This document shows, piece by piece, positions 1 to 64,000 of a stretch of DNA of 64,000 nt (positions are counted from its first letter, which is position 1; each line of letters opens with the position of its first letter). The notes under the pieces are model-generated. The model ran no database searches. It was not told the origin of the DNA and saw only the letters and a program-made list of their open reading frames with translations. The translations under genes were made by a program, and so were the position numbers. Where the stretch lies: positions 429-64,428 of IMG/VR virus record IMGVR_UViG_3300028138_000003. The stretch is one strand, 5' to 3'. Source of the stretch: a virus.

Positions 1-397
1 GGAGGCGTAAGCAGCGCTCGCCGACATCTCGACGTTGATCACGCGCTGGTCGCTGAACTCCTTCAGCAGCGTTCCGTCGTTGCCCCCGATCTCGACCACG
101 GTGCTTTCATTGTCGAGAGCCAATCGCGAGATCATGTCGCAGGCGTACTTCACCGCGTTTCTGACCGTGCCAGGAACACTGCCTGAGAAGAACGGATAGT
201 CCGAGCCGAACAGCTCATCGTGCGGCACGTCGTAGTCAAGCTGCAGCAGATTGCAGTGGCGGCACAGCACGAGCCGCAGCGGATACTCCCGACGACCTAT
301 GCTGATGGGGTTGTCCAGTAACGCGTTACTGGCTGGCTGCCTGCCTAGGTTCAGGACCTCGGTGAGCCCGCATGCATTGCAGGCCCGGCAGTGGATG
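1..397 (-). CDS. NDP-hexose C-methyltransferase (TylCIII-like), N-terminal portion; its 3' part runs off the window start
   Basis: GTG start at 397 overlaps the upstream stop (GTGA). The translation VKRIHCRACNACGLTEVLNLGRQPASNALLDNP...LCRHCNLL matches the putative zinc-binding domain of C-methyltransferases (Methyltransf_13-type; recalled pattern CxxC...LG.QP.SNA). It is followed by SAM motif I (VVEIGGNDGTLL). The frame remains open to base 1. Confidence 0.6.
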
Positions 398-401
398 CGT
401 T

Positions 402-701
402 TCACGTGGGCTCCCGGGGCTCTAGGCACATGGAAAGAGGCACGTCGAATCGCGCACGCGCCAGCTCTCTGTGAAGGATCGCGCGCGTCTCGCACTCGGC
501 GAACAGCATGCGTACGACCGCGGCTGCGGAGACCTCCGACACGTGCTTGACCACTTCCGCTTTGTTGTGCGTGAAGTCGACCTCGTCTATGTGCACGCGC
601 GTGAAGACCTGCCCCTTGGCGAAGGTCTCAAGCACGCGCAGCAGTTCCTTGTTGATGGCCTCAAGAGCGGAGATCTCGGATTTGCAGTATGGGCAGTTCA
701 T
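402..701 (-). CDS. hypothetical 99-aa protein (N-terminal CPYC motif)
   Basis: ATG at 701 overlaps the stop of the upstream methyltransferase (ATGA). The product begins MNCPYCKSEISALEAINKELL. Its stop at 402 is followed by the GTG start of the next gene. Confidence 0.45.
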   Translation of the reverse strand: MNCPYCKSEISALEAINKELLRVLETFAKGQVFTRVHIDEVDFTHNKAEVVKHVSEVSAAAVVRMLFAECETRAILHRELARARFDVPLSMCLEPREPT

Positions 702-1264
702 TTGAGCTTCTTGAATGCGAAGAAGAGGGAGTACTCGTCGTTCTGGTCGCAGACCTGATAGTCCACGAGATCCCAGTTCCACGCCGTCTTGGCCATAGCC
801 TCGACGACGCGATCGTAGTTGACGTTCCACAGCTGGCGCGGGTGCGCATCCGGCGCTGCGGGAATGCCGCGCTCGGGCTCGGCGCACTTGGGGTACTGCT
901 TCTCGTCGGGCAGGTAGAGCACGACGTGGGCGTTCGTCTTGATCACGCGCATCCAGTTGCGCAGCGCCTCGGGCACCTGCTTGTACGGGAAGTACTGCAG
1001 CAGGTAGGAGGAGTAGGCGTAGTCCCACTGACCGGCGGAGAACGCCGCTAGCTCCACGGCGTCGATCTGGACGTTCGGGGTGACTGGGAGGCCCATCTCG
1101 CCGTCCCGCCCATTATCTACGCCGCAGACGAACTCGGTTTCGAAGAGCCGCTGGGCTCCGCAGCCTATGTCTAGGCCTCGGCCGGCGGTATAGGGTACGG
1201 CACGCCAGCGCGTCTTGGCCGTCTCATTGACGTTTACGATCGGAAACGCTGGGTTGCGCGCCAT
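698..1264 (-). CDS. class I SAM-dependent methyltransferase (possible sugar O-/N-methyltransferase)
   Basis: Motif I is present (RGLDIGCGAQRLFETEF). The ATG at 1264 has an AGGAAG RBS 6 nt upstream. An alternative TTG start lies at 1291. Confidence 0.6.
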   Translation of the reverse strand: MARNPAFPIVNVNETAKTRWRAVPYTAGRGLDIGCGAQRLFETEFVCGVDNGRDGEMGLPVTPNVQIDAVELAAFSAGQWDYAYSSYLLQYFPYKQVPEALRNWMRVIKTNAHVVLYLPDEKQYPKCAEPERGIPAAPDAHPRQLWNVNYDRVVEAMAKTAWNWDLVDYQVCDQNDEYSLFFAFKKLK

Positions 1265-1300
1265 CAAAGCTTCCTGGTGCTCGAGGGGCAATCATCTTAG

Positions 1301-1331
1301 GGCAAAAGAAAAGGGGCCACAAGGGCCCCTT
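1301..1331 (-). terminator. rho-independent terminator downstream of the fibre-like gene (minus strand)
   Basis: Perfect 8-bp GC-rich stem AAGGGGCC / GGCCCCTT (1311-1318 and 1324-1331) with a 5-nt loop. On the minus strand it is followed by TTCTTTTGCC (1301-1310). Confidence 0.7.
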
Positions 1332-1362
1332 AAAAAGAAAGACAGTTTTTATTGGATTCGTG

Positions 1363-2028
1363 TTACCGGCTGAACGATCCGCCCGGGGTCCAAGTGTACT
1401 CGATTTCCACTGCGTACTGCGCCAGCGTATCGGTTCCACGCGAGACGACGAGAACGTCGTTCGGTCCTACGGTGAGACCACCGTTCGGGCCAGAGGGGAA
1501 CACGTAGTTGCCCTGCGTGTTGGTGCCGGCAGGAGCCGTCACGATCACGGTGCAGGTTCCGCCAACCAGCGGGATCACGGTGGGGTTGTAGGCCACCTGA
1601 GTTCCGAGGCCAACGAACTGCGTGCCGGTGGGTCCAACGTAGCTGCCGGTCAGGGTCCCGACGACGTTGGTGTAGATGCAGAACTGCACCTTGTTGATGC
1701 CGGTGCCGAGGTTCGTCCCGTTGCCGACGGTTACCGCAGTCGCGGTGGCAGTTCCGAAGACCTGCGCGTTGTACGACTGGAGGGTAAGACCGATGAAGTC
1801 AGCAGCCGTGGGGGCCACGAGCGGGATCACGGTGATCGAACGAACCTGCTTGCCCATGAGTCCGCCGCAGAGCGCGGCGTTCGGGCTTCCGCCGTTGTTC
1901 GTCGCGGAGCCGAGAGCTCCGAGAACGAATACGGCAACCTGCGGATCCGGATACTGCTCGTCGTATGCGAACGATCGTCCGCCGCCCGGGAGCAGAAGGG
2001 GTGAATTGACTGACGGTTGGTTAGCCAT
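1363..2028 (-). CDS. Gly/Thr-rich beta-structure (tail-fibre-like) protein, 221 aa
   Basis: The composition resembles fibre and adhesin proteins (GTATATAVTVGNGTNLGTG..., TVIPLVGGTCTVIVTAPAGTNTQGNY). It is a monocistronic unit with its own strong terminator and sits among the glycosylation genes. Confidence 0.5.
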   Translation of the reverse strand: MANQPSVNSPLLLPGGGRSFAYDEQYPDPQVAVFVLGALGSATNNGGSPNAALCGGLMGKQVRSITVIPLVAPTAADFIGLTLQSYNAQVFGTATATAVTVGNGTNLGTGINKVQFCIYTNVVGTLTGSYVGPTGTQFVGLGTQVAYNPTVIPLVGGTCTVIVTAPAGTNTQGNYVFPSGPNGGLTVGPNDVLVVSRGTDTLAQYAVEIEYTWTPGGSFSR

Positions 2029-2175
2029 TGAATGAGTCCTCTATGAGTTGTCGCCACCCGACATACGGAACCAATGCGGGTCCGCAGGGATGGCTGCAGA
2101 GGACTCGCCGACCCCCTGTATAGGCGTACAGGGGCGGCGGGGGAAGCTCGACCGGGTCAGGCTGTGATCAGGCTC

Positions 2176-2391
2176 TCACTTACCGGCGGGGCCGGGGACG
2201 CATCCCTCCGCCCCGTGGACGACCCCGTCATTCGTGGCCCAGTAGTTCGGCCACACGATCCAACCGTGGGGGCAAACGCTGTTCCGGCCGACCCGCTCCA
2301 TATAGCCGGGCTCGGGAGTGACGCAGTTGTTCGGTCGTATGCGCTGCGGGCCGAGATAAGAGGTCGGCTCAATCCTGATCTTCGCTTTCAT
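2176..2391 (-). CDS. hypothetical small Cys-containing protein, 71 aa
   Basis: GGAG RBS lies 8 nt before the ATG at 2391. An ATGA overlap joins it to the stop of the glycosyltransferase gene. Confidence 0.4.
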   Translation of the reverse strand: MKAKIRIEPTSYLGPQRIRPNNCVTPEPGYMERVGRNSVCPHGWIVWPNYWATNDGVVHGAEGCVPGPAGK

Positions 2392-3389
2392 CTGGTCAGC
2401 TCCTTGATTGCTTTGGCAGCCTCGATACACAGGGTCAGGGCGTCCTGCGCACGATAATTGAAGGCCTCCACGCCTCCCGGGAAGACCGAGAGGTTGTAGC
2501 CGCGCAGGCAGCAGTACATGGCGAACATGGACGTGGTCAGCAGCATCGTGTGGAGCCCGGGCGCCTCCACGGCGTCAGTGGCCTCTTCGATCATGGTGTT
2601 GAGCCACTCGATCTGGTTGAGGAAGTCCCGCTCCTTGCACTGGAGCGCTGCGGGGCTGAAGTGCTTGCGGCCGTATTCCGTCATGTTGGAACCAGGCACA
2701 GGCGCCCGCATCACGAGCAGTGGGCGCGGGTCGAACAGGATCGAGCCCTTGACCGCAGCGTGCGCCACGACCATGTGATCCCAGCCGGCGCACATGTGGC
2801 GCACTGGCACCTGCCGGCGGATCTCTTCGTTCCACAGGCCGAATAGCGGCGTGCAGTCGATGCCGCTGATGATCCACTGGGGCACGAAGGGCAGCGGCAT
2901 GTTGCCTGCGGATTGCAGGTAGTTGGCGTACTGCCCGACGAACTGGTCGTCCTCGTTAACCTGCGCCGTGTGCGTGTAGACGAGTGCCGGCTTGTTGCCG
3001 GCCTTGCGCTCGTTGTCCAAGCGGCTCACGAGGGTCGCAAGATGCTCGGAGTTGGGCCAGTAGTCGTGCCCGCCCAGCGTGATGCTGTAATCGACAGGCA
3101 GCGAGGAGATGTATTCCCAGCCAAACTTCATGGCGGGAATGCCAGCGAGGCCCTGCGGCATCGCAACGAACACCACCTTGCCGGGATTCGACTCCACGTA
3201 GTTGAGCGCGATCTGATCCGCTCCGTCGAGGCTGTGGTTATCGAAGATGTAGAGCGTGAAGTCTTTGTAGCTCTGGTTGAGCACGGACTCGATCGCCTTC
3301 GCAATGTGCTTGGCGTTGCCGTAGTTGTTGATCCAGACAGCTACCTCAGACACGAGTCTTCTCCCTTCCGCGACCGAAGTTACCGCCAA
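2388..3389 (-). CDS. family 2 glycosyltransferase (GT-A fold)
   Basis: The N-terminal GT2 signature is present (VWINNYGNAKHIAKAIESVLNQSYKDFTLYIFDNHSLDG, DxD-type). There is no C-terminal TM segment. An alternative GTG start at 3353 has a GGGAGA RBS. Confidence 0.75.
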   Translation of the reverse strand: MAVTSVAEGRRLVSEVAVWINNYGNAKHIAKAIESVLNQSYKDFTLYIFDNHSLDGADQIALNYVESNPGKVVFVAMPQGLAGIPAMKFGWEYISSLPVDYSITLGGHDYWPNSEHLATLVSRLDNERKAGNKPALVYTHTAQVNEDDQFVGQYANYLQSAGNMPLPFVPQWIISGIDCTPLFGLWNEEIRRQVPVRHMCAGWDHMVVAHAAVKGSILFDPRPLLVMRAPVPGSNMTEYGRKHFSPAALQCKERDFLNQIEWLNTMIEEATDAVEAPGLHTMLLTTSMFAMYCCLRGYNLSVFPGGVEAFNYRAQDALTLCIEAAKAIKELTR

Positions 3390-3615
3390 CCGACGGGTGC
3401 TGGGTGTAGATCCCTTGCTTCGATCTGTTCTCTTGCGTCCGCGCTCTGTTGACGAGCGTGCTCACCTTGGAGCGCCGTATGCGCTGAGCCAGATTGAGGC
3501 GCGGGCGCACCGGGTGCAGCAGTGGCAAGGAGCCGCCGCACTCCGTGCAGACTCGCTTCACGAACAGCGTGTCCTTGCCGCAGGGAGCGCAGGGCGCGTT
3601 AACCAGCTTGGCCAT
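3346..3615 (-). CDS. zinc-ribbon protein, 89 aa
   Basis: Two CxxC pairs are present (CAPCGKD...CTECGG). GAGGTG RBS lies 6 nt before the ATG at 3615. The 3' end overlaps the start of the GT2 gene. Confidence 0.4.
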   Translation of the reverse strand: MAKLVNAPCAPCGKDTLFVKRVCTECGGSLPLLHPVRPRLNLAQRIRRSKVSTLVNRARTQENRSKQGIYTQHPSVGGNFGRGREKTRV

Positions 3616-3681
3616 AGAACACCTCAAACAAACCGTCGGTGAAGTCGAACGTCTTCTCGACGTCCGGCAGGTCGTCCATGC

Positions 3682-4014
3682 TCAGGGGCACTTGGTTAGG
3701 TTCCCACCCGGAGCGATATAGATTGCTGTCGGGCAGCCGGCGTCGTTCGCCTTCAGGGTGCTTTGGTCCCATGAGCTACTTACCAGTAAGAGCGTCGCGC
3801 TCTGCGCGCTCGGCGTTGATGACGACGAGGTCGTGCTCGGCTGCGCTGATAAGCTGTTCGACAGCGCTTTCAACGCTTCCGGCAGCTGGAGCTGCTCCCG
3901 ATGCGGGGGCGGCGGGACCTGATAGCACGGGGCAGCTACCGTGAGTGGCTTGGTAGTTGCGCAACCTGCGAGTAAGGTCATCAGCGTTGGTAGCAGCAGC
4001 TTTGAGCTGTTCAT
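3682..4014 (-). CDS. o-spanin (Rz1-like lipoprotein), embedded in and extending past Rz
   Basis: The +1-frame ORF starts MNSSKLLLPTLMTLLAGC (signal peptide with LAGC lipobox). A proline-rich stretch follows (PPPPHREQLQLP). Confidence 0.55.
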   Translation of the reverse strand: MNSSKLLLPTLMTLLAGCATTKPLTVAAPCYQVPPPPHREQLQLPEALKALSNSLSAQPSTTSSSSTPSAQSATLLLVSSSWDQSTLKANDAGCPTAIYIAPGGNLTKCP

Positions 4015-4249
4015 CCTGTTTCTCCTGAATTGTGGCGAGAGCGATCCCGTACTCTTTGTCGAGCCGGTCGATTGTCTCTTGGGCCTCGGCCTTGGTTTTC
4101 TCGCTGGCAGCTTGCACGGCAGCCACTTCATGCGCTGCGCCGATGCGGCGCTCGTGCACGGTGTAACAGCCGAAGGCTGTCAGCAGCGCGACGATCGCGC
4201 CGACGTACAGCCAGTCTTTCAACGGGATCAAATTCAACAGTGCTAACAT
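3776..4249 (-). CDS. i-spanin (Rz-like)
   Basis: The N-terminal TM segment is LALLNLIPLKDWLYVGAIVALLTAF. It is followed by a charged coiled-coil periplasmic domain. An o-spanin ORF is embedded in another frame. Confidence 0.7.
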   Translation of the reverse strand: MLALLNLIPLKDWLYVGAIVALLTAFGCYTVHERRIGAAHEVAAVQAASEKTKAEAQETIDRLDKEYGIALATIQEKQDEQLKAAATNADDLTRRLRNYQATHGSCPVLSGPAAPASGAAPAAGSVESAVEQLISAAEHDLVVINAERAERDALTGK

Positions 4250-4383
4250 TTTGGGTCTCCTGCCGTGTCGTGTTCGGACAGTGGGACCGGGGCCGGCTCC
4301 TCCTGCGAAACCGGCTCCCGATGATGGTATTTATACCTGATATCCGCCCCGAAGAACAGCAGGCCGACTACGAGCCAGATCAT
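4246..4383 (-). CDS. small single-TM protein, 45 aa
   Basis: The product is MIWLVVGLLFFGADIRYKYHH.... GGAGG RBS lies 6 nt upstream. Its stop overlaps the Rz ATG (ATGTTAG). It falls below the 60-aa threshold of the ORF track. Confidence 0.4.
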
Positions 4384-4495
4384 CTGCGCCTCCAGTAGTT
4401 ACCGATCCAGACGCGGTACCGGGACCGGGCCCAGTTCCGGGGATCGGAGTATTCCTTCCACGCGCGCAGCAGCGCGATGCGCACCCTGATAGGGG

Positions 4496-5785
4496 TCACG
4501 GTCCAACCTGCTGCGTGGCGAAGCCCTGAATGCTGTTACCGCTCGCCGTATCGCCCGTGTCGGGCTCGGGCAGCTGCGCGGCAGCGTACGCGGAGAAGAG
4601 GATCCCCACGCTCGCCGTATCGCCCGCGCCGCCCGCCAGGCTATTGCCCGTGACGCTGACGTAGGGGCATCCCTCAAGGAGTATGCCGATTGCGCGCGTG
4701 GCGCCGTTCACGGTGTCCACGTAGGCTAGGTCGTTGTTGCTGATCGCGCCGTCGTGCACGTTATAGAGCGCGTAGATCCCGGCGTTCGCGCTCGCGAGGA
4801 TGCGATTGCCGTTGACGGTGAAGAACGCGGTGCCCAAGTCCAAGCCGATGGCCGGGGAGTTGGTGCTCGACATGGTGTTGCCGGCGAGAGTGAGATCGAC
4901 ACTGGTCGCAAACTCGCTCAGCCCCGCGCCGGTCGTGGTGTTGTTGGCGAACGTCGCGCCCTTTGAGTACTCGCTGTAAAGCGGATCGGCAGTGCCGTGC
5001 GTCGTGACACTGATGCGCTGCACGGTCGCATTCAGCGTGCTGAGAATCGCGACGCCCACTGCGCTGCCGGCGGCAGAGGGATCGACGACTATGCTCAAGT
5101 CCTGCACCGCAAGATCCTGCGTCACGAAGATCTTCTGAAAGCCCACGCCGCTCGTGATCGTGCCGCCGGTGCTTGGCGTATACGGGAATGGCGTGCTGAA
5201 GGCTTGCCGGAACGGCACGGTGACGTTGACTGTCGTGCCGCTGACGTTTGCAACCTGCACCCAGTCGACCGTGGTCGCGTACGAGGTGTGGAAGGTGCCG
5301 TCCTTAATGCCGGGGTCCCAGTTCGTTATCAGCAGCCAATCGCCGGCGCCAATTCCCGCCAGGTCGCTCGAGTTGGCGGCCTGGAACGAGGTGTCGCCCA
5401 CGTTGATGGCGCCAGCCACCTCAAGAGGGATAGTGGCCGAGAGCGCGCAGCGCGTCGTGATGACGCGATCATTCTGGCAGTGCTTGACAGTGCCCGGGGC
5501 GGGCGGCTCGTAGAACAGTACCGTGCTCGCACCGTGGCCCTGCAGCGTCGTGCCGCTATGGGACATCATCAGCGTGCGCGAGATGTGGTACGTGCGCGCG
5601 TCCAGCTGCACGACTCCGCCGGCATCCAGCAGCGCTTGCACGGCTGCGGTGTCGTCGACCACCGGAGGTGGCGGCGGCGCCTTGATATCGGGCGGCGGCA
5701 CGGTAACGTGCGGCGCCGGTGGCGTGACTCCCCCACCGCAAGCGGCGAGGGCGAGTGTTACTGCAATCGGGATTAACTTGTTCAT
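4496..5785 (-). CDS. exported lipoprotein with right-handed beta-helix (pectate-lyase-like) domain
   Basis: The signal is MNKLIPIAVTLALAACGG (lipobox). A Pro-rich linker follows. Repetitive beta-helix segments are present (NVHDGAISNNDLAYVDTVNGA..., GNSLAGGAGDT). ATGA coupling joins it to the upstream small gene. Confidence 0.6.
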   Translation of the reverse strand: MNKLIPIAVTLALAACGGGVTPPAPHVTVPPPDIKAPPPPPVVDDTAAVQALLDAGGVVQLDARTYHISRTLMMSHSGTTLQGHGASTVLFYEPPAPGTVKHCQNDRVITTRCALSATIPLEVAGAINVGDTSFQAANSSDLAGIGAGDWLLITNWDPGIKDGTFHTSYATTVDWVQVANVSGTTVNVTVPFRQAFSTPFPYTPSTGGTITSGVGFQKIFVTQDLAVQDLSIVVDPSAAGSAVGVAILSTLNATVQRISVTTHGTADPLYSEYSKGATFANNTTTGAGLSEFATSVDLTLAGNTMSSTNSPAIGLDLGTAFFTVNGNRILASANAGIYALYNVHDGAISNNDLAYVDTVNGATRAIGILLEGCPYVSVTGNSLAGGAGDTASVGILFSAYAAAQLPEPDTGDTASGNSIQGFATQQVGP

Positions 5786-5910
5786 TTCCACAACCTCATG
5801 ATGACGTTCGCGGCGACATCGACTGCCTTGTTGAGAGCGTAGATGAGAATGCCCGCCAATACGACAGCGATCCCCAGCGCGATGCTGACGATGATCAGTG
5901 CGGTTTTCAT
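5785..5910 (-). CDS. small single-TM protein, 41 aa (holin/antiholin-like)
   Basis: The product is MKTALIIVSIALGIAVVLAGILIYALNKAV.... GGAGAA RBS is present. ATGA overlaps occur at both ends. Confidence 0.4.
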
Positions 5911-6077
5911 TCAGTTCTCCATGGCGTGCTCGTGAGCATTCGCCAGATACGTTTCTGCAGCGCCGCCTCGGCGCGGTATCGGCGTGCGTTGGCCGCGCGC
6001 CGTGCTCTGTTGGCCATCTGCCATGCCCGCTTGCCGGCTTTGTAGGCCTCGTGCTGTTCGGGAGTTAGCTTTCTCAT
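5907..6077 (-). CDS. small basic protein, 56 aa
   Basis: The product is MRKLTPEQHEAYKAGKRAWQMANRARRAANARRYR.... It is ATGA-coupled on both sides. Confidence 0.35.
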   Translation of the reverse strand: MRKLTPEQHEAYKAGKRAWQMANRARRAANARRYRAEAALQKRIWRMLTSTPWRTE

Positions 6078-6235
6078 GGCTCCATTTCCACCAATGCGGT
6101 GATTGCCATGAACACCCAACTGATCGTGGCCAGCAGCGCCCAGCCTGTGGGCAGCACGCTCCACATCAAGCCAAGCGCGCCGAAGAACACGAAGGCTATG
6201 GCGCCGGAGAGCAGTATCCTGATGAGCGTGCTCAT
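6074..6235 (-). CDS. two-TM small membrane protein, 53 aa (class II holin-like)
   Basis: The product is MSTLIRILLSGAIAFVFFGALGLMWSVLPTGWALLATISWVFMAITALVEMEP. It has two hydrophobic helices and is ATGA-coupled. Confidence 0.45.
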   Translation of the reverse strand: MSTLIRILLSGAIAFVFFGALGLMWSVLPTGWALLATISWVFMAITALVEMEP

Positions 6236-6406
6236 CGTGGCATCCCTCGCAGGCAGATGGCGTGCTCCATGCCTACGAGGCCTTGGCCCATCCGCTCGTT
6301 GACCCAGCGGGCCTGCGCCGTGCACTCCGCTTGCGTAGCCTGCGGGATTGCCTGCGATGTGTTCCAGTCCATGCCGAAAATGATCAGATACCAGATCGTG
6401 TTCATG
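6232..6406 (-). CDS. hypothetical 57-aa protein
   Basis: The product is [34 protein letters not shown].... Its start overlaps the DNA methyltransferase stop (ATGA), and its stop overlaps the next ATG. Confidence 0.35.
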
Positions 6407-7370
6407 CTGCGATCTCCATTACGCTTTCGATGAAGGCTTGCGCGACCTGAGGAACGATTGCATTGCCGTAGCCCCGCAGGAGTCCCACTCGACCGGGTAC
6501 CCCATGAGCCAGCGGGAATGTGCCGGGTTCAATTGGCCGCCACTTCCCATCTCGGCAGCCAACCAAGCAGTGCGTCCAAGTAGCGCGTTGATCGGCGCGG
6601 AGCCGTCGCTGGCTCCATCCTTGTGGTCGCGCGTCGTCGGGGTTGGCCAACTCGCCAGCTGGGCTTGCAACGATAGACTCGTAAGACTCACTCCGCAGGC
6701 GCCGTTCAAGTTCCGCTTGCGATTCAGGAACTGCTCCGGCGTGCCGCCCGCTTCCTGTGCGGCTGGGGTGGCCCACGTGGCCAGCTTCGCTGCCCCGCCC
6801 AGCTTCAGACACGGACGGTTGTGATCCCCGTTGCCGTAGCTGTAGTCGCTCCCCTTGCTGTCGTTCACCACCGGCGAGGGCCACCCAATAGAGCCGCTGG
6901 CGGATGTGCGGGGCGCCGACGCTCGCAGCGCACAGATCCGCAGCCCCAACGGCGTAACCCTGTGCTTCCATGTCAGTTGATACAGAGTCGAGCCAGTTGA
7001 GGCCAAGCGGGCTCGCAACTTGCTCTCCAAAGACGACTGGAGGCTTGCACTCGCGAATGAGCGCCTCCCATACGTGCCAAAGGTCTCGGGCATCATTCTC
7101 CCGCCGGCGGCTGTTGGCAACGCTGAAGGGCTGGCACGGACAAGATCCGGTCCAGACTGGTCTGTCGTCGGGCCACCCCGCCATCCGGAGAGCAAGAGGC
7201 CACCCTCCGATGCCAGCGAAGAAATGCGCTTGAGTGTATCCGCTGAGCTCTCCTGGTTTGACCTCTTCGATCGATCGCTCATCGACGTCTCCTGCCGGCA
7301 GATGGCCGGCCAATATCAGTTCGCGCAGCCACGCTGCGGCCTTGGGGTCGAATTCGTTGTAGTAGATCAT
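6402..7370 (-). CDS. DNA (cytosine-5)-methyltransferase, orphan (no cognate restriction gene seen)
   Basis: C5-methyltransferase motifs are present: [47 protein letters not shown] low-complexity target-recognition region lies between them. Confidence 0.8.
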
Positions 7371-7379
7371 CGCGGCTCT

Positions 7380-7808
7380 TTACTCATTGGGAAACCCTTT
7401 CCACTTGTTCCAGCAGGAATGGTCCGCACCCCAAGAGGTGTGGCCTCCTGCTGCCCAGTAGTTCCGCCGGGCGCGTTTGTAGGTGTCGATCCGGTACTTG
7501 AGGGTCTGGATGGTCGCACCCCGGCCTTTCTTCCACGAGTTCCGGCGCCAGTAGCGCTCGCTGATCGCCTTGCAGCGCGGACAGGCGTCGCGCTTTTGCT
7601 GGTCGTCGAACCACTCACTGCTCGGACGCGCAGAGTTCGCATGCTCCGCAGGGCAGCGCTCGTATTCGGAATAGAAAGGCTCGACGTTGCCATCGTGCGG
7701 GTACTGGATCATGTCCATGCGCAGCTTGAGGATCTGCGCGTTGAGTTCGTCCTTGGCCTCGGCGAGGATCCGCGCGAATGACTCGCGTGCTTGTGCTCTG
7801 CTGTTCAT
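7380..7808 (-). CDS. hypothetical basic protein, 142 aa
   Basis: This is an ORF-track call; a CPRC motif is present. Its start overlaps the stop of the upstream gene (ATGA) within the coupled operon. Confidence 0.45.
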   Translation of the reverse strand: MNSRAQARESFARILAEAKDELNAQILKLRMDMIQYPHDGNVEPFYSEYERCPAEHANSARPSSEWFDDQQKRDACPRCKAISERYWRRNSWKKGRGATIQTLKYRIDTYKRARRNYWAAGGHTSWGADHSCWNKWKGFPNE

Positions 7809-8005
7809 TTGCGTAGCAACTCCTCAGTCTCGGCGACAGCCGCCGCCAGTTCAGTGATCGAGTCAGCCCGCCATGCGGCCTCCTCGGCCTCGCTCTGCTC
7901 CGGAAAGTCGTCCAGCACGTCGTGGCACCGGCGCAGCAACTCGCGCGTCTGCGTCTTGAGCTTGCGCAGGTAGCTCGGATCGTTGCGACCCTGTGGGTTA
8001 CTCAT
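7805..8005 (-). CDS. hypothetical acidic protein, 66 aa
   Basis: ATGA overlaps occur at both ends. Confidence 0.4.
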   Translation of the reverse strand: MSNPQGRNDPSYLRKLKTQTRELLRRCHDVLDDFPEQSEAEEAAWRADSITELAAAVAETEELLRK

Positions 8006-8211
8006 TTGATTAACTCCCGTGCTTTGGATGTTGCTTTCTGTAGCTCATCGAGGGCCTTAGTGCGGGCGAAGGTGTCGTCGGCCGACTCTGCTATGAATGT
8101 CTCAGCCGCCAGCACGAGGTTGCGCAGCGCCACTCGCGTCATATCCGCCTTGAGTATTGCGGCCTGCTTGGCATTCTTGGGTACGAAATGCTGCTGTTGT
8201 GACTTAGGCAT
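8002..8211 (-). CDS. hypothetical protein, 69 aa
   Basis: ATGA overlap downstream. The ATG at 8211 lies 8 nt inside the upstream stop (ATGCCTAA). Confidence 0.4.
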   Translation of the reverse strand: MPKSQQQHFVPKNAKQAAILKADMTRVALRNLVLAAETFIAESADDTFARTKALDELQKATSKARELIK

Positions 8212-8665
8212 GGGCCTTCTCCTGCTGCGCCGCCCAGATGCGCGCGATGTCCGCAGCCTTGTAGCACGTGCGTTTGTCGGTGCCCTCGATGGTCACGATG
8301 ACGTTGTACTTGGCACGCAGCCGCGCCCCCGTGACCACCATGCGGCGCTGCCCGTAGTCGGTGATGAGTAGCGTGCCCACCGGCGGCAGCTTGATCCCGG
8401 GCGAATACCATGAGTCTCCCGGCTTGCCGGTGGGTATAGCCTCGACGACGCGCAGGTGCTCGTAGTCGCTGGCCTCGCGGCTCGTGCCGCCCGCGAGCGT
8501 GCCCTCCACCTTGAAGGTGAACGAACCGTCGGGGCGGTACTTGCAGTTGCCAAGCTTGATGCTCAGCCCGTCGAACTCTTCGATCCGGTCAGAGATTCCG
8601 GACAGTAGCGCGTCAATCTCAGTCCTGAGTGTCTTCAGCTGTGCGAGTATCAGTTTGGTTTCCAT
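8204..8665 (-). CDS. hypothetical protein, 153 aa (N-terminal coiled coil)
   Basis: The internal ATG at 8665 has an AGGAGG RBS 6 nt upstream. The product begins METKLILAQLKTLRTEIDALL. Confidence 0.5.
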   Translation of the reverse strand: METKLILAQLKTLRTEIDALLSGISDRIEEFDGLSIKLGNCKYRPDGSFTFKVEGTLAGGTSREASDYEHLRVVEAIPTGKPGDSWYSPGIKLPPVGTLLITDYGQRRMVVTGARLRAKYNVIVTIEGTDKRTCYKAADIARIWAAQQEKAHA

Positions 8666-8813
8666 GGCGCCCTCCTGAGGCGTTACGGATTGGTGAAAGT
8701 GTAGCAGTTCCGCGTGCCCATGCACGCTCCTGGTTTTCGCGGTATCGGCGTAGGTCGTCGAGCCGCGCCCACTCACGGTCGAGCAGGGTGAATTCCCATT
8801 CAGTGAAGCTCAT
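8619..8813 (-). CDS. hypothetical protein, 64 aa
   Basis: GGAGAA RBS is present. Its 3' end overlaps the next gene by 46 nt. Confidence 0.3.
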   Translation of the reverse strand: MSFTEWEFTLLDREWARLDDLRRYRENQERAWARGTATLSPIRNASGGRHGNQTDTRTAEDTQD

Positions 8814-8986
8814 AGGCCGTTCTCCAGTTCGCGCATGGCCATCCCCTTCCAGTACGGGTTGCATATCGACTCTGCCGTCGACGCAGCCTCGTCCGCCGCC
8901 AAGCGGGCATGCTGGATCAGCCTGCGCACCTCCTCGTAGAGATGCTTATCGTCGGGCGAGCTAAGCTGGCGCTTAGTGGATCCCAT
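8810..8986 (-). CDS. hypothetical protein, 58 aa
   Basis: ATGA coupling joins it to the downstream ORF. The product begins MGSTKRQLSSPDDKHLYEEV. Confidence 0.3.
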   Translation of the reverse strand: MGSTKRQLSSPDDKHLYEEVRRLIQHARLAADEAASTAESICNPYWKGMAMRELENGL

Positions 8987-9185
8987 AAGTGGGTGCTCCT
9001 CTGGGCCCGCCACAGCACGCAGGATCGCCGCAGGGCATCTGGGGATGCTGGCTTGCAGGATCGGACAGTCGCGGCTTGCGCGCCGCTCGGAGCACGCGGT
9101 GGAAGTCCTCGGTGCACTCCTTGCACCACCCCGACGGGGTGCGCTCCCGTATGAGGTCACAGATCGCGCAGCGCACGGTTACCAT
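8973..9185 (-). CDS. Cys-rich (zinc-ribbon-like) protein, 70 aa
   Basis: CAICD...CKEC motifs are present. Its start overlaps the RHH gene stop (ATGGTAA). Confidence 0.35.
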   Translation of the reverse strand: MVTVRCAICDLIRERTPSGWCKECTEDFHRVLRAARKPRLSDPASQHPQMPCGDPACCGGPRGAPTYGIH

Positions 9186-9493
9186 GTGTCCATGTCCTTG
9201 CGGTCGAGTGACTGTTCCACGGTCGTCTGGTCGCGCCGCTCGGCGGCCGCCTGGATTGCGGCGAGCGCGTCCCGCTCCTGAGCGATGCAGCGCTCAATGC
9301 ACGCGCCGATACCCGCCGACAGGTTCTCCGTGTAACCGGCCTTGGCAGCCTGCGCCAACGCGTAGTCAGAGTGGCGCGGGGAGAGCGTGATCGACGTTGC
9401 GTACTTGCGTTCGGACAGTGCCTTGCGCCTGCGGCCACGCTTGCGACCGGAGTAGTTGAGGATGCGGGACACGTCTTCGTCGGTGAAAGTCAT
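9179..9493 (-). CDS. ribbon-helix-helix (CopG/Arc-type) DNA-binding protein, first gene of the leftward operon
   Basis: AGGAGA RBS lies 7 nt upstream. The segment ITLSPRHSDYALAQAAKAG matches the RHH beta-strand plus helix. It sits directly downstream of the operator-like inverted repeats. Confidence 0.55.
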   Translation of the reverse strand: MTFTDEDVSRILNYSGRKRGRRRKALSERKYATSITLSPRHSDYALAQAAKAGYTENLSAGIGACIERCIAQERDALAAIQAAAERRDQTTVEQSLDRKDMDTW

Positions 9494-9547
9494 TTTAATC
9501 TCCTATGTGCGATAGTACAGCAAATGAGTCCGGACAGTAGCCCAATC

Positions 9548-9663
9548 TTGACAAAATTGACAGACATTTTGAATTTCAGGTTCTTTTCTTAGGAATACAT
9601 TATAGAACTATTTCCTCACACTAGTACAAAAAGGGAAAATCAACAAAATGTGTCAATTTGTCA
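9548..9663. promoter_or_regulatory. operator-like inverted repeats flanking a candidate leftward promoter
   Basis: TTGACAAAATTGACA (9548-9562) and its near reverse complement TGTCAATTTGTCA (9651-9663) lie in a 270-bp AT-rich intergenic region. A perfect TATAAT (minus strand, plus coordinates 9599-9604) sits between them. Confidence 0.45.
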
Positions 9664-9771
9664 TTGACTTGAATCTCTCGCATAATCAATAGCCTGCAAG
9701 CGGGTACATCTATTTTACCGCCGAAAAATTGAGGGCGGTGCGCACTGAGTGCGCGGCGGGAACGGACAGTG

Positions 9772-9903
9772 TCACAAGCGATCGTCCGGCTTGCCACGCG
9801 AGAGGCGCCATACGATCCAGCTGGCGCCGCCTATGACCACGGTGAGGCTAAACAGGCACCAGAGGGCGAACCATTTAAATAATAGGACAATTAGAGTGAA
9901 CAT
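9772..9903 (-). CDS. small hydrophobic peptide, 43 aa
   Basis: The product is MFTLIVLLFKWFALWCLFSLTVVIGGASWIVWRLSRGKPDDRL. GGAG lies 9 nt upstream. It falls below the ORF-track threshold. Confidence 0.3.
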   Translation of the reverse strand: MFTLIVLLFKWFALWCLFSLTVVIGGASWIVWRLSRGKPDDRL

Positions 9904-9909
9904 GGCGGG

Positions 9910-10005
9910 CTACTCCAGTTTGGTGATGATCCAATTCATGACGGGAAAGCCTACGGCTATCGATAGGGCGGCGAGGCCCAAGGCTTGGAACAGTGCGACT
10001 AGCAT
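9910..10005 (-). CDS. small hydrophobic peptide, 31 aa
   Basis: The product is MLVALFQALGLAALSIAVGFPVMNWIITKLE. Its ATG overlaps the stop of the upstream gene. Confidence 0.25.
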   Translation of the reverse strand: MLVALFQALGLAALSIAVGFPVMNWIITKLE

Positions 10006-10826
10006 GCTGGCCTCGCAAAGTAGGGGCGCACGCCCCGTGAGTTTATGTGCGTCATGACAGCGAACCCGCCATGACCGTTGATGACTATTGAGCCGCGCCG
10101 CCCATCGGCGCCACCGCACGCCATGCACGTGGCGCAGGTAAGCTTCTTTCCCGCCTCTGCGGACGCTGGGCAAGTTATCTCTTTATCTTGCTTGCCGGGA
10201 TCGCAGGGCATGGCTACGCGGAATGTACGCCAGCCCGCCGCTTGTGCCTCACGCGCGTCGATCAGGCTATCGGCTGAAGCCATGCACAGGGTGCGCAGCT
10301 GCGGCGCGTGGCGCCATTGGTGCGTATAGCCAGTGTGCCCGCTGGCATAGAGGGTAAGTTCCCGCCATACAAAGTCAGGTACTGCCGCCGGATCCCCGTA
10401 AGTTCCCAAGCGCACAAGCTTGCCGCGCCCAAGGTGGCTTATGGCTTGCCAGCCTTGCCCGCGCTCCGCGTAGCGTCCCCGTTTCCACGCGCGCCAGACT
10501 CCCAGCGGGCCTTGGCCGACGTTGACGTAGCACGTGCGCGCCTTGTGGGGACCGTCCGCATACGAGCTCGCCTGGCCAGGCTCGAGTGGTGTCTGGACAG
10601 TGCCACGGTGCGGACATTGCCCGCATATGCTGACGTCGGCGCCAGTGCGCAAGGCTGCGATGGGATCAACGTCGGCGCGCAGGATATAGGTTTGCACCAT
10701 GGCGCCCGTTTTGCGGTTGCTACTGCTAGCCGCTAAGCCGGTCGCTATTACCACGATAGGCGCGCCATCGAGTAGCGATGCGCCTTGCCATAGAACTGCG
10801 CCGTTACTTTTTGCCATTGGCGTCAT
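9999..10826 (-). CDS. hypothetical protein, 275 aa (early region)
   Basis: This is a long ORF on the coding strand of the early operon. CGQCPHRG and CATCMACGG Cys clusters are present. Confidence 0.5.
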   Translation of the reverse strand: MTPMAKSNGAVLWQGASLLDGAPIVVIATGLAASSSNRKTGAMVQTYILRADVDPIAALRTGADVSICGQCPHRGTVQTPLEPGQASSYADGPHKARTCYVNVGQGPLGVWRAWKRGRYAERGQGWQAISHLGRGKLVRLGTYGDPAAVPDFVWRELTLYASGHTGYTHQWRHAPQLRTLCMASADSLIDAREAQAAGWRTFRVAMPCDPGKQDKEITCPASAEAGKKLTCATCMACGGADGRRGSIVINGHGGFAVMTHINSRGVRPYFARPAC

Positions 10827-11160
10827 CCCGGTATAGCTGCGGAAACTCCCAGCGGGCTGCCTTCTCTTCTGCGATTAGTCGGGCGTCGGCTTGCATGTGC
10901 CGCTTGCCACGTCGGACAAGGCGCACAAAGTTTGCGGCGTTGACGGTATAGCCGCATGCGCCATAGCGAACCTGCACATGGTCGGCGAACACCAGCAACG
11001 GGAGCACAGACGCGGTGCGCGTGTCACGCCCGCATGCGGGCGCGAATTCCACAACGTCGCCGGCGTATAGGCCAGCGAATCCGGGTCCGTTAGGCGCCGT
11101 CCAATTGCAACCGCGTTCGCGCGCTGCCTTGTCAACGTCTAGATCGTATTTGCTAAGCAT
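10804..11160 (-). CDS. hypothetical protein, 118 aa
   Basis: ORF-track call, in operon context. Confidence 0.4.
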   Translation of the reverse strand: MLSKYDLDVDKAARERGCNWTAPNGPGFAGLYAGDVVEFAPACGRDTRTASVLPLLVFADHVQVRYGACGYTVNAANFVRLVRRGKRHMQADARLIAEEKAARWEFPQLYRDDANGKK

Positions 11161-11531
11161 TAGACTGCCCTCCGAAACATATCAACTTGAACGCTGCAGT
11201 GCGGCGGGATCGCGGGCCATGCTGGCGTCGCGGCATGCTGTTTAGTGTAGAACGCGCGGACAGGTACCAAAGCCTTCCGCAAGTCTGCGGCATGGATAGG
11301 AGTTAGCTTGCCGTAGTCGGGCCCGCCGACGTTGCCAGTGTTCTTGTGTATCAATTCGATTAGGCGCCCAGCCGCACGGCAAGGCTTAGGCCAATAGGCC
11401 CAGCCGTCCGAGTGGTTGTTAGCGTCTTCCATGATGCCCGCGAGTATCAGTACCGCAGACTCTAGGTTATCGCCACGTCCGCGAGTGCGGGCGCGCCAGT
11501 TTGCTATGTCCATTTCGTTAGCGAAAAGCAT
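11160..11531 (-). CDS. hypothetical protein, 123 aa
   Basis: ORF-track call. Its stop abuts the next start. Confidence 0.4.
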   Translation of the reverse strand: MLFANEMDIANWRARTRGRGDNLESAVLILAGIMEDANNHSDGWAYWPKPCRAAGRLIELIHKNTGNVGGPDYGKLTPIHAADLRKALVPVRAFYTKQHAATPAWPAIPPHCSVQVDMFRRAV

Positions 11532-11543
11532 TAGTAGTCACTC

Positions 11544-12242
11544 CTATGCAGTGTATTGGAATCCGGCAGACTCGATAGCCGCGCGGAATTCGCGCAGCAA
11601 TCCTGGTAACCTGGCTTCAAGCCGCTCGCGTAAGTCTGGCGCGGTTAGTTCCGCGTCGGTGGCTTCGGGCCATACGGCAACGCTACGCGCCGCGTCTAAC
11701 TCGCGGGCTTTGCCCTCGCCCGTGCGCAACCATGGCACGTACTGCAGCGTGGCGGTTCCGGGCGGTTGCGTGTCGCTGTCCACGTACTTGGGCAAGCTGT
11801 GCTCTGACAGCTGCCAGCATAGTTGTTTGGTTTTACCGTTGCGGATCTGGCGCGTTTCACCGGCACGCAATCCCCAGCAATCGCGATCGCCGGCAAGGTA
11901 AACAGCATTGGCCACGCAATGCATTGGTCCGTCGCTGCTGACAAGGTGCCATTTTAAGAGCGGCGCCAGTTCCGGAAATACCTTGGCGATATGGTCATGC
12001 GCCGCACCGCCGCCGACGTCGCGCCCGTTTTCGTAAATGGTGCACGTTGCCGAAAATGTGTTGTGGCCATTGCCGCAGTTATCATCGTAGCGCAGTTCTA
12101 CAACGGTGCGCGTCACGCCGTCGGTGCGGCTAGCCTTCCATGTCTGAGTGCCGAATGTACCCTTAGCCGCATCGCGCACGTGACTTGCGAACATGCGGCC
12201 AAGCACGCCGTTAATGGCGTGCGCGCGTTCTAGGTTGCTCAT
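11544..12242 (-). CDS. hypothetical protein, 232 aa
   Basis: ORF-track call. Confidence 0.45.
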   Translation of the reverse strand: MSNLERAHAINGVLGRMFASHVRDAAKGTFGTQTWKASRTDGVTRTVVELRYDDNCGNGHNTFSATCTIYENGRDVGGGAAHDHIAKVFPELAPLLKWHLVSSDGPMHCVANAVYLAGDRDCWGLRAGETRQIRNGKTKQLCWQLSEHSLPKYVDSDTQPPGTATLQYVPWLRTGEGKARELDAARSVAVWPEATDAELTAPDLRERLEARLPGLLREFRAAIESAGFQYTA

Positions 12243-12631
12243 AGGATAACTCCCGCCGCACGTGCGGCTCCTTCAGTAATGAAAAGATGCGCGGTCGCAG
12301 GGCGCCCGCAGAAAACGCCACTCTCTACAACACAGTACGTGTCGCTAAGCGTGACCGTCTCAGAATCGCCACCGGGCCCGAATGGCGGCGCCACCTGGCC
12401 AGGAAACTGGCGCGCTGGCCGCCAGCCTTGGCCGCCAGCATAGCCGCCGAATTCCTTAGACAAGCCGGTATACGTGGCGCGACTGCCGCCGGACCAATAG
12501 CGACCGGACAGTGTGACGCTATCGGTAACCGCCAGCAGAATCGAATGCTTGGCGTACGCGGGCAGTGCAGCGCGCACTATCCGGAGGGCGGCAGCGTATT
12601 CGGCAGTGTGCTGTTTCTTTTTAAGGATCAT
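12239..12631 (-). CDS. hypothetical protein, 130 aa
   Basis: The internal ATG at 12631 has a GGGAG RBS. The product begins MILKKKQHTAEY. ATGA coupling is present. Confidence 0.4.
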   Translation of the reverse strand: MILKKKQHTAEYAAALRIVRAALPAYAKHSILLAVTDSVTLSGRYWSGGSRATYTGLSKEFGGYAGGQGWRPARQFPGQVAPPFGPGGDSETVTLSDTYCVVESGVFCGRPATAHLFITEGAARAAGVIL

Positions 12632-12819
12632 GGGCGATACTCCCTCAGTGCGCGCACAAGGCGCCAATTGGCACGGCGTGCAGCGGTTGCGTACTTACTG
12701 GCGCAATCAATCCACGCGGCACGCACCCCGCCGGCGCTATACGCCGCATAAAACTGTGCGTTGCGAGCACGGCGCAGAAATTCATTGCGCTCCCGAAAGG
12801 ATGCGTATGCGTTGGTCAC
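12628..12819 (-). CDS. hypothetical protein, 63 aa
   Basis: The GTG start at 12819 has an AGGAG RBS 8 nt upstream. It overlaps the upstream stop (GTGA). Confidence 0.35.
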   Translation of the reverse strand: MTNAYASFRERNEFLRRARNAQFYAAYSAGGVRAAWIDCASKYATAARRANWRLVRALREYRP

Positions 12820-13100
12820 GGCAGCGGCTCCTGTAATGTGGCCACGTGGCCAGCCCGCGCGGCATCGTGCAAGCCGGACCATTCGAACCAGTGCGCATCG
12901 CACAGCTGCAGCCATGCGACGTCGGTATGCGCGCAGCCGCAATCAAGCACGGCGCAACCCTCAGAAGAGCGCACGCGCGCCGTAGTGTTGCCATTCAATA
13001 GCCGTACGCTCATGAGCGCACCGCCAGCGCGCAAGCAACCACGACGCCCCAAGCGAACAGTAAGAGTGCAGTCATTGTCAGTCTCCAGTGTGAACAGCAA
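12816..13100 (-). CDS. hypothetical Cys-containing protein, up to 94 aa
   Basis: ORF-track call. The start is uncertain. Confidence 0.35.
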   Translation of the reverse strand: MLFTLETDNDCTLTVRLGRRGCLRAGGALMSVRLLNGNTTARVRSSEGCAVLDCGCAHTDVAWLQLCDAHWFEWSGLHDAARAGHVATLQEPLP

Positions 13101-13134
13101 CCAAAGCGCACCATGGGCGTGCGCTTTCGCGTTG

Positions 13135-13338
13135 CTACTCGCCCTGTATCCAAGCTGAGTGTTTATCGATGCTGGCGGCTAAGCGGCGCGCGACCGTCTC
13201 TCCGCCGATTGCGCCAATGGTTGCGGCAAGCGTGCCGTCGTTGTTGTACAGCTTGACGTTCCAGACAACGGAATTGTCGGATAGCGTTTCGCTGACGGCG
13301 CGGGCGTAGGTGGCGTCTGTTTCTCTTGTGCGTGGCAT
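13135..13338 (-). CDS. hypothetical protein, 67 aa
   Basis: The ATG at 13338 has a GAGGA RBS. The product begins MPRTRETDATYARAV. Confidence 0.4.
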   Translation of the reverse strand: MPRTRETDATYARAVSETLSDNSVVWNVKLYNNDGTLAATIGAIGGETVARRLAASIDKHSAWIQGE

Positions 13339-13401
13339 TGTCCTATCCTCTTGTGAGTGGCAACCAAAGCGCACCGTGGGCGTGCGCTTTCGCGTTGCGG
13401 C

Positions 13402-13632
13402 TCAGCCGCCCATCATGGCGGTGACTATCTGGCGCAATTCCACGTCGGTGAGCGGCGCGCCAAGTTCCGCAGTCGCAGCCGCATCGCTGAAGCAACCACT
13501 ACGGTCATTCCACTCAGCGAACGCGATCAGCAGCGCACGCGATGCGGTATCGATGGGAAAGCTTGCCGTGGCCGCATCGCATGTGCACGTCGGACAGTGC
13601 CGGTCTAAATCCTCATAGTCTGGCGTAGTCAT
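13402..13632 (-). CDS. hypothetical acidic protein, 76 aa
   Basis: ORF-track call. A CPTCTC motif is present. Confidence 0.4.
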   Translation of the reverse strand: MTTPDYEDLDRHCPTCTCDAATASFPIDTASRALLIAFAEWNDRSGCFSDAAATAELGAPLTDVELRQIVTAMMGG

Positions 13633-13646
13633 TAGATGCGCTCCTT

Positions 13647-13967
13647 TCAGTAGTCCACGCCAGCAGCGCGCGCTTGTGCGGGCGTCATGCGCATCATTTC
13701 GGCGACTGTCGGAGCGTGCTTGTCGTTTTCGTATATGCCCTTACGCGGGCCTTGTGACTCGCTCAGAAGCTTGGCGCAAGCCTTAACGATGCGCGCAACG
13801 GTATCGTCGGCGCCGTCGCGGTCTACTGCGACGTCCGAATAGCCAAGCACGGCAAGAGCGGCACGCGCCAAGGCTAGATCGCCGGTCACAGCCTTGTCGG
13901 CTGTCTGGAGTAACAGACGCGCCACGTTAGTGGCGGCGGTCACGGTATGTAGGGACTTGGTCAACAT
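13647..13967 (-). CDS. hypothetical protein, 106 aa; first gene of the early leftward operon
   Basis: AGGAG lies 8 nt upstream of the ATG at 13967. It sits immediately downstream of a strong sigma70-like promoter. Confidence 0.5.
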   Translation of the reverse strand: MLTKSLHTVTAATNVARLLLQTADKAVTGDLALARAALAVLGYSDVAVDRDGADDTVARIVKACAKLLSESQGPRKGIYENDKHAPTVAEMMRMTPAQARAAGVDY

Positions 13968-13982
13968 GGTCTGTGCTCCTAT

Positions 13983-14037
13983 CAATTGATGTACTACAAC
14001 AATTGCATTTTTATCGTATATCAATTGCGTCTGTCAA
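13983..14037 (-). promoter_or_regulatory. early promoter (minus strand) with three CAATTG palindromes
   Basis: On the minus strand: a perfect -35 TTGACA (plus 14032-14037), an 18-nt spacer, and -10 TAAAAAT (plus 14007-14013). CAATTG occurs at 13983-13988, 14000-14005 and 14022-14027, between the RBS and the -35. Confidence 0.55.
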
Positions 14038-14099
14038 CGTCAGCCGACGAACGGTCGTCGTTTTCCGGCAAGTGTGTCGGAAATGGGCAAGTTGAGAAA

Positions 14100-14460
14100 A
14101 TAAGCCAGCCCGCCAGACCCTCTAATGCGCGCGCCTGCAAGCCTTCAGCCGCCCTCCAGCCGCCCTTACTCCCCCGATCCGAGGGTGACTGGCTTGCAGG
14201 GGGAGAGCCTATCGGTAGCATGCTTTCCGGCTGATGGGTCCTTCCTGGAGCTCGAGGCCTGCCTCGAGTCAGCCCCTTTAGGCCGCGCCCCTCCGCGCCT
14301 GGCTTCGTCTGAGACGAACGTAATTTCCGCGCGCGTCAGGGGCCTGCAAGCCATAAGCCCTTAAAATTTATAAAATTATTCCCACGCGCGCCTCAGGTCT
14401 GTCGTTTTCAGGCATGCCGGTCGTTTTTAGATATCGCGCCTCGCGTGCGCGTCAGGTATC
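14100..14460. repeat. repeat-rich non-coding region (origin / regulatory candidate)
   Basis: CCTGCAAGCC occurs at 14134-14143 and 14343-14352, and its reverse complement at 14191-14200. There is a tandem CAGCCGCCCT x2 (14146-14166). A 7-bp perfect inverted repeat TTCGTCT-g-AGACGAA lies at 14304-14318. A GCGCG..TCAGG motif recurs at ~14331, ~14388 and ~14446 (about 57-bp spacing). An AT-rich island TTAAAATTTATAAAATTATT lies at 14361-14380. Confidence 0.5.
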
Positions 14461-14643
14461 CTGCCGCCAAGACTGGAGGCCGGCATAACCGCCGAGCGCT
14501 CGAGAATGCAAGGCGGCGCGGGCTAGGATCCTCCGCGTTAGCCCGGGCTCGAGCTGGAAGCGGCCGCCGTCGAGGGCACATAGCAGTGAGGGCTGATAGC
14601 GCAGCCCGAAGGTTCTATGACCCGAAGCCTCCCAGTCTTTTAA

Positions 14644-14718
14644 GCGCCCGTCGTTGCGGGTCAACGCGCCGGTCTTCCAAACCGTGCAGATGGGGTTCGA
14701 TTCCCCACGGTCGCTCCA
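14644..14718 (+). tRNA. tRNA-like gene, probably tRNA-Gly(TCC), non-canonical
   Basis: Length is 75 nt with encoded CCA. The acceptor stem GCGCCCG/CGGTCGC is 6 of 7 paired. T-arm is TGGGG-TTCGATT-CCCCA. The anticodon loop is CTTCCAA. The D-arm is short and there is one mismatch in the anticodon stem. Confidence 0.4.
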
Positions 14719-14771
14719 TACTCAGCGGCGTAGTCTATAGCCGTCAGCGTTACCCCGGCGCGGGAATACCG

Positions 14772-14846
14772 GGGCGTCTTCTGGCAAGTAGCTCAGCGGT
14801 AGAGCAGCCGGCTGTTAACCGGCCGGTCGCTGGTTCGATTCCAGCC
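14772..14846 (+). tRNA. tRNA-Asn(GTT)
   Basis: Clean cloverleaf. Acceptor stem TGGCAAG/CTTGCCA. D-arm GCTC-AGCGGTA-GAGC. Anticodon arm GCCGG-CTGTTAA-CCGGC. T-arm GCTGG-TTCGATT-CCAGC. Discriminator G and encoded CCA. Confidence 0.8.
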
Positions 14847-14947
14847 TTGCCAGCCAACCTCATCACACTCCCCCCGCCGAGAGCTTGCGGCTTGCCGGCC
14901 ATCTGTGTATCCATACAGTGCGGCGCGAATTCCCATAGTGGGACTCC

Positions 14948-14992
14948 TGGTTCGCGGTTCCGTAGGCCGGCGGGGGCGGCTTTCCGTGCAAT
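14948..14992 (+). other. GC-rich stem-loop between the tRNAs and the first late gene
   Basis: GCCGGCGGGGGCGG...CCCCTCCGCCGGC has an 8-bp perfect outer stem plus more. It is preceded by the palindrome TGTATCCATACA (14910-14921). No U-tract follows. Confidence 0.35.
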
Positions 14993-15035
14993 GCGGTCCC
15001 CTCCGCCGGCCGACTTTCAGGAGAAGGAGGCATCG

Positions 15036-15152
15036 TGAGCGCAGTGGTTAAGGCATTCGTAGCGAAGCAGCTGGCATGGGCCAAGGCTAACAAGGTCGCC
15101 CTCTCCGTCGGAGCGGTGCTCGGCCTCTTGCTGGCCAAGGTGCTCTGATGAC
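15036..15152 (+). CDS. small membrane protein, 38 aa
   Basis: GTG start after AGGAGAAGGAGG. The product is VSAVVKAFVAKQLAWAKANKVALSVGAVLGLLLAKVL. Its stop overlaps the next ATG (TGATG). Confidence 0.4.
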
Positions 15153-15336
15153 GGCCCCCTACGGCACCAACGTCCCGACGGCTCGCCCGCGCAAGCGGAC
15201 GATCGACCTGCGCTCGCTCTCCTTCGGGGTGAGCGGGCCCGAGGTGCCCTACCCCGTGTATCAGTTCAGCGGTTATCGGATCCGGTGGGAGTACCCCCAG
15301 CACAATCCGTTCCTGCACGTTCCGCCGTACTTCTAG
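15148..15336 (+). CDS. hypothetical protein, 62 aa
   Basis: ORF-track call. Coupled by TGATG. Confidence 0.4.
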   Translation: MTAPYGTNVPTARPRKRTIDLRSLSFGVSGPEVPYPVYQFSGYRIRWEYPQHNPFLHVPPYF

Positions 15337-15351
15337 CCCTCAGGAGGGGCC

Positions 15352-16362
15352 GTGGGTAATATTCTCGGCACCAGTTTCGCCCAGACGGGGTTCAGCTGGG
15401 ACCCGAACATCTCGCCGAACAACGAGTCGTTTGCCGCGGCGGTGCGTGCCGTTACTACCCGGCTGGGCCTCGGCACTGGCGGCGGGGGTGGCGGCGGGAC
15501 GCTGTCCAACCCGACGAACAAAGTCTCGACGATCGCCACCAACGGAACCTCGACTGCGGGGATGCGCTCGGACGGCGCGCCGGCCATCGATCAGGCCATG
15601 GCCCCGGTCTGGACGGGGGTGCACAGCTTCGGAACGGACATCCAGTTCACGGACATCACGACGCCCTCGGCTCCGTCGAACGGGACGCTGAAGCTGGCGA
15701 GCGTCGCCTCGCCGGCGGCGAATATCAGCCAGCTCACGGTATTCGATGCCTTCGGCGCGAGCATCATGATCGGCTACGAGAACCACATGCTGGTGTACAA
15801 CGCCGGCACGGCGACGTTCACCCGGGGCAATCTGGCCTATATCAACGGGGGCCACGGCAACCAGCCGACCATCGGGTACGCTCAGGCGAACGATCCCTCG
15901 ACCATGCCGGCCGTCGGCTATGCGCAGTACAACATCGACCCGGGCAGCTTCGGGGTCATCCACGTCTACGGGCTGGTGTCGGGCAACACGAACGCATTCA
16001 GCGTCGGTGATCGGCTCTTCGTCTCGGAGACGACGCCCGGGGCGCTCACGAACACGGTGCCGGCGAGCGGCAAGATCTCGCAGGAAGTCGGCTTCGTGAC
16101 TGTCTCCGCCGGCGGCTTCGGGGGCAAGCTGATCGTTGGCGTGCAGACCGAGGAGCACGCCGTCCTGCAGCCCGAGGCCACGCTCTCCACGGGGGACCTC
16201 TTCTACGCCAGCGGCACGCACTCGGTGAACCGGCTCGCCATTGGCACCAGCACGACGCAAGTCCTGACCGTCAGCGCAGGTATCCCTGCGTGGGGCTCTG
16301 TGCCAGGATATGCTGCGTTCGCTTTCGATAGCGTCTTCTACTCACAAGCAGGGGGCATCTAA
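15352..16362 (+). CDS. tail fibre protein (set 1, proximal)
   Basis: GTG start after AGGAGG. Gly/Thr-rich. Contains MRSDGAPAIDQAMAPVWTGVHSF, a motif repeated twice in the 32136-34064 fibre. Confidence 0.6.
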   Translation: MGNILGTSFAQTGFSWDPNISPNNESFAAAVRAVTTRLGLGTGGGGGGGTLSNPTNKVSTIATNGTSTAGMRSDGAPAIDQAMAPVWTGVHSFGTDIQFTDITTPSAPSNGTLKLASVASPAANISQLTVFDAFGASIMIGYENHMLVYNAGTATFTRGNLAYINGGHGNQPTIGYAQANDPSTMPAVGYAQYNIDPGSFGVIHVYGLVSGNTNAFSVGDRLFVSETTPGALTNTVPASGKISQEVGFVTVSAGGFGGKLIVGVQTEEHAVLQPEATLSTGDLFYASGTHSVNRLAIGTSTTQVLTVSAGIPAWGSVPGYAAFAFDSVFYSQAGGI

Positions 16363-16838
16363 TGCCTGTCACAAGCACACCGATATTCCCGCAGTCGATC
16401 ATCAACACCGGCTGCGCGATCCGCAACGGAACCGGGCTCGTCCAGTTCGGCGGGGCCGGCACGGCCACGGGCACGATGGTGCCCTTCTTCACTCCGGGGG
16501 CGAACGGCTCGATCCTCACCGCCATCACGGTGCAGTGCACCGACACGGCGACCTGCACCATGGCGGTCATCCTGTCCACCGGCGGAGCGGGCGGGACCTT
16601 CGTACAGGTGCTCGGTTACGCCGCGGTCAGCGGCGCCGGCACGGCGACCACGTACAGCGTGCCGCCAGTTAACCTGCTGCAGGGTACGCAGGGCTTCGGC
16701 ACCGCGCTGCCGTTCGATAGCTGCGGCAACAGAATCCTCTATGTCGCCGCGGGGTCGACCCTGAACGTCGGCCTGCTGAGTACGATCATCTGGGGCACCG
16801 GGTATCTCTTCGTCGCGGCGCAGGGTGGGAACCTCTAA
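16362..16838 (+). CDS. tail-fibre-associated protein, 158 aa
   Basis: TAATG overlap. Gly/Thr-rich beta-type composition. Confidence 0.5.
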   Translation: MPVTSTPIFPQSIINTGCAIRNGTGLVQFGGAGTATGTMVPFFTPGANGSILTAITVQCTDTATCTMAVILSTGGAGGTFVQVLGYAAVSGAGTATTYSVPPVNLLQGTQGFGTALPFDSCGNRILYVAAGSTLNVGLLSTIIWGTGYLFVAAQGGNL

Positions 16839-18136
16839 TGTCCGGCATCACGGGCGAAATAGGCTACAAGGTCCACGCTGCCGGCGCGGCCACACCGCGC
16901 GTCAACACACTCAACGTCATCGGGACGCTGAGCATGATGGGCACGATGACCGTAGACGGCTTCGTGGTAATCGCGCCGACGGGCACCACCGGCACCGACA
17001 CCGCGGCGCTCCGGGTTGTAGCTAACCGGCGGGCGCCCGCGATCCTTTGCACCAGCTTCGGCAACGCGGCCATCGGTGCCGCCTACGCGCTGCAGGTTCA
17101 GGGCACGGGGGTAACCGGGTTCTCGTACGGCCTTGAGATATTCGCCGGGAGCAACAGCTCGGATCAGGCCATCGATGTCGGCCCGGCTTCGCAGAGCTCG
17201 CTACGGTTCTTCCAGATATTCGGTGACGGCTCCGGCAAAGCCGGCCCCCAGACCGCCAGCAACAAGGGCATCTCTTGGGGCACCGGCGGTGCGGTCAAGA
17301 TCGACGCCACCAATAGCGTGTCTAACGGCGTGGCGCTGACAGTCAACGCTGCGACGGGCACGGATATCTTCAACGCCAACATCAACAACATCCGCTCGTT
17401 CGCCATAACCGCGCAGGACGGCGCCGTGGTCTTGGGCACGGGCACCGCGTATGCCTGGGGCACGGGCACGCACTACCCGGTAATCCAGCTGGCTGGCGTT
17501 GGAGCGCTATACGGCACAGGCACCGCTGGTGTCGTGCTGCTGGGCGGCGGGCTTTACTACAACGGCACCAGCTACATCTACGGGCAGGCCGGCACAGGGA
17601 TCATAGTGTCCGCGGTGAACGGCAGCCTGTCGGTGCAGTGCGTCGCCACTGCAGGTACGGCCAACGGCACGGCGGCGACGACGGCGGTGTTTGTTATCGC
17701 CGGCACGGTCACTTCCAACAGCATTCAGGGCTACGGCCCCAACGCCGCCGCGCTCACGGACATGACGCCGGACACCATAACTTTCGGAGTGACGCTGACC
17801 GGAGTGACACCATCGGTCACCGGCACGATGACGGCGAAGAAGATGGGCAACCTCGTCACCGTCTACTGCAACTCGCTGCTTGGCACCAGCAACGCTGCCA
17901 CTTGCACGATCACTGGCGTGCCGAATGCGCTGGTACCGACGCAGCGGCAGCTCATACCAATCAACATGCAGAACAACGGCGCCAACATACTGGCCTACGT
18001 GGACCTGGCCAGCACCACCTTCACGCTGGCGGTTAACTCGGTCTCCGGCACGTTCAACGGGTATAACTCCGCCGGCTTCACGGCCAGCGGGCAGAAGGGC
18101 CTTAGCCTGAGTTCCTTCACCTACGCACTCACATGA
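16838..18136 (+). CDS. tail fibre protein (set 1, distal)
   Basis: Gly/Thr-rich. Its C-terminal module (AALTDMTPDT...TFTLAVNSVSGTF) is similar to the C-terminus of the 32136-34064 fibre. Confidence 0.6.
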   Translation: MSGITGEIGYKVHAAGAATPRVNTLNVIGTLSMMGTMTVDGFVVIAPTGTTGTDTAALRVVANRRAPAILCTSFGNAAIGAAYALQVQGTGVTGFSYGLEIFAGSNSSDQAIDVGPASQSSLRFFQIFGDGSGKAGPQTASNKGISWGTGGAVKIDATNSVSNGVALTVNAATGTDIFNANINNIRSFAITAQDGAVVLGTGTAYAWGTGTHYPVIQLAGVGALYGTGTAGVVLLGGGLYYNGTSYIYGQAGTGIIVSAVNGSLSVQCVATAGTANGTAATTAVFVIAGTVTSNSIQGYGPNAAALTDMTPDTITFGVTLTGVTPSVTGTMTAKKMGNLVTVYCNSLLGTSNAATCTITGVPNALVPTQRQLIPINMQNNGANILAYVDLASTTFTLAVNSVSGTFNGYNSAGFTASGQKGLSLSSFTYALT

Positions 18137-18921
18137 CGAGCGTACCCACAATTCCTGCTCGGTTCCCCGACCCGCCCGATAGCCGGGCGCCGGCGAAGAT
18201 CGTCAGCCGCTGGGAGCTGTTCCTCGGCGAGATCGCCACCGGCGTGTCCGTGCCCGACGCGATGCTCAAGTGCCTCATCAAGCGGGCCGAGATTCAGGCC
18301 ATGACCAACCAGCCTTCCGAGCGGAAGCGCTACCGGGATGCCCAGCTTGCAGGCCTGCGGTGCGAGTACTCAGAGATGGACCTCGAGGATTTCTTCGATC
18401 GCGTGGCCACTGGGAAGAAAGTGGTCGAGTCGTTCGTCGAGGTATTCGGTCGCGAGCCTAGGGCGAGCTTCTATCGACTGCTGCGCGACGACCCCGACCT
18501 CGAGGAGCGCTATCAGAGTTCGCTCAAGACCAAGGCCATGCTGGAGATGGAGAAGTCGCTGGAGATCATCGACGACGACTCCAACGACACGCTGCCGGGA
18601 CCGAAGGGCGGGGAGATCCCGAACATGGCCGCGGTGCAGCGATCGCGCCTGCGCTTCGATGGCCGGCACAAGCTCGCCTCCACGTGGTTCCGCCGGGTCT
18701 TCGGCGAGGAGAAGAAGCAGGTCGACGTCAACGTGAACATCGACCTCGCTGCCCGAATTCAGGAAGGCCGCATCCGCGCCAAAGAGCGCAAGGTTGCTAT
18801 TACCGCGCAAGAGCGTAAAGATGCCATCGACGCCTCATTTGCTCCAGTGCCGTCCCCGGAGCCGGATACGAAGTGGATGGATGATCCGGAAGTCTCAACC
18901 GTTTGGAGGGAAGAATCATGA
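18133..18921 (+). CDS. putative terminase small subunit
   Basis: It lies immediately upstream of the terminase-large-subunit region. The N-terminus is HTH-like, followed by a charged coiled-coil middle. The assignment is by position and composition only. Confidence 0.4.
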   Translation: MTSVPTIPARFPDPPDSRAPAKIVSRWELFLGEIATGVSVPDAMLKCLIKRAEIQAMTNQPSERKRYRDAQLAGLRCEYSEMDLEDFFDRVATGKKVVESFVEVFGREPRASFYRLLRDDPDLEERYQSSLKTKAMLEMEKSLEIIDDDSNDTLPGPKGGEIPNMAAVQRSRLRFDGRHKLASTWFRRVFGEEKKQVDVNVNIDLAARIQEGRIRAKERKVAITAQERKDAIDASFAPVPSPEPDTKWMDDPEVSTVWREES

Positions 18922-19547
18922 AGACCGTGTGGGAGGTTTGCTGGGGAGTGGCGCTTGGTTTGGCTACGATTCTTGTGCTTAAGGCCTGTGTGGCGACAGT
19001 TGGCGCAGAGCCCGACGTCAGCACGCCGGATGCGATAGGCATCCTCATGGGGCAGGTCATCACTCCGGATGTGTCCAAGTTTCCCGCGTACGACACGCTC
19101 GAGGAAGCCGCGGTGCATGCGGCCGAGCGGCTATACAAGTGCTCGCAGGTCTACGAGTGCTCGAGCGTCATCGTGAAGCGAACCTCCGACGGCAAGTACA
19201 TCAACGGCCCGGCGCGCTCCGACTACTCCGGCGACAGCGTGCAGGTGAATACTTCGCATCCTGTTGGCAGCACAATGGTCGCATCGGTGCACTCGCATCC
19301 GTGCAATCCCGACGCCCACTATGTCTCGTTCTTCTCGCCAGAGGATCTGATCAGCGACATCTCGCGCAGGCAGATCGGAATCATGGTCGACTTCTGCACC
19401 GGCGACGTTCACGAGTTCGATCCGAGCAGAGACGTTGCCGCCGCTGAAGAACTGGAAAACGATCCGGGCACGTACTCCACGCATGGCCGCATCGTCGGGC
19501 ATATCGAAGTCAGCAAAGAGACCGTCGAGCCTCACGTAGGATTCTGA
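18918..19547 (+). CDS. secreted protein with HSHP motif, 209 aa
   Basis: GGAGGG RBS. N-terminal signal peptide MKTVWEVCWGVALGLATILVLKACVATVGA. Conserved-looking segment VASVHSHPCNPDAHYVSFFSPEDL. ATGA-coupled between the candidate TerS and TerL. Confidence 0.5.
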   Translation: MKTVWEVCWGVALGLATILVLKACVATVGAEPDVSTPDAIGILMGQVITPDVSKFPAYDTLEEAAVHAAERLYKCSQVYECSSVIVKRTSDGKYINGPARSDYSGDSVQVNTSHPVGSTMVASVHSHPCNPDAHYVSFFSPEDLISDISRRQIGIMVDFCTGDVHEFDPSRDVAAAEELENDPGTYSTHGRIVGHIEVSKETVEPHVGF

Positions 19548-21040
19548 TGGCAGCAGTAGCGAAGTCAGGCGACACCGCTCCTGCGCGTGCTGCGCAGGGC
19601 GGCTTCAATCCGTCGCAGTCCGAGGCCGAGCTGGCCGAGGACATGATCCGGTTCTACGACGACCCGGTCGGCTTCGTCTATTACGCGTTCAACTGGGGCC
19701 ACGGCGATCTCGCGGATCAGTCCGGGCCCGACGAGTGGCAGATCAAGTTTCTCGACGAGATTGCGGCGAAGCTGCGAGGTGATCCGGATGGGAACGTCAG
19801 AGAAGCAACCGCCAGCGGACACGGAATCGGTAAGACAGCTTGCACAGCGTGGCTTGTGCTGTGGGCTATGTCGACTCGCCCGCATCTATCGGGTGTTGTC
19901 ACAGCAAACACTATGTCCCAGCTGTCCACTAAAACGTGGAGAGAGCTGGCGCTCTGGTATAAGCGCCTCGTCAACCGTCACTGGTTCAAGTGGTCCGCCA
20001 CGAAATTCTGGCACGTTGACCACCCTGAGACGTGGTTCACCTCCGCCGAACCCAATACTGAGCACAACTCCGAAGCCTTCGCTGGACGGCACGCGTACTA
20101 CAAGCTCATCATATTCGATGAGGCTTCTGCGATACCGGACAAGATTTGGGAGGTCACTGAAGGAGCGATGACGGATCCGCGGTCCCTCTGGTGCGTCTTC
20201 GGGAACCCAACGAAGAACACGGGCCGGTTCAAGGACTGCTTCGAGCATGACAGTGCGCGGTGGGGCACGCGACACATCGACAGCCGCACCTGCAAGATGA
20301 CCAACAAGGCGGAACTGGATGAGTGGATCAAAGCATACGGCATCGACTCGGACTTTGTTAGAGTACGAATTCTTGGCTTATTCCCGCGATTCGGAGCCAT
20401 GCAGTTCATTTCGACTGAGTCAGTGGATCTCGCCATGCTCGGTGAAGTACCCTTTGAAGCCTACTGCCTGGTGCCTGTCGTGCTTGGTGTGGACGTCGCA
20501 CGTTATGGGGACGACAAATCCTGCATTGCCGTTCGCCAAGGCCGGAAGCTACATGAAATCCGGAAGTTCCGAGAACTGAACACGATGCAGCTGGCGGCGC
20601 AGATCGTCGCCTGCGGCAAGGACTACGGCGGCGCGGCGGCTGTATTCGTCGACGGCATCGGCGTCGGGGCCGGGGTGGTCGACCGGCTCCAGATGCTGGG
20701 CCACCCGGTCATCGAGGTCAACGGCGGCGCCGTGGCCTTCATGGAAACCCAGTTCTACAACAAGACCGCCGAGATGTGGTACCGGATGCGGGAGTGGATC
20801 AAGGGGTCCGATCTGCCCGCCAAAGACAGTGAGTTACGTCTCGCTTTGATCGGTCGAGAGTACTACTTCGACGACCGGGAGCGTATACGCTTGGAGAGAA
20901 AGCGCGATATGAAGAAGCGGGGACTGGCGTCCCCTGACGAAGCTGACGCCCTGGCCCATACTTTCGCGGAAGAGCTTGGTGACCTAGTGCGCAACAGCGT
21001 CGAGCCGGAAGATGAAAATTCCGTCGAACCAACGCATTAG
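19547..21040 (+). CDS. terminase large subunit
   Basis: Walker A ASGHGIGKT. Walker B LIIFDEAS. C-terminal nuclease motifs VLGVDVARYGDDKS and ASPDEADALA. Confidence 0.85.
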   Translation: MAAVAKSGDTAPARAAQGGFNPSQSEAELAEDMIRFYDDPVGFVYYAFNWGHGDLADQSGPDEWQIKFLDEIAAKLRGDPDGNVREATASGHGIGKTACTAWLVLWAMSTRPHLSGVVTANTMSQLSTKTWRELALWYKRLVNRHWFKWSATKFWHVDHPETWFTSAEPNTEHNSEAFAGRHAYYKLIIFDEASAIPDKIWEVTEGAMTDPRSLWCVFGNPTKNTGRFKDCFEHDSARWGTRHIDSRTCKMTNKAELDEWIKAYGIDSDFVRVRILGLFPRFGAMQFISTESVDLAMLGEVPFEAYCLVPVVLGVDVARYGDDKSCIAVRQGRKLHEIRKFRELNTMQLAAQIVACGKDYGGAAAVFVDGIGVGAGVVDRLQMLGHPVIEVNGGAVAFMETQFYNKTAEMWYRMREWIKGSDLPAKDSELRLALIGREYYFDDRERIRLERKRDMKKRGLASPDEADALAHTFAEELGDLVRNSVEPEDENSVEPTH

Positions 21041-21051
21041 GTGAGGAGAAT

Positions 21052-21252
21052 ATGGTGAAGTCATTGCAGAAAACGGACACGCACATTGTGGCCCACTCGG
21101 GCCGGCAGGGCGGCGTTCCGACCTACGGAGAGAACGTCTACGCGGTGTACAACAAGCGCACCGGAGAAGAGGTTGAGCGATTCAACAGCTTCCAAGAGGC
21201 GCTGGCCGGGCAGGCCAAGTACGACGCGTACGCCAAGACCCACGGGCTGTAG
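21052..21252 (+). CDS. hypothetical protein, 66 aa
   Basis: AGGTGAGGAG RBS. Confidence 0.45.
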   Translation: MVKSLQKTDTHIVAHSGRQGGVPTYGENVYAVYNKRTGEEVERFNSFQEALAGQAKYDAYAKTHGL

Positions 21253-21255
21253 TCC

Positions 21256-21444
21256 GTGCGCGGCGTTCTCCCCATGGGGGAGTGGACGGCGGAGTTTCAG
21301 ACTACGCTGACGCAGTCGGTCGCGGCCTACGACCTGAAAAGTGCGGCGGCTATCGCCGCCGCCATGGCCAAGAGCAGAGGCTGGAAGCTGATGACGGTGC
21401 AGTCCACCGAGGACTACCAGAAAGCGAAACAGGAGCGCAAGTAG
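21256..21444 (+). CDS. hypothetical protein, about 60 aa
   Basis: ORF-track call. The start is ambiguous (GTG at 21256 or ATG at 21274). Confidence 0.35.
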   Translation: MRGVLPMGEWTAEFQTTLTQSVAAYDLKSAAAIAAAMAKSRGWKLMTVQSTEDYQKAKQERK

Positions 21445-21890
21445 TGGAAAAGCATCGGTTCTATGCCGGCCAAAAAGGCAAGCCGGCAAACCACATTCAG
21501 GATTTCAATGCGCCGGTCATCGGGGACAGCTACGACGCCGACACCATGCGCGTCGAGTTCTGGATCGCGAAGCAGATCGGCACGGACCTCGTGAAGACCT
21601 ACCCCAACCGGCAGTGGCACGTCGACGTGGACTGCCGCAATCAGGTGATCGTCATATCCTGCCCCTCGCTCTCCAAGCGGGAGGGCTATCGCCTGCACAT
21701 GAAGAAAGACCCGATTGCCTCCCTGATCCCGCGCTGCCGCCACGCCGCGGCCGAGATCCTCGAGCGCTTCAACGTATCGCGCGGGCGGATCATCGACCCG
21801 ATGACGATGGAGACTTTCGCGCGAGACATGCGCGACGACGTGATCAGCAGCGATCGCGCCCACACTGTAGAGAAGTTCAACCGTGCCTGA
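21444..21890 (+). CDS. hypothetical protein, 148 aa
   Basis: GTG start overlaps the upstream TAG. AGGAG lies 7 nt upstream. Confidence 0.45.
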   Translation: MEKHRFYAGQKGKPANHIQDFNAPVIGDSYDADTMRVEFWIAKQIGTDLVKTYPNRQWHVDVDCRNQVIVISCPSLSKREGYRLHMKKDPIASLIPRCRHAAAEILERFNVSRGRIIDPMTMETFARDMRDDVISSDRAHTVEKFNRA

Positions 21891-24246
21891 GCCAAGCTAC
21901 GATCGCGAGGACATAGGGCAGACCCGCACCGCGGGCGCCGCTGCCGTTGGTGATTCGAGCTACGGATACTCGCGCACCCCCGCCGACCTGCCGCCGGGCG
22001 ACATGCCTGCCTCGAGCGGCAGCGCGCGGCCTCCGACCAACGGCACGAGCGAGATGACAGTCTCCGACGCCGCGGCTGGCGGCGGCGCCACCGGCGACTC
22101 CATGGGCGGGCCAGCAGGACATAGCGATGCGTGGCTGATTCAGAAGGCTACGCAGTTCTACACGATCGGCCGCAGCTACATGGATTCCAACATCACCCTC
22201 GGGTGGGAACGGAACCTCTATCACTTCCGAGGCGAGCATGGTCCGACTTCACCGTACGTACGTCGTGATTGGAAACGAGCACGGACGTTTCGACCCAAGA
22301 CCCGTGCGAACGTCAAAGCGCAAGAGGCCGCCCTCGCTGCTGCGGCGTTCGCGACGCAGGACTACCTCGACGTAAAGGCGACCGACGCCACCAACGAGAA
22401 GGAAGTTATCTCGGCGTCGATCAACAAGGCTCTGCTGCAGAAGCGGCTGGAACTCGTGCCGTGGAACTGGTTCATCACGTCTTTGGGGGCCTTCCAAGAC
22501 ACTAAGAATTACGGCGTTTGCATATCGCACCAGTACTGGAAGTACCAGGCTGTGAGCGAGGTCGTGCCGGCTTTCGATGACCAAGGCCAGCCGATCATGA
22601 GCGATGACGGCGCGACGCCGATGGGCACCGAGAACAAGACGGTCATCGCCGACATGCCGATGGTCGACCTTATCCCTCCGGAGTGCATGCTCTTCGAGCC
22701 GACCTGCGACTGGCGCAATCCTATGCAGTCGGCAAACTGGATTCAGTACCTCATGGGACTGACAGCCGGCGAAGTGCTGGCCATGATGGAGCAGACCGAT
22801 CCAAAGACGGGACGCTCTGCGTGGCGCAAGTACTCGCTGGCGCAGGTCCTCACGGCCTCCCGCGAGCAGATTGATAACCGCGTGCGGCGCGCTCGAGAAG
22901 GCCGCCACCGCGTAGACCCGGTGACGACTCCCGCGGGAGACGAGTTCACCATGGTCTGGGCGCATCTCAATGTCGCGCGCGAGAAGGGCGTGGATGTTTG
23001 CTGGTGGACCCTCGGCACCAACCTCGTGCTGACGGAGCCCCGGCCGCTGACCGAGGAATACCCGCACCTGCGAGCCGGCGAGCGCCCGTTCCGCATGGGC
23101 TTCTCCGTCATCGAGGCGCACCGCAACTATCCTGACGGCGACGTCGCGCAGATGGCAAACCTGCAGGAAGAAATCAACAGCGTCGCCAACCAGCGCCTCG
23201 ACAACGTGCGGTTGGTGCTGAACAAGCGTTACTTCATCCGCCGCGGCAGCCAGATGGACCTCGAGGCGCTGATGCGCAACGTCCCCGGCGGCGGCGTGAT
23301 GACCAACGATCCCGAGAAGGACGTCCAAGTTGTCAATACGCCAGATGTCACCAGCTCTGCGTATCAGGAACAGGATCGCTTGGCCCAAGACCTCGACGAC
23401 CTGGTGGGCGGCTTTGGTCAGGCCTCAATCAAGGCGGGCGGAAAGCAGATGGACCGTTCAGGCAGCATGGACGTCCTTCAAGGGGCTGCCGGCGCGGTAC
23501 AGGATTACGGCATCAAGATCTTCTTCGAGACATGGATGCAGCCGGTGCTTCGCGACCTCGTGCGGCTCGAGCAGATGTACGAGACCGACGAAGTCATCCT
23601 CGCGGTCGCCGCGAAGAAGTCCCAGTTGTGGGAAAAGTACGGCACGTCCGACGTTACCGACGAGCTGCTGCAGCAGAACCTGACCACCGACATCAACGTC
23701 GGTGTTGGCAACACCGACCCGGTGAAGCGCGTGCAGAAGCTGATCTTCGGTGTCACGCAGGTCGTGCAGTTGCCGGACATGGCCCGCCGTGTGAAGAGCA
23801 CGGAGCTGGCCGACGAGATTTTCGGAGCGCTTGGCTACAAGGATGCCAGCCGCTTCTTCATGAACGATCAGGAGCTGCAGGTGCACATGAAGACCACCCC
23901 GCCTCCGCCGCCTCCACCAGAGATCGCTCTCAAGCAGCAGGAGCTGCAGATCAAGGCGAAGGAGAACGACCAGCGGCACTCGCGCGAGACGCAGTCGATG
24001 AACCTCGACCATCAGTGGCGCATGAAGCAGGTCGAGACTTCGGACTTCCTCGGCCACATGAAGACGGCCACGCAGGAAGAGATCGCGAAGATGAAAGACA
24101 AGACCCAGCGCGACCTCGGCGCCGCGAAGGAAGGCAACCGGCTGGCCGAGGTGAACATGGACCGGGCAGATGCGGCCCACGAGCGCCTCGACAAGAAAAT
24201 GAACCCTCCCAAGCCGCCCCCGGGCAAGGGACCGCCGAAGAAGTGA
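21883..24246 (+). CDS. portal protein
   Basis: 787 aa, encoded just after TerL. Size and composition fit a podovirus portal. It has a polyproline stretch and a basic C-terminus. Confidence 0.7.
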   Translation: MPEPSYDREDIGQTRTAGAAAVGDSSYGYSRTPADLPPGDMPASSGSARPPTNGTSEMTVSDAAAGGGATGDSMGGPAGHSDAWLIQKATQFYTIGRSYMDSNITLGWERNLYHFRGEHGPTSPYVRRDWKRARTFRPKTRANVKAQEAALAAAAFATQDYLDVKATDATNEKEVISASINKALLQKRLELVPWNWFITSLGAFQDTKNYGVCISHQYWKYQAVSEVVPAFDDQGQPIMSDDGATPMGTENKTVIADMPMVDLIPPECMLFEPTCDWRNPMQSANWIQYLMGLTAGEVLAMMEQTDPKTGRSAWRKYSLAQVLTASREQIDNRVRRAREGRHRVDPVTTPAGDEFTMVWAHLNVAREKGVDVCWWTLGTNLVLTEPRPLTEEYPHLRAGERPFRMGFSVIEAHRNYPDGDVAQMANLQEEINSVANQRLDNVRLVLNKRYFIRRGSQMDLEALMRNVPGGGVMTNDPEKDVQVVNTPDVTSSAYQEQDRLAQDLDDLVGGFGQASIKAGGKQMDRSGSMDVLQGAAGAVQDYGIKIFFETWMQPVLRDLVRLEQMYETDEVILAVAAKKSQLWEKYGTSDVTDELLQQNLTTDINVGVGNTDPVKRVQKLIFGVTQVVQLPDMARRVKSTELADEIFGALGYKDASRFFMNDQELQVHMKTTPPPPPPPEIALKQQELQIKAKENDQRHSRETQSMNLDHQWRMKQVETSDFLGHMKTATQEEIAKMKDKTQRDLGAAKEGNRLAEVNMDRADAAHERLDKKMNPPKPPPGKGPPKK

Positions 24247-24310
24247 GTTTGATCACAGTCCAGTAGGTAACCACTGGCTGCCCATACAGCTACCGGAGTA
24301 AACAAGCACC

Positions 24311-24529
24311 ATGCCATACGATCCCACAAAAGCAGAGCCGCGCAACCCCACCACTGGTGGCGAGACCGCGCAGGAGACCGTCGACCGGATGGCGGGCAGC
24401 AAGCCCGGCAAGGACGGCGGCGCCAAGGGCCCGTTGGTCCCGGCCAAGCCCGCTCCGGTTAATACCCATCCCAGCTCGCCCGGTGGCCATAGCTACGGCG
24501 CACCGATCGAGCCGACGATTCTGCACTAA
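24311..24529 (+). CDS. hypothetical protein, 72 aa
   Basis: ORF-track call. Confidence 0.35.
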   Translation: MPYDPTKAEPRNPTTGGETAQETVDRMAGSKPGKDGGAKGPLVPAKPAPVNTHPSSPGGHSYGAPIEPTILH

Positions 24530-24692
24530 TGCCGTCCCCCTCACAGGTCGGGCCGGGGCTGCCAGGCGGGTTCCCGCTTCCCAACTCGGGAAACCCGGGC
24601 ACCGCGTATGGCGTGCAGAAAAGTCTGCATCCCGCCGCGACCGCGGCGCGCGGGCTTTCTAACGGCGGGCGCTCCCCGCGGGTAGGCAAGCG

Positions 24693-24863
24693 ATGAAAAA
24701 GCCCAGCATGAAGATGCCGACGATGCCGCACATTGCGAAGCCAATGGCCCCGAAGACTCGCATTCACCCGGCAGCGCAGATGCGCGTGCGGCTTCCGCTC
24801 GGCGAGGTCAACACCTCCGCCGGCGACCCGGGCGTTTCGGCTCCCGGCATAGGGAAGTTCTGA
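24693..24863 (+). CDS. hypothetical small protein, 56 aa
   Basis: The product begins MKKPSMKMPTMPHIAKPMAPKTRIHP.... Its stop overlaps the next ATG (TGATG). Below the ORF-track threshold. Confidence 0.3.
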   Translation: MKKPSMKMPTMPHIAKPMAPKTRIHPAAQMRVRLPLGEVNTSAGDPGVSAPGIGKF

Positions 24864-25120
24864 TGCCAAGCGTAAGCCGAGCACAGCAGAAGGCCATGCG
24901 CGCCGCAGCGGCTGGCAACTCGACCATCGGGATTCCGAAGTCCGTGGGCGAGGACTTCGCTGCCGCGGACCACGCGCGCGGCCCGACCAAGCTGCCGGCG
25001 CACAAAGGTTTCACCGATGCCATGAAGTCTCATGGCGTCGCCAAGGGGGCCAATAGACGGCACCCCTCGACCGGCCACTACAACATGGGGCCGCAGGGAA
25101 ATAAGTTTACAAAGCGTTGA
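24863..25120 (+). CDS. DUF3008-like phage protein, 85 aa
   Basis: The N-terminus MPSVSRAQQKAMRAAAAGNSTIGIPKSVGEDFA resembles a widespread small phage protein family. Confidence 0.45.
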   Translation: MPSVSRAQQKAMRAAAAGNSTIGIPKSVGEDFAAADHARGPTKLPAHKGFTDAMKSHGVAKGANRRHPSTGHYNMGPQGNKFTKR

Positions 25121-25150
25121 TTTTTCTCGAAAACCAGGAGGGCCTACCGG

Positions 25151-25483
25151 ATGGCGGCCGAACGAGAAGCAGGAATCGAATTCGTCGACGAGCGTGAGCG
25201 CGAGCTCTTCGGAGCCGCCGTTCTTGCGGAGGACGTTCGCACGTTCCTTCGATCCCACCCCGTGGGGCGGTACTTGCACCACCGCGCGAAGCTCGACATT
25301 CAGCAGGCCGAGGCCGACGCGCTTCAGGTCGATCCTGACGCTTGGCCGCTATTCCGGGGCCGCAACAAGTTACGACAGATCCGACAACGCGCCGCCGTCG
25401 CGCGGGCCTTCATAGGCTGGCTGTCCGAAGCCATCATCGACGGAGACAACGCTGCCGGGCAGCTTGAGGAGTACAGGAAATGA
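25151..25483 (+). CDS. hypothetical protein, 110 aa
   Basis: ORF-track call. ATGA overlap with the next gene. Confidence 0.4.
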   Translation: MAAEREAGIEFVDERERELFGAAVLAEDVRTFLRSHPVGRYLHHRAKLDIQQAEADALQVDPDAWPLFRGRNKLRQIRQRAAVARAFIGWLSEAIIDGDNAAGQLEEYRK

Positions 25484-26643
25484 GTGAAGACACATCACAG
25501 AATGCGACTGAAGCACTGGACGGGGCCGCCGCCAAGCCCAAAGCTCCCGTGCGTGATCCCAAGCTGACCGAGCGCGATGAGCTGATTGCTCGTATGGACG
25601 CCCGGGTCGAGGCCCAGCGGAAAGAGGACGACGAGAAGTTCCTCCGCTCGAGCGACGTCGACCCAGCAGCTTGGCTCCTGCACAAGAGGATGCAGGCCGA
25701 GGCCGCCACCCCCGGTGAAGAACCGGCGCCGGCGCCCGAGGAAGGCACCGAGTATGTAGAGCCAATCGAGCCGCAGGCAGCAGCGCCAGTAGCGCGCCCC
25801 GCGGAACGAGTGAGCACGAAGGGCGAGGATCCCCTTGGCCAGTATGTGGTCCGGGTGGATGGCAAGCCGATGTTCAAGACTCTGGTGGACGGGAAAGAGG
25901 AGTTGATACCCCTCGATCGCGCCCGCCAGCAGCTCCAGAAGCACCTGGCAGCGGATGTCCGCTTACAGCAGGCCGCGGAGCTGCGAAAACAGTTGGACGC
26001 CCGAGCGGCTGCACTTCAGGCAACTGAAGCGCAGTTGAGGAACAGGCAGCCCACCGCGCAAGCGCCGGCCGCTCTGGACTTCGATGCAGAGGCAGTTGAG
26101 ATCGTCCGCAGTCTCGTAACAGAGCCTGAGGACAAAGCAGCCGCTAGGCTGGCGCAGACGTTGAAAGCATTCCGGCAAGCTTCGGCCCCGGTAGACGTCG
26201 ACGCCGTAGCCAAGAGGGCTGCCGAAGTAGCGACACGAACGCTTGAAGAGCGTGAGCAGAATCGGGCGCTGAAGAGTGGGTTCGATACCTTCACTTCCAG
26301 CTACCGCGATATTGCCAGCGACCCCGAGCTGTTTGCGATCGCTGACCGCAAGACCGATGCGATAGCCGCGGAGCATCCAGAGTGGAGTCCGGGCGAGGTC
26401 ATGTTGGAAGCTGGAAAGCAGACTCGTGAGTGGCTGAAAAGCATTGGGGCTCCGGTAAAGGATACCGCTGCGCCGAACACTCAGGGTGGAGCGCCCAGCA
26501 ATCGTCAGCAACGCAAAGAGAGTTTAAGGCCCATGCCGACTCCGCGCACGGCGCGACCGGCAGCGACTGAAGAGAATGATCGTAGCCCCTCCGCGTCGGA
26601 CGTGGTGGCGGAAATGAGAAAGTCTCGAGGTCAGGCCTACTAG
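25480..26643 (+). CDS. scaffolding protein
   Basis: 387 aa, acidic and helical, Ala/Glu/Gln-rich. It lies between the portal and the capsid gene. Confidence 0.55.
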   Translation: MSEDTSQNATEALDGAAAKPKAPVRDPKLTERDELIARMDARVEAQRKEDDEKFLRSSDVDPAAWLLHKRMQAEAATPGEEPAPAPEEGTEYVEPIEPQAAAPVARPAERVSTKGEDPLGQYVVRVDGKPMFKTLVDGKEELIPLDRARQQLQKHLAADVRLQQAAELRKQLDARAAALQATEAQLRNRQPTAQAPAALDFDAEAVEIVRSLVTEPEDKAAARLAQTLKAFRQASAPVDVDAVAKRAAEVATRTLEEREQNRALKSGFDTFTSSYRDIASDPELFAIADRKTDAIAAEHPEWSPGEVMLEAGKQTREWLKSIGAPVKDTAAPNTQGGAPSNRQQRKESLRPMPTPRTARPAATEENDRSPSASDVVAEMRKSRGQAY

Positions 26644-26659
26644 CTCAGAGGAGTAGAAA

Positions 26660-27616
26660 ATGGCTGGTCAAGTATGGTCGACTAACTCGCTCGGCGGATT
26701 CATGTTCTCCGTGAATCTGTCACGCAAACTGCGTACGGCGCTGCAGCCCATGGTGCGGTTCCGTCAGTTCTGCGACGCGAAAGAGGCCTTCGGCCTCGGT
26801 ATTGGAGACACGTTCCACTGGAACATATATAGCGACGTGGCAACCGCGGGCGGCGCGCTGGTGGAAAACCAGCTGATGCCCGAAACCAACTTCACGATCA
26901 CCCAGGCTTCGGCCGTGATCACGGAGTACGGCAACAGCGTCCCGTTCACCAAGAAGCTCGACGATCTGTCAGAGCAGCCGGTGACCGAAATCATCCATCG
27001 CGTGCTGAAGAACGACGCGCGTAAGGTCCTCGACCTCGCCGCGTACAACCAGTTCGTACAGACCCCCATCCGGGTAACCGGCAACGGGTCGACCACGGCT
27101 GGCGGCACGGGCATCACTGTCGTGACGAACGGCACCGTGACTGCGACGGCGTCCAGCTTCCTGAGTTCGGCTCAGGTGAAGTTGATCGCTGACCGCATGG
27201 CCGAGGACAACGTCCCGGCGTTCGACGGTGTCAACTACATCGCGATCTTCCGCCCGAGCGCGATCCGCGGCCTCAAGAACAACCTTGAGGCGATCAATCA
27301 GTACACGCCTGAGGGCTGGCACGTCATCATGAACGGCGAGAAGGGCCGTTATGAGGGCATCCGGTTCGTCGAGCAGACCAACGTCCCTGTCGGCACCAAT
27401 GCCGGTGGATCGACGCTGGCCAATACTGACCGCGGGTTCTTCTTCGGTTCAGACACAGTGGCCGAGGTCTTCGCGATTCCTGAGGAAATCCGCGGTAAGA
27501 TCCCGACCGACTACGGCCGCAGCCGTGGTATCGCTTGGTACGCGGAACTGGCATTCGGTATCGCGCACACGGAAGTTCCGGGTGCACGTATCTACTGCTG
27601 GGACAGCGCGGCCTAA
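26660..27616 (+). CDS. major capsid protein
   Basis: 318 aa. Strong RBS. Its position follows the scaffold gene and a terminator lies downstream. Confidence 0.7.
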   Translation: MAGQVWSTNSLGGFMFSVNLSRKLRTALQPMVRFRQFCDAKEAFGLGIGDTFHWNIYSDVATAGGALVENQLMPETNFTITQASAVITEYGNSVPFTKKLDDLSEQPVTEIIHRVLKNDARKVLDLAAYNQFVQTPIRVTGNGSTTAGGTGITVVTNGTVTATASSFLSSAQVKLIADRMAEDNVPAFDGVNYIAIFRPSAIRGLKNNLEAINQYTPEGWHVIMNGEKGRYEGIRFVEQTNVPVGTNAGGSTLANTDRGFFFGSDTVAEVFAIPEEIRGKIPTDYGRSRGIAWYAELAFGIAHTEVPGARIYCWDSAA

Positions 27617-27631
27617 GAGGAGAGAGCAAAC

Positions 27632-27982
27632 ATGGCACGAGCAAAAGGTACTGAGATCCTCCACGCCTCTGGATCGGCGCGTAGCGACGAGATTGGCAAA
27701 GGGATCGTTGGCAAGCCCAGCGAGACCGAAGGCCTGCGCGACAAGCCGAGCCCGAGTGGGGAAGAGACCCTCAACTACGGCGGCGGACACTTCGAGACGG
27801 AGTCTGCTGGTCTTCTGGACGGCGTAAGCGTCCGTGAGACTTGCAATCCTGACGAAGTCGAGCCTGAGTACGACTACACTGTTGATCCGTTCACCGGCAA
27901 TGCGCCTGAGCGCAAGGTCGGACGCGTGAACAACAAGATGGTGTCGGGCAAGGGCAAGAAGTTCTCCCTCGGAGAGTTCTAA
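27632..27982 (+). CDS. capsid-associated / decoration protein candidate, 116 aa
   Basis: Strong RBS AGGAGAGAGC. It lies between the capsid gene and the terminator. Confidence 0.4.
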   Translation: MARAKGTEILHASGSARSDEIGKGIVGKPSETEGLRDKPSPSGEETLNYGGGHFETESAGLLDGVSVRETCNPDEVEPEYDYTVDPFTGNAPERKVGRVNNKMVSGKGKKFSLGEF

Positions 27983-27996
27983 GCAAGGAAGTAGTT

Positions 27997-28032
27997 CCGG
28001 GGGCGCCTGCGGCCCCCGGGACTCATTTCTTG
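27997..28032 (+). terminator. intrinsic terminator / attenuator after the capsid genes
   Basis: Stem CCGGGGGC (27997-28004) / GCCCCCGG (28012-28019) with a 7-nt loop. It is followed by ACTCATTTCTTG. Confidence 0.5.
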
Positions 28033-28045
28033 TAGGAGGCCTCAA

Positions 28046-28471
28046 ATGGCAATGCGAATCCCGATGACGGATTACGAGCAGCGCGACATGGACGCTGGCG
28101 TAACCGAGGACGAGTTCCACAGTCGCAAGAATCTGATGGAAGGCGTCAACGGCATCGACAAGATGAACACCCGTTACGAGAACACCGAGCGCACGCAGGT
28201 GCTGGCTCCCCGCGGCGATAAGCGCGGTCGGCCGATGCCCCGCGATGCGCGATTCAATCAGGCCGGGAACCACGGAGAGTGGGGTCCGGATACGTATCAG
28301 AAGCGTCTTGAGCGCGGCATGGACGGGCCCATGGAGACTCGCTGGTCGCACGGCATGGGACTGCCCAGCCGCGAGGACCTGAAGAGCAATGCGGACCCGC
28401 GACAGGGCGGCGCCGGAGAAGCTGTGCTGACCAACCCTGGCGATCAGGGAGTCGGCAAGAAAGAGATGTAA
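28046..28471 (+). CDS. hypothetical virion protein, 141 aa
   Basis: AGGAGG RBS. Confidence 0.45.
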   Translation: MAMRIPMTDYEQRDMDAGVTEDEFHSRKNLMEGVNGIDKMNTRYENTERTQVLAPRGDKRGRPMPRDARFNQAGNHGEWGPDTYQKRLERGMDGPMETRWSHGMGLPSREDLKSNADPRQGGAGEAVLTNPGDQGVGKKEM

Positions 28472-28483
28472 ACAGGAGGGCCG

Positions 28484-28834
28484 ATGGCCACGCTGAGCTT
28501 GAAGAAGCGTGCCGAGGCGGATGCAAAGCCGGTGTCTATGACGCCGGCTCCTGTATTCGATCGGTCCAAGTTTTACGTGACCGATATCGGCCCGCACCGG
28601 ACGGTCTACATTCAAGGCTCCCACGTGTTCCTGCACACGGGGACGTATCTCGAAGAGACGGACACGCCCGCGGTGCTGTCGCCAGAGCAGGAACGCAATT
28701 TCAATAACGCCAAGCTCCGGACGCAGCTGCAGCAGCTCGCGCGGCATCCCGCGGCGGGCGCGATTCCGCAGAAGGTCATCGAGGCTCAGCGCGAGAACGC
28801 GATGGCCCTCGCCGCCGAAGCGCACTCGGAGTAG
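28484..28834 (+). CDS. hypothetical virion protein, 116 aa
   Basis: AGGAGGG RBS. Confidence 0.45.
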   Translation: MATLSLKKRAEADAKPVSMTPAPVFDRSKFYVTDIGPHRTVYIQGSHVFLHTGTYLEETDTPAVLSPEQERNFNNAKLRTQLQQLARHPAAGAIPQKVIEAQRENAMALAAEAHSE

Positions 28835-28837
28835 CCC

Positions 28838-29656
28838 ATGGCATTGACCCCAGTAGCCTCCCGAACATTCATCCAGCTGGTGCAGGACCTCTTCCGTGAG
28901 GTCGGCGCCGCGGGCGTGGCGCCCGTGACGATCGCCGGCGCGACCGGCGAGGCCGCGCGCCTCGTCAACTACGTCCACGACGCGGAGCTGGAGATCCAGA
29001 ACCTCTGGGTCGACTGGAAGTGGCTGCGCAAGACGCTGACCTTCTACACCGGCACGCAGGACAGAACCGGCATCTTCACTACGCTGAATGGCGCGACCAC
29101 AGCGTACCCGACGGACGCCGCAGAGTGGGACTGGAAGAGCTTCCAGATCTACCCCGCGGGCAATACGACGACTCCGCAGCCGCTGCAGACAGACGAGTGG
29201 CAGGACGTGCGCGACGAGATCTTCGACGTCACGGACTTCAACCAGCCGTGGCGCGTGATCGTGATGCCGGACAATACGTTCCGGTTCGACAACATTCCGG
29301 ATCAGTCGTATCAGTGCTACGCCGAGTACCGCTCGGTGCCATACGACCTCAAGGCCGATACCGACGTGTCCAACATTCCCGCGCGCTTCGCCAACCGCAT
29401 CATCGTCGAGTGGGCGCGCATGAAGTACGGCCTGTTCGAAAGCGCCGCGGAGCAGACTGCTGCCGCGAAGCTGCACATTTACGGCACCTTGGACGACGCC
29501 GGCATCCCGACCAACAATGGGCTGCTCGCCGCGCTCGAGAACGACCAGCTGCCCAACCGCAAGAACAGCCGCCGGCAGCAGGGCAACAACATCGTCATCT
29601 CCACAGATTACGGCGATAGCTGGGACGGCCCGGGTGACTGGCACGGGGGCTGGTAA
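28838..29656 (+). CDS. tail tubular protein A-like (adaptor)
   Basis: Assigned by position in the T7-order structural module, immediately before the 827-aa nozzle-like gene. Confidence 0.45.
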   Translation: MALTPVASRTFIQLVQDLFREVGAAGVAPVTIAGATGEAARLVNYVHDAELEIQNLWVDWKWLRKTLTFYTGTQDRTGIFTTLNGATTAYPTDAAEWDWKSFQIYPAGNTTTPQPLQTDEWQDVRDEIFDVTDFNQPWRVIVMPDNTFRFDNIPDQSYQCYAEYRSVPYDLKADTDVSNIPARFANRIIVEWARMKYGLFESAAEQTAAAKLHIYGTLDDAGIPTNNGLLAALENDQLPNRKNSRRQQGNNIVISTDYGDSWDGPGDWHGGW

Positions 29657-32139
29657 TGGCTGGCGGGCCGCTCATCAAGGGCAACACGCAGTCTAAGTAC
29701 TACCCCTTCAACGGTGGACTTGATGTCGTAACGCCCGCGTTGTCTGTTGACCCCGGCTTCGCGCTGGCGATGGTCAACTACGAGCCGTTCTTCAACGGCG
29801 GCTACCGCCGTATCGACGGGTACGAACGCTTCGACGGGCATGCCAAGCCGAGCCTCGGCACGGCCTACGGCGTCACGATGAGTTCGCTGTCGGGCATCAC
29901 CGGCGTCGGAACCAGCACGACCACCAATCCGAATGCCTATCAAGCCGGCACCGGGATTACGTCGGCAGCCACCTGCATAGTTGTCGCCGCGATCGCAACC
30001 GTCACCGGGACGACCACGCAGTACTGGCTTGGCATCACCAACGTCGCAGGCACCTTTACCGCCGGCGAGAAGATCGTCGTCGGCACGACTACGTCCACCG
30101 GGACGATACTGGTCGCCCCCTCGGTGGGCTTCGGGCCCGCCGGCACCGGCACCGACGGATACTCGTACACCAATGAGTTCCTGGCGGGCGCGCAGAACTA
30201 CTACCGCCAGCAGATCAACGTGGTGCCCGGCACCGGCAACATTCTGGGCGCGTGGCAGCGCGGCACGAACATCTACGCGATCCGGGGCACGAGCACAACC
30301 TCGGCGCTGCTGTGGCGCTCGAGCGCGAGCGGCTGGTCGACCGCCGGCATCAGCTACGGGATATCGGTCTACTACCAAGGGCTGCTGAACAGCGTTCAGA
30401 CCGCGAACTTCACCGCGACGCTGGACACTGGCGGGATACTCAACGTCACCGCCATGACCAACGGCACGATCTACGTCGGGGCCACACTGGCGGACACCGC
30501 CGGGCTCACGCCGATCGGGGCCACGATCATCTCTACCATTGGCACGGCCACGGGGCAGACTGGGCAGTATCAGATCAGCGTCGCCCCCTCGATACCGGTG
30601 GCCTCCGAGGCCATGCTGACTCTCAACCCGGCAGCCCAGTTGCCGACGGCCGGGCAGGTGGTGGTTGGCGCCACGAGCTCTGCGACGGGCACAGTGGCCT
30701 ACGCCATCCCGCACGACACCACGGTTGGGTACATCATACTCAGCACCGCGACGTACCCGGGCGGCACGGCGACCTTCGTCAGCGGCGAGTTGCTGAAGAC
30801 GGTCATCGGCGGCACCGGCACTGTGTGGGGCACGGCGGCGTCCAACGGCACGGCATTCTCTCTGCCGCCGAATGGCTTCTACCGCTTCAAGAATTCCAAC
30901 TTCTACGCCACCTCGGCCACGTACAACACGTACGCGTGCAACGGGAAGGGGCCTGCGTTCCAGATTGACAACAACCAGCTCGTCGCGCCGATCCTCATGC
31001 CGCTCACGCAGCAGCCGGGACAGCCGGGCAACGGCGTATGGCCGTTCCTGCTTGAGGCGCACGTCGGCTTCCTGTTCTTGGCGTTCCCGGGCGGCATCTA
31101 CCAGCAGTCAGTGCAGGGCTCTCCCTTGCAGTTCGACGGCTTCCTTGGCGCGGCGGAGTTCAGCACCGGCGACGAGATCACCGGCATGATCAGCACCCTC
31201 GGGCCCAACCTCGTGCTGCCGACGGTGCACGCGACCTTCTCGCTGGCGGGCAATTCGGACGCCGACTTCGTACAGACGCTGATCGCCGAAAAAGCCGGAA
31301 TGGTCCTGTACTCGGGGCAGCTGCTCGACACGGTATACGCCCTCAACAACCTCGGTATCACCTCGTTGTCGCGCACGCAGTCCTACGGTAACTTCGTAGG
31401 CTCGACGGTGTCGCAGCTGGTGCAGCCGATCGTGACGGCGCTGCGCAATCACTTCACCGACGCGACCATCGTGCGCGCCACCAACCAAGCGCGCTTCTAC
31501 TTCGATGACGGCACTTGCCTCATCATGTACGTCCCGGGGCTTGGCCAGCAGAACAAGGCCTGGTCTGCGATCGAGAGCGGCGTGACGGCGCAGTTCGGCT
31601 ACGCAAGCTATCCGCACCCCATACTGTGCGCGTATAACTCGGAGGATCAAAATGACCTCGAAGTCGGCTACTTTGCCTTCAACAATGCAGACGGTTTTGT
31701 ATATCAAGATCGAAGTGGCACATCCTTTGATGGTGCCGCCGTCACCTCGTACGTTCGCTTGGCCTTCAACAATGTTGGTTCGCCGGCCTTGCGAAAATAC
31801 TTCCGTCGTCTGGACTTGGAGCTGAACTCGTCGGCGCAGGTCGCGCTGAAGTTCGCAGCGGACTTCTCATACAATGCCGAGGCAGCCTCTAGTGCGGTGA
31901 CTAACATCACCGCCAACGACATCCCGGCAATCACGGTCTTCGGCGGCGGCGGATACTGGAACAGCATCTTCTGGAACCAGTTCCTGTGGGACGGGCAGAC
32001 GATCTCCTCGGCACGCGCTGTGATTAACGGCACCGGGCAGAACGTCAGCTTCCTGATCTTCCATCAGGCCATCGTCGACAATCCCTTCGTGCTGCAAGGC
32101 GCGACCATCTACTACGACCCGCGGAGACTGCAGCGATGA
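29656..32139 (+). CDS. tail tubular protein B-like (nozzle)
   Basis: 827 aa. TAATG coupling. Gly/Thr-rich insertions. Assigned by position and size. Confidence 0.5.
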   Translation: MAGGPLIKGNTQSKYYPFNGGLDVVTPALSVDPGFALAMVNYEPFFNGGYRRIDGYERFDGHAKPSLGTAYGVTMSSLSGITGVGTSTTTNPNAYQAGTGITSAATCIVVAAIATVTGTTTQYWLGITNVAGTFTAGEKIVVGTTTSTGTILVAPSVGFGPAGTGTDGYSYTNEFLAGAQNYYRQQINVVPGTGNILGAWQRGTNIYAIRGTSTTSALLWRSSASGWSTAGISYGISVYYQGLLNSVQTANFTATLDTGGILNVTAMTNGTIYVGATLADTAGLTPIGATIISTIGTATGQTGQYQISVAPSIPVASEAMLTLNPAAQLPTAGQVVVGATSSATGTVAYAIPHDTTVGYIILSTATYPGGTATFVSGELLKTVIGGTGTVWGTAASNGTAFSLPPNGFYRFKNSNFYATSATYNTYACNGKGPAFQIDNNQLVAPILMPLTQQPGQPGNGVWPFLLEAHVGFLFLAFPGGIYQQSVQGSPLQFDGFLGAAEFSTGDEITGMISTLGPNLVLPTVHATFSLAGNSDADFVQTLIAEKAGMVLYSGQLLDTVYALNNLGITSLSRTQSYGNFVGSTVSQLVQPIVTALRNHFTDATIVRATNQARFYFDDGTCLIMYVPGLGQQNKAWSAIESGVTAQFGYASYPHPILCAYNSEDQNDLEVGYFAFNNADGFVYQDRSGTSFDGAAVTSYVRLAFNNVGSPALRKYFRRLDLELNSSAQVALKFAADFSYNAEAASSAVTNITANDIPAITVFGGGGYWNSIFWNQFLWDGQTISSARAVINGTGQNVSFLIFHQAIVDNPFVLQGATIYYDPRRLQR

Positions 32140-34064
32140 GCAATCCTTATTACACATACAGCGGTGCCTTTATCCCCGGCATCCTTGCCCGCGCGGAGGC
32201 CGAGTCGACCGAGTTCCAGTCAGTGCAGCAGGGCTTCGCGCTGCTGGCGACCAACGGCACCGACAGCGGTGCGGCGAATGCATATGTGGTCGTGACGCAG
32301 GGCGGCCAGAACGGCTCATATGCCGATGGCATGGTAGTGCAGTTCAAAGCGATGAACGCCAACACCGGGGCATCGACTATATCTGTCGATGGCGGCAGCA
32401 CGATATCGCTGACCGATTTCCAAGGGCAGTCCCTAGCCGGGGGTGCGATAAAAGCGAACAGTTGGGTGCGGCTTGTCTACAACTCGACATTCGTCGCTTG
32501 GACGCTGATTGCTCCGACGTCGCAGGTCATCACCAGCAACACGATCTCCGCCTCCGCGCCGACCAACAAGGTAGGCTTGGTGGCAGCGGGCGGCGTCTCG
32601 ACGGCGTGCGCGCCGATCGATGTGACGTTCGCGATCGACCAAGGCATCGCGCCGACGTGGACCGGGGCACATACCTTCAGCGCTGCAGTAACCTTCAGCT
32701 CCACCGTGACCTTCAGCGGCGGGCTCAGCCTGACCGGGGGCGCGAATCAGTACGCTGCCACTCTGACGGGCAGCAGCGCCTCAGGCCAGTCGCTCGGCCT
32801 ACGCGTCAACGCCGGCACGAACGCCAGCGACTTCGCCGTAAGAATCAGCAGCCAGTCAGCCGCAACGGACTACTTCAAGATCCTCGGCGAAGGCAGCATA
32901 GTGGCGGGAAGCGCCACCGGCGGCGGCCAAGGCGTCGGCACCATCAATGCGCAGGGGTTGTACGTCAATGGTGTAGCCGTGTCCAACGCGGTAGCGGCCA
33001 ACCCCGGCACTAACGTAGGTCTCTCCGTGGTCAACGGCACGGCGACGACGTACATGCGCAGCGACGGCGCTCCCGCGCTCTCGCAGGCCATCGCGCCGAC
33101 GTGGACAGGCAATCACACGTTCACGCCAACCTCTGGCGTGGCGCTCACGGTCAATGCCAAGCTCAACTCCGTGGGCGTAAGCATTGCAGGCGGCACGAAC
33201 ACTTCGAACACCTACATGATGCAGTTGGTGTCGGCGCAGGCATCTGGCTTCTCTAGTGGCCTTTCGCTGAAAGCCGGCACGACAAGCGCCGACTCAGCGA
33301 TCAACGTGCAGAACGCCGCGGGCACTGCAACGTACTTCAACGTCAACGGCGACGGCTCAGGATCGCTGGGCCCGACCTCGGCCTTGGGCGCCTCGTGGGC
33401 TACGACCACCGGCATATTCACCTTCACGCCCGCCGCTGGCAGCTCGTTCATCATCGGCTCCGGCGACAACACGGGCCTGACCACAAAGAACGCCGGAGGC
33501 ACTAGCGTCGGCGTATTCGGCACGAAGAAGTTCTGGGACGGCAGCGGGACCAACGTAACAGACCTAGCCATTGGCGCGGTCGGCAATATGTTCCTTGCCG
33601 CCAACAATCAGATCAACCCCTCAATGAAGCTTCTGGGCATCTCCGCACCGACTATTCAGGGGTGGGGACCGACTGCTTCGGGGCTCGTGGACATGACGCC
33701 CGATACCGGGTCGTTCACCCTGACCAGCACCGGTGGCCCCAACCTCGTATGCGTATGGGCGCGCGTGGGCAACCTCGTACTGCTGTTCATACCCACCGGC
33801 ACGGTCAGCACTGGGGTCACCTCTTGGACGGCCACGGGGCTGCCTTCGGCCATCCAGCCGACCCGCACGCAGCTCCTTCCCTTTGGCCCGTCGGTTATAG
33901 AGGACAACTCGGTTTCGCTCCCGGGAGCCATCCGGGTCAACGCCAGCTCCGGCACGGTGACGTTCCTGCAGAACAACGGTAGCACCTGGACGACTGCTTT
34001 CAGCAACGCGGGCGGGGTCAGAGGCATGCTGCAGGTCGCAACCGTGACATACCTGCTGAACTGA
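32136..34064 (+). CDS. tail fibre protein (set 2)
   Basis: Two copies of the (SDGAPAL)xQAIAPTWTGxHTF motif. The C-terminal module is shared with the 16838-18136 fibre (DMTPDT). Confidence 0.6.
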   Translation: MSNPYYTYSGAFIPGILARAEAESTEFQSVQQGFALLATNGTDSGAANAYVVVTQGGQNGSYADGMVVQFKAMNANTGASTISVDGGSTISLTDFQGQSLAGGAIKANSWVRLVYNSTFVAWTLIAPTSQVITSNTISASAPTNKVGLVAAGGVSTACAPIDVTFAIDQGIAPTWTGAHTFSAAVTFSSTVTFSGGLSLTGGANQYAATLTGSSASGQSLGLRVNAGTNASDFAVRISSQSAATDYFKILGEGSIVAGSATGGGQGVGTINAQGLYVNGVAVSNAVAANPGTNVGLSVVNGTATTYMRSDGAPALSQAIAPTWTGNHTFTPTSGVALTVNAKLNSVGVSIAGGTNTSNTYMMQLVSAQASGFSSGLSLKAGTTSADSAINVQNAAGTATYFNVNGDGSGSLGPTSALGASWATTTGIFTFTPAAGSSFIIGSGDNTGLTTKNAGGTSVGVFGTKKFWDGSGTNVTDLAIGAVGNMFLAANNQINPSMKLLGISAPTIQGWGPTASGLVDMTPDTGSFTLTSTGGPNLVCVWARVGNLVLLFIPTGTVSTGVTSWTATGLPSAIQPTRTQLLPFGPSVIEDNSVSLPGAIRVNASSGTVTFLQNNGSTWTTAFSNAGGVRGMLQVATVTYLLN

Positions 34065-34156
34065 TAGGGAGATCACGCTTTGAGGCCACAACTGTATAGG
34101 CATCCAGCCGTCCGGGGTAAGCTCGGGCGGCCTCTCATTCACGGGGGATCAGTCTA

Positions 34157-35113
34157 ATGGGTGTTCTTGCTTCCGGTGCGACCACGACTTCGCCTCCGCC
34201 TAATCAAAATCGGCAGACGACCCCGGCTGCGCCGGCCACCCCGTCGCTGGATAGCCTTACGCCCCCGACGCCCACAGCCGACACTTTCCAAGCCTCTACC
34301 GCTACAGCGTCCGACGTCGGTGCGGCTCCGGTAGCCAAAGCACAGGACACGGGCCCGGTTGCCGGCATCAGCAACGGGATGATGAACCCGAACGACTCGA
34401 CCAACGCGGCGAGCCAGCTCGACACGATCACCTCTTCGAACAGCCCGTACATGCAGCTCGCTAGGCAGCAGGGCATGCTCTCGGCGGCGAACCGCGGACT
34501 CGGCAACTCCAGTATCGCTGCAGGTGCGTCGGAGGCTGCAGCCACTGCCGCCGCGGCACCGCTCGCCGAGCAGAACGCCGGCGCGGCCACCAACGCTGCG
34601 CTTCAGAACTCGCAGCTCGAGACGCAGGCGAACGAGTTCAACGCGGGGGAGGAGAACCAGAATCAGCAGATGAACGCCCAGCTGAACACGCAGACCAGCC
34701 AGTTCAATGCCGGGCAGACGCAGCAGGCGAACGCGACCAATGCGGCGGCGCAGAATGCGATGATCCAGCAGATTACACAGATCAAAGGCGCCCTCTCGGG
34801 GCAGTTGCTCTCCAACGTCGGATCGCAGCAGCTGGCCGAGATTCAGGGCGCCGTGACACAGAACGTCGCCACCACGCAGTCGACGGCGGCCATGGTGCAG
34901 ACGATGCTGTCGGGGGTGGGCGCTATCCTGAACAACAAGGATATCGACGCGACTCGCTCCGGTGTCGCCGTTACCGCGGTCATCAACACGCTCAACGCGG
35001 CGCTCAAGGCGGTGAACGTGGTATTCGGAGGCCCGGCCGCAGGCACCGTCAGTACCAGCGGCACCACGCCCCCGGTACCGGGTGCGCCGACGCCCGTAAG
35101 ACCAAAGTTGTGA
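34157..35113 (+). CDS. internal virion protein (Gln/Ala/Asn-rich), 318 aa
   Basis: Low-complexity helical protein, positioned before the giant ejection protein. Confidence 0.45.
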   Translation: MGVLASGATTTSPPPNQNRQTTPAAPATPSLDSLTPPTPTADTFQASTATASDVGAAPVAKAQDTGPVAGISNGMMNPNDSTNAASQLDTITSSNSPYMQLARQQGMLSAANRGLGNSSIAAGASEAAATAAAAPLAEQNAGAATNAALQNSQLETQANEFNAGEENQNQQMNAQLNTQTSQFNAGQTQQANATNAAAQNAMIQQITQIKGALSGQLLSNVGSQQLAEIQGAVTQNVATTQSTAAMVQTMLSGVGAILNNKDIDATRSGVAVTAVINTLNAALKAVNVVFGGPAAGTVSTSGTTPPVPGAPTPVRPKL

Positions 35114-35123
35114 GGAGAGCATA

Positions 35124-36320
35124 GTGGGACTGTTCAGCAAAATTCTTCCGGCCCTTGAAGTAGTAGGCGGCATCGCGCTGATCGCGACCGGCGCCGGCGC
35201 ACTCGCGGGCGGCCTGCTCATCACGCAGGGCTTGGCGTCCAGCGGACTCATCGGCGGCAGCGTGGGTAAGTTCCTCAAGTCGGATGTGGGGCAGGGCCTC
35301 ATGATGGCTGCGAGCTTGGGCAGCACCGCGTACGCGATGTTTGGCCAGAGCGCACTGCAATCCGCGGGCACGGAACTGAGCAATACCGTAGCAGATCAGG
35401 CTAGCGAAGCGGCCGGCCAAGCGGGCGCATCCAGCGCCGGAAACATGGTGGAAGCCAATCAAGCCGCGGCGGACGCCAGCGGATCGCTTGCCAAGACCGG
35501 CGTGTCCTTCTCCAACAGCGTAGGCGTCAACACCGCCGCGTTTCCTGACGCTTCTACCGCCGCGTACAACGGGGCGCCAATGACTGAGATGACTGGCTCT
35601 ACAGCAGTGTCGGACAACATCAGCCCGCAGGCCAATCTGGCGCAGACTCAGGCGCTCAACGCCGACCGGGGCGCCGTGGCGCAGGCATCAGGGCAGAGCA
35701 TGCCCGGCATGGGTGAAGGGGGCTCCTCCTCCTACAACGGCTCGGCCCCGGCTGGTAACACCGGCCAGCCGACAGGCAACTTCGGAACTACCCCGCCTCA
35801 GGGTGCGGCACCTCCGGACTCGCTGGCCGCGCCGACTGGACCCAACGCGCCGACGATGCCGTCGAGCGGCCCGCCAAGCCCGGATCTCGAGGGAGCGTCG
35901 TACGCGCAGGCGCACGGCATGCCTTACGGCAATCCCGATGCGGCGGCGACCGATACTTCGGGCGGCGGATTCGGCAGCAATCTCCTCAAGTTCGCCAATA
36001 CCAAACTGGGCCAGTCGGCCATACAGGGCGCTGGCAGCGCGATCGGTGGTCTGGGTCAGGGCATGATGCAGGAAGCTGCGATGAACAAGCAGCTAAACTT
36101 CCTGCGCGAGCCCAACCAGTCGTTCGGCGGGCCAGCCGGGCAACAGGTGCTCGCGGCTTCGCAGTCGCCGATCACCGTGCCGAGTGGATACCTGCAGCGC
36201 GCACAGGCGCTCAAGCAGATGCTGGGTTCGAATGGTGCGGGCGCAGTGCCGAGCGCAAACTCGCCTGTTCCCGTGTGGGGCATGGGTTCAACGCCGCGCG
36301 GCGGCGTACCGGGAGGCTAA
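35124..36320 (+). CDS. internal virion protein (Gly/Ala/Ser-rich), 398 aa
   Basis: The N-terminal TM-like segment is LIATGAGALAGGLLIT. Low complexity. Confidence 0.45.
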   Translation: MGLFSKILPALEVVGGIALIATGAGALAGGLLITQGLASSGLIGGSVGKFLKSDVGQGLMMAASLGSTAYAMFGQSALQSAGTELSNTVADQASEAAGQAGASSAGNMVEANQAAADASGSLAKTGVSFSNSVGVNTAAFPDASTAAYNGAPMTEMTGSTAVSDNISPQANLAQTQALNADRGAVAQASGQSMPGMGEGGSSSYNGSAPAGNTGQPTGNFGTTPPQGAAPPDSLAAPTGPNAPTMPSSGPPSPDLEGASYAQAHGMPYGNPDAAATDTSGGGFGSNLLKFANTKLGQSAIQGAGSAIGGLGQGMMQEAAMNKQLNFLREPNQSFGGPAGQQVLAASQSPITVPSGYLQRAQALKQMLGSNGAGAVPSANSPVPVWGMGSTPRGGVPGG

Positions 36321-36321
36321 C

Positions 36322-37467
36322 GTGGCACTACTTGAAAAAGCCAAGAATGACGCCGGCAAGAAAGACAAACCCGCCGACGATAAAAAGCCCGTCGAAGACA
36401 AGGCAAAGCACAAGAAACCAGTCAAGCACGCTGCGCCTCCGAAGGCATCAGCTCAGCAGGCTGACAGCCAAGCCGACGCCGATGGCGGCGACGAGCAGGA
36501 CAGCGGCCCCGAGGCTAATGACCAGCAGGCCCCAAGTGAATCCCAAGACAGCGCCGCACCAGCGGGTGGGGATGATGGGGAACAGCAGGATGATGGCCAA
36601 GCTGGCGGCGGCGCCGCCCAGCCCGAAGAAGCCCAAGACGGCCAGCAGGGTGGTCAGAATGCTCAAGGTGGTTCTCCTGTTCCGGATCCCAACGCTCCTG
36701 GCGCCGGGATTTCTACGGGAGAGGATACCGCCGATGACGACAGCGACGCAAATGCTGGGCCTGCCGGGGCACAGAGCGCCATGGGCGGGCCGCAGTCGGC
36801 CAGCACGGCTAACGTGCCGCTGAGCCCGTCCCTGAAGGAAGCCTACCAGTCGCTCGACAAGGAACTCGTGGAGACGCTATACCAGAAGGGCGCGGCCGAG
36901 CACCTGCTGCCCGCGCTGTACGCGCAGGGCCCGGACAAGATCAAGTCGATCGTCACTGTGTCAGTGATGCTCGCCAAGGCGATCTTCACCAAGCAGAAGG
37001 CTCCCTTGCCGCTGGCGTTGCCGTTTGCCCGCGACACCGCGGCTCACGTCATGCAGATTGGCGAGCAGGTGAAACAGATTCAGTACTCCGATCAGGAGTG
37101 CACGGCCGTGTTCGGCGCGGTCTACGAGGGGATGCTGCGCGCGTTCGGCGTAACCAAGCAGCAGTTCACCCACGCACAGCACATGATGCCGAAGAGCCAG
37201 ATGAGCAAGCACGCGCAGGCCTACGTGTCGGCGCATCAGCATGCCATGGGCGCGATCGAGAAGAACAACACCACCCCGCACGCGGACCACGCTGGCCCCG
37301 CAGGCCCGCCAGCGCAGGCTGCCGGCCCGCAGGGACCGCAGGGTGCCCCGCAGGGCGGCATGCTAGCGCAGGGCGCGCAGCAGAGCGGCGGAGCCCCGGA
37401 AGGCTCGCCTCAGGAAGAAGCGGCGGAGTCGCCGCAGGAAGAGGCACAGGAGCAGGCTAATGGGTAG
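36322..37467 (+). CDS. internal virion protein with acidic low-complexity N-terminal region, 381 aa
   Basis: GTG at 36322 follows GGGAGG. It is in frame with ORF-track call 36184-37467. Confidence 0.45.
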   Translation: MALLEKAKNDAGKKDKPADDKKPVEDKAKHKKPVKHAAPPKASAQQADSQADADGGDEQDSGPEANDQQAPSESQDSAAPAGGDDGEQQDDGQAGGGAAQPEEAQDGQQGGQNAQGGSPVPDPNAPGAGISTGEDTADDDSDANAGPAGAQSAMGGPQSASTANVPLSPSLKEAYQSLDKELVETLYQKGAAEHLLPALYAQGPDKIKSIVTVSVMLAKAIFTKQKAPLPLALPFARDTAAHVMQIGEQVKQIQYSDQECTAVFGAVYEGMLRAFGVTKQQFTHAQHMMPKSQMSKHAQAYVSAHQHAMGAIEKNNTTPHADHAGPAGPPAQAAGPQGPQGAPQGGMLAQGAQQSGGAPEGSPQEEAAESPQEEAQEQANG

Positions 37468-38398
37468 TCTGGCATTCGCAGCTGGCGGCGCGCTCGAGGG
37501 CGGCGGCAAGGGCATTGCCGACGCTGCGTCGCAGAACCTCAAGGAGATGATGGAAGAGAAGCTCATGAACCTCAAGGAGGGGTATGAGAACCAGCGGCAG
37601 CAGGCCGAGTTCGGTCAGCAGACCGCGCTGGCGGGGCGCCGCGAGGAATTCGAGCGTGGCATGAAGGAGCGCGAGTTCGAAGTTGGCCGGCAGTCTGCCG
37701 AGGCCACGCGCGGCTTCGAGAAGTGGAAGGAAGAGCAGAACGTCGACGCGAAGAAGTACGCGTCCGATTCGTCCTACGCGGCGCGCGTCGACTCGGCGTA
37801 CCTGCGCGGCGCCATGTCTGAGCGCGCGGCTGCGAACAAGCCGGGTAGCGGCGACTGGGTTAAGGCCCCCGTCAATATCGCGGCGATGAAGATGAACCCG
37901 GAAACCCACCAGATGGAGCCGGACCTCACTGCGCCGCCCAGTCAGAAGCAGGGTATGGCCAACAAGCGCACGGGTCGCGTCTATGCTCCGCAGGGCGAAA
38001 AGTACGTGCCTTGGGATAACGAAAAGTATGGCCCGTCACCTAGCAAGGGGACCGCCAAGGCTCCGCCTACCTCCGCGGAGATCGCGGACTTGGTCAAGGA
38101 CCCCGACGGCGTGATTCCGCCGGATCCGAAGAATCCGAATAATCCCAACGTTGGCCTGCGCAAAGCGGACGTGTTCGAAGCTGTGCACGGGTTCTTGCCT
38201 GCGCCTTACTTCAACGCGGTCAACCGCGGGCAGGGTGGCGGCAGCGCTGCGAGCATGAGCAAGACCGAGTCCCTGCAGATGCCTTCCGGGCGTGTGTTCA
38301 AGGGGCATGTTCCCGCGGCGAACGTAGGCCCGGATCCGTACGGCGAGAACAGCGACACCCCGACAGCGCAGGACAGCGACAACACGCCCGCACAGTAG
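37460..38398 (+). CDS. internal virion protein, 312 aa
   Basis: ORF-track call. ATGG overlap. Charged coiled-coil N-terminus. Confidence 0.45.
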   Translation: MGSLAFAAGGALEGGGKGIADAASQNLKEMMEEKLMNLKEGYENQRQQAEFGQQTALAGRREEFERGMKEREFEVGRQSAEATRGFEKWKEEQNVDAKKYASDSSYAARVDSAYLRGAMSERAAANKPGSGDWVKAPVNIAAMKMNPETHQMEPDLTAPPSQKQGMANKRTGRVYAPQGEKYVPWDNEKYGPSPSKGTAKAPPTSAEIADLVKDPDGVIPPDPKNPNNPNVGLRKADVFEAVHGFLPAPYFNAVNRGQGGGSAASMSKTESLQMPSGRVFKGHVPAANVGPDPYGENSDTPTAQDSDNTPAQ

Positions 38399-38407
38399 GA
38401 GAACTCT

Positions 38408-41400
38408 ATGGCTGCTGCGGAAGACGCTCCGGCCGAACAACAACCTGCACGCCCAGCATACTGGGATGCCCCGATGGGCGAAGGCGCTCCCGCGCCGCAG
38501 CACGATGACGCCGCCTCCATGGGCCGGCAGTCTGTCGCGGGTCCCGACGCCGAGCAGGAAGCGCCCCGGCCCGCCTACTGGGACGCCCCGCTAGCCGCGG
38601 CGCCCGAGCCAGAAGCCAAGCCGACCGAGGCCCCCAAGCCCGCTGAGAGCACTTTCGGTACTGACGTTCTGACGGGCATCGGTGCGCGCGGCGCGCAGAT
38701 GTATCACGGCGCCAAGGAAGCCATGGCGAACCACCAATTCTCTTCAGCGCGCGAAGAATTCTACCGAACCATGGTCCTTGGCGACGCCGTCCGCGACGCG
38801 GGCAAGGCAGGCATCGCGCTTATCGACGACCCGGTGGTGCAGGAGATCTCCAAGCACGTAGGCATGCGCCCTGACCAGTTCGTCCGCGGATGGTACAACT
38901 ACGTCAACCTGTCCGAGGAAGAGAAGCAGAAGCGCCTCGGCGAGCTCCAGCAGCAGATGGTCGAAGCCACCGGCAACATCGCCGAGGCGTCGCACGGTCG
39001 CGCGCTGGCGGGGCAGGTGTCACGCGAGGCCATGCCGCGAGAACACCAGTTTGCCTACAAGGCCCTGACGATGGCCCCCGAGATACTGGGCGGGCTGGGC
39101 ATTTCCATGATCCCCGGTGGCCAAGCCCCGGCAGCTGCGATGTTCATGTCCGACTTCGGACTCACCAGCTACGCCCAAGCGCGCGACAGCGGCGCATCCG
39201 ACGACCAAGCCAAGGTCTACGGCGTGCTCTCGGGACTCGCGGCCACCGTGCCTCAGGTACCCGTCATGACGGCCCTGCAGAAGACCCCCGCGGCGCAGGC
39301 GCTTATGCAGACTGCGATCGGCAAGGTACTGGCCCAGAACGCCGCCGGCCGCGTAGCGGGCGCCGTAGCGAGCCAGGCGACCAACGAGTCGCTGGCGCTT
39401 GCCGTCCAGAACACCCTCCAGATCGCCATCGACAAGGGAGTGCTCGACCAGAACACCACCCTCGGCGAGGCGCTGCGCACGATCGGGGAAGGCGCGCTCA
39501 TGGGCGCGACCTTCGGCTCCTTCAGCGGCGCCGCACACAGCGGCGTCAACCGGCTGGTCAATGGTCCTGCCGCTACGCAGGGCCCGGGCGCCAGCGACGC
39601 AATGACCAACCGCATCCTCGAGGCGCAGCACACGGCCATGGACGCCGCGCAGACTGACGCCGAGCAGGCGGCCTTGGCGGCAGGCGGCGACGCCCTCGAC
39701 GGCAAGGTAGCCGCCATTCAGGCGAACGCCCATGTCAGTGCCGAGCACGACGCCGCGACAGTGCACCAGACCCGGGTCGAGGCAGCCCGCAAGTCGGCCG
39801 AGGACGAGATCGCCAACGCGCAGGCGGCCGAAGACGAGCTGAAGAAGGATCAGGACTTCGGCGCCGCCGAGCGGCAGGCCGGCAAGGTCGGCAATGCCCC
39901 GAGCGCCGATGAGGCGTTCGCCCAGCGTGAGCAGGAGGGAGCGCTCGCCGCCAAGCGCGCGGAGGCCCAGAAGGACCGGGACTTCGTTCCCGCCAAGAAC
40001 CAGGCGGCCGATCAGGATGTCGCGCAGGCAGAGGTCGCCGAGGAGAAGGGCGGGGCCTCACCGGCCAAGCCGACGCTGGCCGAGGCGCTGCCGACCGAGC
40101 AGGTGAACGCCCTGCAGGCACTTAGGGACCGGCTGGCGGCCCAAAGATCGGCCAACGAACCGGCCAAAGAGACTACCGCCGCGGAGCGCCTCAAGGCGCA
40201 GAACCCGGAGGACGACTTCCAGCAGCTGGGTCCTGAGGTGCCTAAAGCCACCAAGGGCGAGCCCAAGTTCATCCTCGACCCGCTCGACGAGCTAGCCCCG
40301 GGCAAGGCCAAAGCCCCGGAGAAGGCCCCAGAGCCGACCGAGGATGAGGAGGAGCCAACGGGCGGCCCGCCCCCCGTAACGGCGCAGACGCTGGCTGAGC
40401 GCCGGCAGCAGGCCTTGGACGCAGCTATGGCCGCCAAGGTCCGCGGTCCCGTGGCCAAGGAAGCTCCGATAGCCGCCCACCGGCGCGACCTCACCGCACT
40501 GGAGCGGGATCTGCCCGCGCCGGCGGAGGGCACCACGCGCCTGTGGCGCGGCGGCAAGAAAGGGGAAGGCCCGGGTGAGCAGACCCGCTTTACTGACGAT
40601 CCGGCCGGCATCGCGATGCCCTTCGAGAAGGGATACGGCGGTAGGCTGTTCCACGTAGACGTCCCCACCGACCAGTTGGAAGGGTACCGCAACGGGCCGA
40701 ACGACCCGGGTGCTTTCAACCTACCCAAAGAACTGGCTGCAAAGGCGCAGGACTCTCGCAATCTAGCCAAGGACAAAGTAGCGCCGAAGGGCGCGCTGGC
40801 CGAGCGCCGCGCCGCCGCCCGACCGCCGCTGCAGCAGGGGGTCGACCCGGCCGAGCGGCTCCTCGAGGAGCAGGTCAAGAAGGACGCCGACGCCGCCGCT
40901 GCCAACCCGAAGGGCAAGCGACCCCCGCTGGTGCAGGGCCGAGACCTTGCGGGGCCGCTGATTGAGGCGAAAGCTCGCAGAGACGCCGAAGCCGCGGCGG
41001 CGCCTACGACCACCGAAGAGGCCCCTGCCCCAGCTACCGCCGAGGCACCGATCGCCGCTCCTGAAGCCGCTGAAAAAGAGTCGGCTCGCATAGAAGCCGA
41101 ACGCACGCGCCCAACCGATGCCCTGTCGGCGGCCCCGGCCAAACCGAACCGGCTGGCCGCGATCCGCGCTGCGCAGGAAAAGCGCAACCAGCGCATCCGT
41201 ACCCCGGCCGAGCAGAGCATCATCGACGACCTGCGCGCGGGGCGGGCGAAGAAGGGCGAAGAGCCGCCACGCTTCGCCGACGTGCGGCAAGCCAATGTGT
41301 GGAAGCGCATGAACGACGAGCTTGCCGAGCACCGAGCGGCAATGGACAAGGCGCGCGACGCCGGAGACGTGCGCGGGTATAACGCCGCAGCAGACAAGTA

Positions 41401-44400
41401 CGACGCGCTGCACGAGCGCATCATGCGTGTCGCCAAGCAGCAGGCCGAGGCACCCCCGGAGCGTCCGGCGCCCGGCTCCAAGCCCACTGGCCGGTTCGCG
41501 GCAATCAAAGATCGCGCCGCCAACCTAAAGCGTTGGTTCGGCAAGAGCGTGGTCAAGAACGCCGACGGCTCGCCGAAGGTCGTATACCATGGCACCCCGG
41601 TGTGGGAGCGCAACGGCAAGAGTCTCGGAGACGTCACGAGCTTCGATCGCAATGCTGCCGGCAAGGCGCTGAACCGCACGCCAGGGATGGACGCCGTTGG
41701 CTCGTGGTTCACAGATAGTCCTGAGGGCGCGGGCGACTTCTCGGGTAGCGAAGGCGTAGTCTACCCAACGCACCTCAAGATCGAGAACCCGTGGCGCCCC
41801 ACGAGCTTCGACGAGTTCCTTGCCCGTGGCCGCAAGGCTGCCGGCCTGCCGCCCAAGGGCAATCCAATGGGCCGGTTCGATCCGCAGTACCTGCGCAACG
41901 AGCTGAAGAGGGCTGGGCACGACGGCATTATCTTCCCGAGCATGAAGATCGATGGCCGCGAGCAGCAGTACCACGTCGCCTTCGAGCCAGAGCAGGTGAA
42001 GTCAGCTGTCGGCAATAGTGGCGACTTCGATCCAGCCAATCCCGACATCCGCAGCAAGACGGCCGAAGAGAATATAGCCGAGGACATGGACCGCGCGACT
42101 AACCCGCGCATGACCAAGGACGAGGCGACCGAGCACCTCAAGCCGGTGCTCGCCAAGATCCACCCCGCGGTGGCCGCGCGCACGCACGTGCACGGCGACA
42201 AGAATGACGCACTGGCCCTGCCCGATAGCCAGCTGTCTGCGCGCACCAAGGAGCAGTTGCGCAACTACGAGGGCACGCCGGCGGGCCTGTACGACCCCGA
42301 CACGAACACTGTGCACGTCTTCGGCGACGGGCATCTGGCCAGCCCGACAGACGACGGACGTCCGGGCGGGCAGAGCGAAATCATCAAGACGCTGGCCCAC
42401 GAGTACACGCACATGGGTCTGCGTAACATATTGGGCGCCGACTATCGGAAGACCATGCTCGACCTCGCCAACAAAGTGAAGAATCGACAGCTCGCCAAGG
42501 ACCTCATCGAAGCGCGCGGATTCGACGTAGGCAGCGAGGAACACATGACCGCCCTTGGCGATGAGTACGCGGCGCACTTGGCCGAGGACGCCAACGCCGA
42601 TCCGGGCCTCTGGCGAACGGTCGTCGACGGCGTGCGGCGTGCGCTCCGCAAAGTCGGCTTGGTGCGCAACTGGACCGACGACGATATTCGCGATCTGGTA
42701 CGGCGCAACAACCCGATGCTAGGCGAGACCGATGCCGCGGCTCGAGCGGGCCTCGCGTACAAGGGCGACGTCCCGCGGTTCGCCGACAACAAGGCGACGG
42801 ACCACCAGATCGATCGCGATCTCGACCCGACGGATCCCAAGGCGATCCAGTACAAGCTGGCGCGCACTGTGGAAGAGCAGATGGACGCCAACCGGGGCTC
42901 GATCGACTCCCGCACAGCGTGGGACAACTTCGTGGCGCAGGCCCAGAAGACAGGACGCAACTTGGCCGAGTGGGGCCGGGGCACCAATGACAACAAGCGG
43001 CTGGGCTGGATCGGGCTTCGCAACATGATGGACTTCATGCGCAAGGACCTAATGCCGGACCTCCATGGCTTCATCGACGACCACGACGCGATGGATGGCA
43101 TGCGTGGGCGCCTCGTCAACGAGGGCGCGGACATCGCGCGCAAGTGGTCGAAGTGGCAGGCCAAGCAGGACGACCGAGGCTGGGGCTTGTCCGAACTCAT
43201 GCACTCCTCGACGCTGCTGGGGCACGACGCCTCGAAGCCGTACGAGTCGCAGTACACCAAGGAAGAGCTGGCCGAGTCGCCCGACAAGCGTCAGGACGAT
43301 CGGTATCAGCGCGCCCTGCATGCAGGGCTGAAGAAGACTTACGACTCCGACGCTCTCGGCTCCGAAGGCCGCGAACTCTACAACACGGTGCGCGACCACT
43401 ACGCGACTGCCCGGCAGCGCATCTTCGACGCGCTCACCCGGCGTATCGAGGAGACTGGCGCAGACGAGAACACGAAGAAGCAGCTCATGGCGGAACTCCG
43501 GCAGCGGTTCGAATCTGGCCGGGTCAAGGGCGTGTACTTCCCGCTGCAGCGCTTCGGCAACCGCTGGGCCCGCGCGATGGACGCCGAGGGCAACCACGTC
43601 GCCTTCTCTCGCTTCGAGAACAAGGACGACCAAGACCAGTGGCTCAAGCACATGCGCGATCAGGGGCTGGAGGTCGACAAGGGTCAGCAGATCGATTCGA
43701 AGTCTGAGATGGAGCGCATCGATCCCGACTTCGTGAAGAAGGTCATGTCGCTGGCGCACGACGCGGACGGCTCCGGCGAGCTGGAGAAAGAGATCTGGCA
43801 GACCTACCTCAAGGCCATGCCTGAGATGTCGATGCGCAAGCACTTCATCATGCGGCAGGGGCGGCTCGGCTTCTCGCAGGACGCGCTGCGCGCGTTCGCC
43901 TACAACTCATTCCATGGCGCTCACCAGCAAGCACGGCTGGAGTATGGCAATAGACTAGATACTCGACTAGCAAATGTGAAGAAGCAGGCCGAGGCGCTGG
44001 CGACCGTAAGTGCCCAGAATCCCGGCGATAAGCTTGCAGATAAGAACTCCGAGTGGGGCGCTGCGCTGGCCAAAGAACTAGAACAGCGACTAGATTGGAT
44101 CAAGAATCCGCGGTCCTCGCCGTGGGCGTCGAACCTCACTAAGTTTGGCTTCCTCTGGTACCTCGCCGCGGCACCGGCGACGGCGCTGCGCATCTCGCTG
44201 CAGAACACCATGCTGGCCCAGCCACAGATTGCCCGGCACTTCGGGCAGATCGGGGCGACCAAGGAACTGAGCAAGGCGGTGCTGCAGTGGGCCGGCGCCC
44301 GCGGCAAGCTCTCCGACAAGCTCCGCGGCGATGAGCGCGCGGCCTTCGAGCGCGCGGCCGACATGGGGATCTTCTCCAACACGAACACGACCATGCTGGC

Positions 44401-45625
44401 CTCGGGCGGCGAGGGCGCGCCGATGACTGGCGCGTATGATAAGTTCCAGCGCGTGGCCGGCTACCTGTTCAATGCGATGGAGCACAAGAACCGCATGACG
44501 ACCTTCCTCGCCACGTACCGGCTGGGGGTCAAGAAGGGCATGAGCACCGACGATGCGTTCAAGCTCGCCCGCAACGTGACGTGGGACAGCCACTTCGACT
44601 ACACCAACGCCAACCGCCCGGGCGTGCTGCAGAACGACTTCGCCAAGGTGGCGGGGCTCTTCCGCCAGTACGCTTGGGGCGTAACGTATCGGCTGGGGCG
44701 CGACCTGCGCGACTCCTTTAAGGCCGACTCCACGAAGGAAGAGCGCTTGTCCGCGGCGCACGCGTTCAGCAACACGATGGCGCGCATGATGCTGTACGCG
44801 GGCGTCACGGGAGTTGGTATCGGCTTCCCGGTCTACGGACTCATCTCCGGGCTGACCAACGCGATCATGAACCAGGTCGACCCCGACCGGCCGTTCGACA
44901 TGACTCAGGCGCTGCACGAGCACCTGCAGGATCACCTCGGCAAGACGGCAGCCGACTCGATCATGACCGGGCCTGCCAGCCAGATCACCGGCGCAGCACT
45001 CAGCCGCGGCGCGAGCTACAACGACATGTGGTACAAGCCACCCGATCGGGAGATGAAGGGCCGCGATCAGGTCATGGACGCCATGGGGCAGTTCCTGGGC
45101 CCGGTGGCTGCCATCCCGATCAACGCCGTCACCGGCGCGGACATGATGGCGCAGGGGCACTTCGAGCGCGGGCTCGAGCACTTCCTGCCGCCTGAGTCGG
45201 CGGCGCTCGCCAAGTCACTACGTTATAGCCAAGAAGGCGCTAAAAATCTAAAAGGCGATACAGTGGTCGACAAGAAAGAGCTGTCGAAGTGGGACATCGC
45301 GGTGCAGGGCGCGGGCTTCACGCCGCAGAAGATCGCCGCGCAGAACGAGATCAATACCCAGAAGCAGAACTACATCGACCGCGTGCAGACGCGCAAGCAG
45401 GCGCTCAGCACCAACCTGCGAGCCGCCATCGTGGCGAGCGACGACAAGGAAGAGAAGTCAGTGCTGAAGCAGGTCGACCACTTCAACACCGCGCACCCGG
45501 GCGATGCGATCGGCTGGCGCGAGGTGCAACAGATTCGCTCGGAGGCCCGCGCTGCGGCGCTCTCCGATCGCGGCGTCAGAGAGCCAAAGGGGCTTCGTGA
45601 GGAAGTCCAGAGGAAGTTCAAATGA
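38408..45625 (+). CDS. giant polyvalent virion / ejection protein (2405 aa) with an ADP-ribosyltransferase-like segment and a HExxH Zn-peptidase domain
   Basis: The ADP-ribosyltransferase-like segment lies at about nt 41570-42010 (VVYHGT...GxxF...HVAFEPE; H-Y-E-type signature with YHGT as in diphtheria toxin). The metallopeptidase motif TLAHEYTHMG lies at 42391-42420. The N-terminus is an Ala/Glu-rich coiled coil. The C-terminal roughly 1000 aa carry hydrophobic segments. Confidence 0.75.
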   Translation: MAAAEDAPAEQQPARPAYWDAPMGEGAPAPQHDDAASMGRQSVAGPDAEQEAPRPAYWDAPLAAAPEPEAKPTEAPKPAESTFGTDVLTGIGARGAQMYHGAKEAMANHQFSSAREEFYRTMVLGDAVRDAGKAGIALIDDPVVQEISKHVGMRPDQFVRGWYNYVNLSEEEKQKRLGELQQQMVEATGNIAEASHGRALAGQVSREAMPREHQFAYKALTMAPEILGGLGISMIPGGQAPAAAMFMSDFGLTSYAQARDSGASDDQAKVYGVLSGLAATVPQVPVMTALQKTPAAQALMQTAIGKVLAQNAAGRVAGAVASQATNESLALAVQNTLQIAIDKGVLDQNTTLGEALRTIGEGALMGATFGSFSGAAHSGVNRLVNGPAATQGPGASDAMTNRILEAQHTAMDAAQTDAEQAALAAGGDALDGKVAAIQANAHVSAEHDAATVHQTRVEAARKSAEDEIANAQAAEDELKKDQDFGAAERQAGKVGNAPSADEAFAQREQEGALAAKRAEAQKDRDFVPAKNQAADQDVAQAEVAEEKGGASPAKPTLAEALPTEQVNALQALRDRLAAQRSANEPAKETTAAERLKAQNPEDDFQQLGPEVPKATKGEPKFILDPLDELAPGKAKAPEKAPEPTEDEEEPTGGPPPVTAQTLAERRQQALDAAMAAKVRGPVAKEAPIAAHRRDLTALERDLPAPAEGTTRLWRGGKKGEGPGEQTRFTDDPAGIAMPFEKGYGGRLFHVDVPTDQLEGYRNGPNDPGAFNLPKELAAKAQDSRNLAKDKVAPKGALAERRAAARPPLQQGVDPAERLLEEQVKKDADAAAANPKGKRPPLVQGRDLAGPLIEAKARRDAEAAAAPTTTEEAPAPATAEAPIAAPEAAEKESARIEAERTRPTDALSAAPAKPNRLAAIRAAQEKRNQRIRTPAEQSIIDDLRAGRAKKGEEPPRFADVRQANVWKRMNDELAEHRAAMDKARDAGDVRGYNAAADKYDALHERIMRVAKQQAEAPPERPAPGSKPTGRFAAIKDRAANLKRWFGKSVVKNADGSPKVVYHGTPVWERNGKSLGDVTSFDRNAAGKALNRTPGMDAVGSWFTDSPEGAGDFSGSEGVVYPTHLKIENPWRPTSFDEFLARGRKAAGLPPKGNPMGRFDPQYLRNELKRAGHDGIIFPSMKIDGREQQYHVAFEPEQVKSAVGNSGDFDPANPDIRSKTAEENIAEDMDRATNPRMTKDEATEHLKPVLAKIHPAVAARTHVHGDKNDALALPDSQLSARTKEQLRNYEGTPAGLYDPDTNTVHVFGDGHLASPTDDGRPGGQSEIIKTLAHEYTHMGLRNILGADYRKTMLDLANKVKNRQLAKDLIEARGFDVGSEEHMTALGDEYAAHLAEDANADPGLWRTVVDGVRRALRKVGLVRNWTDDDIRDLVRRNNPMLGETDAAARAGLAYKGDVPRFADNKATDHQIDRDLDPTDPKAIQYKLARTVEEQMDANRGSIDSRTAWDNFVAQAQKTGRNLAEWGRGTNDNKRLGWIGLRNMMDFMRKDLMPDLHGFIDDHDAMDGMRGRLVNEGADIARKWSKWQAKQDDRGWGLSELMHSSTLLGHDASKPYESQYTKEELAESPDKRQDDRYQRALHAGLKKTYDSDALGSEGRELYNTVRDHYATARQRIFDALTRRIEETGADENTKKQLMAELRQRFESGRVKGVYFPLQRFGNRWARAMDAEGNHVAFSRFENKDDQDQWLKHMRDQGLEVDKGQQIDSKSEMERIDPDFVKKVMSLAHDADGSGELEKEIWQTYLKAMPEMSMRKHFIMRQGRLGFSQDALRAFAYNSFHGAHQQARLEYGNRLDTRLANVKKQAEALATVSAQNPGDKLADKNSEWGAALAKELEQRLDWIKNPRSSPWASNLTKFGFLWYLAAAPATALRISLQNTMLAQPQIARHFGQIGATKELSKAVLQWAGARGKLSDKLRGDERAAFERAADMGIFSNTNTTMLASGGEGAPMTGAYDKFQRVAGYLFNAMEHKNRMTTFLATYRLGVKKGMSTDDAFKLARNVTWDSHFDYTNANRPGVLQNDFAKVAGLFRQYAWGVTYRLGRDLRDSFKADSTKEERLSAAHAFSNTMARMMLYAGVTGVGIGFPVYGLISGLTNAIMNQVDPDRPFDMTQALHEHLQDHLGKTAADSIMTGPASQITGAALSRGASYNDMWYKPPDREMKGRDQVMDAMGQFLGPVAAIPINAVTGADMMAQGHFERGLEHFLPPESAALAKSLRYSQEGAKNLKGDTVVDKKELSKWDIAVQGAGFTPQKIAAQNEINTQKQNYIDRVQTRKQALSTNLRAAIVASDDKEEKSVLKQVDHFNTAHPGDAIGWREVQQIRSEARAAALSDRGVREPKGLREEVQRKFK

Positions 45626-46221
45626 TCGTGTATCTAATGAGACATGGGCGAACCGCGATGGACGTGCTCAAGCGTTCAGACGGCTGGCTGGACCTACCGC
45701 TCTCGGACAAGGGCCGCATGGGCCTCATCCCCGCGCAGCAGCACCTCAAGCTCGAGCCGCTGAGTGACATCTTCGCTCCGCCGTTGAAGCGCACGACCGA
45801 GACCGCGCACATCATTCAGTCGGGCGTGATCAAGGCGCCCAGCGTCGTGCCGTCGCCGGCAGCGATGACGTGGAACCTCGGCGTGATCTGCGGGCTCCCT
45901 AAGACCGAAGCCAGGCCCAAGGTCAAGGAGCTGCTCGGCCATCCGGATACCAAGCCGATCGGCGGCGAGTCGTACAACGAGTTCAAGAAGCGCGTCATGA
46001 CATGGTTCAGGGCGCGAGTGAAGGAAGCCAAGGCCAGTGGCAAGCCGATCCTGATCGTCTGCTCTGGATCCAACCTCCGACTGCTCGGCACGGTGCTGTT
46101 CAAGAACCGGGACGAGTTCAATCTGGATGAGGGCGGGCTCGTCAAGCTGACGCAGATCGATGGCAAGTGGCACGCGCAGACACTGATTGGCGACGGCGCT
46201 GATCCGGAGGAGATCTCGTGA
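45622..46221 (+). CDS. histidine phosphatase superfamily (phosphoglycerate mutase / SixA-like) protein
   Basis: N-terminal catalytic motif LMRHGRT and second Arg motif PLKRTTETA are present. The C-terminal conserved HG position reads IVCSGSN (His to Ser). ATGA-coupled to the giant protein. Confidence 0.55.
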   Translation: MIVYLMRHGRTAMDVLKRSDGWLDLPLSDKGRMGLIPAQQHLKLEPLSDIFAPPLKRTTETAHIIQSGVIKAPSVVPSPAAMTWNLGVICGLPKTEARPKVKELLGHPDTKPIGGESYNEFKKRVMTWFRARVKEAKASGKPILIVCSGSNLRLLGTVLFKNRDEFNLDEGGLVKLTQIDGKWHAQTLIGDGADPEEIS

Positions 46222-46694
46222 TGACGTCGAACGAGCTACGGGCGCTGATTCAGAAGACGCTCAAGCCGGTGCAACTTTGGTCGCCTGACGCCGAGGAGCT
46301 CCTCATGGCGACCGCGGCGCAGGAGAGCCACCTAGGGCAATACCGCCGGCAAACCGGTGGCGGGCCGGCACTGGGGATCTTCCAGATGGAGCCGGCGACG
46401 TTCAACGACATCTGGCTGAACTACCTCGCCTATCACAAGAACCTTGAGGCGGACCTGTGCGCGCTGGCGACCACGCAGCCGCCGCGCCCGGTCGAGATGG
46501 TCACTAACGACGCGTTCGCCATCCTCATGGCACGCGTGCATTACCTTCGGGCACCGGGGAGCTTGCCGGCTGCCAGTGACCTCGAGGGGCTCTGGGCCTA
46601 CTACAAGGCGCACTGGAACACCCCGCTGGGCGCCGCCACGCACGATCAGTTCACCAACAACTACAGAATGTTGGTCAACGGAGACGCAAGATGA
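46218..46694 (+). CDS. lytic transglycosylase (SLT-domain lysozyme), likely endolysin
   Basis: SLT catalytic region AAQESHLGQYRRQTGGGPALGIFQMEPATF (E-S...GLMQ-type) is present. A holin-like gene follows. Confidence 0.7.
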   Translation: MMTSNELRALIQKTLKPVQLWSPDAEELLMATAAQESHLGQYRRQTGGGPALGIFQMEPATFNDIWLNYLAYHKNLEADLCALATTQPPRPVEMVTNDAFAILMARVHYLRAPGSLPAASDLEGLWAYYKAHWNTPLGAATHDQFTNNYRMLVNGDAR

Positions 46695-46876
46695 AGAACG
46701 ATTGCCGAGACTGGTTCGTGATGCTGCTCGTGGCCGGGGCGTGGATCTTCGCCAGCGTCTACCTGTGGAAGCACGCCAGCACTGCCGATTTCAGTATCTG
46801 GGCCGGTGTCTGCGGAACCCTGACCGCGGTCTACCACTGGCTAAACATCAGGGACCAAAAGGAAAAGGATCAGTGA
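46691..46876 (+). CDS. holin-like two-TM protein, 61 aa
   Basis: Two TM helices and a charged C-terminus (NIRDQKEKDQ). ATGA-coupled to the lysozyme gene. Confidence 0.5.
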   Translation: MKNDCRDWFVMLLVAGAWIFASVYLWKHASTADFSIWAGVCGTLTAVYHWLNIRDQKEKDQ

Positions 46877-46877
46877 C

Positions 46878-47120
46878 ATGAGCGACGAAATAATGATGGA
46901 CATCCAACGCACTCTCGGCCGCATCGAGCAGAAGATCGACAGCCACGTGGAAGCGTTCGACAAGCATGTCACCATGGACATGGAGGCCTACAAGGCCATC
47001 GGTGCGCTCAGGACTGATACGGCGAAGCAGAAGGGTTACATGACGGCCATGGGGGCCATCGGTGGCGTTGTGGTTACTGCGCTAGGATACCTAGTCGATA
47101 GGATGTTCGGCCAGCACTAA
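46878..47120 (+). CDS. small protein with C-terminal TM anchor, 80 aa
   Basis: The TM anchor is GAIGGVVVTALGYLV. It could be an antiholin, or a partner of the SPFH protein. Confidence 0.4.
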   Translation: MSDEIMMDIQRTLGRIEQKIDSHVEAFDKHVTMDMEAYKAIGALRTDTAKQKGYMTAMGAIGGVVVTALGYLVDRMFGQH

Positions 47121-47143
47121 CCCCACGGATACTGAGGTGACTC

Positions 47144-47701
47144 GTGTTTGATAAAATCTTCGAGATCATCCAGGCGTGCTTCGAGGCGCTGATTCCGTGC
47201 GTCATCATCTACCCTTTTGAAAGGGGACTCCTGATCCGGCTCGGGAAGTTCAAGCGCGAGCTGGCCCCCGGCTTCCACTGGTGCTTCCCGCTCCACATCG
47301 ACGCTGTTCTGCATGAGCACATTACCGTGCGCACGGAACACCTCTCGGGACTCGCCACAACCACAGCGGACGGTAAGAGCGTAGGTTTTGACGCCATAGT
47401 CACGTACCGAATATCTAACCTCGAGAAGGCACTCCTCGAGGTGACTGATCTCAAGGACGCGGTCGCAGACACGTGCACCGGGCAGATCGGCACCACACTT
47501 GCCGAATCGGACTGGGGCGCCATTTGCCGCGGCGAGGTTCTCGACAATCTTGCTGCAGTATGCCGCAAGCGGGGATGGAAATACGGAGTAGAAATAATCT
47601 CTGTTCAGCTGGCGGGCGTAGCGCTTGTACGCAACTTCCGGATCAGTACTGGTCAGTCCCAACCACACGTCACGCATATCGTTCCTAGTCCCGGGATGTA
47701 A
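47144..47701 (+). CDS. SPFH / band-7 domain protein (HflK-like)
   Basis: ERGLLIRLGKFKRELAPGFHWCFPLHIDAV parallels the HflK stretch ERGVVLRFGKFSHLVEPGLNWKPTFIDEV. VTYRISNLEKALLEV parallels VQYRVTNPEKYLYSV. An N-terminal hydrophobic segment is present. Confidence 0.7.
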   Translation: MFDKIFEIIQACFEALIPCVIIYPFERGLLIRLGKFKRELAPGFHWCFPLHIDAVLHEHITVRTEHLSGLATTTADGKSVGFDAIVTYRISNLEKALLEVTDLKDAVADTCTGQIGTTLAESDWGAICRGEVLDNLAAVCRKRGWKYGVEIISVQLAGVALVRNFRISTGQSQPHVTHIVPSPGM

Positions 47702-47779
47702 TTTTCCAATTGTAGATCCGGGCCAGAGGATAGCTTTCAAGAGATCTGGGGTCATTGCGATTGCTCTTGCGTCGGGGGC

Positions 47780-49252
47780 CTACCACTCGATCGACGTCAG
47801 TTTCGGCTCTGAAGGGAAGGGGGAGCCCGGAGTCAATATACCTGTCGTCGTCGGGCTTGCGCATGCTAGTTCCCCTTTCAGTTTCTCGGCCACACGTATC
47901 TGCGCAGCCACCTGCTGCTCTCCTTTGAAGTCTAGTAGCGCTACGGCTTCTTCGTCAATCGTGCCCTCAGAGACGATATGATGAATGCAAACCGTTCTTC
48001 CAGTACGCCGATGTCCTCCGGCGATGCGACCGTTAAGCTGGTCATAGAACTCTCGGTTGTTTGTGAATCCGAACCATACCAGGTTTTCGGCCCCCGAGAG
48101 GTATAGGTCATTGAGACCGTGGCCTGCGCTTGCAGGATGCATGATTCCATAGTCGATTTCTCCTTTGCGCCATGCGTCGAGGGACGCGTTGGACCTAAGG
48201 ACAGCGAGCTTGCCAAGACGCCGGGGGAAAGATGCGAACACTCGTTCCACGTCGTGGACATATCCGTACCCTATGATGACCGGCTTCGGGAGGCTTTCGA
48301 GGAGTTCCCAGAGCGCCTCGAGCTTCTGGTCGTGGATCTTGTGCCACTTGTGCTCGGAGTCGTAGATCGCCCCGTTTGCCATCTGAAGTAGCTTTCCCCA
48401 TAGAACTCCAGCATTAACTGCACTGATCGGTTGATCTCCCACTCCTTCAAGAACGCTGGTCCGTACCATTTTGCGGTAAAGGGCCATTTCGGACTTCGTG
48501 AGCTGGACCTTGACGAAGTTGGTCGGCGCAGGAGGTTGGGCATCTCGCATGACGTGGAAGACGTCGGAGATGAGGGCGTCGATCTTGACTGGCGATCCGG
48601 GGAGGATCTCTCTGCTCGGGATGCCATCTCTTACCTCACACTTGAAGAAATTCTCGTGATAAGCCGTTTCAGTGCGGCCCAGGCGCTGGCCCTGATCAAT
48701 GAGATAGAGCTGCGCCCAGAGATCGGTATAGCCGTTGGGCATGAGCGATCCCGTGAGAAGCCAGCAACGAGAGAAGAGGCGACGCAACCGCCGCAGTGAC
48801 TTGAATCGCTTGGAGGACTGATGTTTGAAGCTCTGACATTCGTCGACGATAACGAGGTCCCACGGCCAGCGCCGGTACTGCTTCTTGTCTTTGATGAATT
48901 GTTCTCCCAACCAGACGACATTGTCTCGCGTGATTGTGTAAACGTCCGCATCCACATCCATCGCTCGTAGGCGCTGTTCTCGGCTTCCAACAATGCGCGA
49001 GACACGTAATCCTTGGAGGTGCTCCCACTCTTGGGCTTCTGTGTGCCAGACGCGCTCGGCCACCAGTCGGGGTCCAATAACGAGTACCCGTCGAATGTCG
49101 AATCTGTTAAGGAGGTGCTTGACTGCGGTGAGGGCGGAGACCGTTTTGCCTGTCCCCACGTCCGCCCATAGTCCTCCGGTCGGATGATCTTGCAGGAACC
49201 GGATTGCGTCATGCTGGTCCCCAGTAAGCTGCGAGAATCTTTTTAAAGCCAC
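47780..49252 (-). CDS. SNF2-family helicase
   Basis: Walker A DVGTGKT, DECQ box, and C-terminal helicase motifs are present. Confidence 0.75.
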   Translation of the reverse strand: MALKRFSQLTGDQHDAIRFLQDHPTGGLWADVGTGKTVSALTAVKHLLNRFDIRRVLVIGPRLVAERVWHTEAQEWEHLQGLRVSRIVGSREQRLRAMDVDADVYTITRDNVVWLGEQFIKDKKQYRRWPWDLVIVDECQSFKHQSSKRFKSLRRLRRLFSRCWLLTGSLMPNGYTDLWAQLYLIDQGQRLGRTETAYHENFFKCEVRDGIPSREILPGSPVKIDALISDVFHVMRDAQPPAPTNFVKVQLTKSEMALYRKMVRTSVLEGVGDQPISAVNAGVLWGKLLQMANGAIYDSEHKWHKIHDQKLEALWELLESLPKPVIIGYGYVHDVERVFASFPRRLGKLAVLRSNASLDAWRKGEIDYGIMHPASAGHGLNDLYLSGAENLVWFGFTNNREFYDQLNGRIAGGHRRTGRTVCIHHIVSEGTIDEEAVALLDFKGEQQVAAQIRVAEKLKGELACASPTTTGILTPGSPFPSEPKLTSIEW

Positions 49253-49526
49253 GACGGCTGCTCGTCCACGTTACTCGGAGACCGGCGGCGCGCATGGCTC
49301 TGATTTCGAGCCACTGCAGCTCGGTAGGGGTGTTGCCGGGGAGCTTGAACTCGATCCAGAGGGCTCGTCCGCCTTTGGCGAAGAGTCGGTCGGGGTGGCT
49401 GCGGCGTCCGGGGCCTTTGTACTTGCGGTGGAAGATTCCCGCAGTCGCTGCCACGCGGCAGCACGCTTGCTCCAACTCGCTTTCGAGTCGATAGATTCTT
49501 TCTTCACTTGCGATACCTCTTTCCAC
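49209..49526 (-). CDS. VRR-NUC domain nuclease
   Basis: AGIFHRKYKGPGRRSHPDRLFAKGGRALWIEFK is typical of VRR-NUC. Confidence 0.55.
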   Translation of the reverse strand: MERGIASEERIYRLESELEQACCRVAATAGIFHRKYKGPGRRSHPDRLFAKGGRALWIEFKLPGNTPTELQWLEIRAMRAAGLRVTWTSSRRGFKKILAAYWGPA

Positions 49527-51618
49527 GGTGCATCTCTATTGCTAGGGGGAAGCCCTCGGCCCAATCCGGTACTGCGCACATGACCTGCTCTACGCTCTGG
49601 TCGGAGAGAATGCCCTCATGGTACTCCAAGACCGGCTCATCGTGCACGTGCATCACGATCGGAGCCTTGAGCATGTCGAACCGCAGCATGGCGTCGGCGA
49701 GGAGGTCGCGGCAGCCCGCCTGCGTCTCGTTCTCGCAGGTCTTGCCCCCGTAGGTGGCCGTGTCGCCGTAGAGCCGGGTGTCCGTGTCGACGCCACGGTA
49801 GTGCAGCGCGTTGTCCCTGATGTACGGCTTGAAGTAGCGGACCTTGCGGCCCGATGGCAAGCGCATGATCAGGAACTGGCCCTCGACCTTGAACATGAGG
49901 CGCTTCTGCGCCACGTCGTAAATCTTCCCGGGGTTGGCCACGGCGTTGAGGCCGGCTTCCTTGAGCTGCCACCAGCCGCGGACGATCTTGGGGTGCGCCT
50001 CGCGCCACATCAGCTTGACGGCCTCGCAGGCGACCCACGTGTTCGCTGGCAGGTCACCAACGCGGCCCTGCTGCGCCATGAATTCGTAGTTGTGGAGGGC
50101 TTGGTCTTGGATGGACCGCGGCGCCTGTTCGAAGGCCGGGATCAGGTCCTCCAGATTGAGGCCATATGTCTTCGCCATCTTGACGAGGGCTCCGACGCCG
50201 CCTTCGTAGCCCATGGAGAGGTCGAGTACCTTTCCAATAAGGAGCTGAAGCTTGGTGATGGTAGTAGGGTCAACGCCGAAAGCGCGGCCATATACCACAG
50301 CGTACGGCTTTGGTCCCGTGCCGGCGTCGAACTGGCGATACGCATCGAGCTTCCACTCCTCCCCAAACATCCAAGCGTTCCAGCGGGACTCGATTCCCGA
50401 GAAGTCGGGGAACACGAGCTCGTGGCCTTCTTTTGCAATCAGGAGACCCCGCATGCAGGATGCAAACACTTTCATCGGATCGACGCCAGGATATAGCGCA
50501 CGAATCCAATCGAGATCGCGGGCGCGGCACGCCTCGATCGCCGCATCCGGGTCGGGGATCACAGACCGGAACATGTTGTGGAGCTGGACGATCACCGCTG
50601 ACCAGCGGCCGGTGCCTGCGGCTTGGTAGAGGAACATCCCGCGGATGCGGCCGTCCTTGCAGACGGCGTTGCGCATGGCCGTAACCTTGCTAACGGCTTT
50701 CATGCCGTATGTGCCATAAAGTGCGATTATGCTCTTTACTGCATGCGGCACGGCCGGGTCCGCCTGCATGCGGCGGACGGTATCTGCTTGCAGGTTCTCC
50801 AGCTGCGGGTAGCCGTTGGCGCGGATCCACGCCGCGAGCTGCGCGTGCTGGGTGGGCCCGATGCCAGTCAGCTCCTTGCACTTCGCCTTGAGCTGCTCCT
50901 TGTACGTGTCGATCAGATGCTCGAGGTCGGCTAGTGCGTCGAGATCGATTTGCACGCCTCGATCGTTGATAGCCTGGTCGAGTTCCCAGATTCGCTGCTC
51001 TTTTGGCGACATCTCGGGCAGGACTGCGTCCACGCAGCGCTCCGCACGAACGTCGTCAGCACAGTACGGGACAAGTGTAAGGAAGCGCTCTCGCTCCTCA
51101 ACAATGGTCGGACGCGTGCCGTCAGCTCGCGGCTTACACAGGTAACGCATGGCGTTGACGCCGGCGACCCGCTTCTTGATCGGGGTGTTGAGCTCATTAG
51201 CGGCATCCTCCAGCCCCCCGGGTAGCGAGCAATAGCGTGAGCGCGCCATGGAGCAGCGCATCTGTTTGATTTCGAGCTTGGGGAAACCGTACCTCTGGCC
51301 TGCGGGGCCATTGAGCACGGCGCGCTCGAAGGCGGCGTTCCAGCAGTGGACCTCTTTGCCTTCCTGTATCCACGCGGCCAGCTCGGTAGGGATGCCCGCG
51401 CTACCGCACAGGATCTGGCCATCGACATCGGCCACCTCGAAAGCGAAGCTGGCATCGGCGGACGGGATCCACGTGGATACGGGGCCGTCATCGATCGCCC
51501 AGCAGACGCACAGCAGGTCCGTGCTCTCGTCCTCGGCGTAGCGGTAGAGGCCCGCCGTCTTGAGGTTGACCCGGCTGAACGTCTCGATGTCGAGGGTGAG
51601 CTTCACCGTGTACTCCAC
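49504..51618 (-). CDS. family A DNA polymerase with 3'-5' exonuclease domain
   Basis: Exo I motif LTLDIETFS. Polymerase motifs A, B and C are present (...RGMFLYQAAGTGRWS..., KVLDLSMGYEGG, HVHDE). Confidence 0.85.
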   Translation of the reverse strand: MEYTVKLTLDIETFSRVNLKTAGLYRYAEDESTDLLCVCWAIDDGPVSTWIPSADASFAFEVADVDGQILCGSAGIPTELAAWIQEGKEVHCWNAAFERAVLNGPAGQRYGFPKLEIKQMRCSMARSRYCSLPGGLEDAANELNTPIKKRVAGVNAMRYLCKPRADGTRPTIVEERERFLTLVPYCADDVRAERCVDAVLPEMSPKEQRIWELDQAINDRGVQIDLDALADLEHLIDTYKEQLKAKCKELTGIGPTQHAQLAAWIRANGYPQLENLQADTVRRMQADPAVPHAVKSIIALYGTYGMKAVSKVTAMRNAVCKDGRIRGMFLYQAAGTGRWSAVIVQLHNMFRSVIPDPDAAIEACRARDLDWIRALYPGVDPMKVFASCMRGLLIAKEGHELVFPDFSGIESRWNAWMFGEEWKLDAYRQFDAGTGPKPYAVVYGRAFGVDPTTITKLQLLIGKVLDLSMGYEGGVGALVKMAKTYGLNLEDLIPAFEQAPRSIQDQALHNYEFMAQQGRVGDLPANTWVACEAVKLMWREAHPKIVRGWWQLKEAGLNAVANPGKIYDVAQKRLMFKVEGQFLIMRLPSGRKVRYFKPYIRDNALHYRGVDTDTRLYGDTATYGGKTCENETQAGCRDLLADAMLRFDMLKAPIVMHVHDEPVLEYHEGILSDQSVEQVMCAVPDWAEGFPLAIEMHRGKRYRK

Positions 51619-51797
51619 CAGTTGAATACTCTCCGCACGATAAAGCTGCGGATGAATGAGACCGCGGTGAGTACCACGGTCAGCCAGAAGCTTGTCTTGG
51701 GCGATAGGCCAACGGCCATGTTGGCGTACCAGCCGATGCCTGCGCCGAGGACCGTGCTGACGGTCACCTCAGTGAGGCTTTGTAGTCTGGTTTGCAT
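51603..51797 (-). CDS. small two-TM membrane protein, 64 aa
   Basis: ORF-track call. Hydrophobic helices are present. Confidence 0.35.
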   Translation of the reverse strand: MQTRLQSLTEVTVSTVLGAGIGWYANMAVGLSPKTSFWLTVVLTAVSFIRSFIVRRVFNWWSTR

Positions 51798-51885
51798 GAG
51801 GAAGATGGGGGCTGCAGCGGCGTATTTAAGAAACCCTGCTGGCCTTCAGGCACGCGGGTCTCGGCTTCCGCAGCCCCCAAACCTG

Positions 51886-52560
51886 TTAGTCGTCGAACGC
51901 GCTCGTCGCGGTGGTGGCCTGTGCCGGCTCGTCTTCGAGGGCTTGGAAGCCCGCGTCGTCCACCTCATCCGTGCGGAACGGCTCGTTGTCGGACACGAAC
52001 TGCACGCCGCGGAGGTTGGAGCCGATCAGCTTGCCAGTCTCCTGCGCGCTCTTGCCCATCAGCAGCCAGAGGTTGATGCAGCCCTTCACGTTCGCGCCGT
52101 CGTACGGGAACTGCGGCTCGCCCTTACGAACCTTGGCGCCCGTGCGATTGCGGATGTCGGGACGGAACCGGGAGTTGTTGGCAGCAACGATGAAGTTGCC
52201 TTTGTACCCGGCGTATTCCTTGGTGTCCCCATCGAGGAGGCAGAAGTTGCGAATGCCATCCGGCTCGTTCTTGGGATCGTTGAGGTCGAGCTTCGGAGTG
52301 CCGGGAACGAACTTCACGGCGAGCTTCTTGATCGTCAGGGCGACCTTTCCGTAGTGCTCCTTGGAGAGTGCCGCGGCGGCCTCGAGGATCTTCTTGATGT
52401 CGGCAGCCTGCTTGGCGTCCGTCGGGTCGAGCACGAACGCGCTCTCCCACCGGGGGTCCTGTCCGGGCTTGAAGGGTTTCGGCTCATCCAGTACCGGGTA
52501 TCGCAGCCGGGCCGAGAACATGATGTCCGGGCTCTGCGGGCTCTTGAGTTCTGATGCCAT
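51886..52560 (-). CDS. phage ssDNA-binding protein candidate (DUF2815-like)
   Basis: N-terminus RLRYPVLDEPKPF. Acidic C-terminal tail DDAGFQALEDEP...SAFDD, typical of SSBs. Confidence 0.45.
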   Translation of the reverse strand: MASELKSPQSPDIMFSARLRYPVLDEPKPFKPGQDPRWESAFVLDPTDAKQAADIKKILEAAAALSKEHYGKVALTIKKLAVKFVPGTPKLDLNDPKNEPDGIRNFCLLDGDTKEYAGYKGNFIVAANNSRFRPDIRNRTGAKVRKGEPQFPYDGANVKGCINLWLLMGKSAQETGKLIGSNLRGVQFVSDNEPFRTDEVDDAGFQALEDEPAQATTATSAFDD

Positions 52561-52562
52561 GT

Positions 52563-53714
52563 CTACTCCTCGTCGTCTAGGTTGGTAAAATCAACTTGGG
52601 ACAAATTGGTCATTGCTGGTCTTGGATCTTCGGGGCTTGCAAGTTTCGGTCGGCCGGGAGGCTTCACGACAAGATCTCCTAAAATCTTCTTGAAGCGCGG
52701 CTTGCCCATCAGTTTCTCAAGCTGGCTCGGCGAACGCAACTTCTTTTCGAAGGCATCGTCCGGGCTCACGCGCTTGACCACTGCGTCCTTGTCGGAGAAC
52801 GCGCGGTTGCTGCGCCCCTCGACGAGCTTCCACCCGCCGACGTCTTTGCCGGATACGAGATCGGCAATCACGCCTTTCTCGAAATCCGCCAGCCAGGATT
52901 TAATGACGCCCAGCTTGGGCAGGATCGCAGCCTTCTCGGCGGGATCGAGAATCTGGCTCTTGGGTTCGGGTGCGTCAAGGTTCCCGAAGGCCACCGTGAG
53001 CCCGACGTTCGCGCGCACAGCGCAGTCCCGCTTGAACTTGCAGAACTGGCACCACTCCCCGGCTTGGAATTCCGTTCCGGCTTTGATCTTCTCCAGCACC
53101 GGGACCAGCGTGGCCCGGGCCCAGCGGCGGACGTCGGCGGCGCTGATGCGCCATGCGTCCTTGTGGTCCAGCCGCGGCTGGTGAATACCCAGCTCGAATT
53201 CTTGGATGTCTTCCATCCAGTGCGTGCCGAGCACGCCGAGCGCCTGCATGAGCAGCTGCTCGTTGTCCTTCGCCCAGACTTGCACGCCCTTGCCGAACTT
53301 GAGATCGCGCAGCGTGCAGAGGCCGTCCTTGATCATGCCGCGGTCGACCCAGCCGAAGCCGCCGGGCACCCACTCCTCGTAGGAGACCTTGATTTCGGAG
53401 AACGACACGTCCGCCGGCACCTCGGCGCACCACTCAAGGTACTCATTTACGGCGCCAGCGAACTCCTCGGTCACCCCGAATTTGTGCTTGCCGACTACGA
53501 TGATGCGCCCGAGAAAGTCCATCGGGTGCATGTTGTGCTTGAAGCAGTGGTCGGCGAGCCAGTGGGCCGCGGATCCCTCCGCGGCAAACACCGACTCCTC
53601 GTCCGTCTTACCCTTACTGGCGTTGACGCTGCCCGGGCAGTTGATCCACCGCGGAGCCCCGGAGGGGCCCAGCGGGCTATGCTCGACCGGCTGCACTACG
53701 ATATCGTTGTTCAA
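52563..53714 (-). CDS. PD-(D/E)XK nuclease, DUF2800 / Cas4-like with Cys cluster
   Basis: N-terminus RWINCPGS and C-terminal CQFCKFKRDC are present. The arrangement DUF2800-SSB-polymerase is common in phage replication modules. Confidence 0.5.
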   Translation of the reverse strand: MNNDIVVQPVEHSPLGPSGAPRWINCPGSVNASKGKTDEESVFAAEGSAAHWLADHCFKHNMHPMDFLGRIIVVGKHKFGVTEEFAGAVNEYLEWCAEVPADVSFSEIKVSYEEWVPGGFGWVDRGMIKDGLCTLRDLKFGKGVQVWAKDNEQLLMQALGVLGTHWMEDIQEFELGIHQPRLDHKDAWRISAADVRRWARATLVPVLEKIKAGTEFQAGEWCQFCKFKRDCAVRANVGLTVAFGNLDAPEPKSQILDPAEKAAILPKLGVIKSWLADFEKGVIADLVSGKDVGGWKLVEGRSNRAFSDKDAVVKRVSPDDAFEKKLRSPSQLEKLMGKPRFKKILGDLVVKPPGRPKLASPEDPRPAMTNLSQVDFTNLDDEE

Positions 53715-54253
53715 GTCCAGTCCTTCCAGTTAACGAACTTGCCGGTTCCCTGCCGCCACGCGGTGCTGGTGTCGTCGAACGGATAGAAGCCCCACGAGCT
53801 TTGCTTCGGGCCCGTCAGCACGATCGTCCACCACGGCGCGTGCGCCCGACTGGCCCACCACCATTGCCGGCCCAGCACGAAGTGCTCGTAGTTCGCCGGC
53901 CGGTAGTGGAAGCGCCACGCAGTGACATTGCGCATGCACGGCCGGGCGGGCTTTCCCTTGTGATAGACGAGTTCAATGTACGAGGTCAGCGGGAATGTGA
54001 TGAACCACCACGGGTGCGTATGCGATGCGCGATCGTCATCGCCTCGCCAGAAGCGATGTAGGCGGAGAGTGTACCCAGCCACATACAGGATCCACCGATC
54101 CAGATACCGATCACCGTTGATGAGCACCGTGGATCGGTCGAAGCCAAATCGACGCCCCAGCACATCGAAGCCGACAAACCAGCCAACCGCCCCTCCTCTG
54201 CCGAAGGGGCTGTATATGTAGCTGGCATTGCGGATCAGCTTGCGGCGTTGCAT
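53711..54253 (-). CDS. hypothetical Trp-rich protein, 180 aa
   Basis: ATGA coupling. Unusual aromatic composition (QWWWASRAHAPWWT, HTHPWWF). Confidence 0.45.
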   Translation of the reverse strand: MQRRKLIRNASYIYSPFGRGGAVGWFVGFDVLGRRFGFDRSTVLINGDRYLDRWILYVAGYTLRLHRFWRGDDDRASHTHPWWFITFPLTSYIELVYHKGKPARPCMRNVTAWRFHYRPANYEHFVLGRQWWWASRAHAPWWTIVLTGPKQSSWGFYPFDDTSTAWRQGTGKFVNWKDWT

Positions 54254-54696
54254 TCGTTGATCACCTTGGCGCGATCCGCCTCGGCGAGACTGCCCAGCGT
54301 CCCGGTCTTGGCGTACTTCGCGAGGATCTTGCGGGCCTCGGTGGCGTCGCCGCCATCGCGGTTCTGTCGCGCCGTCAGCGCAGCGCGCACGTCATCCACG
54401 CTCGGCAACTTGGACTCCGGCGAGGTACCAGATGCGGGCGTACTTGCGGCCTCTTTTGCTGTTGATTCGCTTGCAGTTGACGTAGAGGACGTAGCTGCCG
54501 GTGGCTCCGATGCGGCTGGCGTCGAAGCTGACGACGCCTTTGCGGCCTTCGCCTTTACTGATGTCGCCGGTTTCGAAGCGGATTTCGATGAGTCCTCGAG
54601 GAAGGCGAGAACTTTCGCTGCGCCCTCGACCAGCTCGTCTGCCGTCTTGCTGACGCATATCGCCAGCTCGACTGCCTTGATTCTCAGATCGCTCAT
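54235..54696 (-). CDS. hypothetical protein with Ala/Ser/Thr-rich linker, 153 aa
   Basis: ORF-track call. A promoter-like TATAAT lies upstream (minus strand, plus coordinates 54713-54718). Confidence 0.4.
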   Translation of the reverse strand: MSDLRIKAVELAICVSKTADELVEGAAKVLAFLEDSSKSASKPATSVKAKAAKASSASTPAASEPPAATSSTSTASESTAKEAASTPASGTSPESKLPSVDDVRAALTARQNRDGGDATEARKILAKYAKTGTLGSLAEADRAKVINECNAAS

Positions 54697-54777
54697 TGGA
54701 ACTCCTTGGTGGATTATATCTAGGTGTCTTGGTTTCGGTAAAAGGTTTCTCGGGTGGCTTGTACGCCCACCGGCGTC

Positions 54778-55750
54778 TTACAGCCAGTGGGGGTTTTCTA
54801 GTGTCCATGTGACAGTCTTGAATAAGGCCTGCTGGAACGTCGCTGGCGGTCGCCAGCCCATGCGCGCAAGTTTGCTACCGTCGAGCGCGTAACGCAAGTC
54901 GTGCCCGGGCCGGTTGCCGTCCCCGGTCAGCTCGTACCGCAAGCCCTCGCTCATGATGAAAGCGATGCTCTTGGCCAGCTCGGCGTTGTCCACCTCGCGC
55001 TCGCCGACGATATTGTACTTGTCGCCGGGCACGCCATTCTGCAGCACGAACAGCACCGCGTCGGCCACAGCCTTGGCGTGAATGTAGAACCGCGAGCCGG
55101 CCTTCGTGCGCTCCGGGTTGGAGTGGATCTGCACCGTTTCGCCGTCGCGGATCTTGCGGATGGTGCTCGGGATGAACTTCTCGGGGTGCTGCCGCTCGCC
55201 CATGACATTCATGGTGTGCGTGATCAGCGCGGGCACGCCGTAGGTATTGTGGAACGCGATCGCGAGTTCCTCGCCTCCAGCCTTGCTAGCACTGTAGGGG
55301 TTAGTTGACTTGTATCGATCCCATTCTTTGTAAGCAACGCCCGGAGGAGCGCTGCCGAAGACCTCATCAGTAGAGAAGTAGAGAAGCCGCCCGCAGCCAA
55401 CTTGTCGAGCGTAGTTAAGTAGGTTGCAAGTGCCAACGACGTTCTCTTCGACAAACGAGAGCGGGTCCGCGATGCTGCGGTCGACGTGCGTCGCCGCCGC
55501 GAGGTGGATGATGTGGTCAAAGGGGCCTCCTAGCTGGCTGACGAGCTGCCCGTTGAGCGGTGCGCGCAGGTCGTGATAGAAGAAGCGGACGCGCGGGTTC
55601 TTTACCGCGCCAACCTCGGCCAGGCGATTCAGATTGCCGGAGATGTCGAGGCGGTCGATCAGCGTCAGGTCCCAGTCGGTGTAGTTGAGCAGCTCCTCGA
55701 CGAGGTGGTGCCCGATGAAGCCAGCGCCGCCGGTGATAAGGGCTTTCATG
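54778..55750 (-). CDS. NAD-dependent NDP-sugar 4,6-dehydratase (RmlB-like)
   Basis: The internal ATG at 55750 gives a 324-aa product. Motifs MKALITGGAGFIGHH, STDEVFG and YSASK are present (Rossmann GxxGxxG, catalytic YxxxK). Confidence 0.75.
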
Positions 55751-56147
55751 CTGTGTTCCTCTCCCGCTTCTCGATGAGCAGCTGCAGCTCCGCGCGCAGG
55801 CGCCAGATGGCCTTGGCCAAGTGGTAGGTTCCGTCGGTGTCCATGATCTGGCCCGTGCCGTGATCGAAGATATGCCGGAACGCTTTGTTCAGGTGGTCCG
55901 TGCTCTTCTCGCGGGCCCAGTGCATCTTCGTGCCGGGGTTGTGCTGCTTGTTGCCTTCCCATGCGACGCGCACCTCCTCGCGGAACGACAGCGGGAAGTA
56001 CCCGAACATGTAGTCCCACATGGGGAGCCGCTCTCGCTCCGTGGGCGGCTTGGCTGTCGCCGGCTGCAGCACTGGCGGCTCGGTGCGGATCACGTTGGGC
56101 ACCTCGTCGTAAGCGCAGTCCAAGCACTTGTGCTCGCTCACTGCTTG
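55746..56147 (-). CDS. hypothetical protein, 133 aa
   Basis: GTG start overlaps the upstream stop (GTGA). The product begins VSEHKCLDCAYDE. Confidence 0.35.
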   Translation of the reverse strand, partial: QAVSEHKCLDCAYDEVPNVIRTEPPVLQPATAKPPTERERLPMWDYMFGYFPLSFREEVRVAWEGNKQHNPGTKMHWAREKSTDHLNKAFRHIFDHGTGQIMDTDGTYHLAKAIWRLRAELQLLIEKRERNTA

Positions 56148-56416
56148 CGCTCCATGGTGTCCTCGCCATCGGAGTAGAAGATCTTTGGCGTCTTGGTCTC
56201 GCGCGTCAGAGCGGTCACCATGGCCTCCGCGAACACTCGAGCGATCGTCTCGGGGGTGTAGATCTTGCCGGTGCGCAGCAGCCCGCCGATGTACGCCCCC
56301 TCGGCCACGATGCAGGCGAACAGCAGTCGCGAGTCGTGGACGAGCGCTAGTGGGCCTAAGGCGGCGCCAACGGCATCGCTGCAAGCCAGCAGCGCGTCTT
56401 GCTCAATATTGCTCAC
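56138..56416 (-). CDS. hypothetical protein, 92 aa
   Basis: ORF-track call. ATGA overlap with the phosphoesterase gene stop. Confidence 0.35.
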   Translation of the reverse strand: MSNIEQDALLACSDAVGAALGPLALVHDSRLLFACIVAEGAYIGGLLRTGKIYTPETIARVFAEAMVTALTRETKTPKIFYSDGEDTMERKQ

Positions 56417-57981
56417 AGTCGGTACTCCCCATTGATGTAGTTGATCAGGGTTCGCTTGGAATTCGCGTAGGTCAGAATGTCGCTGTTCAGCCAGCTGCTG
56501 GGCCCGATATTGTAGCCGAGGCGCAGGAAGGTCGACGTGCCGGCACGGAACGCGCCCTCGTCGATCTCCGGCGAGTGGCTGTGCCCGGTGTTCGACTTGA
56601 CGCCAATCCGGCGCAGGTTGCGCACGGTGCCACGGCTGCCATTGGGCCCGTGGTGGCCGTGCATACCGTGCTCGATATTGCCGATCATGCAGCTCTCATC
56701 GTACTCCAGCACCTTCACGTTTTTGGTTTTCGCGAAGCGCTGCTTGGCCCAGTAGATGAAGGCATTGAGCCTCTCCGCTTGGAAACCGTTACCCCGTGCG
56801 GCCAATCGGGCCAGCGCGAGAGCAGTCTCAAGATAGAATTCACGGTCATTGCTTCCAACCATGCGCCAGTCATTAGACTCGATCCACCGCTGGAGGAAGT
56901 CGTTGTGGTTGGAGGGGACGATGACCGACGTGATGTCCGACGGCGTGCGGAGCGCGACGTGTTCGAACGAGTCCCAGACTTCTTGGCGGACACTTGATGC
57001 TCCTAAGGCCGATCGCTCGATCGGCGCAAACGGGTTCTTCACGAGGTGGTGGTTGAACGCGTAGCCGTCAGTCAGGTCGTGCCAGACGCGGTGCCGCGGG
57101 CGCAGCGCGTTCACAAGCTCGCCCTGCAGCCGGTCGACCACCGGGTCGATAGCGCGGACGTGCGTGTCGCCGTGCGTGATGCTCAGCGGGCGATCCGCGA
57201 TGTCGACGCCTTCCGGCGTGCACCGCATTTCGAGGTCGTAGAAAGAGCCCTCTTTATCGGCATTAATTTGTCGTAGATGGAAGATGTTTCCGCGAACTTC
57301 AACGACAGCAGCACCGAGGGTGTGGTGGAATTCTCCAAGCTTCCCCGCCTTGCTGTCAGTGTAATTCGGTACGGTGCATGCGCCCGTAGTGGTGAGGATT
57401 TTGGGAAGTCTTCCTTGCGGAGCAGCAATTGTGCGGAGCTGAAGCTTGGTGTGCCCCAGAATTCCAGATTCGCCGGCCGTGATAGCTTCAAAGCCAGAGA
57501 GAGGCTGACTTGCCGTGGGCTGCGTCTTGACGTCACCTATCACCTCCATATTCTTGCAGAGCTTGACACGCACGTTGCAGAGATCGGCATCGGGCACGTG
57601 CCACACGTCCTCATTCTCTTGGCTCTTCGTCCAGCGCGACGTCGGGTTCTTGTACCGCGTCGGGATAACCAGGAGCTCGGCGCTGCGGAAGTTGCAGTAC
57701 TGCCGGAGCGAGGCGTAGAAGCCCTTGTGTACCGGCGTAGCGTTCTGCGCGCAGGTCACCACGAACACCTCGGCCTTGCCGCGGGTGCGCTTGAAGATCG
57801 GCTGCTTGCCCTTGGTGCGGCCGGCGAAGTCGCGCACTTTCACGATGTTGCTGGTTTGCCGGGTGCTGTAGCACAGCTTACGATCGCCGCTACCCTCGCG
57901 GCAGCGCCATGCGGGCTTGCCGTCCGGGGACCAGCGCTGCATGGGCTTGCCGCACTTTGGACACTTCGGTCTAGTCTTCAC
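56413..57981 (-). CDS. calcineurin-like metallophosphoesterase with N-terminal zinc ribbon
   Basis: N-terminus CPKCGKP...CREG. Metallophosphoesterase motifs ITHGDTHV, SNHNDF, GMHGHHG and GHSHSPE are present. Confidence 0.55.
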   Translation of the reverse strand: MKTRPKCPKCGKPMQRWSPDGKPAWRCREGSGDRKLCYSTRQTSNIVKVRDFAGRTKGKQPIFKRTRGKAEVFVVTCAQNATPVHKGFYASLRQYCNFRSAELLVIPTRYKNPTSRWTKSQENEDVWHVPDADLCNVRVKLCKNMEVIGDVKTQPTASQPLSGFEAITAGESGILGHTKLQLRTIAAPQGRLPKILTTTGACTVPNYTDSKAGKLGEFHHTLGAAVVEVRGNIFHLRQINADKEGSFYDLEMRCTPEGVDIADRPLSITHGDTHVRAIDPVVDRLQGELVNALRPRHRVWHDLTDGYAFNHHLVKNPFAPIERSALGASSVRQEVWDSFEHVALRTPSDITSVIVPSNHNDFLQRWIESNDWRMVGSNDREFYLETALALARLAARGNGFQAERLNAFIYWAKQRFAKTKNVKVLEYDESCMIGNIEHGMHGHHGPNGSRGTVRNLRRIGVKSNTGHSHSPEIDEGAFRAGTSTFLRLGYNIGPSSWLNSDILTYANSKRTLINYINGEYRL

Positions 57982-58192
57982 TGTCGGGGTCCTCGTCCAG
58001 AACGGACTGGCTTACGTCCCCCGTGATCTTGTAGCCCCGGGGCGCCTGAGGCAGCTCGGTGCAGAGCACACGGGAGGGATTGAAGGGGCCCGAGATCTGC
58101 TCAACCAGCCGGATGGCTACGTTGCGATTCGGGGCCACGGCGTAGTACGAAATCGTGTCGTCTTTCGTACCGACTTTCCAGTATTTGATCAT
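57971..58192 (-). CDS. hypothetical acidic protein, 73 aa
   Basis: GAGGAG RBS lies 8 nt upstream. Confidence 0.4.
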   Translation of the reverse strand: MIKYWKVGTKDDTISYYAVAPNRNVAIRLVEQISGPFNPSRVLCTELPQAPRGYKITGDVSQSVLDEDPDSED

Positions 58193-58214
58193 TCGGAACT
58201 CCTCGGCATAGAAT
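58185..58214 (+). promoter_or_regulatory. sigma70-like promoter for the lone plus-strand gene
   Basis: TTGATC (58185-58190), an 18-nt spacer, then TAGAAT (58209-58214). The ATG lies about 37 nt downstream. Confidence 0.45.
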
Positions 58215-58250
58215 ACGGGCTCACTTCTTCACCGTCAACAGGAGACAAAC

Positions 58251-58523
58251 ATGAAGGGTCTTTTCTTTATCGCGATCATTCCGCAGGGCAACCGTGCCAA
58301 CATCCAGACCGGGATCGTCAAGGACAAGCTCGGCGAGACTCATCTGCTTCTCGAATTCGATGGCAACAAGTTCAAGTACAAGCGCACGGTCCCCGTGGCG
58401 CAGCTTGAGGCCTTCTCGTTCTTCGACACGCAGGCTGAGCAGCGTCTCGCTGTCGATGAGCTGCTGGCGCAGAACCAGGCCGTGGCCGACGGGGGCATCG
58501 AACTCACCGACCTTACTCAGTAA
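58251..58523 (+). CDS. hypothetical protein, 90 aa, encoded antisense to the replication operon
   Basis: AGGAGA RBS lies 6 nt upstream. It has its own promoter. Its 3' end converges on the primase gene stop, overlapping by about 10 nt. Confidence 0.5.
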   Translation: MKGLFFIAIIPQGNRANIQTGIVKDKLGETHLLLEFDGNKFKYKRTVPVAQLEAFSFFDTQAEQRLAVDELLAQNQAVADGGIELTDLTQ

Positions 58524-61002
58524 CGTCGCTGTCGCGGGCAAGGCGTATTCCGAGGAACCCTCGATACGTCTTGCCCTTCTCCGTCCACCTGCCTTCACCT
58601 GTCGTGGGCAGGGCCTCTCTGACATTCTTCATGAACTTCCCCCGGGCGAATGCCTTGTGCCCGTTCTCGTGCACCCAGCCCTTGTAGGCTTGGTAGATAG
58701 ACTCTGTGGAGTCACTGAACGGCAGCTTGCCGGCGGGATCCTTCACGATCCGCTCCCGCACGAACTGCGCCAGCACGTCCTGCTCGGCGCGCAGGCGCGC
58801 GGTGTCCTTCAGCACGCTCGGCGGCGCGTTCAGCTCGGCGCGGTACCACTCGCGGGCCCCCTCGACTAGCCAGCGCAGGATGCCCGGGGCCTCGGCCTTG
58901 AGGGTGTCCTCCAGCTTGGCATCGCGGAGCTTCTGGTACTCGCCGGTGGCCACCTGCGCCGCGGTGCCGTAGCGCACGCGGTACCGCAGCAGCAGCATGC
59001 GGCGCCACATGCCGCCGTCGTCCCCGATGATCGTGGGCTCGTGGTTGGTGAAGATCTGCAGCTTGTGGGTAGGGTTGAACTCAAAGAACTCCTTGTGCAG
59101 GAACCGGGCGGAGAGCTTGTCGCCCCCGGTGAGCTCCTTGAGCTGGGCTTGGTCGAACTCCTCGTTCTGCTTGGTCTCGTTCAGGGTGATCATACGCTTG
59201 CCCACGAGGGCCGCCACGTCGTTCCGGATCTCTCCCTTGCCCGTGAGCAGGGACCGGGGCCCCATGGCCGCATAGGAGCCCAGAACGTGCCCTAGAACCC
59301 TCATCAGCGTGGACTTGCCGTTGCCGCCCTTGCCGACGTGGAACACCAGCGCCTGCTCGCGGCTCTCGCCGGTGACGCAGTAGCCCAGCCAGCGGCGTAC
59401 GAAGGCCACCACGTCGGGCTTGTCTTCGAATATCTCCGAGACGAAGGCTTCGAACCGGTCGCACTTTGCGGCCGGATCATAGTCGGTAGGCGCGCACGCC
59501 GTAATCAGGTCTGCCGGGTCGTGCGGCTTGGTCTCGCTGGTCTCGAGGTTGATCGTGCCGTTGCGGGCGTTGAAGAGCCGGCGATCGGTGTTCAGCAGCT
59601 CGCCGTCGACGTTCAGCAGCTTGCGCAGCATCTCGCGGCAGGCATCGAGGGCGGGCTTGTTGGAGCACTTGGTGGCCCACTTCAGCAGCCCCTCGACCTC
59701 GCCCTGCTGCTCGTCGGTCATCGTCGGGCCGTACTTGTCCGCGAGCGACACGGCCTCGGCTTTGATCATCAGAGGCAGTTTGGTAATTGTACGCCAGACT
59801 TCCCCTTCGTGAGTATCCAGCTTCCAATGTGATTCGTGCCAGATATAGAAGTTCCCCGCCACTGAAATGATGCGCTTACCGAAGGCTCGCTGGATTCGGC
59901 GAGCATTTTCGAGATCGGTACACGGGCCAACTCCTCGATCAATTGTGCTCGGGAGGCATTCCGCTGTTTCTGGAGCACTTCCGTCAGCGACATCTTCGAT
60001 GGCTGTAAATCCAACATTGAAGATTCCGTCGAACTCGGGGAGTCCGCTGCAGAAGTCGTGCATGGCCCGCGTGCTGGGGCGATCGCCAATTGGAGTATCT
60101 GCATCAAATTCATCAAGACGGCCAAAGCGGTGGAGTCGAACGAGATCGTAAGCGTTGTGTTGCCCGCGTGCTGGATCTGTGTCGTGGTGGGAGTGGAGTT
60201 TGGTGTCGTCGTCGTAGATGACGGCGCCATCCGCCCGGGAACCACCGGTGTAGGTCCATCGATCTTCGGAGGAGCCAGGCCCATACGGGAGGTCAAATCG
60301 CGCAATAGCCTCGGTAATTCGGAACGTCCGACAGAAATCTCCCACAAACCCGGGTTTATCAAGCGGGGATCCGACATCGTCCGTATTGTAAAGCTCGTCG
60401 TGATCGGCACGTCGGGGCCATTGGGACTTGTCTTTCCAGTCACTGTACTCTCCTAGGACTTTGTCGACGTCGAGGTACGGGCTCGTCGTGTCTTGCCAGC
60501 TTTGGAACGGCGCGTTGGTGCTCGCTGTGGGCCGGTACATGAACTGGCACGGCGTGTGGGACTCTCTGGCGGCGAGTTCAATTCCAGCACGGGCCGCAAC
60601 TCGACGAGAAACTGCTTGAAATTCCTCCGATGTAGCAGGACGTGAAAGTGGTATCCAAAGCCGGAGGCGTGGGCTAGCAGGAGTGTGTGACCAAGTGGTA
60701 TACGCGAGAAAGGCGGTGCCTTTGACAGCTCCAATAATCCGGTCGTGATCATCTGGGGTGATTTGGTCATAGTCCAGACTCAGGAAGTGGCGGGCCACGA
60801 AGTTTTCGGAATGCCTGTAGGCAGGCTTGAAGTGAACGCCGCAGACCCATCCGGCGCTCGCTTTGTCTTCGACGATCGGGACCTTGGTGATGATGGCCTT
60901 CACGAATTCCGCGAAGGTCCCCTCCCACTCCTTTGTCACCTCGGCAGGGTGCAGCTTGCCGATGCTGGCGCGCAGCTTCACTCCTGCTCCCTCAGTGGGC
61001 AC
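58513..61002 (-). CDS. primase-polymerase / SF3 helicase (P4-alpha-like primase-helicase)
   Basis: GTG start. N-terminal prim-pol region. C-terminal D5_N/helicase region with Walker A GKGGNGKST. Confidence 0.7.
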   Translation of the reverse strand: MPTEGAGVKLRASIGKLHPAEVTKEWEGTFAEFVKAIITKVPIVEDKASAGWVCGVHFKPAYRHSENFVARHFLSLDYDQITPDDHDRIIGAVKGTAFLAYTTWSHTPASPRLRLWIPLSRPATSEEFQAVSRRVAARAGIELAARESHTPCQFMYRPTASTNAPFQSWQDTTSPYLDVDKVLGEYSDWKDKSQWPRRADHDELYNTDDVGSPLDKPGFVGDFCRTFRITEAIARFDLPYGPGSSEDRWTYTGGSRADGAVIYDDDTKLHSHHDTDPARGQHNAYDLVRLHRFGRLDEFDADTPIGDRPSTRAMHDFCSGLPEFDGIFNVGFTAIEDVADGSAPETAECLPSTIDRGVGPCTDLENARRIQRAFGKRIISVAGNFYIWHESHWKLDTHEGEVWRTITKLPLMIKAEAVSLADKYGPTMTDEQQGEVEGLLKWATKCSNKPALDACREMLRKLLNVDGELLNTDRRLFNARNGTINLETSETKPHDPADLITACAPTDYDPAAKCDRFEAFVSEIFEDKPDVVAFVRRWLGYCVTGESREQALVFHVGKGGNGKSTLMRVLGHVLGSYAAMGPRSLLTGKGEIRNDVAALVGKRMITLNETKQNEEFDQAQLKELTGGDKLSARFLHKEFFEFNPTHKLQIFTNHEPTIIGDDGGMWRRMLLLRYRVRYGTAAQVATGEYQKLRDAKLEDTLKAEAPGILRWLVEGAREWYRAELNAPPSVLKDTARLRAEQDVLAQFVRERIVKDPAGKLPFSDSTESIYQAYKGWVHENGHKAFARGKFMKNVREALPTTGEGRWTEKGKTYRGFLGIRLARDSDVTE

Positions 61003-61133
61003 TGCTCGACCGGCGCCTTAGCGGACTCGGCTATCATGTTGCTCACGATCATGAGGCAGAGCCCCATGGCGAGCATCTGCAACGCGGTGAGGCACGCCCG
61101 CGCGAACGGGCGCTCATTGCTCGGCTCATCCAC
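60978..61133 (-). CDS. possible small membrane protein, 32-51 aa
   Basis: The frame contains LTALQMLAMGLCLMIVSNMIA. A GTG start would overlap the upstream stop. The 3' end overlaps the primase gene start by 27 nt. Confidence 0.2.
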   Translation of the reverse strand: MDEPSNERPFARACLTALQMLAMGLCLMIVSNMIAESAKAPVEQCPLREQE

Positions 61134-61362
61134 TCTTAGGCTCCAGTGCTGTCTCAGGAAGGCCCTTGTACAGTTTCTTCGCTTCCTTGTAGGCGCGGCG
61201 GAAGCACGGCAGCATGACCATGGGCGGCAGAGTGCCGTTCTGATCGCAGCGCCGCGGGCCGTACATGGCCCGGACTGGCTTGGAGGGCCCGTATCTAGTC
61301 TTGGCGTCGAGTCCCACTCCGCGGGCGATCTTGCGCAGCTTCTTGGCTAGTTTCGCGTTCAT
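61126..61362 (-). CDS. hypothetical basic protein, 78 aa
   Basis: ATG at 61362 with AAGGAAAG upstream. The product begins MNAKLAKKLRKIARG. Confidence 0.4.
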   Translation of the reverse strand: MNAKLAKKLRKIARGVGLDAKTRYGPSKPVRAMYGPRRCDQNGTLPPMVMLPCFRRAYKEAKKLYKGLPETALEPKSG

Positions 61363-61483
61363 TACGTCTTTCCTTGCGGGCCATACGGCGGGCGTGAGCT
61401 TGCTCTTCCCGGTGTCTGCGGTCAACTGCTTCGTCTTCCACCCAGTCGTGGGTACGGAAGTCGTGTCTGTCTCTGGCCATGTC

Positions 61484-61852
61484 TCATTTCCCGCACGGAT
61501 TGATTGACGGCTCGAGGCGCACGCAGTCTGCCGGCGCGTCCGAGGACGAGGCTTCGAAGATCCTCCCGCCCTGCTCCGACAGGCACCTCACACGGTGCGC
61601 GGTGCGCGGGTACAGCACGAGCGTGGCGCCGGGGCCAAAGGTCTTGCGGCCCTTGGTGTGCTTGTCGTCGAGCATCTCCCACGTGATCTCAAACTCGCCC
61701 TCCACGACGCAGAAGGTCTCGTGCTTGTGCTCGTGGTAGTGCTTCGATGACGTGTGCGGGCCGGTGTAGACCAGCATCTTTGCGCAGTATTCGTCATCGT
61801 ACAGGATGATTTCGTAGCCCCACATCTTGGGGACTTTCTTCCACGGTCTCAT
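61484..61852 (-). CDS. cupin-fold sugar isomerase/epimerase candidate (FdtA / WxcM-like)
   Basis: Cupin motif SKHYHEHKHETFCVVEG. About 120 aa. AAGGAG RBS. ATGA-coupled. Confidence 0.55.
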   Translation of the reverse strand: MRPWKKVPKMWGYEIILYDDEYCAKMLVYTGPHTSSKHYHEHKHETFCVVEGEFEITWEMLDDKHTKGRKTFGPGATLVLYPRTAHRVRCLSEQGGRIFEASSSDAPADCVRLEPSINPCGK

Positions 61853-62055
61853 GTCCGCTCCTTACTTCGTTGAATGAGCTGCTGGGCCAGCTGCTTGGTT
61901 GTCTCTTGGATTGCCGGGTTCTGATCTGCAACGTGCGTCGACTTGAACTCCCGCCAAGCCTCGATGAGGCTCTCCGCCCCGTAGCCGTGCTTCGGGATCC
62001 ACACCCTAAGATAGCTCAGGAAGACGACGATGTCGTCGTTGCAGAACTGTCTCAT
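61849..62055 (-). CDS. hypothetical protein, 68 aa
   Basis: ATGA coupling at both ends. Confidence 0.4.
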   Translation of the reverse strand: MRQFCNDDIVVFLSYLRVWIPKHGYGAESLIEAWREFKSTHVADQNPAIQETTKQLAQQLIQRSKERT

Positions 62056-62193
62056 TTCGCCCGGATCGCGTCGATGGCGCACCATACACCTACTGCGGCG
62101 CAGACTGCAGCCATTACGTGGTTCTGGTGGTATATGATCACCCCTGTGGCGAAGTTCATCATGGCAAGCGCTTTATCAGTTACGCGAGTCATT
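62052..62193 (-). CDS. small membrane protein, 46 aa
   Basis: The product is MTRVTDKALAMMNFATGVIIYHQNHVMAAVCAAVGVWCAIDAIRAK. TAATG coupling. Confidence 0.35.
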
Positions 62194-62407
62194 AGTGCAT
62201 CCTCGGTAGCAATTGTCCAGTTCCAAGGCACCGCGGGCAGCCGCTGCCCTTGCGCACCGTGGTCTTCTCGGCGATGCCCTCCTCGTCGCGCGTGCGCCGT
62301 GTGAGCGGCGCGCCCTCTGAGTCGAGCATGGAGTCGCATGTGGCCGCAGTGTATCCGATGCCTTGGCACTCGGGACACTCGGTGTGGGAGGCTTTCGTGG
62401 TTCTCAT
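62192..62407 (-). CDS. Cys-rich protein, 71 aa
   Basis: CPECQG and CPRCLG motifs (zinc-ribbon-like). ATGA overlap with the GT9 gene stop. Confidence 0.4.
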   Translation of the reverse strand: MRTTKASHTECPECQGIGYTAATCDSMLDSEGAPLTRRTRDEEGIAEKTTVRKGSGCPRCLGTGQLLPRMH

Positions 62408-63504
62408 GCCGGCGGACTCCATACAGGGGCCTTCCCCGTGTTCATACATTCTTGCAGGGCCGACCACACCCACTCGGGCTTGGTCTCAGTGGTGCACTGC
62501 GCCACCTGCGTCTGCTTGTTCTGCAGGCAGCCCTCGAAACCAGGCAGCAGCTTGTGGCATGCTGGGACTTCGTTAGCGCCGCGCCCGGGGCAGTGCGTGT
62601 TCGGCGCCCAGATGCTCGTGGTGTTGACCCAGTCACGGGTCAGGTTCTCGATCGTGCTGTGGGTCAGCAGGCAGATCTTCGGCATGGGGTAGAACGCAGA
62701 GGCCGACATCACGCCGGTCTCGGGCCCTACGACCACGTCGGCCGACTCCATCATGAGCATCACCTGCCGCATGGTGTACTTGCCCGCAGTCAGCCACATG
62801 CGTGGCCGGCCATCGAACCCCTGTTCTAACGGCGTGCAGGTCGCGTCGCCCACAGTCAGGACGCCCCACGACGGGTAGTGCCGCAGCACGTGCTCCCACA
62901 CCTTGTTGGCGTGCGGGTAGACCTTGTGCCCTCGGCTGCTGCCGGCGAGGTTCCACAGGATGTACTTCTCGATGCCGGCTTTCTTCATCTTGGCCAGCTC
63001 GCGCTGCCGCCACTCCTGCTCCTCGTCTGTCGAGTAGAACTTGAAGCTCGGCACGTATGCGCATTCCGCCAAGCGGTGCTGGTGCTCGAGGTAGTTGACA
63101 TTCATGAGCGCGTGGCGCGCCTTAGCCGGCCACACGAAGCGGATGTTGCCCGGCATGGCCAGCAGGTTGGCCTCCACCGACTCGGTGAGGTTCACCCACT
63201 TGTCGAATTTCTTGCCGCCCGGGGCGCCGTAGTTCTCAAACCAAGGCCAGAAGAGGCCGAGGTGCGCCATGGGGACTTGGTTGATCGTCTGCACGACGAG
63301 CCGGTCGATCGACGGATCGTGGATCACGATCTCGTGGCTCGGGTGCTGCGACACGAGGGTCACGTGGTACCCGTCTTTCTTTAGCTGCGTGATGATGCTC
63401 ATCGCCTGCGCGACGTCGCCGAAGGCACCGTAGCGCACGACGCACGCTGTGGGCAGCCCCTGCGGGTTTTTCTTTTCTTTCCAGCTGAATCGTTGCGTAC
63501 TCAT
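62404..63504 (-). CDS. GT-B glycosyltransferase, family 9-like (heptosyltransferase-type)
   Basis: The C-terminal region MESADVVVGPETGVMSASAFYPMPKICLLTHST resembles the GT9 donor-binding motif (D-SG..HLA.A.G.P...LFG). TGATG-coupled to the C-methyltransferase gene. Confidence 0.6.
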   Translation of the reverse strand: MSTQRFSWKEKKNPQGLPTACVVRYGAFGDVAQAMSIITQLKKDGYHVTLVSQHPSHEIVIHDPSIDRLVVQTINQVPMAHLGLFWPWFENYGAPGGKKFDKWVNLTESVEANLLAMPGNIRFVWPAKARHALMNVNYLEHQHRLAECAYVPSFKFYSTDEEQEWRQRELAKMKKAGIEKYILWNLAGSSRGHKVYPHANKVWEHVLRHYPSWGVLTVGDATCTPLEQGFDGRPRMWLTAGKYTMRQVMLMMESADVVVGPETGVMSASAFYPMPKICLLTHSTIENLTRDWVNTTSIWAPNTHCPGRGANEVPACHKLLPGFEGCLQNKQTQVAQCTTETKPEWVWSALQECMNTGKAPVWSPPA

Positions 63505-64000
63505 CAGAACACCTTCAGCTCAGGGATTGCGGTTACGAACTGTCCGCCCCAGCCGCGGATGCAGTGGAGCTTGTCGACGATGTTGTCCTTCCAGTTCCAC
63601 GGCAGGATCACCACATATGCCGGCTGGCGCACGAGTAACTCCGCTTCCGAGATGATCGGAATGTTGCTGCCCGGGAGGAACTTGCCGATCTTGGCCGGCG
63701 TGCTATCGCCCACCGCGAGGATCTCCTCCGCGCTGACGTGCAGCCAGTTGAGGAACGTGTTGCCCTTGGCGGCGGCGCCGTAGGCGTACACGGGCGCGTG
63801 CTGCGAGAGGAACGCTTCGAAGTCCCCGCGGATGCTCCATGCGCGCTCGCGGAACTTCCAGTATGTCTCAAGCTTGTCGAGCCCGGCTTCGCGCTCGCGC
63901 GCGAGGAAGTCCGCGATGCGAATGCTCGGGATCATCGCCCCGGTGTGGGCCACCATGATCTGCAGCGAGCCGCCATGGATCGGCAGCTCCTCCACGCCGT
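63504..64000 (-). CDS. NDP-hexose C-methyltransferase, C-terminal portion (partial; its 5' part lies off the window end)
   Basis: HGGSLQI follows the end of the methyltransferase domain. The Methyltransf_14-type C-terminal domain is present (YAYGAAAKGNTFLNW...IPIISEAELLVRQPAYVVILPWNWKDNI). The frame is open to the window edge. Confidence 0.65.
   Translation of the reverse strand, partial: GVEELPIHGGSLQIMVAHTGAMIPSIRIADFLAREREAGLDKLETYWKFRERAWSIRGDFEAFLSQHAPVYAYGAAAKGNTFLNWLHVSAEEILAVGDSTPAKIGKFLPGSNIPIISEAELLVRQPAYVVILPWNWKDNIVDKLHCIRGWGGQFVTAIPELKVF

Follow-up and report, generated by a model that had tools for sequence, protein, structure and literature searches.

A conserved phage glycosylation gene set and a Thr-rich jelly-roll protein as its candidate acceptor

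Gene content of the region

The region described here makes up the left half of a glycosylation gene set that is conserved among phages. It occupies positions 1 to 3,615 of the window, by which we mean the whole stretch of 64,000 nt that was analysed. The genome in the window is circularly permuted, and the gene encoding the C-methyltransferase is split across 64000/1. The source record is 64,439 nt long; assuming a 141-nt assembler overlap, approximately 298 unique bases are absent from the window, all of them within the C-methyltransferase gene. The features are as follows.

1..405, minus strand: N-terminal 135 codons of the C-methyltransferase (399 aa in full; PF08421)
63504..64000, minus strand: C-terminal part of the C-methyltransferase, same gene as 405..1
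402..701, minus strand: 99-aa ORF (N-terminal CxxC; translational coupling on either side)
698..1264, minus strand: MT188, 188-aa class I SAM methyltransferase (Pfam Methyltransf_11/23)
1301..1331, minus strand: intrinsic terminator (hairpin and T-run, kept in relatives)
1363..2028, minus strand: p221, encoding a 221-aa Gly/Thr-rich protein
2029..2176, minus strand: structured 5' leader of p221 (folding energy, layout in relatives)
2176..2391, minus strand: 71-aa ORF, ATGA overlap with the GT2 stop codon
2388..3353, minus strand: GT2, soluble family-2 glycosyltransferase, 321 aa, GTG start (PF00535)
3346..3615, minus strand: 89-aa basic Cys-rich ORF (CxxC...CxxC, pI 11.4), 8-nt overlap with the GT2 start
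6402..7370, minus strand: C5-cytosine DNA methyltransferase (PF00145, E 9e-15)
26660..27616, plus strand: major capsid protein, for context (phrog_1357, E 4e-23)
54778..55749, minus strand: RmlB-like NDP-hexose 4,6-dehydratase, 323 aa (TIGR01181, E 7.5e-76; PF01370, PF16363)
61484..61852, minus strand: cupin, 122 aa (PF07883, E 3.3e-7; synteny)
62404..63504, minus strand: GT9-like GT-B glycosyltransferase, 366 aa (PF01075, TIGR02193, Foldseek)

Three junctions have overlapping stop and start codons (ATGA, GTGA); at one of them the GTG start of the C-methyltransferase at 405 shares GTGA with the stop of the upstream ORF. The 89-aa ORF forms the left-arm boundary of the region and is not kept in relatives. 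Neither the 99-aa nor the 71-aa ORF has a family match; the former has no counterpart among the related loci and the latter is absent from relatives.

The sugar enzymes

A preliminary description of the region had assigned a zinc-binding N-terminus to the C-methyltransferase and recognised a second SAM methyltransferase and a soluble GT2, all of which were confirmed; it passed over the 99-aa ORF. The Cys pairs of the C-methyltransferase (CRAC and CRHC) can be read directly, PF08421 was matched with an E-value of 2.6e-15 (56.8 bits against a cut-off of 31.3), and this Cys4 zinc-binding domain is followed by the start of the SAM domain. An identical C-methyltransferase gene is present at full length in locus L001, with PF08421, PF13489 and PF08484. 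The substrate class is NDP-sugar, and the RmlB-like dehydratase would supply a 4-keto-6-deoxy sugar for C-methylation. The cupin, a candidate sugar epimerase or isomerase, is kept in every related cassette.

MT188 carries an LDIGCG motif and matches Methyltransf_11 (22.4 bits, cut-off 21.2) and Methyltransf_23 (E 1.5e-5); it is probably a sugar O-methyltransferase. Homologs are present in every related locus with 41–68% identity, and in three lineages (L013, L015 and L027) MT188 is N-terminally fused to the GT9-like enzyme. Such methyltransferase-GT9 fusions are also found in many of 1594 GT9-like homologs.

The GT2 matches PF00535 with an E-value of 8.2e-12, and homologs are located immediately upstream of p221 in 13 related loci. 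No membrane segment was found in its hydropathy profile (maximum KD19 1.26) or in the GT9-like enzyme, which fits a cytoplasmic acceptor. The GT9-like gene is located immediately downstream of the C-methyltransferase. Its product matches TIGR02193 (E 4.9e-6) and, below the cut-off, PF01075 (E 2.6e-4), and the best Foldseek matches of its AF2 model (pLDDT 89) are WaaF, 3tov, WaaC and TibC. We therefore regard it as a putative heptosyltransferase. Some relatives encode a split HldE for ADP-heptose synthesis (rfaE_dom_I, E 6e-61; rfaE_dom_II, E 7e-28). This points to ADP-heptose as the donor, which the GT9-like enzyme probably uses.

TibC and AAH, GT-B relatives of the LPS heptosyltransferases, are soluble and cytoplasmic; they O-heptosylate a beta-rich protein with ADP-heptose and contact the substrate through a Cys4 metal finger close to their C-terminus (eLife 2014, PMC4358343). 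TibC matches the GT9-like model with a TM of 0.53, whereas sequence similarity is undetectable and the model lacks the N-terminal beta-barrel domain of TibC/AAH. Four C-terminal cysteines of the GT9-like protein (C305, C316, C326 and C337) are invariant, but their spacing, C-x10-C-x9-C-x10-C, differs from the C-x2-C-x15-C-x11-C of TibC/AAH, and the acceptor is a beta-helix there and putatively a jelly roll here. The structural match does not separate the protein-acting TibC from the LPS-acting WaaC/WaaF, which counts against a protein acceptor.

The p221 protein family and its expression unit

The protein encoded by p221 is indeed rich in Gly (14.9%) and Thr (12.2%), as described earlier; it is acidic (pI 4.7), with only 6.3% charged residues, and nothing was matched in Pfam, PHROG or NCBIfam. 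The first 25 residues are predicted to be disordered and are followed in the AlphaFold model by a compact, single jelly-roll beta-sandwich. Turret and cement proteins of phages are among its closest structural matches, and the fold also resembles the carbohydrate-binding beta-sandwiches of discoidin and neuropilin b1 domains and of PNGase F.

In profile searches p221 groups with at least 216 proteins of 104–256 aa, a family with Thr/Gly-rich variable loops as the hallmark, a median Thr content of 15.9% against a background of 5.4%, and Thr runs of three or more in 28 of 45. These profiles place p221 as an enlarged member in a Thr-rich beta-sandwich family. Genes for short relatives are located 10–93 nt after the capsid gene and one to six genes upstream of a methyltransferase-GT9 fusion. 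The earlier label of p221 as fibre-like is ruled out by the compact model, the absence of a match to tail-fibre families and the relatives adjoining the capsid gene; nor does a receptor-binding role agree with these relatives, which follow the major capsid gene and are not among tail genes. The capsid protein of this phage is 51–53% identical (BLASTP) to the capsids directly preceding the short relatives. A positional analogue is gp10 of phage SU10, a small beta-sandwich protein encoded directly after the capsid gene that was not seen on capsids in published cryo-EM (PMC9509320). It is followed by an annotated terminator, but gp10 is Ig-like with no match to the p221-family profiles, and the SU10 capsid protein is unrelated.

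In approximately 16 related metagenomic loci p221 is always found between GT2 and the methyltransferase, with a terminator after it. The relatives arranged as in the window (p221 identity 41–88%) all have the order GT2, p221, terminator, methyltransferase, continuing with the C-methyltransferase where present, the GT9-like gene, the cupin and a D5 primase. Of the GT9-selected IMG/VR loci, all 47 that reach the capsid gene encode a member of the p221 family. The same is true of 33 of 34 loci with 6 kb or more of upstream sequence. When loci were selected by capsid, family members turned up only together with a GT9 gene wherever enough sequence was available. The only controls, two cultured phages with capsids 49–51% identical and no GT9 gene, also lack the family. 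More distant GT9-like genes adjoin capsid genes with no detectable p221-family member in four loci (L179, L181, L188 and L198); thus the enzyme does not strictly need such a protein. Tandem p221 paralogs are present in L013 and L015, as is often the case for structural proteins.

The terminator lies 32 nt past the p221 stop codon and has an 8-bp stem with six GC pairs and a 5-nt loop (stem 1331..1311 plus TTTTCTTTT). Five terminator-like sites were found in 6.5 kb against 4.2 expected; taken by itself, this one therefore does not exceed chance. We take it as real because an equivalent hairpin and T-run follow the homologous gene in 16 of 16 loci inspected, in agreement with the preliminary description that the gene has its own terminator. 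The single leftward transcript proposed there is, however, too simple: although all features of the region are on the minus strand, the conserved terminator divides the block into two units. The conservation also suggests stoichiometric expression. In the p221 leader, the Shine-Dalgarno region AGAGGACUC forms a long-range helix with an anti-Shine-Dalgarno sequence GAGUCCUCU further upstream, and this helix encloses an inner hairpin (GCCAUCC/GGGUGGC). The leader has an MFE of -63.6 kcal/mol (z -3.4), and none of 200 shuffles was equally stable. The two-helix layout with compensatory changes was found in 10 of 12 related loci, where the shuffle control was only moderate.

Candidate acceptors of the sugars

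Among the non-enzymes, p221 alone accompanies GT2, the methyltransferase and the GT9-like gene in both of two different genome layouts. This, together with its Thr-rich composition and conserved terminator, makes it the best candidate acceptor, and since its relatives adjoin the capsid gene it is most likely a virion protein coated with sugar by the enzymes of the phage. We give a probability of about 0.5 to the explanation that p221 is an accessory protein of the virion, abundant and probably associated with the capsid, and serves as dedicated acceptor for phage-encoded O-glycosylation. The proposal made earlier that p221 is a glycosylation substrate is thus upheld as far as its functional tie to the sugar genes goes; we infer its own glycosylation, its place in the virion, the identity of the glycan and the timing from the gene identities, folds, synteny, fusions and co-occurrence observed here. 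p221 would be made in bulk from its own unit, which has a dedicated terminator and a structured leader that hides the ribosome-binding site. It may be O-glycosylated in the cytoplasm on Thr/Ser-rich loops by the soluble GT2 and the GT9-like heptosyltransferase, with the SAM methyltransferase working with the latter; RmlB-like dehydratase, C-methyltransferase and cupin would form a deoxy-sugar branch. The sugars on p221 would then be methylated and the glycosylated protein built into the virion, most likely at the capsid surface. Chlorovirus PBCV-1, a eukaryotic giant virus, combines a cytoplasmic virus transferase and a sugar methyltransferase domain in one polypeptide (e.g. A064R), and carries methylated sugars, as N-linked glycans, on its double jelly-roll major capsid protein; its enzyme families are unrelated to those of this cassette. 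Several observations count against p221 as the acceptor. Besides the four loci in which a GT9-like gene beside the capsid gene has no detectable p221-family partner, the classical acceptors of GT9 and GT2 enzymes are lipid-linked, and the cassette of this phage is located in the leftward arm, adjoining lysis and replication genes and away from the head genes.

Alternatively, the enzymes may glycosylate another virion protein, e.g. the major capsid protein, with p221 as a lectin-like cement or adaptor binding the glycan, or as a transferase chaperone. The likeness of p221 to the discoidin, neuropilin b1 and PNGase F sandwiches speaks for this, and a family found only with GT9, while GT9 is sometimes alone, fits a binder as well as an acceptor. 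In mycobacteriophages of clusters O and F (Freeman et al. 2023, as summarised in PMC11600133), phage glycosyltransferases modify virion proteins, namely capsid and tail-tube subunits, and an O-methyltransferase gene adjoins. The transferase genes lie within the structural block, as in the capsid-adjacent relatives here, whereas here a separate small beta-sandwich family travels with the enzymes, and the enzyme set differs (GT9-like-methyltransferase fusion, C-methyltransferase and HldE genes). We consider this alternative unlikely: when the cassette left the head genes in the window-type phages, p221 moved along but the capsid gene stayed, and the family is marked by variable loops, not by a conserved aromatic or charged pocket, with very low charge content. 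Less probable again is that the cassette serves to alter the envelope of the host in the course of infection or lysogeny, for example by heptosylating the LPS core or by changing O-antigen or capsule so that superinfection is blocked, and that p221 is an unrelated abundant protein. The GT9-like protein is closest in sequence and structure to the LPS heptosyltransferases WaaF and WaaC, its homologs are labelled 'ADP-heptose:LPS heptosyltransferase' by JGI, GT2 has weak GtrB-like, EpsE and TuaG matches, and the L010 cassette adjoins bacterial genes and could be a prophage. However, the L010 contig, from long reads, has numerous frameshifts and may be chimeric, no integrase/repressor module was found in the window, and the cassette lacks a flippase, a polymerase and a membrane transferase. 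The methyltransferase-GT9 gene of most relatives is within the head cluster, between capsid and head-closure genes, indicating a late virion operon and not a moron position, and the strict linkage to p221 would be left unexplained.

The least probable explanation, and an improbable one, is that the transferases act on phage DNA by base hypermodification (cf. 5hmC-glycan pathways) and p221 is unrelated. In such clusters, transferases derived from LPS/teichoic-acid enzymes, sometimes with their own NDP-heptose genes, attach hexose, HexNAc or heptose to 5hmC (bioRxiv 10.1101/2023.12.21.572611). They are located near replication genes and C5-methyltransferases, as here, where the C5-cytosine methyltransferase (7370..6402) is 3 kb upstream and the cassette genes alternate with those for replication, for a MazZ-like dNTP pyrophosphohydrolase and, in L013, for a dNMP kinase. 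On the other hand, they need a 5mYOX or ThyS partner, and no 5-methylpyrimidine dioxygenase (5mYOX; TET/JBP) or ThyS-like hydroxymethylase was found among the scanned leftward-arm ORFs of at least ~120 aa or in the precomputed Pfam calls. Unlike in those clusters, the C5-methyltransferase is not conserved with the cassette, being missing from every related locus covering that neighbourhood. GT9 is not among the DNA transferases described, which belong to JGT/TarP-like GT-A or T4-betaGT-like GT-B types, and those pathways have neither C-/O-methylated sugars nor a dedicated Thr-rich protein. One homolog was binned in a Steroidobacteraceae MAG, and the hosts are probably Gram-negative soil bacteria.

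Gene content of the sugar module

The window is a GC-rich tailed-phage genome (approximately 62% GC). Its plus strand encodes the terminase, the portal, the major capsid protein and a DarB-like giant protein, and the minus strand forms one long arm. The sugar genes were confirmed on the minus strand at the positions assigned to them in the preliminary description, and are listed here in the direction of transcription.

Genes and signals of the sugar module
3615..3346 (-): 89-aa Cys-rich ORF
3353..2388 (-): GT2, a family-2 glycosyltransferase (PF00535, E 8e-12; hydrophobic segment absent)
2391..2176 (-): 71-aa ORF
2028..1363 (-): p221, a 221-aa Gly/Thr-rich protein
1331..1301 (-): hairpin with T-run
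1264..698 (-): MT188, a 188-aa SAM methyltransferase
701..402 (-): 99-aa ORF
405..1 (-): C-methyltransferase, first 135 codons (PF08421, E 2.6e-15)
64000..63504 (-): C-methyltransferase, C-terminal piece
63504..62404 (-): GT9-like protein, a 366-aa putative heptosyltransferase, downstream in the direction of transcription
61852..61484 (-): cupin, 3' of the GT9-like gene
further downstream in the same arm (-): D5-type primase-helicase, conserved 522-aa protein, MazZ-like protein
55749..54778 (-): RmlB-like 4,6-dehydratase (TIGR01181, E 7.5e-76)

The C-methyltransferase gene is split between window ends 1 and 64000, and an intact 399-aa copy is found in another assembly of the same phage (64,439 nt). 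Since the gene continues at the right end and is intact elsewhere, the window is a circularly permuted genome. Approximately 298 nt of the gene are missing from the window, assuming a 141-nt assembler overlap in the 64,439-nt assembly. The permuted window represents a complete phage genome. The window had no nucleotide match among 50,697 phage genomes. The 71-, 89- and 99-aa ORFs have no match in Pfam, PHROGs or NCBIfam, and were dropped as components of the cassette because counterparts are absent from the related loci.

The N-terminal Cys4 zinc-binding domain of the C-methyltransferase is recognised by PF08421 at 56.8 bits (cut-off 31.3), with CRAC...CRHC readable in the sequence. The full 399-aa protein, encoded on other contigs of the same phage, carries PF08421, PF13489 and PF08484 in one polypeptide and is of the TylC3 type. 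Its putative substrate is a 4-keto NDP-sugar, judging from the RmlB-like 4,6-dehydratase encoded in the same arm. GT2 is a GT-A enzyme (PF00535 at 45.8 bits, gathering score 23.3), and its best sequence match in the PDB is SpsA (E 0.0014). It was earlier described as soluble, which agrees with a maximum 19-residue Kyte-Doolittle mean of 1.26 and the lack of a membrane anchor.

The GT9-like protein falls below the cut-offs for both PF01075 (20.8 bits, cut-off 22) and TIGR02193 (26 bits, cut-off 185). Several of its homologs do carry PF01075, and the best PDB match of its profile is the GT9 protein 3tov (E 0.015). The predicted structure has a GT-B fold (pLDDT 89), for which Foldseek returned WaaF (1psw, E 1.6e-10, TM 0.60/0.66), followed by 3tov and WaaC (2h1h), as well as the protein heptosyltransferase TibC. 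The GT9 assignment is thus weak by sequence and clear by modelled structure. Membership of the TibC family was considered and rejected. The model begins with a Rossmann-type beta-alpha-beta unit at residue 19 and not with the N-terminal beta-barrel of TibC/AAH, no TibC chain was found at E<=10 in sequence or profile searches, and the four invariant cysteines near the C-terminus are spaced unlike those of the TibC iron finger in the C-lobe (Cys339/342/358/370).

The p221 family and its association with the GT9-like gene

Glycine (14.9%) and threonine (12.2%) are abundant in p221, and charged residues make up only 6.3%. It has no match in Pfam, PHROG or NCBIfam, Foldseek against BFVD gave only TM <= 0.38, and no relative was found in GTDB genomes. 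A search of 1.84 billion representative proteins with the p221 profile found only 28 proteins. The matches of this profile include relatives of 127-183 aa, with E-values from 1.7e-25 (176-183-aa intermediates) to about 1e-4. These short relatives share with p221 the first and last strands (S-x-A-Y-D and G-D...K-G-T-D-A-T...P-G) as well as a Thr-rich central loop, which often reads SGTTTTT. In the reverse direction, profiles of the short family matched p221 as the sole protein of the window (E 1.8e-10 and 6.5e-14). In total there are 47 p221 homologs, at least 216 members of the short family and 1594 homologs of the GT9-like protein, all from metagenomes and uncultured phages. Searching the 50,697 phage genomes by tblastn, with a methyltransferase-GT9 fusion and with one short-family member, likewise gave no cultured phage.

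In four individually checked contexts the short-family gene is the one immediately following the major capsid gene, whose product is 51-53% identical to that of the window, and it is located 1-6 genes upstream of a fusion of MT188 to the GT9-like protein, usually with a GT2 gene in between. The p221 gene itself is 25 kb from the capsid gene and on the other strand; its fold is compatible with a capsid decoration protein. SU10 gp10 was tested as a member of the family and rejected, being a positional analogue only. The preliminary description saw in p221 either a glycosylation substrate or a fibre-like, receptor-binding protein. The former we retain as the leading hypothesis. The latter does not hold, as p221 matches no tail-fibre family in Pfam or PHROG, its model is a compact jelly roll and its relatives adjoin the capsid gene.

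Approximately 20 related loci were fetched for synteny. In every locus that reaches far enough the order is GT2, at most one small ORF, the p221 homolog, MT188, the C-methyltransferase (most loci), the GT9-like gene, cupin and D5 primase. In one lineage the single p221 gene is replaced by tandem paralogs (L013:9386-9991 and 10001-10654; L015:1296-1901 and 1911-2564) of 201 and 217 aa, 37-44% identical to p221 of the window. Three lineages, as well as many of the 1594 homologs, have MT188 and the GT9-like protein joined in one polypeptide; by the Rosetta-stone argument, both enzymes would work on a common product. Where the RmlB and C-methyltransferase genes are missing, lineages encode a PfkB kinase and a nucleotidyltransferase instead, which match the halves of HldE (E 6e-61 and 7e-28). 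HldE makes ADP-heptose, and with both halves encoded in related cassettes this is the putative donor of the GT9-like enzyme. The hosts are probably Gram-negative. A p221 homolog with 72% identity (P0006) has been deposited in a Steroidobacteraceae MAG, a possible hint of the host, and in such a Gram-negative host ADP-heptose would be available. Soil is another hint of the host. At one locus (L010; ENA contig_53055, 74 kb) the cassette, which there starts with the p221 homolog, borders on bacterial genes (OEP, FtsX, ankyrin, peptidase M16). Several cassette genes carry frameshifts; this locus could be a prophage in decay or a chimera of long-read assembly.

Co-occurrence was examined within +/-10 kb of each selected gene. 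Among 80 IMG/VR loci chosen by the GT9-like gene alone, a family member is present in each of the 47 whose sequence covers the capsid gene; in 40 of these, its start lies 10-93 nt beyond the stop codon of the capsid gene. Where at least 6 kb of upstream sequence was available a member was found in 33/34 loci, L047 being the exception. In a second set of 80 loci, chosen by the capsid gene, every family member was accompanied by a GT9-like gene wherever there was enough sequence to judge; L179, L181, L188 and L198 have GT9-like genes that are more distant (36-39% identity) and no detectable family member. The cultured Vibrio phage 431E45.1 and Escherichia phage Pondi, whose capsid proteins are 49-51% identical, have no GT9 gene, and near their capsid genes there is no family member. 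From this pattern it follows that the protein family depends on the enzyme, but the enzyme does not depend on the family. The strongest argument for a functional tie between the two comes from phages of the window type, where the family member is enlarged by an insertion and placed with the enzymes, away from the capsid gene.

In distant phages that have no p221-family member, another small protein, rich in Gly/Thr/Asp, is found repeatedly between the capsid and GT9-like genes (L179:8054-8332, L181:11230-11439, L188:12704-13000, L189:2000-2326, L198:6333-6605). These proteins have the motif RGTGTG...TYGA.L...ATN in common and may be an alternative acceptor.

Expression signals of p221

The strong terminator noted earlier behind p221 proved to be a conserved property of the family, since 16/16 loci inspected have a GC-rich hairpin plus T-run downstream of the p221 homolog, though a generic terminator scan of the window region showed no enrichment. 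Upstream of p221 lies a 148-nt leader (2029-2176, -) with a folding energy of -63.6 kcal/mol (z -3.4), in which the Shine-Dalgarno region pairs with an upstream complement (anti-SD) around an inner hairpin. No Rfam family was found for this leader, and loops of differing length prevented a MAFFT/RNAalifold consensus of 11 leaders; independent MFE folds were therefore compared. The two-helix layout was present in 10/12 loci, with sequences that differ yet remain complementary. The outer helix is for example GAGUCCUCU/AGAGGACUC, GGGUCCUCG/CGAGGACCC or CCUCUCA/UGAGAGG, and the inner helix is GCCAUCC/GGGUGGC or GCCUUCC/GGGAGGC (summarised GCCWUCC/GGGWGGC). Besides the window, the leader was seen upstream of p221 homologs in L019, L020, L023, L016, L017, L024, L011, L026 and L027. 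The leaders of the window and L020 are nearly identical; their p221 proteins are only 68% identical. In a shuffling control 1-30% of shuffles per locus equalled the real layout, which is moderate support. A conserved leader RNA that would sequester the p221 Shine-Dalgarno region is thus a lead. Taken together, terminator and leader suggest that p221 is under separate control and more abundantly produced than the surrounding enzymes.

Directly upstream of the sugar genes lies a spanin-like pair (3776-4249 and 3682-4014, both -). One member, of 157 aa, has a membrane segment at its N-terminus; its partner, with the lipobox LLAGC, is encoded out of frame in an overlapping ORF that extends 94 nt beyond the stop of the first gene. 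Homologs of the 157-aa protein are also found upstream of GT2 in L016 and L020, and the unit ending at the p221 terminator may hence be late.

Proposed role of p221 and alternative explanations

From the enzyme families, folds, fusions, synteny and co-occurrence observed here, we infer that p221 is a virion accessory protein, O-glycosylated by phage enzymes, with the sugar then methylated; we give this joint reading a probability of about 0.5. Within the virion, the likeliest site of p221 would be the capsid. Its Thr/Ser-rich loops would be O-glycosylated in the cytoplasm by GT2 and the soluble GT9-like heptosyltransferase, with MT188 as the methyltransferase acting on the sugar. A branched 6-deoxy sugar would be made from host dTDP-glucose by the RmlB-like enzyme, the C-methyltransferase and the cupin.

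The dependence of the p221 family on the enzyme would also allow p221 to bind a glycan carried by another virion protein. The matches to discoidin and PNGase F folds would allow it as well, but we consider such a role unlikely. Remodelling of host LPS or capsule would suit the enzyme families. It is however improbable, considering that the transferase genes lie inside head operons in most relatives, that membrane components are absent and that a search for an integrase/lysogeny module in the window found none. Glycosylation of phage DNA by the transferases has a real precedent (bioRxiv 10.1101/2023.12.21.572611), and the window does encode a C5-cytosine methyltransferase. That gene is absent from all related loci and so is not conserved with the cassette. 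Furthermore, the leftward-arm ORFs of at least about 120 aa and the precomputed calls gave no Pfam match to the 5mYOX/TET or ThyS-like enzymes expected to partner transferases in DNA sugar hypermodification. DNA modification was accordingly rejected as the leading explanation, and we regard it as quite improbable. On the reading preferred here, transferase genes among replication genes need not signify DNA modification.

To our knowledge, virion glycosylation by phage-encoded enzymes has been demonstrated essentially for mycobacteriophages and giant algal viruses. The glycosylation of p221 proposed here most resembles two known cases. In mycobacteriophages, capsid and tail-tube proteins are modified by glycosyltransferases whose genes lie beside that of an O-methyltransferase (Freeman et al. 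2023, as cited in PMC11600133). The other case is that of the TibC/AAH autotransporter heptosyltransferases, which are soluble and have a Cys4 finger (PMC4358343).

Such a cassette, paired with an acceptor-like protein family of its own, seems not to have been described before. More tentatively, with the odds somewhat against it, we speculate that it is a new phage system, in which a GT9-like enzyme, either fused to a methyltransferase or coupled with one, would O-heptosylate and methylate a dedicated family of Thr-rich jelly-roll virion proteins in the cytoplasm. The acceptor gene of one lineage would have left the head operon with the enzymes and gained a riboregulated leader and a terminator. 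If true, this would be the first dedicated pair of acceptor and enzyme for glycosylation in tailed phages outside the actinobacteriophages, and a widespread heptosyltransferase-methyltransferase with its own small acceptor would extend virion glycosylation to other phages. It would provide a concrete, testable pair of enzyme and substrate, suggest ways in which capsids could be shielded or made adhesive, and offer a possible soluble cytoplasmic O-glycosylation tag system for glyco-engineering.

Some other genes of the window deserve mention. The C5-cytosine DNA methyltransferase gene (PF00145; 6402-7370, -) overlaps in its middle a 287-aa ORF in another frame, and is unannotated in the public gene call because that frame was chosen. 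A 431-aa predicted lipoprotein (4496-5791, -), unusual for a non-structural arm, has a signal peptide with an LAAC lipobox, a Pro-rich linker and a right-handed beta-helix/NosD-like domain. The 522-aa protein (56413-57981, -) has no family match and always follows the D5 primase-helicase in relatives, with 40-65% identity. It has a zinc-ribbon-like N-terminus (CxxC...C) and, by eye, metallophosphoesterase-like motifs (GDTH, SNHND, GHHG, GHSH). The MazZ-like dNTP pyrophosphohydrolase gene (55746-56141, -; PF18909, weak) adjoins that of the sugar dehydratase, and the structural arm ends with the 2405-aa DarB-like protein (38408-45625, +; phrog_10089, E 5.5e-126).

Follow-up and report, generated by a model that had tools for sequence, protein, structure and literature searches.

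Layout of the locus

The window, by which we mean the whole 64,000-nt stretch of phage DNA analysed (IMG/VR record IMGVR_UViG_3300028138_000003), carries on its minus strand, from 9493 to 3776, 17 serial open reading frames (ORFs) that on direct reading meet at 16 junctions, beginning with g1 (9493-9179) and ending with Rz (4249-3776) (Table 1). Nine of these junctions are ATGA overlaps (g3/g4, g6/g7, g7/g8, MTase/g10, g10/g11, g11/g12, g12/g13, g13/g14, and g15/g16, where MTase is the methyltransferase gene), one is a GTGA overlap (g14/g15), and three are overlaps of 7-8 nt (g1/g2, g5/g6, and g16/Rz). The others are g2/g3 (a 14-nt overlap), g4/g5 (a 47-nt overlap, g4 itself being doubtful), and g8/MTase, which is a 9-nt gap bridged only by a 6-codon mini-ORF (7387-7367).

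Table 1. Features of the leftward gene block and the region upstream of it
Feature	Coordinates	Strand	Size	Description
Intergenic region	9494..9700	-		AT-rich (~33% GC), upstream of g1; probable promoter/regulatory region
Short ORF	9567-9490	-	25 codons	TGA overlaps g1 ATG; no coding signal
g1	9179..9493	-	104 aa	First chain gene; GC3 0.83, positive codon log-odds, AGGAG upstream
g2	8973..9185	-	70 aa	CxxC...CxxC, zinc-ribbon-like by eye; 7-nt overlap with g1; moderate coding signal
g3	8810..8986	-	58 aa	ORFan; 14-nt overlap with g2
g4	8619..8813	-	64 aa	Doubtful gene; ATGA with g3, 47-nt overlap with g5
g5	8204..8665	-	153 aa	AGGAGG 5 nt upstream
g6	8002..8211	-	69 aa	ORFan; 8-nt overlap with g5
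g7	7805..8005	-	66 aa	ORFan; ATGA
g8	7380..7808	-	142 aa	Cys-containing; ATGA
Mini-ORF MSKEPR	7367..7387	-	6 codons	Spans the 9-nt g8/MTase gap; TGA overlaps MTase ATG
alpha (MTase)	6402..7370	-	322 aa	C5-cytosine DNA methyltransferase catalytic subunit; motifs I, IV, VI, VIII, X
beta	6419..7282	-	287 codons	Nested in alpha, +1 frame; AGGAG 6 nt upstream of ATG
g10	6232..6405	-	57 aa	ORFan; ATGA
g11	6074..6235	-	53 aa	ATGA; two predicted TM helices
g12	5907..6077	-	56 aa	ATGA; very basic (15 K+R); weak coding signal
g13	5782..5910	-	42 aa	ATGA; one predicted TM helix
g14	4496..5785	-	429 aa	ATGA; lipoprotein-type signal (LALAAC) and right-handed beta-helix
g15	4380..4499	-	39 aa	Uncertain gene; Arg/Trp-rich; GTGA start
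g16	4243..4383	-	46 aa	ATGA; short hydrophobic N-terminus under TM threshold
Rz-like i-spanin	3776..4249	-	157 aa	7-nt overlap with g16; phrog_312 E=1e-5; N-terminal TM residues 13-32
Rz1-like o-spanin candidate	3682..4014	-		Lipobox LLAGC, Pro-rich; other frame, begins inside Rz, runs beyond Rz stop

A first-pass annotation had described an uninterrupted chain of more than 18 genes, with 4-8-nt overlaps at every junction and 11 successive ATGA overlaps. The region is indeed one dense same-strand block, in which no terminator-like site was found on the coding strand, and the overlap size holds at 13 of 16 junctions, but not at the three exceptions above. The longest pure ATGA run is five (seven if the GTGA and the next ATGA are counted), and the gene number is reached only when two nested ORFs, Rz1 and the +1 ORF in the MTase, are added to the serial ones. 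The chain is thus real but had been overstated, and such packing is normal for phages.

Most chain ORFs combine in-frame GC3 and codon bias with a Shine-Dalgarno (SD)-like motif, a GGAG/AGGAG-like sequence lying 4-12 nt upstream of nearly every start. Public gene calls for eight contigs of the same phage independently match the ORF set, aside from g4, g15, and the MTase; in these contigs g4 and g15 are often uncalled and beta is called in place of the MTase. The GC3 of g4 (0.52) is the chain minimum and only some public contigs call it, and g15 has a GC3 of 0.85 but a neutral codon score and is absent from public gene calls; these two may not be genes. Upstream of g1 there is a TATAAT at ~9596-9591, and a strict sigma-70 scan of 9494..9700 returned no minus-strand site. 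The g1 product, previously labelled RHH, has no match in Pfam, PHROG, NCBIfam, or PADLOC, and thus no family match supports that identity. Weak matches were obtained for g2 (phrog_30170, E=0.005) and g8 (TniQ-like, E=8e-4), and g14 matches PF13229 and PF05048 (E ~2e-5). Among strain contigs, L004 has a diverged g8 allele with 28 aa changes and intact junctions, and L003 has a frameshifted g14. The Rz1-like candidate was recognised from sequence and GC3 phase and has no PHROG match.

Overlap density and the small ORFs

Four-nt overlaps make up 10/16 chain junctions versus 17/70 (24%) of the same-strand junctions elsewhere in the window (Fisher p=0.006). In three other phages they account for 39-56% of junctions, and runs of 5-6 overlap junctions are present in those phages and elsewhere in the window. 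The chain is thus denser than the rest of the window, yet not different in kind. It resembles ATGA-packed phage early/accessory operons in having its genes on one strand with 4-nt overlaps, in placing SD-like motifs inside the preceding gene, and in its many lineage-specific small ORFs, with nothing distinctive beyond its somewhat greater density than the rest of the genome. We picture the region as a single leftward gene block, early or accessory, of a ~64-kb soil phage, where most stops overlap the next start and the SD-like motif lies inside the end of the upstream gene, as in the usual economy of phage genomes. Such packing would permit co-transcription and some termination-reinitiation coupling, and would not set protein ratios.

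It had been suggested instead that the overlaps enforce stoichiometric co-expression of the MTase with small host-takeover or anti-defence peptides that act jointly with it. The density of 4-nt overlaps, the small size, ORFan character, and early-region position of the ORFs, and two membrane peptides are all in keeping with this, and most chain ORFs are indeed ORFans. However, a stop-start overlap permits coupling without implying equal stoichiometry, an SD-like motif of its own precedes almost every ORF, a gap lies directly ahead of the MTase, and unrelated regions of this phage and of others commonly carry similar overlap chains. Of the several peptides said to be membrane-embedded, only g11 and g13 pass a hydropathy test, while g10 and g16 fail. 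No anti-defence or defence family was matched by the small ORFs in Pfam, PHROGs, NCBIfam, or PADLOC, which leaves the proposed roles as guesses.

Comparison with other phages bears on the same question. Searches of Pfam, PHROGs, 50,697 phage genomes, and 173 related neighbourhoods returned no homologue for 14 of the 15 ORFs lacking an assigned family, and the 12 shortest are unmatched in the 50,697 genomes. The exception is g5, which alone among these ORFs has a homologue elsewhere (L011/L012; 36% identity in L011). The first-pass annotation had named a lack of conservation in related phages as grounds for rejecting its reading, and on that count the small ORFs fail: only g5 recurs in the 173 MTase neighbourhoods of other phages, and therefore there is no conserved MTase-peptide unit. 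We regard enforced joint expression as quite unlikely; most small ORFs are lineage-specific accessory genes.

An ORF nested within the methyltransferase gene

Alpha matches phrog_363 over its full length (E=1e-75) and PF00145 at aa 74-171 (E=9e-15). In its AF2 model, pLDDT exceeds 90 at aa 1-165 and 301-322 and falls below 50 at aa 171-266 and 282-300 (predicted disordered), such that aa 171-300 are both predicted to be unstructured and poorly conserved. Foldseek aligns ~170-190 alpha columns to M.HaeIII and M.HhaI, and general C5-methyltransferase profiles match at motifs IV-VIII only. As modelled, alpha has no folded recognition domain and no motif IX of its own.

Beta begins ~30 codons downstream of the alpha start and stops 17 nt before alpha does. 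The first-pass annotation had taken the MTase as a simple gene and missed this ORF. Beta matches phrog_1008 (E=6e-28) and has more than 5,352 homologues and 26,798 cluster representatives, with LQSSLESRL...GSTLY.LTWK...LRAS..RTS, W(P/A)TP modules, and one further stretch as its conserved elements. No match was found in Pfam, NCBIfam, PADLOC, or PDB sequences, and its AF2 model is poor (pLDDT 64.6, pTM 0.32) with no fold match. In an hhalign comparison with M.HhaI, the sole match of the beta profile falls on HhaI motif IX (residues 268-292) but lacks significance (E=0.21). A single-chain methyltransferase whose C-terminal half resembles beta would prove the homology, and none was found.

The nesting recurs in 173/173 related loci examined, a set that spans soil phages, E. 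coli prophages, and a T4-like phage, and beta is at +1 relative to alpha in 84/84 loci. In BcepC6B, L011, L013, and L014 the two frames are each open and homologous, and the same arrangement is seen in an E. coli prophage, phage K1ind2, and the T4-like Krischvirus.

Selection on both reading frames

Could the +1 ORF be untranslated, its openness and conservation a by-product of high GC and strong alpha conservation? The window is 62% GC and rich in long spurious ORFs, the conserved N-domain of beta overlies alpha motifs VI-VIII, and synonymous codon permutation of alpha, our source of expected stop counts, by itself yields long open +1 stretches (mean 159 codons). Against that null, however, the 84 loci hold 16 stops in the +1 frame of the beta region versus 291 expected, an 18-fold depletion, and 70/84 are fully open versus 3.4 expected, whereas +2 stops are not depleted (965 versus 876 expected). 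In a second sample of 75 loci, picked through the alpha N-terminus only, 73/75 have at least 200 open +1 codons, with a mean of 296 compared to 74 for the +2 frame. This set reaches down to 49% GC with beta still open in the lower-GC genomes, which, like the presence of beta in Krischvirus and an E. coli prophage, argues against a GC effect.

Codon-position diversity divides the gene further. Constraint is on alpha alone at aa 1-105 and 301-322 and on both frames at alpha aa 106-150 and 271-300, and at alpha aa 166-270, where the alpha sequence is essentially unconserved, the variation follows beta-frame coding. Suppression of synonymous sites in alpha coincides exactly with conservation of beta, and insertions and deletions of W-P-T-P modules leave both frames open. 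The beta start codon seen in the window is kept in only 41/83 loci, but the first ATG falls within ~14 codons of it in 72/83. An untranslated shadow of alpha is thus very unlikely, and the substitution patterns indicate that both frames are under purifying selection.

Role of the nested pair

If beta is a real gene product, what might it do? We think it probable, by analogy with the nested M.EcoHK31I, that alpha and beta together form an active C5-methyltransferase in which beta gives target recognition and motif IX. Alpha (frame 0) would supply the catalytic large domain with motifs I-VIII, an unstructured linker, and motif X, and beta (+1) a helix-hairpin N-domain, the variable W-P-T-P modules, and a motif-IX-like C-terminus. 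Beta would have to be translated, to form a heterodimer with alpha, and to take part in DNA recognition.

M.EcoHK31I is an E. coli C5-cytosine methyltransferase of two polypeptides (Lee, Kam and Shaw 1995; PMC2836561, PMC3404938). [quoted passage not shown] Its alpha, at ~309 aa, is similar in size to the 322 aa found here. In that enzyme, by contrast, the target recognition domain has been placed on alpha, leaving only motif IX for beta, whereas here the variable region of alpha is unconserved and predicted to be disordered and beta carries the variable modules; ours is also an orphan, a phage enzyme that has no restriction gene beside it. M.AquI is likewise a natural C5-methyltransferase in two polypeptides, split in or near the variable region (PMC3404938), but its second subunit follows the first and carries motifs IX and X, whereas here alpha keeps motif X and its gene encloses almost all of beta. 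Lambda-type Rz/Rz1 similarly has a second gene that begins within another, in another frame of the same strand, but Rz1 is a short lipoprotein with an overlap of ~240 nt, as opposed to 864 nt, nearly the whole host gene, for alpha/beta. An example of Rz/Rz1 ends this very chain (3776-4249 and 3682-4014).

Read across both frames, the motifs (I-VIII, recognition region, IX, X) are colinear with those of canonical enzymes, as they would be if programmed frameshifting produced one polypeptide, running from alpha through motif VIII, shifting +1 into the recognition region and motif IX, and returning for motif X, to recreate a canonical single-chain methyltransferase. This would require two precise shifts, for which reading of the sequence revealed no slippery site at the junctions, and beta comes with an ATG and an SD-like motif of its own. 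The beta N-domain overlaps alpha motifs VI-VIII and therefore cannot belong to such a fusion. M.EcoHK31I is active when its alpha and beta are expressed separately (PMC2836561). We consider frameshifting very unlikely.

Beta may instead be a real protein with another function, such as regulating alpha, binding modified DNA, or countering host defence. In phage PMG1 the alpha frame is interrupted and beta is intact, and therefore beta might act without alpha; in a relative, P0098, beta is fused to a Dam-type adenine methyltransferase domain; and none of the known recognition domains is significantly similar to beta. Yet the P0098 fusion fits DNA recognition too, beta always lies inside alpha at one and the same register, and a C5-methyltransferase with neither recognition domain nor motif IX, as alpha appears to be, should not bind or recognise DNA specifically (PMC3404938). 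A separate function is unlikely.

Most records annotate alpha only (RefSeq E. coli, BcepC6B, epsilon15) or beta only (PMG1, many metagenome calls). The ORF28/ORF29 'DNA methyltransferase' pair of Escherichia phages K1ind1/K1ind2 (NC_041898.1) has both protein families, nested at +1 just as here, so the second ORF had already been noticed by at least one annotation; that record is annotation only, and a literature search found no functional or comparative analysis of the pair. For the locus as a whole, we propose, at a probability of roughly 0.7, ordinary phage operon packing together with a methyltransferase locus that is two genes in one stretch of DNA.

Results

Two coding frames in the methyltransferase gene

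The methyltransferase ORF lying between the small ORFs g8 and g10 of the chain (alpha) belongs to the C5-cytosine methyltransferase family (PF00145, E=9e-15; phrog_363, E=1e-75), and nested inside it, in the +1 frame, is a second ORF (beta) that reads like a real protein. GC3 favours a frame other than that of the methyltransferase across most of one stretch of the overlap (see table), and an AGGAG lies 6 nt upstream of the beta ATG. The alpha frame matches BcepC6B gp33 and the +1 frame matches PMG1_00057. Beta is a member of phrog_1008 with no relatives in Pfam, NCBIfam, PADLOC or the PDB sequences; one search gave more than 5,352 relatives, and an exhaustive profile search gave 26,798 cluster representatives (50% identity). 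Relatives of alpha number at least 8,000.

The nesting of beta inside alpha, in the +1 frame, is conserved in 173 loci. It was present in 84/84 loci of a sample found through beta, and in 72 of 83 loci the first in-frame beta ATG falls no more than about 14 codons from the start position in the window. Synonymous codon permutation of the 84 loci gave an expectation of 291 +1 stops in the beta region, against 16 observed, and 70 of the loci were fully open in +1 across that region (3.4 expected); the +2 frame showed no stop depletion (965 versus 876 expected). A sample of 75 complete genes, chosen via the alpha N-terminus only, had at least 200 open +1 codons in 73 cases (mean 296, versus 74 for +2). 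All phage tblastn matches of beta that were checked were again +1 to the annotated gene. The nested pair occurs in phage K1ind2, with both ORFs annotated, in an E. coli O-antigen-strain prophage for which RefSeq lists just alpha, and in epsilon15, KpV2811 and a T4-like Krischvirus; BcepC6B also carries the +1 ORF, unannotated there. Two compensating sequencing frameshifts in the methyltransferase, and likewise a methyltransferase pseudogene, are excluded by the openness and conservation of both frames across about 170 independent loci.

Codon-position diversity separates the gene into zones. At alpha aa 1-105 and 301-322 the variation lies at alpha third positions, and therefore only alpha is constrained there; at aa 106-150 and 271-300 there is little variation at any of the three positions, and therefore both frames are constrained. 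Across aa 166-270 the alpha protein shows essentially no conservation (amino-acid diversity 0.72-0.86) and variation is maximal at beta third positions, so that the constraint on this variable region lies in the beta frame and not in the alpha frame. When the region was compared with phage genomes by megablast, only about 100 nt matched, in methyltransferase genes of unrelated phages. This patch, with 82-89% DNA identity to the genes of Pseudomonas phage PMG1, Burkholderia phage BcepC6B, a cyanophage, an EBPR podovirus and Cronobacter phage JC01, is the doubly constrained segment at alpha aa 271-300, and its hyper-conservation led to the idea of dual coding. From these sequence comparisons, beta is very probably a real, selected coding gene.

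In other genomes gene callers take alpha only, and since one frame is called per genome from the same DNA, the alpha and beta families appear unrelated in databases. For this phage the callers picked the +1 ORF, which is why the 322-aa alpha product was absent from the public protein collection by exact look-up.

Coordinates of the features described (the window, or the contig named)
Feature	Sequence	Position	Strand	Remark
Gene chain, g1 to Rz	window	9493-3776	minus	17 serial ORFs, 16 junctions
alpha	window	7370-6402	minus	322 aa
beta	window	7282-6419	minus	287 codons, +1 to alpha
GC3 stretch	window	6480-7109		non-methyltransferase frame favoured
Conserved patch	window	6441-6558		~100 nt
Mini-ORF MSKEPR	window	7367-7387		6 codons
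Intergenic region	window	9490-9700		~33% GC
Rz/Rz1/d1 region	window	3599-4014		
d1	window	3599-3772		next ORF after Rz
GC3 backs Rz1 frame	window	3690-3779		
GC3 backs d1 frame	window	3600-3689		
Downstream genes	window	402-3389		
Family-2 glycosyltransferase	window	2388-3353		
Structural-region ORF	window	38408-45625		2,405 codons
g8 allele	L004	5475-5903		diverged
g14	L003	7881-8786		frameshifted
Fic and methyltransferase genes	L011	10905-14930		
PMG1 locus	L002	2950-3862		alpha frame broken

Proposed division of methyltransferase motifs between alpha and beta

[quoted passage not shown] Motifs I, IV (PCQ), VI, VIII and X are all in the alpha frame, and FAGxG, PCQPFS, GEQV, HxRxR and GNA are invariant across 121 alpha homologues. 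Foldseek and sequence profiles aligned alpha to M.HhaI and M.HaeIII over about 170-190 columns, with the profiles matching at motifs I and IV-VIII only (HhaI alignment). The AF2 model of alpha is confident at aa 1-165 and 301-322, and pLDDT falls below 50, indicating disorder, at aa 171-266 and 282-300. A small domain (recognition region plus motif IX) was sought in alpha and not found, with no profile match past motif VIII.

The W-P-T-P modules of beta are variable, and relatives differ in how many they have; its C-terminal LNP..SRWLMG.P..W is invariant. This C-terminal segment is the only part of beta with an hhalign match to HhaI, and the match, at motif IX (KLHPRECARVMGYPDSY), was not significant (E=0.21); the HhaI sequence used was verified. 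The AF2 model of beta is of low confidence, and Foldseek against the PDB found nothing with it. Relatives of beta were examined for an in-frame fusion to a catalytic domain: PF00145 was in no top match, and the long members owe their length to additional modules.

One beta-family protein, P0098, also has a Dam-type N6-adenine methyltransferase domain (PF05869), and this fusion suggests that the beta module can serve another catalytic partner. In a second protein, P0099, the alpha N-terminus (through PCQPFS) is joined in frame to beta, and in PMG1 the alpha frame is broken near codon 30 with beta intact and annotated as 'DNA methyltransferase'. Mutation, misassembly or natural variation could each account for the P0099 fusion and the PMG1 interruption.

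The overlap chain

Reading the strand, listing its ORFs and tabulating the junctions showed overlapping stop and start codons at 15 of the 16 chain junctions, with a 4-nt ATGA or GTGA at 10. Nine are ATGA (g3/g4, g6/g7, g7/g8, methyltransferase/g10, g10/g11, g11/g12, g12/g13, g13/g14 and g15/g16) and one is GTGA (g14/g15); three junctions overlap by 7-8 nt (g1/g2, g5/g6 and g16/Rz), one by 14 nt (g2/g3) and one by 47 nt (g4/g5). The longest pure ATGA run is thus 5, and not the 11 successive overlaps described in the first-pass annotation. The exception is a 9-nt gap between g8 and the methyltransferase, the chain's only gap, which is spanned solely by the mini-ORF MSKEPR; this starts inside the end of g8, its TGA stop shares bases with the methyltransferase ATG, and it may act as a relay ORF or be there by chance. 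Public gene calls for eight contigs of the same phage agree with our ORF set, with g4 and g15 often skipped and the +1 ORF called instead of the methyltransferase.

For comparison, a simple codon-bias gene caller yielded 70 other same-strand junctions in the window, among which 17 had a 4-nt overlap and 39 any overlap, with runs of 5 and 6. The chain is denser in 4-nt overlaps than the rest of the window (10/16, Fisher p=0.006), and equivalent regions of three other phages had 39-56% 4-nt overlaps and runs of 5-6. Overlap in the chain is hence clearly beyond random sequence and barely beyond phage genomes: it is the normal packing of small early/accessory genes around lineage-specific ORFans, and by itself alters nothing. 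Nor does it imply the stoichiometric co-expression that had been read into it, because the ORFs carry their own ribosome-binding motifs (GGAG/AGGAG-like, 4-12 nt upstream of nearly all chain starts).

Small ORFs of the chain

In-frame GC3 and codon log-odds clearly favour coding for g1, g3, g5-g8, g10, g11, g13 and g14; the same measures are weaker for g2, g12, g15 and g16, and poor for g4. There was no significant Pfam or PHROG match for g1-g4, g6-g8, g10-g13, g15 and g16, nor any NCBIfam or PADLOC match for the longer small ORFs. The only weak matches were g2 to phrog_30170 (E=0.005), g8 to a TniQ-like family (E=8e-4) and g12 to Alanine_zipper, under that profile's cut-off. The reading of g1 as a ribbon-helix-helix protein had no RHH-family match at E<=0.01 in Pfam, PHROGs, NCBIfam or PADLOC, and is a likeness by eye. 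Among the chain peptides thought to be membrane-embedded, hydropathy supports g11 (two helices) and g13 (one) and no others; it also picks the Rz anchor and the signal peptide of g14, a lipoprotein-type beta-helix protein.

The 12 shortest ORFs, as a concatenated tblastn query, had no match in the phage collection, and the 14 unassigned ORFs other than g5 had none in 1.0 Mb of methyltransferase neighbourhoods of 173 other loci. The only unassigned ORF with a homologue is g5 (36% identity, on the related contig L011), and a metagenome scan for intermediate relatives of g5 returned matches only from the same phage. At these 173 loci, then, the peptides do not accompany the methyltransferase in other phages, g5 alone recurring, contrary to the expected conservation. 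The suggested anti-defence or host-takeover role is favoured only by position and size, with no match to a characterised inhibitor and no conserved association with a counter-defence gene.

The strain contigs (L003-L010) are near identical, at 0-2 nt difference per gene, bar g8 in L004 and g14 in L003. The diverged g8 allele has 70 nt and 28 aa changes with its ATGA borders intact, and looks like module exchange at gene boundaries. In L003, g14 is frameshifted.

Chain end and genome context

The last gene of the chain is an Rz-like spanin (phrog_312, E=1e-5) with an N-terminal transmembrane segment at residues 13-32. An Rz1-like ORF, for which no family match was found, begins inside Rz in a different frame and has the lipobox LLAGC. 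The candidate pair thus shows the marks of an i-spanin (transmembrane helix and family match) and an o-spanin (nested lipoprotein ORF). The Rz1-like ORF extends about 90 nt beyond the end of Rz and overlaps d1, with GC3 backing each frame in turn (see table). No endolysin or holin was identified adjoining the spanins.

The window (62% GC) covers nearly all of a phage contig of about 64.4 kb, of which soil metagenomes yielded 17 assemblies of up to 64,439 nt; megablast showed none of the 50,697 phage genomes on deposit to be closely related to it. Gene direction changes twice: it is leftward between the window start and about 14 kb, rightward across the structural genes at about 15-47 kb, and leftward in the remainder. 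The structural region includes a single ORF of 2,405 codons. Upstream of g1 is an AT-rich intergenic region with a perfect TATAAT, and with a 25-codon ORF that ends in an ATGA overlap with the g1 start and lacks a coding signal. Promoter and terminator scans gave counts not above shuffles, and a consensus scan of the minus (coding) strand over 2000-10200 found no terminator-like site. Downstream of the chain are a glycosyltransferase and, from gene calls on L003, a class-I methyltransferase, and the relative L011 has Fic and additional methyltransferase genes; together they may be a module for modifying the surface or the host.

Discussion

We propose that alpha is the catalytic subunit of a heterodimer to which beta would supply recognition and motif IX. 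The disordered region of alpha, its profile matches limited to motifs I and IV-VIII, and the modules and C-terminus of beta make this the best-supported mechanism, and we give it a probability of roughly 0.6. Nested two-polypeptide C5-methyltransferases are known as rare exceptions (PMC3404938): in M.EcoHK31I, motif IX is on a beta chain whose whole coding sequence falls inside the alpha gene in a different frame (PMC2836561). Compared by description, the locus in the window is alike in having a second ORF inside the alpha gene in another frame, but differs in that the recognition region of M.EcoHK31I is assigned to its alpha, whereas the alpha described here fails to retain one.

What is of interest is the breadth of the nested methyltransferase, the type itself being already known and the second ORF already annotated in K1ind phages. 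Of the two frames, annotation pipelines pick a single one and almost never both, and in the literature searched we found no description of a family-wide nested architecture. The proposed family (at least 26,798 protein clusters at 50% identity) has members in phages as different as those of soil, E. coli prophages and T4-like phages, with alpha and beta overlapping by about 700-1,000 nt. We put at even odds the wider proposal that this very large phage and prophage C5-methyltransferase family is obligately two-subunit, its recognition subunit being encoded almost wholly inside the catalytic gene in the +1 frame.

If so, few long overlapping gene pairs on one strand would be as widespread among bacterial viruses, and M.EcoHK31I would be an example of a common architecture and not a curiosity. 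The annotation of thousands of phage methyltransferases would then lack one of the two genes, holding only alpha or only beta, and predictions of phage self-methylation and specificity that rely on single-frame calling would therefore be unreliable. The family would represent a natural, evolutionarily stable split C5-methyltransferase with its recognition modules carried by a small protein of their own. Such an enzyme would help to explain how phages alter methylation specificity and could serve in engineered targeted methylation, the use to which M.EcoHK31I was put. It would also offer a clean and richly sampled case of two long proteins evolving in the same DNA.

Follow-up and report, generated by a model that had tools for sequence, protein, structure and literature searches.

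Genome context and relatives of the intergenic region

Within the window (the whole stretch of viral DNA analysed, 64,000 nt), the largest noncoding region lies at the divergence point of two gene arms. The element considered here is that entire intergenic region, 1,067 bp (1.07 kb) at 13968-15034, to which we assign, with moderate confidence, the control of transcription in an uncultured soil podophage of ~64.4 kb. The leftward arm opens with small genes, and the rightward arm carries packaging and structural genes, including TerS at 18133, TerL at 19547, the portal, and a capsid gene; "early" and "late" are presumptive labels for the timing of the two arms. This gene layout supports the sequence-only reading, which had seen a divergent control region between the two arms. 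The motifs listed in that reading were all present and nonrandom; however, its span ended too early, at 14640 rather than 15034, and thereby omitted a right-hand ~400 bp holding a tRNA-Gly(UCC)-like gene, a tRNA-Asn gene, and a leader hairpin. Measured G+C of the window was ~62%, not the 65% given earlier. The features of the region and its left border are as follows.

13647..13967, minus strand: first leftward gene, 106 aa, the left border of the control region (ORF and frame checked)
13979-13976, minus strand: Shine-Dalgarno sequence (SD) GGAG of that gene, read from the sequence
13983-13988, 14000-14005, and 14022-14027: CAATTG boxes 1 to 3, candidate operators (inverted repeat I1)
14007..14037, minus strand: putative leftward sigma-70-like promoter, -35 TTGACA at 14037-14032, 18-nt spacer, -10 TAAAAA at 14013-14008
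14044-14055: upstream element of the left promoter, CCGACGAACGGT, within the dyad CGACGA-ACGG-TCGTCG
From 14057: second upstream element of the left promoter, GTCGTTTTCCGGCAAG, recurring at 14401-14423 (repeat family D1); both upstream elements together span 14044..14079
14134..14200: window-specific inverted pair CCTGCAAGCC / GGCTTGCAGG, enclosing a tandem 11-mer
14194..14366, no strand assigned: noncoding conserved core, 173 bp, with the palindrome AGCATGCT at 14217-14224
14236-14244, 14260-14266, and 14328-14352: core parts GGGTCCTTC, TGCCTCG, and R1 joined to GGGGCCTGCAAGCC, respectively
14328-14340, 14385-14397, and 14444-14456, plus strand: R1, R2, and R3, three copies of CG(C/T)GCGC(G/C)TCAGG (family D2)
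14363..14382: A/T island TTAAAATTTATAAAATTATT, partly palindromic, then CCCACGCGCGCC; candidate -10 region of a rightward promoter or DNA-bending site
14458..14865, plus strand: cargo insertion of ~405 bp, absent in L007 (alignment with L007 and L008)
14644-14715, plus strand: weak tRNA-Gly(UCC)-like gene, CCA encoded (Rfam 31.1 bits against a threshold of 29)
14782-14856, plus strand: tRNA-Asn(GTT) (ARAGORN call; Rfam 71.4 bits)
14885..14919, plus strand: candidate rightward (late) promoter, TTGCGG-17-TATCCA at 14885-14913 or TTGCCG-16-TACAGT at 14892-14919
14932-14942, plus strand: small leader hairpin CCCATAGTGGG, overlapping the conserved box GGGACTCCTGG at 14940-14950
14962..15014, plus strand: GC-rich leader hairpin with a 12-bp lower stem, a small upper stem, and the loop UGCAAUG

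The control region is homologous in ~10 lineages of uncultured soil phages, recovered via three routes (the left gene, the right genes, and a DNA pattern); lineages and contigs are given L numbers below. When close DNA relatives were sought among deposited phages, the tRNA-Asn alone matched, and scans of IMG/VR with exact conserved blocks or with a 336-aa protein returned nothing. The core pattern was absent from all bacterial genomes, so the region is not a prophage or attP feature. Replication genes were T7-like (family A DNA polymerase, gp2.5-like SSB, exonuclease), and a D5_N/Pox_D5 (D5/P4-alpha-like) primase-helicase is encoded at 58513-61002; the best match of the DNA polymerase, ~35% identical, was to Bordetella BPP-1-like phages.

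Soil samples yielding the 64.4-kb contig include JGI 3300024186, 3300028065, and 3300032893 and ENA ERZ27256510 and ERZ27256712. JGI gene calls on identical contigs concur with the first leftward gene. Across 25 homologues the N-terminus of its product, MLTKSLHTVTAATNVA, was invariant, and the AlphaFold model was helical. The PDB held no match by sequence or by fold, and tblastn found none among deposited phages. Assignment as a Cro- or CII-like regulator was rejected, the sole hint being a CII match below threshold (E 0.0057, 17 versus 26 bits) with no fold match. Scanning of the ORFs turned up nothing recognisable as a regulator, sigma factor, RNA polymerase, or Q-like protein.

Leftward promoter, conserved core, and A/T island

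The leftward promoter had been described as near-consensus, TTGACA-18-TAAAAAT. Its -35 element and acceptable 18-nt spacer are present, but the -10 element is not near-consensus: TAAAAA has four of six consensus matches and lacks the T at hexamer position 6, the T at 14007 adjoining the hexamer on the minus strand. A consensus promoter scan of 12500-16000 on both strands called no promoter. In five lineages this first gene is preceded by a -35/-10 pair at the same position, reading GTGACA-18-TAAATT in L007, TTGACG-17-TATAAG in L011, TTGACA-17-TATAAG in L021, and TTGACC-17-TACTGT in L029, such that the -35 reads TTGAC(A/G/C) in L011, L021, and L029 and GTGACA in L007. In the window, leftward transcription would start near 14001.

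All three CAATTG palindromes reported at this promoter were found (13983, 14000, and 14022), one before the SD, one over the putative start, and one in the promoter spacer. While the motif is not enriched overall (11 in the window versus 10.7 expected), three within 45 bp form a genuine local cluster (~3e-4, Poisson estimate). In L007, box 1 is exact, box 2 reads CATTG, and box 3 is absent. Other lineages carry other boxes at the same three positions, namely TTTGATA three times in L029, ACAAT/ATTGT in L026, and TAATTG/CAATTG in L011. Multiple dyad-symmetric sites thus lie over the promoter, as in an operator array; the cognate DNA-binding regulator expected nearby was found neither in the first early protein nor in 11 other early ORFs, which had no HTH or RHH match in Pfam or PHROGs. 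Operator function for the CAATTG sites is plausible. In the transcript, pairing of box 1 with box 2 could also give a 5'-UTR stem-loop with a 6-bp stem (-6.2 kcal/mol). A role as methylation sites received no support, the motif not being depleted and the phage methyltransferase being a C5-cytosine enzyme.

Upstream of the left promoter, the 12-mer CCGACGAACGGT was identical in L007, reverse-complemented in L020 and L026, and changed by one mismatch in L025. As claimed, CCTGCAAGCC occurs in both orientations in three copies, exact at 14134(+), 14191(-), and 14343(+). A tandem 10-mer had also been claimed; the tandem exists, yet its unit is an 11-mer present in 2.3 copies at 14142-14166. At the position of 14134..14200, L009 (CGTATGCCC, three copies), L020 (GCGCAGTGA, three copies), and L026 (GCGCAGTGA, two copies only) have short tandem repeats of their own, and the fold of this segment in the window was no better than that of shuffled sequence (z -0.2, +0.6).

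Identity of the core to the window was 46 to 72% across relatives, compared with 23 to 51% for the 150 nt upstream, and a profile HMM of the core matched once in the window and once in each related contig. In four lineages the search pattern itself fixed ~22 of the 34 columns that are invariant in the core; L029, L032, and L036, which were found without it, confirm most of these columns. The palindrome AGCATGCT of the window reads AAGCATGCTT in relatives, with AAGCATGCTT, CCGGGAGTCCCGG, and ATGAGTCTCAT as variants across lineages, and in L036 it is swapped for another palindrome with the flanks kept. The 7-bp perfect inverted repeat noted earlier is also real (CTCGAGG at 14251-14257 and CCTCGAG at 14262-14268). 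No reading frame is common to the lineages: a small candidate ORF (GSML...GP..) was discarded on account of stops in the window and L009 and frame shifts in L007 and L021, and the block GGAGCTCGAG is conserved in differing frames. A sigma-54 or ECF promoter was dismissed on sequence inspection as unfit in spacing, and GCATGC was not enriched as a genome-wide motif (30 versus 38 expected).

At the right edge of the core, the A/T island spans 20 of 20 A/T positions, the only such 20-mer in the 64-kb window, as had been noted. All eight close lineages have an island of the AAAATTT(A)TA type with (A)CGCGCGC after it, and in L025 the island is a perfect palindrome, GAAATTTATAAATTTC; the 20 bp of pure A/T in the window compares with only 10 to 12 bp in L020, L021, and L027. 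In distant relatives, too, the right arm has A/T islands at its start. The GCGCG..TCAGG motif, said to recur at about 57 bp, corresponds to CGYGCGCSTCAGG, exact at 14328, 14385, and 14444 with spacings of 57 and 59 bp. Beyond these copies, R1 to R3, the 64 kb contain no exact match, and an A/T-rich stretch precedes each copy. L007 has the same three at spacings of ~117 and 75 bp and L027 keeps an R1-like copy, while other lineages have only CGCGCGC after the A/T island.

Cargo slot, rightward promoter candidate, and leader hairpin

The cargo insertion comprises 185 nt without an assigned feature, the tRNA-Gly(UCC)-like gene, and tRNA-Asn(GTT). Both tRNAs form cloverleaves scoring above curated thresholds, the former with mismatches in three stems and missed by ARAGORN. 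The same slot holds an endonuclease VII gene in L021 (PF02945, E 2.7e-11) and an ORF in L025, and the cargo of the window, L021, and L025 is in every case on the plus strand, downstream of the A/T island.

Downstream of the tRNAs, 14885..14919 may contain a rightward late promoter, a reading that draws on the sequence pattern and its recurrence. TTGCGT/TTGCCC-17/18-TA(T/C)A(C/T)N was found in the window, L007, L027, L020, L021, L011, and L009, always equally far from the hairpin; this spacing is not kept in L025, L029, and L032. In distant relatives, TTGACA-18-TGCAAT (L048) and TTGACT-18-TATTCA (L038) lie ~100 to 115 nt before terminators. Within the leader, the box (G)ACTCCTGG was present in eight of nine close lineages, and L027 reads CCCTTTGCAGGG, in which an A-U to U-A change preserves the small stem.

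The leader hairpin is 47 to 53 nt long and lies 20 nt before the first late gene, followed in the window by GACUUUC, an SD at 15020-15029, and a GTG start at 15035. Folding energies ranged from -28 to -37 kcal/mol, with z scores of -2.0 to -5.1 in seven lineages (-35.9 kcal/mol in the window). RNAalifold predicted 17 pairs, 10 of which show compensatory changes; 92% of the cells of the alignment were paired, a value equalled by none of 500 shuffles and compared with 32 to 55% in slid controls. Its G-U pairs fit the plus strand only.

These data identify a stable GC-rich hairpin under pairing selection, as an intrinsic terminator has. The U-tract of at least 4-5 U expected after the stem is missing in the window, which fails a terminator scan because only three U follow the stem (GACUUUC), and is present in L038, L042, and L048. 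The latter lineages carry canonical intrinsic terminators at the equivalent position, 30 to 60 nt before the homologous late gene, which leaves no room for a promoter after them. Alternatively, the window hairpin could be an mRNA-stabilising or processing stem.

Interpretation and comparison with known systems

The repeats had been called iteron-like and the region a plausible replication origin. On that account the region is or contains an origin whose repeats bind an initiator, for example the encoded primase-helicase, with the A/T island as DNA-unwinding element and with transcription as a possible activator, a role it has at the T7 primary origin. Consistent with this, the largest noncoding region sits where the arms diverge, the A/T island has no equal elsewhere in the window and is conserved, and the lineage-specific tandem repeats adjoin the conserved core and differ in copy number between close relatives. 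The D5_N/Pox_D5 primase-helicase family binds iterated sites at the P4 origin, and a perfect DnaA box occurs at the equivalent place in L007, with two by A/T islands in L041. However, iterons would comprise at least three direct repeats of ~17 to 22 bp with regular, conserved spacing, and the window offers a 13-nt motif and an 11-mer in 2.3 copies. The 13-nt spacing is out of helical phase, is not conserved in the nearest relative, L007, and in most other lineages the motif is not a repeat; an A/T-rich stretch reminiscent of a -10 element precedes each copy. Moreover, tandem units are 9 to 11 bp in merely two or three copies, the A/T island shrinks in several lineages, and conservation is highest in long exact sequences, not in repeats. 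No match to the DnaA box TTATCCACA within one mismatch occurs in the whole window, and cumulative GC skew, which had been proposed as a check, shows no extremum at 14-15 kb. An origin is therefore weakly disfavoured and appears unlikely; repeats and an A/T island between divergent arms are insufficient to call one.

Strong conservation without a conserved ORF could also reflect a noncoding RNA formed by the core, with or without the downstream leader, either a phage small RNA or a cis antitermination RNA like HK022 put, with its function in sequence and tertiary contacts instead of simple helices. The region lies upstream of tRNA genes that must themselves be transcribed, and the downstream hairpin is under plus-strand selection at the RNA level. 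Against this, RNAalifold on the core was weak (-8.6 kcal/mol on the plus strand, -5.3 on the minus strand), single-sequence z scores were not significant (-1.1, -0.25), and the helix proposed for the window is lost, by inspection, in L009. Its main elements form perfect palindromes as DNA, the loops between their arms being too short for RNA folding, and a search of 13900-15100 against Rfam 15 matched the two tRNAs alone, even at E up to 5, making an RNA quite improbable. Least probable of all, and very much so, is a pac- or cos-like packaging or terminus signal in the core for the Sf6-like small terminase, with the genome ends here. The intergenic region precedes the packaging genes, and many independent assemblies break within it, including L005 and L006 (both at window position 14516), L007, L008, L010, L012, L013, L019, L023, L024, and L028, and 8 of 21 IMG/VR contigs. 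Yet the break points are scattered, with no single nucleotide preferred, and contigs of 60 to 64 kb cross the region intact. Breaks in the phage's own population fall inside blocks identical between relatives from overlapping sample sets, a pattern that arises from branching of de Bruijn graphs. On these grounds, genome termini in the region were rejected. Furthermore, pac sites of the P22 and Sf6 type lie within the small terminase gene.

The reading we consider best, as somewhat probable, combines an early promoter and its operators with a PR'-tR'-like unit of rightward promoter, cargo, leader, and terminator-like hairpin. The host sigma-70-type promoter TTGACA-18-TAAAAA would drive the operon of small early genes, and the CAATTG boxes over its spacer, putative start, and 5'-UTR would most likely be operators for a putative regulator, the two transcribed boxes perhaps also forming the 5'-UTR stem. 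One or more rightward promoters would send RNA polymerase through the leader, the candidates being the A/T island with CGCGCGC..TCAGG (triplicated in the window lineage) and TTGCGG-17-TATCCA at 14885. That leader would consist of the cargo slot, here with two tRNA genes, the conserved box GGGACUCCUGG, and the very stable covarying hairpin. Upstream of this unit, the core, with its lineage-variable palindrome and invariant flanks, is most likely a protein-binding platform acting at the DNA level in an early-to-late switch. The hairpin stands where distant relatives have canonical intrinsic terminators, so late-gene expression would need read-through or antitermination. If it is a leader terminator, late timing in these phages would rest on control of read-through by some factor. 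The lineage-variable palindrome would then be a handle for finding that factor via covariation. The data establish homology and conservation, covariation in the hairpin, the tRNAs, the cargo slot, and the terminators of relatives; we infer the transcription starts, the direction of regulation, the operator and antitermination roles, and the timing of the two arms.

More speculatively, the core, A/T island, GGGACUCCUGG box, and leader hairpin might jointly constitute a previously undescribed late-gene switch, a proposal we think unlikely. A dimeric protein encoded by the phage would recognise the core palindrome and either associate with host RNA polymerase or modify it, enabling the polymerase to pass the leader terminator and enter the packaging/structural operon. 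This would be Q-like logic with an unrelated protein and a different DNA/RNA architecture, and the leader would double as an acquisition hotspot for tRNA genes and homing endonucleases. The analysis as a whole gives a conserved, testable regulatory map for an uncultured soil phage family without a close cultured relative.

Among known systems, the region shares with the P4 ori/crr iteron origins short repeats in noncoding DNA and an encoded D5_N/Pox_D5 primase-helicase, whereas its repeats are few, poorly phased, and lineage-specific. The three A/T-rich-then-GC repeats by the A/T island and the T7-like replication genes recall the T7 A1-A3 promoters and primary origin; unlike in the T7 early region, scanning of the ORFs revealed no recognisable gene for a phage RNA polymerase, and the repeats fall well short of T7 promoters in length and are not conserved in spacing. 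The leftward promoter resembles OR/OL of lambda and P22 in having several short palindromic boxes over the spacer, start, and early transcribed region, and in the phages studied here the box sequence varies by lineage while positions are kept. The boxes differ in being 6 to 10 bp, not 17 bp, two could form an RNA stem instead, no CI- or Cro-type protein was found, and the first gene product has no recognisable DNA-binding fold.

Lambdoid phages carry stx as cargo in the late region, under pR' and Q-dependent read-through of a terminator (PMC6266700), and an Stx2 phage has three tRNA genes around stx2a (PMC7946995). The rightward unit differs from the lambdoid PR'-qut-tR'-Q unit in that no Q-like gene was recognised, the cargo precedes the hairpin rather than following it, the hairpin of the window lineage has lost most of its U-tract, and the 173-bp core and A/T island have no lambda counterpart, with no sequence similarity between the two systems. 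Nonetheless, both place a promoter, a short leader, and a strong hairpin directly before the lysis/packaging/structural operon, and both hold foreign cargo in the late region, stx in the lambdoid phages and tRNAs or an endonuclease VII gene here.

Gene arms and related intergenic regions

The window covers nearly an entire phage contig (~64.4 kb) from soil metagenomes, and contigs identical to it were found in several samples (JGI, ENA, and Logan). No close cultured relative was found, the tRNA alone matching at the DNA level, and the family A DNA polymerase was ~35% identical to the BPP-1-like phage polymerase. That gene lies on the leftward arm, together with those encoding a C5 methyltransferase, a D5-like primase-helicase, a gp2.5-like SSB, and an exonuclease. 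The leftward and rightward arms diverge from one large intergenic region, 13968-15034 (hereafter the control region), which is under functional constraint and is best viewed as the region controlling early and late transcription in a new phage family.

Gene arms and selected late genes of the window
13967 down to 1, plus 64000 down to ~47 kb, minus strand: leftward (putatively early) arm, many small unknown proteins
15035 to ~46.7 kb, plus strand: rightward (putatively late) arm, small membrane-type proteins, terminases, portal, capsid, and DarB-like virion protein
18133-18921, plus strand: Sf6-like small terminase
19547-21040, plus strand: large terminase
38408-45625, plus strand: DarB-like protein of 2405 aa, late arm, presumably a virion protein

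The leftward arm also carries an Rz-like spanin gene (3776-4249, minus strand), at a long distance from the late operon. Between small genes of this arm lies a 39-bp repeat (13097-13135 and 13360-13398; 97% identity), the single long internal repeat of the 64-kb window and possibly a promoter or terminator present in two copies.

Homologous intergenic regions were retrieved by three independent routes. The 336-aa right-flank protein returned contigs L007 and L008, while the 106-aa left-flank protein returned L009-L013 and, at greater distance, L014-L018, in which the first early gene is shared with the window but the intergenic sequence is not. The 62-aa conserved second late protein recovered L029-L049, and a degenerate DNA pattern built from the first four lineages recovered L019-L028 from metagenomes and IMG/VR; the same pattern had zero matches among 185,579 bacterial and archaeal genomes. 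These searches yielded ~10 separate close lineages, plus a group at greater distance (L038-L049). In L014 and L017, the control region is different and lower in GC (intergenic length ~1.3 kb), with four to six copies of a 20-bp palindrome, GTGAGTTCTCTAGAACTCAC, and a block, GGGTAGGGTA...GTGCGGTAC, also found in L016.

Many contigs from different assemblers (MEGAHIT, JGI, and Logan) ended inside the control region, much more frequently than expected and at scattered positions (L005-L008, L010, L012, L013, L019, L023, L024, L028, L032, L033, and L038-L040). Within the window's own population, ends were located in blocks that the window type and the L007 type have in identical form (e.g., 14300 in L023 and 14403 in L019), and the two types came from overlapping sample sets. 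Graph branching at shared conserved blocks is likely to explain the breaks better than physical genome ends. Contigs of 60 to 64 kb spanned the control region intact.

The putative leftward promoter and its boxes

Both elements of the leftward promoter proposed by the sequence-only reading were present, with TTGACA (14037-14032) and TAAAAA (14013-14008) separated by 18 nt on the minus strand, but the -10 element lacks the final T and is not near-consensus. A consensus scan reported no promoter for this leftward site. Comparable pairs in five lineages, including the window, all precede the same first gene, whose product has the N-terminus MLTKSLHTVTAATNVA, and this positional conservation supports a putative promoter. 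The same reading had noted three CAATTG palindromes here, and these were indeed found within 45 bp.

Leftward -35 element, spacer, and -10 element, and candidate operator boxes, by lineage
Window: TTGACA, 18 nt, TAAAAA; boxes 1, 2, and 3 (CAATTG) at 13983, 14000, and 14022
L007: GTGACA, 18 nt, TAAATT; box 1 exact, box 2 CATTG, box 3 absent
L011: TTGACG, 17 nt, TATAAG; TAATTG-N9-CAATTG in the 5'-UTR
L021: TTGACA, 17 nt, TATAAG
L026: ACAAT-N4-ATTGT in the promoter spacer
L029: TTGACC, 17 nt, TACTGT; three TTTGATA, at -35, at -10, and before the Shine-Dalgarno (SD) sequence

The window as a whole has 11 CAATTG sites (10.7 expected). Box sequences are lineage-specific and box positions are kept, such that the boxes look like candidate operators of diverging specificity. 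Alternatively, a small 5'-UTR stem (-6.2 kcal/mol) can form by pairing of boxes 1 and 2, and L011 keeps this stem via a U-G pair. No cognate regulator for the candidate operators was found among the early ORFs examined. The first early protein (13647-13967, minus strand) was modeled as helical (pLDDT 78) and had no PDB match by sequence or by fold, and the other early ORFs scanned had no DNA-binding domain. Its N-terminus, MLTKSLHTVTAATNVA, is invariant in 25 homologs (P0011-P0046) that are elsewhere just 42 to 79% identical, and synonymous DNA changes there show that it is the peptide that is constrained. Given a helical model without a known fold match, the protein may be a host-takeover factor.

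The conserved core, its flanking repeats, and the origin question

A profile HMM of the noncoding core, built from eight lineages, matched the window once (14194-14366) and each related contig once. Among these contigs were L029, L032 and, with a weaker match, L036, and the DNA pattern had selected none of the three; ~22 of the 34 invariant core columns were imposed by that pattern on four lineages. Identity to the window was 46 to 72% in the core versus 23 to 51% over the 150 nt on its left side. Conserved elements comprise the palindrome (G)GAAGCATGCTT(CC), GGGTCC(T/C)TC, a GCTCGAGC-type palindrome, (T/C)GCCTCG, CTTTAGCC, CC(T/A)GG, and TTTCC..CGCG..GGGGCC. The first palindrome is swapped for CCGGGAGTCCCGG in L036, with its flanks kept, and the core palindrome is duplicated in L027. 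No reading frame is shared across the core, which contains stops and frame-shifting indels, with GGAGCTCGAG conserved in different frames. RNAalifold predictions were weak (-8.6 and -5.3 kcal/mol), fold z-scores were not significant, and the core had no Rfam match. Most likely, the core functions as DNA, serving as a putative protein-binding platform. In the distant L038-L049, a conserved palindrome, (A)ATGAGTCTCAT, lies ~190 to 300 nt before the late gene, at the position held by AAGCATGCTT in the window's group and by CCGGGAGTCCCGG in L036, which suggests a binding-site family with diverging specificity.

The repeats described in the earlier reading were mostly recovered as stated: CCTGCAAGCC in both orientations at 14134(+), 14191(-), and 14343(+); a 7-bp inverted repeat (14251-14257 and 14262-14268); the A/T island (14363-14382), the window's only all-A/T 20-mer; and the GCGCG..TCAGG motif at ~57-bp spacing, CGYGCGCSTCAGG having exactly three matches in 64 kb (R1-R3 at 14328, 14385, and 14444). 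The supposed tandem 10-mer is a tandem repeat, but of an 11-mer in 2.3 copies. Both this and the inverted CCTGCAAGCC pair are window-specific. Across the whole window, CCTGCAAGCC with at most one mismatch occurs 24 times versus 7.5 expected, most copies following the local transcription direction; codon bias or an oriented signal could explain this. At this location, other lineages have short tandem repeats of their own, and copy number differs even between the near-identical L020 and L026 (three and two copies of GCGCAGTGA; two and three of GTTAAACC). The two lineages also differ in their leftmost gene, suggesting recent recombination at the control region. A 14-bp palindrome, GTTCCACGTGGAAC, absent from the window, lies before or after the A/T island in seven relatives (L007, L009, L011, L020, L026, L029, and L032).

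Three copies of the 13-nt R motif are common only to the window and L007, at spacings of 57 and 59 bp versus ~117 and 75 bp. In the window, an A/T-rich stretch precedes each copy (TAATTT for R1, the A/T island for R2, and TTTTTAGATAT for R3), and (A)CGCGCGC occurs within 0 to 10 nt after the A/T island in all lineages. This arrangement is consistent with a -10-like element and a GC-rich discriminator or initial transcribed sequence, and the R copies may mark up to three tandem rightward promoters. Because no -35 element is conserved, a bending site or activator-dependent promoter is equally possible.

A replication origin, which the sequence-only reading considered plausible and which could coexist with promoters, would suit a site at the divergence point of the arms with an A/T island and short variable repeats, in a phage encoding a D5/P4-alpha-type primase-helicase. 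L007 and L041 also have DnaA boxes in the equivalent region; perfect copies of TTATCCACA lie at 88-96 in L007 and at ~2380-2460 in L041, two of the latter directly after A/T islands. However, the window has no DnaA box within one mismatch, GC skew showed no extremum at 14-15 kb, the repeat units are short and few with unconserved spacing, and the island is just 10 to 12 bp in several lineages. The origin claim was thus unsupported, and we regard it as unlikely.

The cargo slot and late leader

The region as originally delimited (13968-14640) ended too early, leaving out two tRNA genes and the final 180 bp upstream of the first late gene.

tRNA genes of the control region
14644-14715, plus strand: tRNA-Gly(UCC)-like gene, CCA encoded, Rfam 31.1 bits (threshold 29)
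14782-14856, plus strand: tRNA-Asn

Three stems of the tRNA-Gly(UCC)-like gene each contain a single mismatch; ARAGORN did not call this gene, which may be a decaying or unusual tRNA. Both genes lie in a 405-bp insertion relative to L007 (~14458-14865), directly after R3. The same slot, between A/T island and leader, holds an endonuclease VII-family (HNH-type) gene in L021 (117 aa, E 2.7e-11) and an unknown ORF in L025, and is an insertion hotspot. All slot cargo is on the plus strand, and we therefore infer rightward transcription from an upstream promoter.

Downstream of the slot, the features common to all close lineages are a TTGC.. element, small hairpins and the box GGGACTCCTGG, and a GC hairpin of 45 to 55 nt (14962-15014 in the window) ending 10 to 35 nt before the SD sequence. 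The first of these forms a -35/-10-like pair, TTGCGT-17-TA(T/C)A(C/T)N, in seven lineages, the spacing not being held in L025, L029, and L032. Folding energies of the GC hairpin were -28 to -37 kcal/mol in seven lineages (z -2.0 to -5.1), and RNAalifold predicted 17 pairs, 10 with compensatory double changes. Paired alignment cells reached 92%, versus 78% in shuffles (0/500 reaching the observed value) and 32 to 55% in slid controls. G-U and U-G pairs arise only on the plus-strand reading, indicating selection on the rightward transcript. A 7-nt loop on the upper stem, UGCAA(U/C)G, is conserved. The window's 3' tail is GACUUUC, and the hairpin is therefore not a canonical terminator.

Distant relatives have textbook intrinsic terminators at the equivalent position, 30 to 60 nt before the homologous late gene, leaving no room for a promoter in between.

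Intrinsic terminators in distant relatives
L038: 346-365
L042: 876-899
L048: 719-740

A good sigma-70-like promoter lies ~100 to 115 nt upstream of these terminators (e.g., TTGACA-18-TGCAAT in L048). Together, the two positions suggest that promoter, leader, terminator, and late operon would be the ancestral layout, and the window's leader hairpin is best described as putatively derived from, or acting as, a terminator. While the conserved core and specific leader elements are without described counterpart, the kind of element is familiar. [quoted passage not shown] The layout proposed for the present phages would follow the same logic as lambdoid PR'-tR'.
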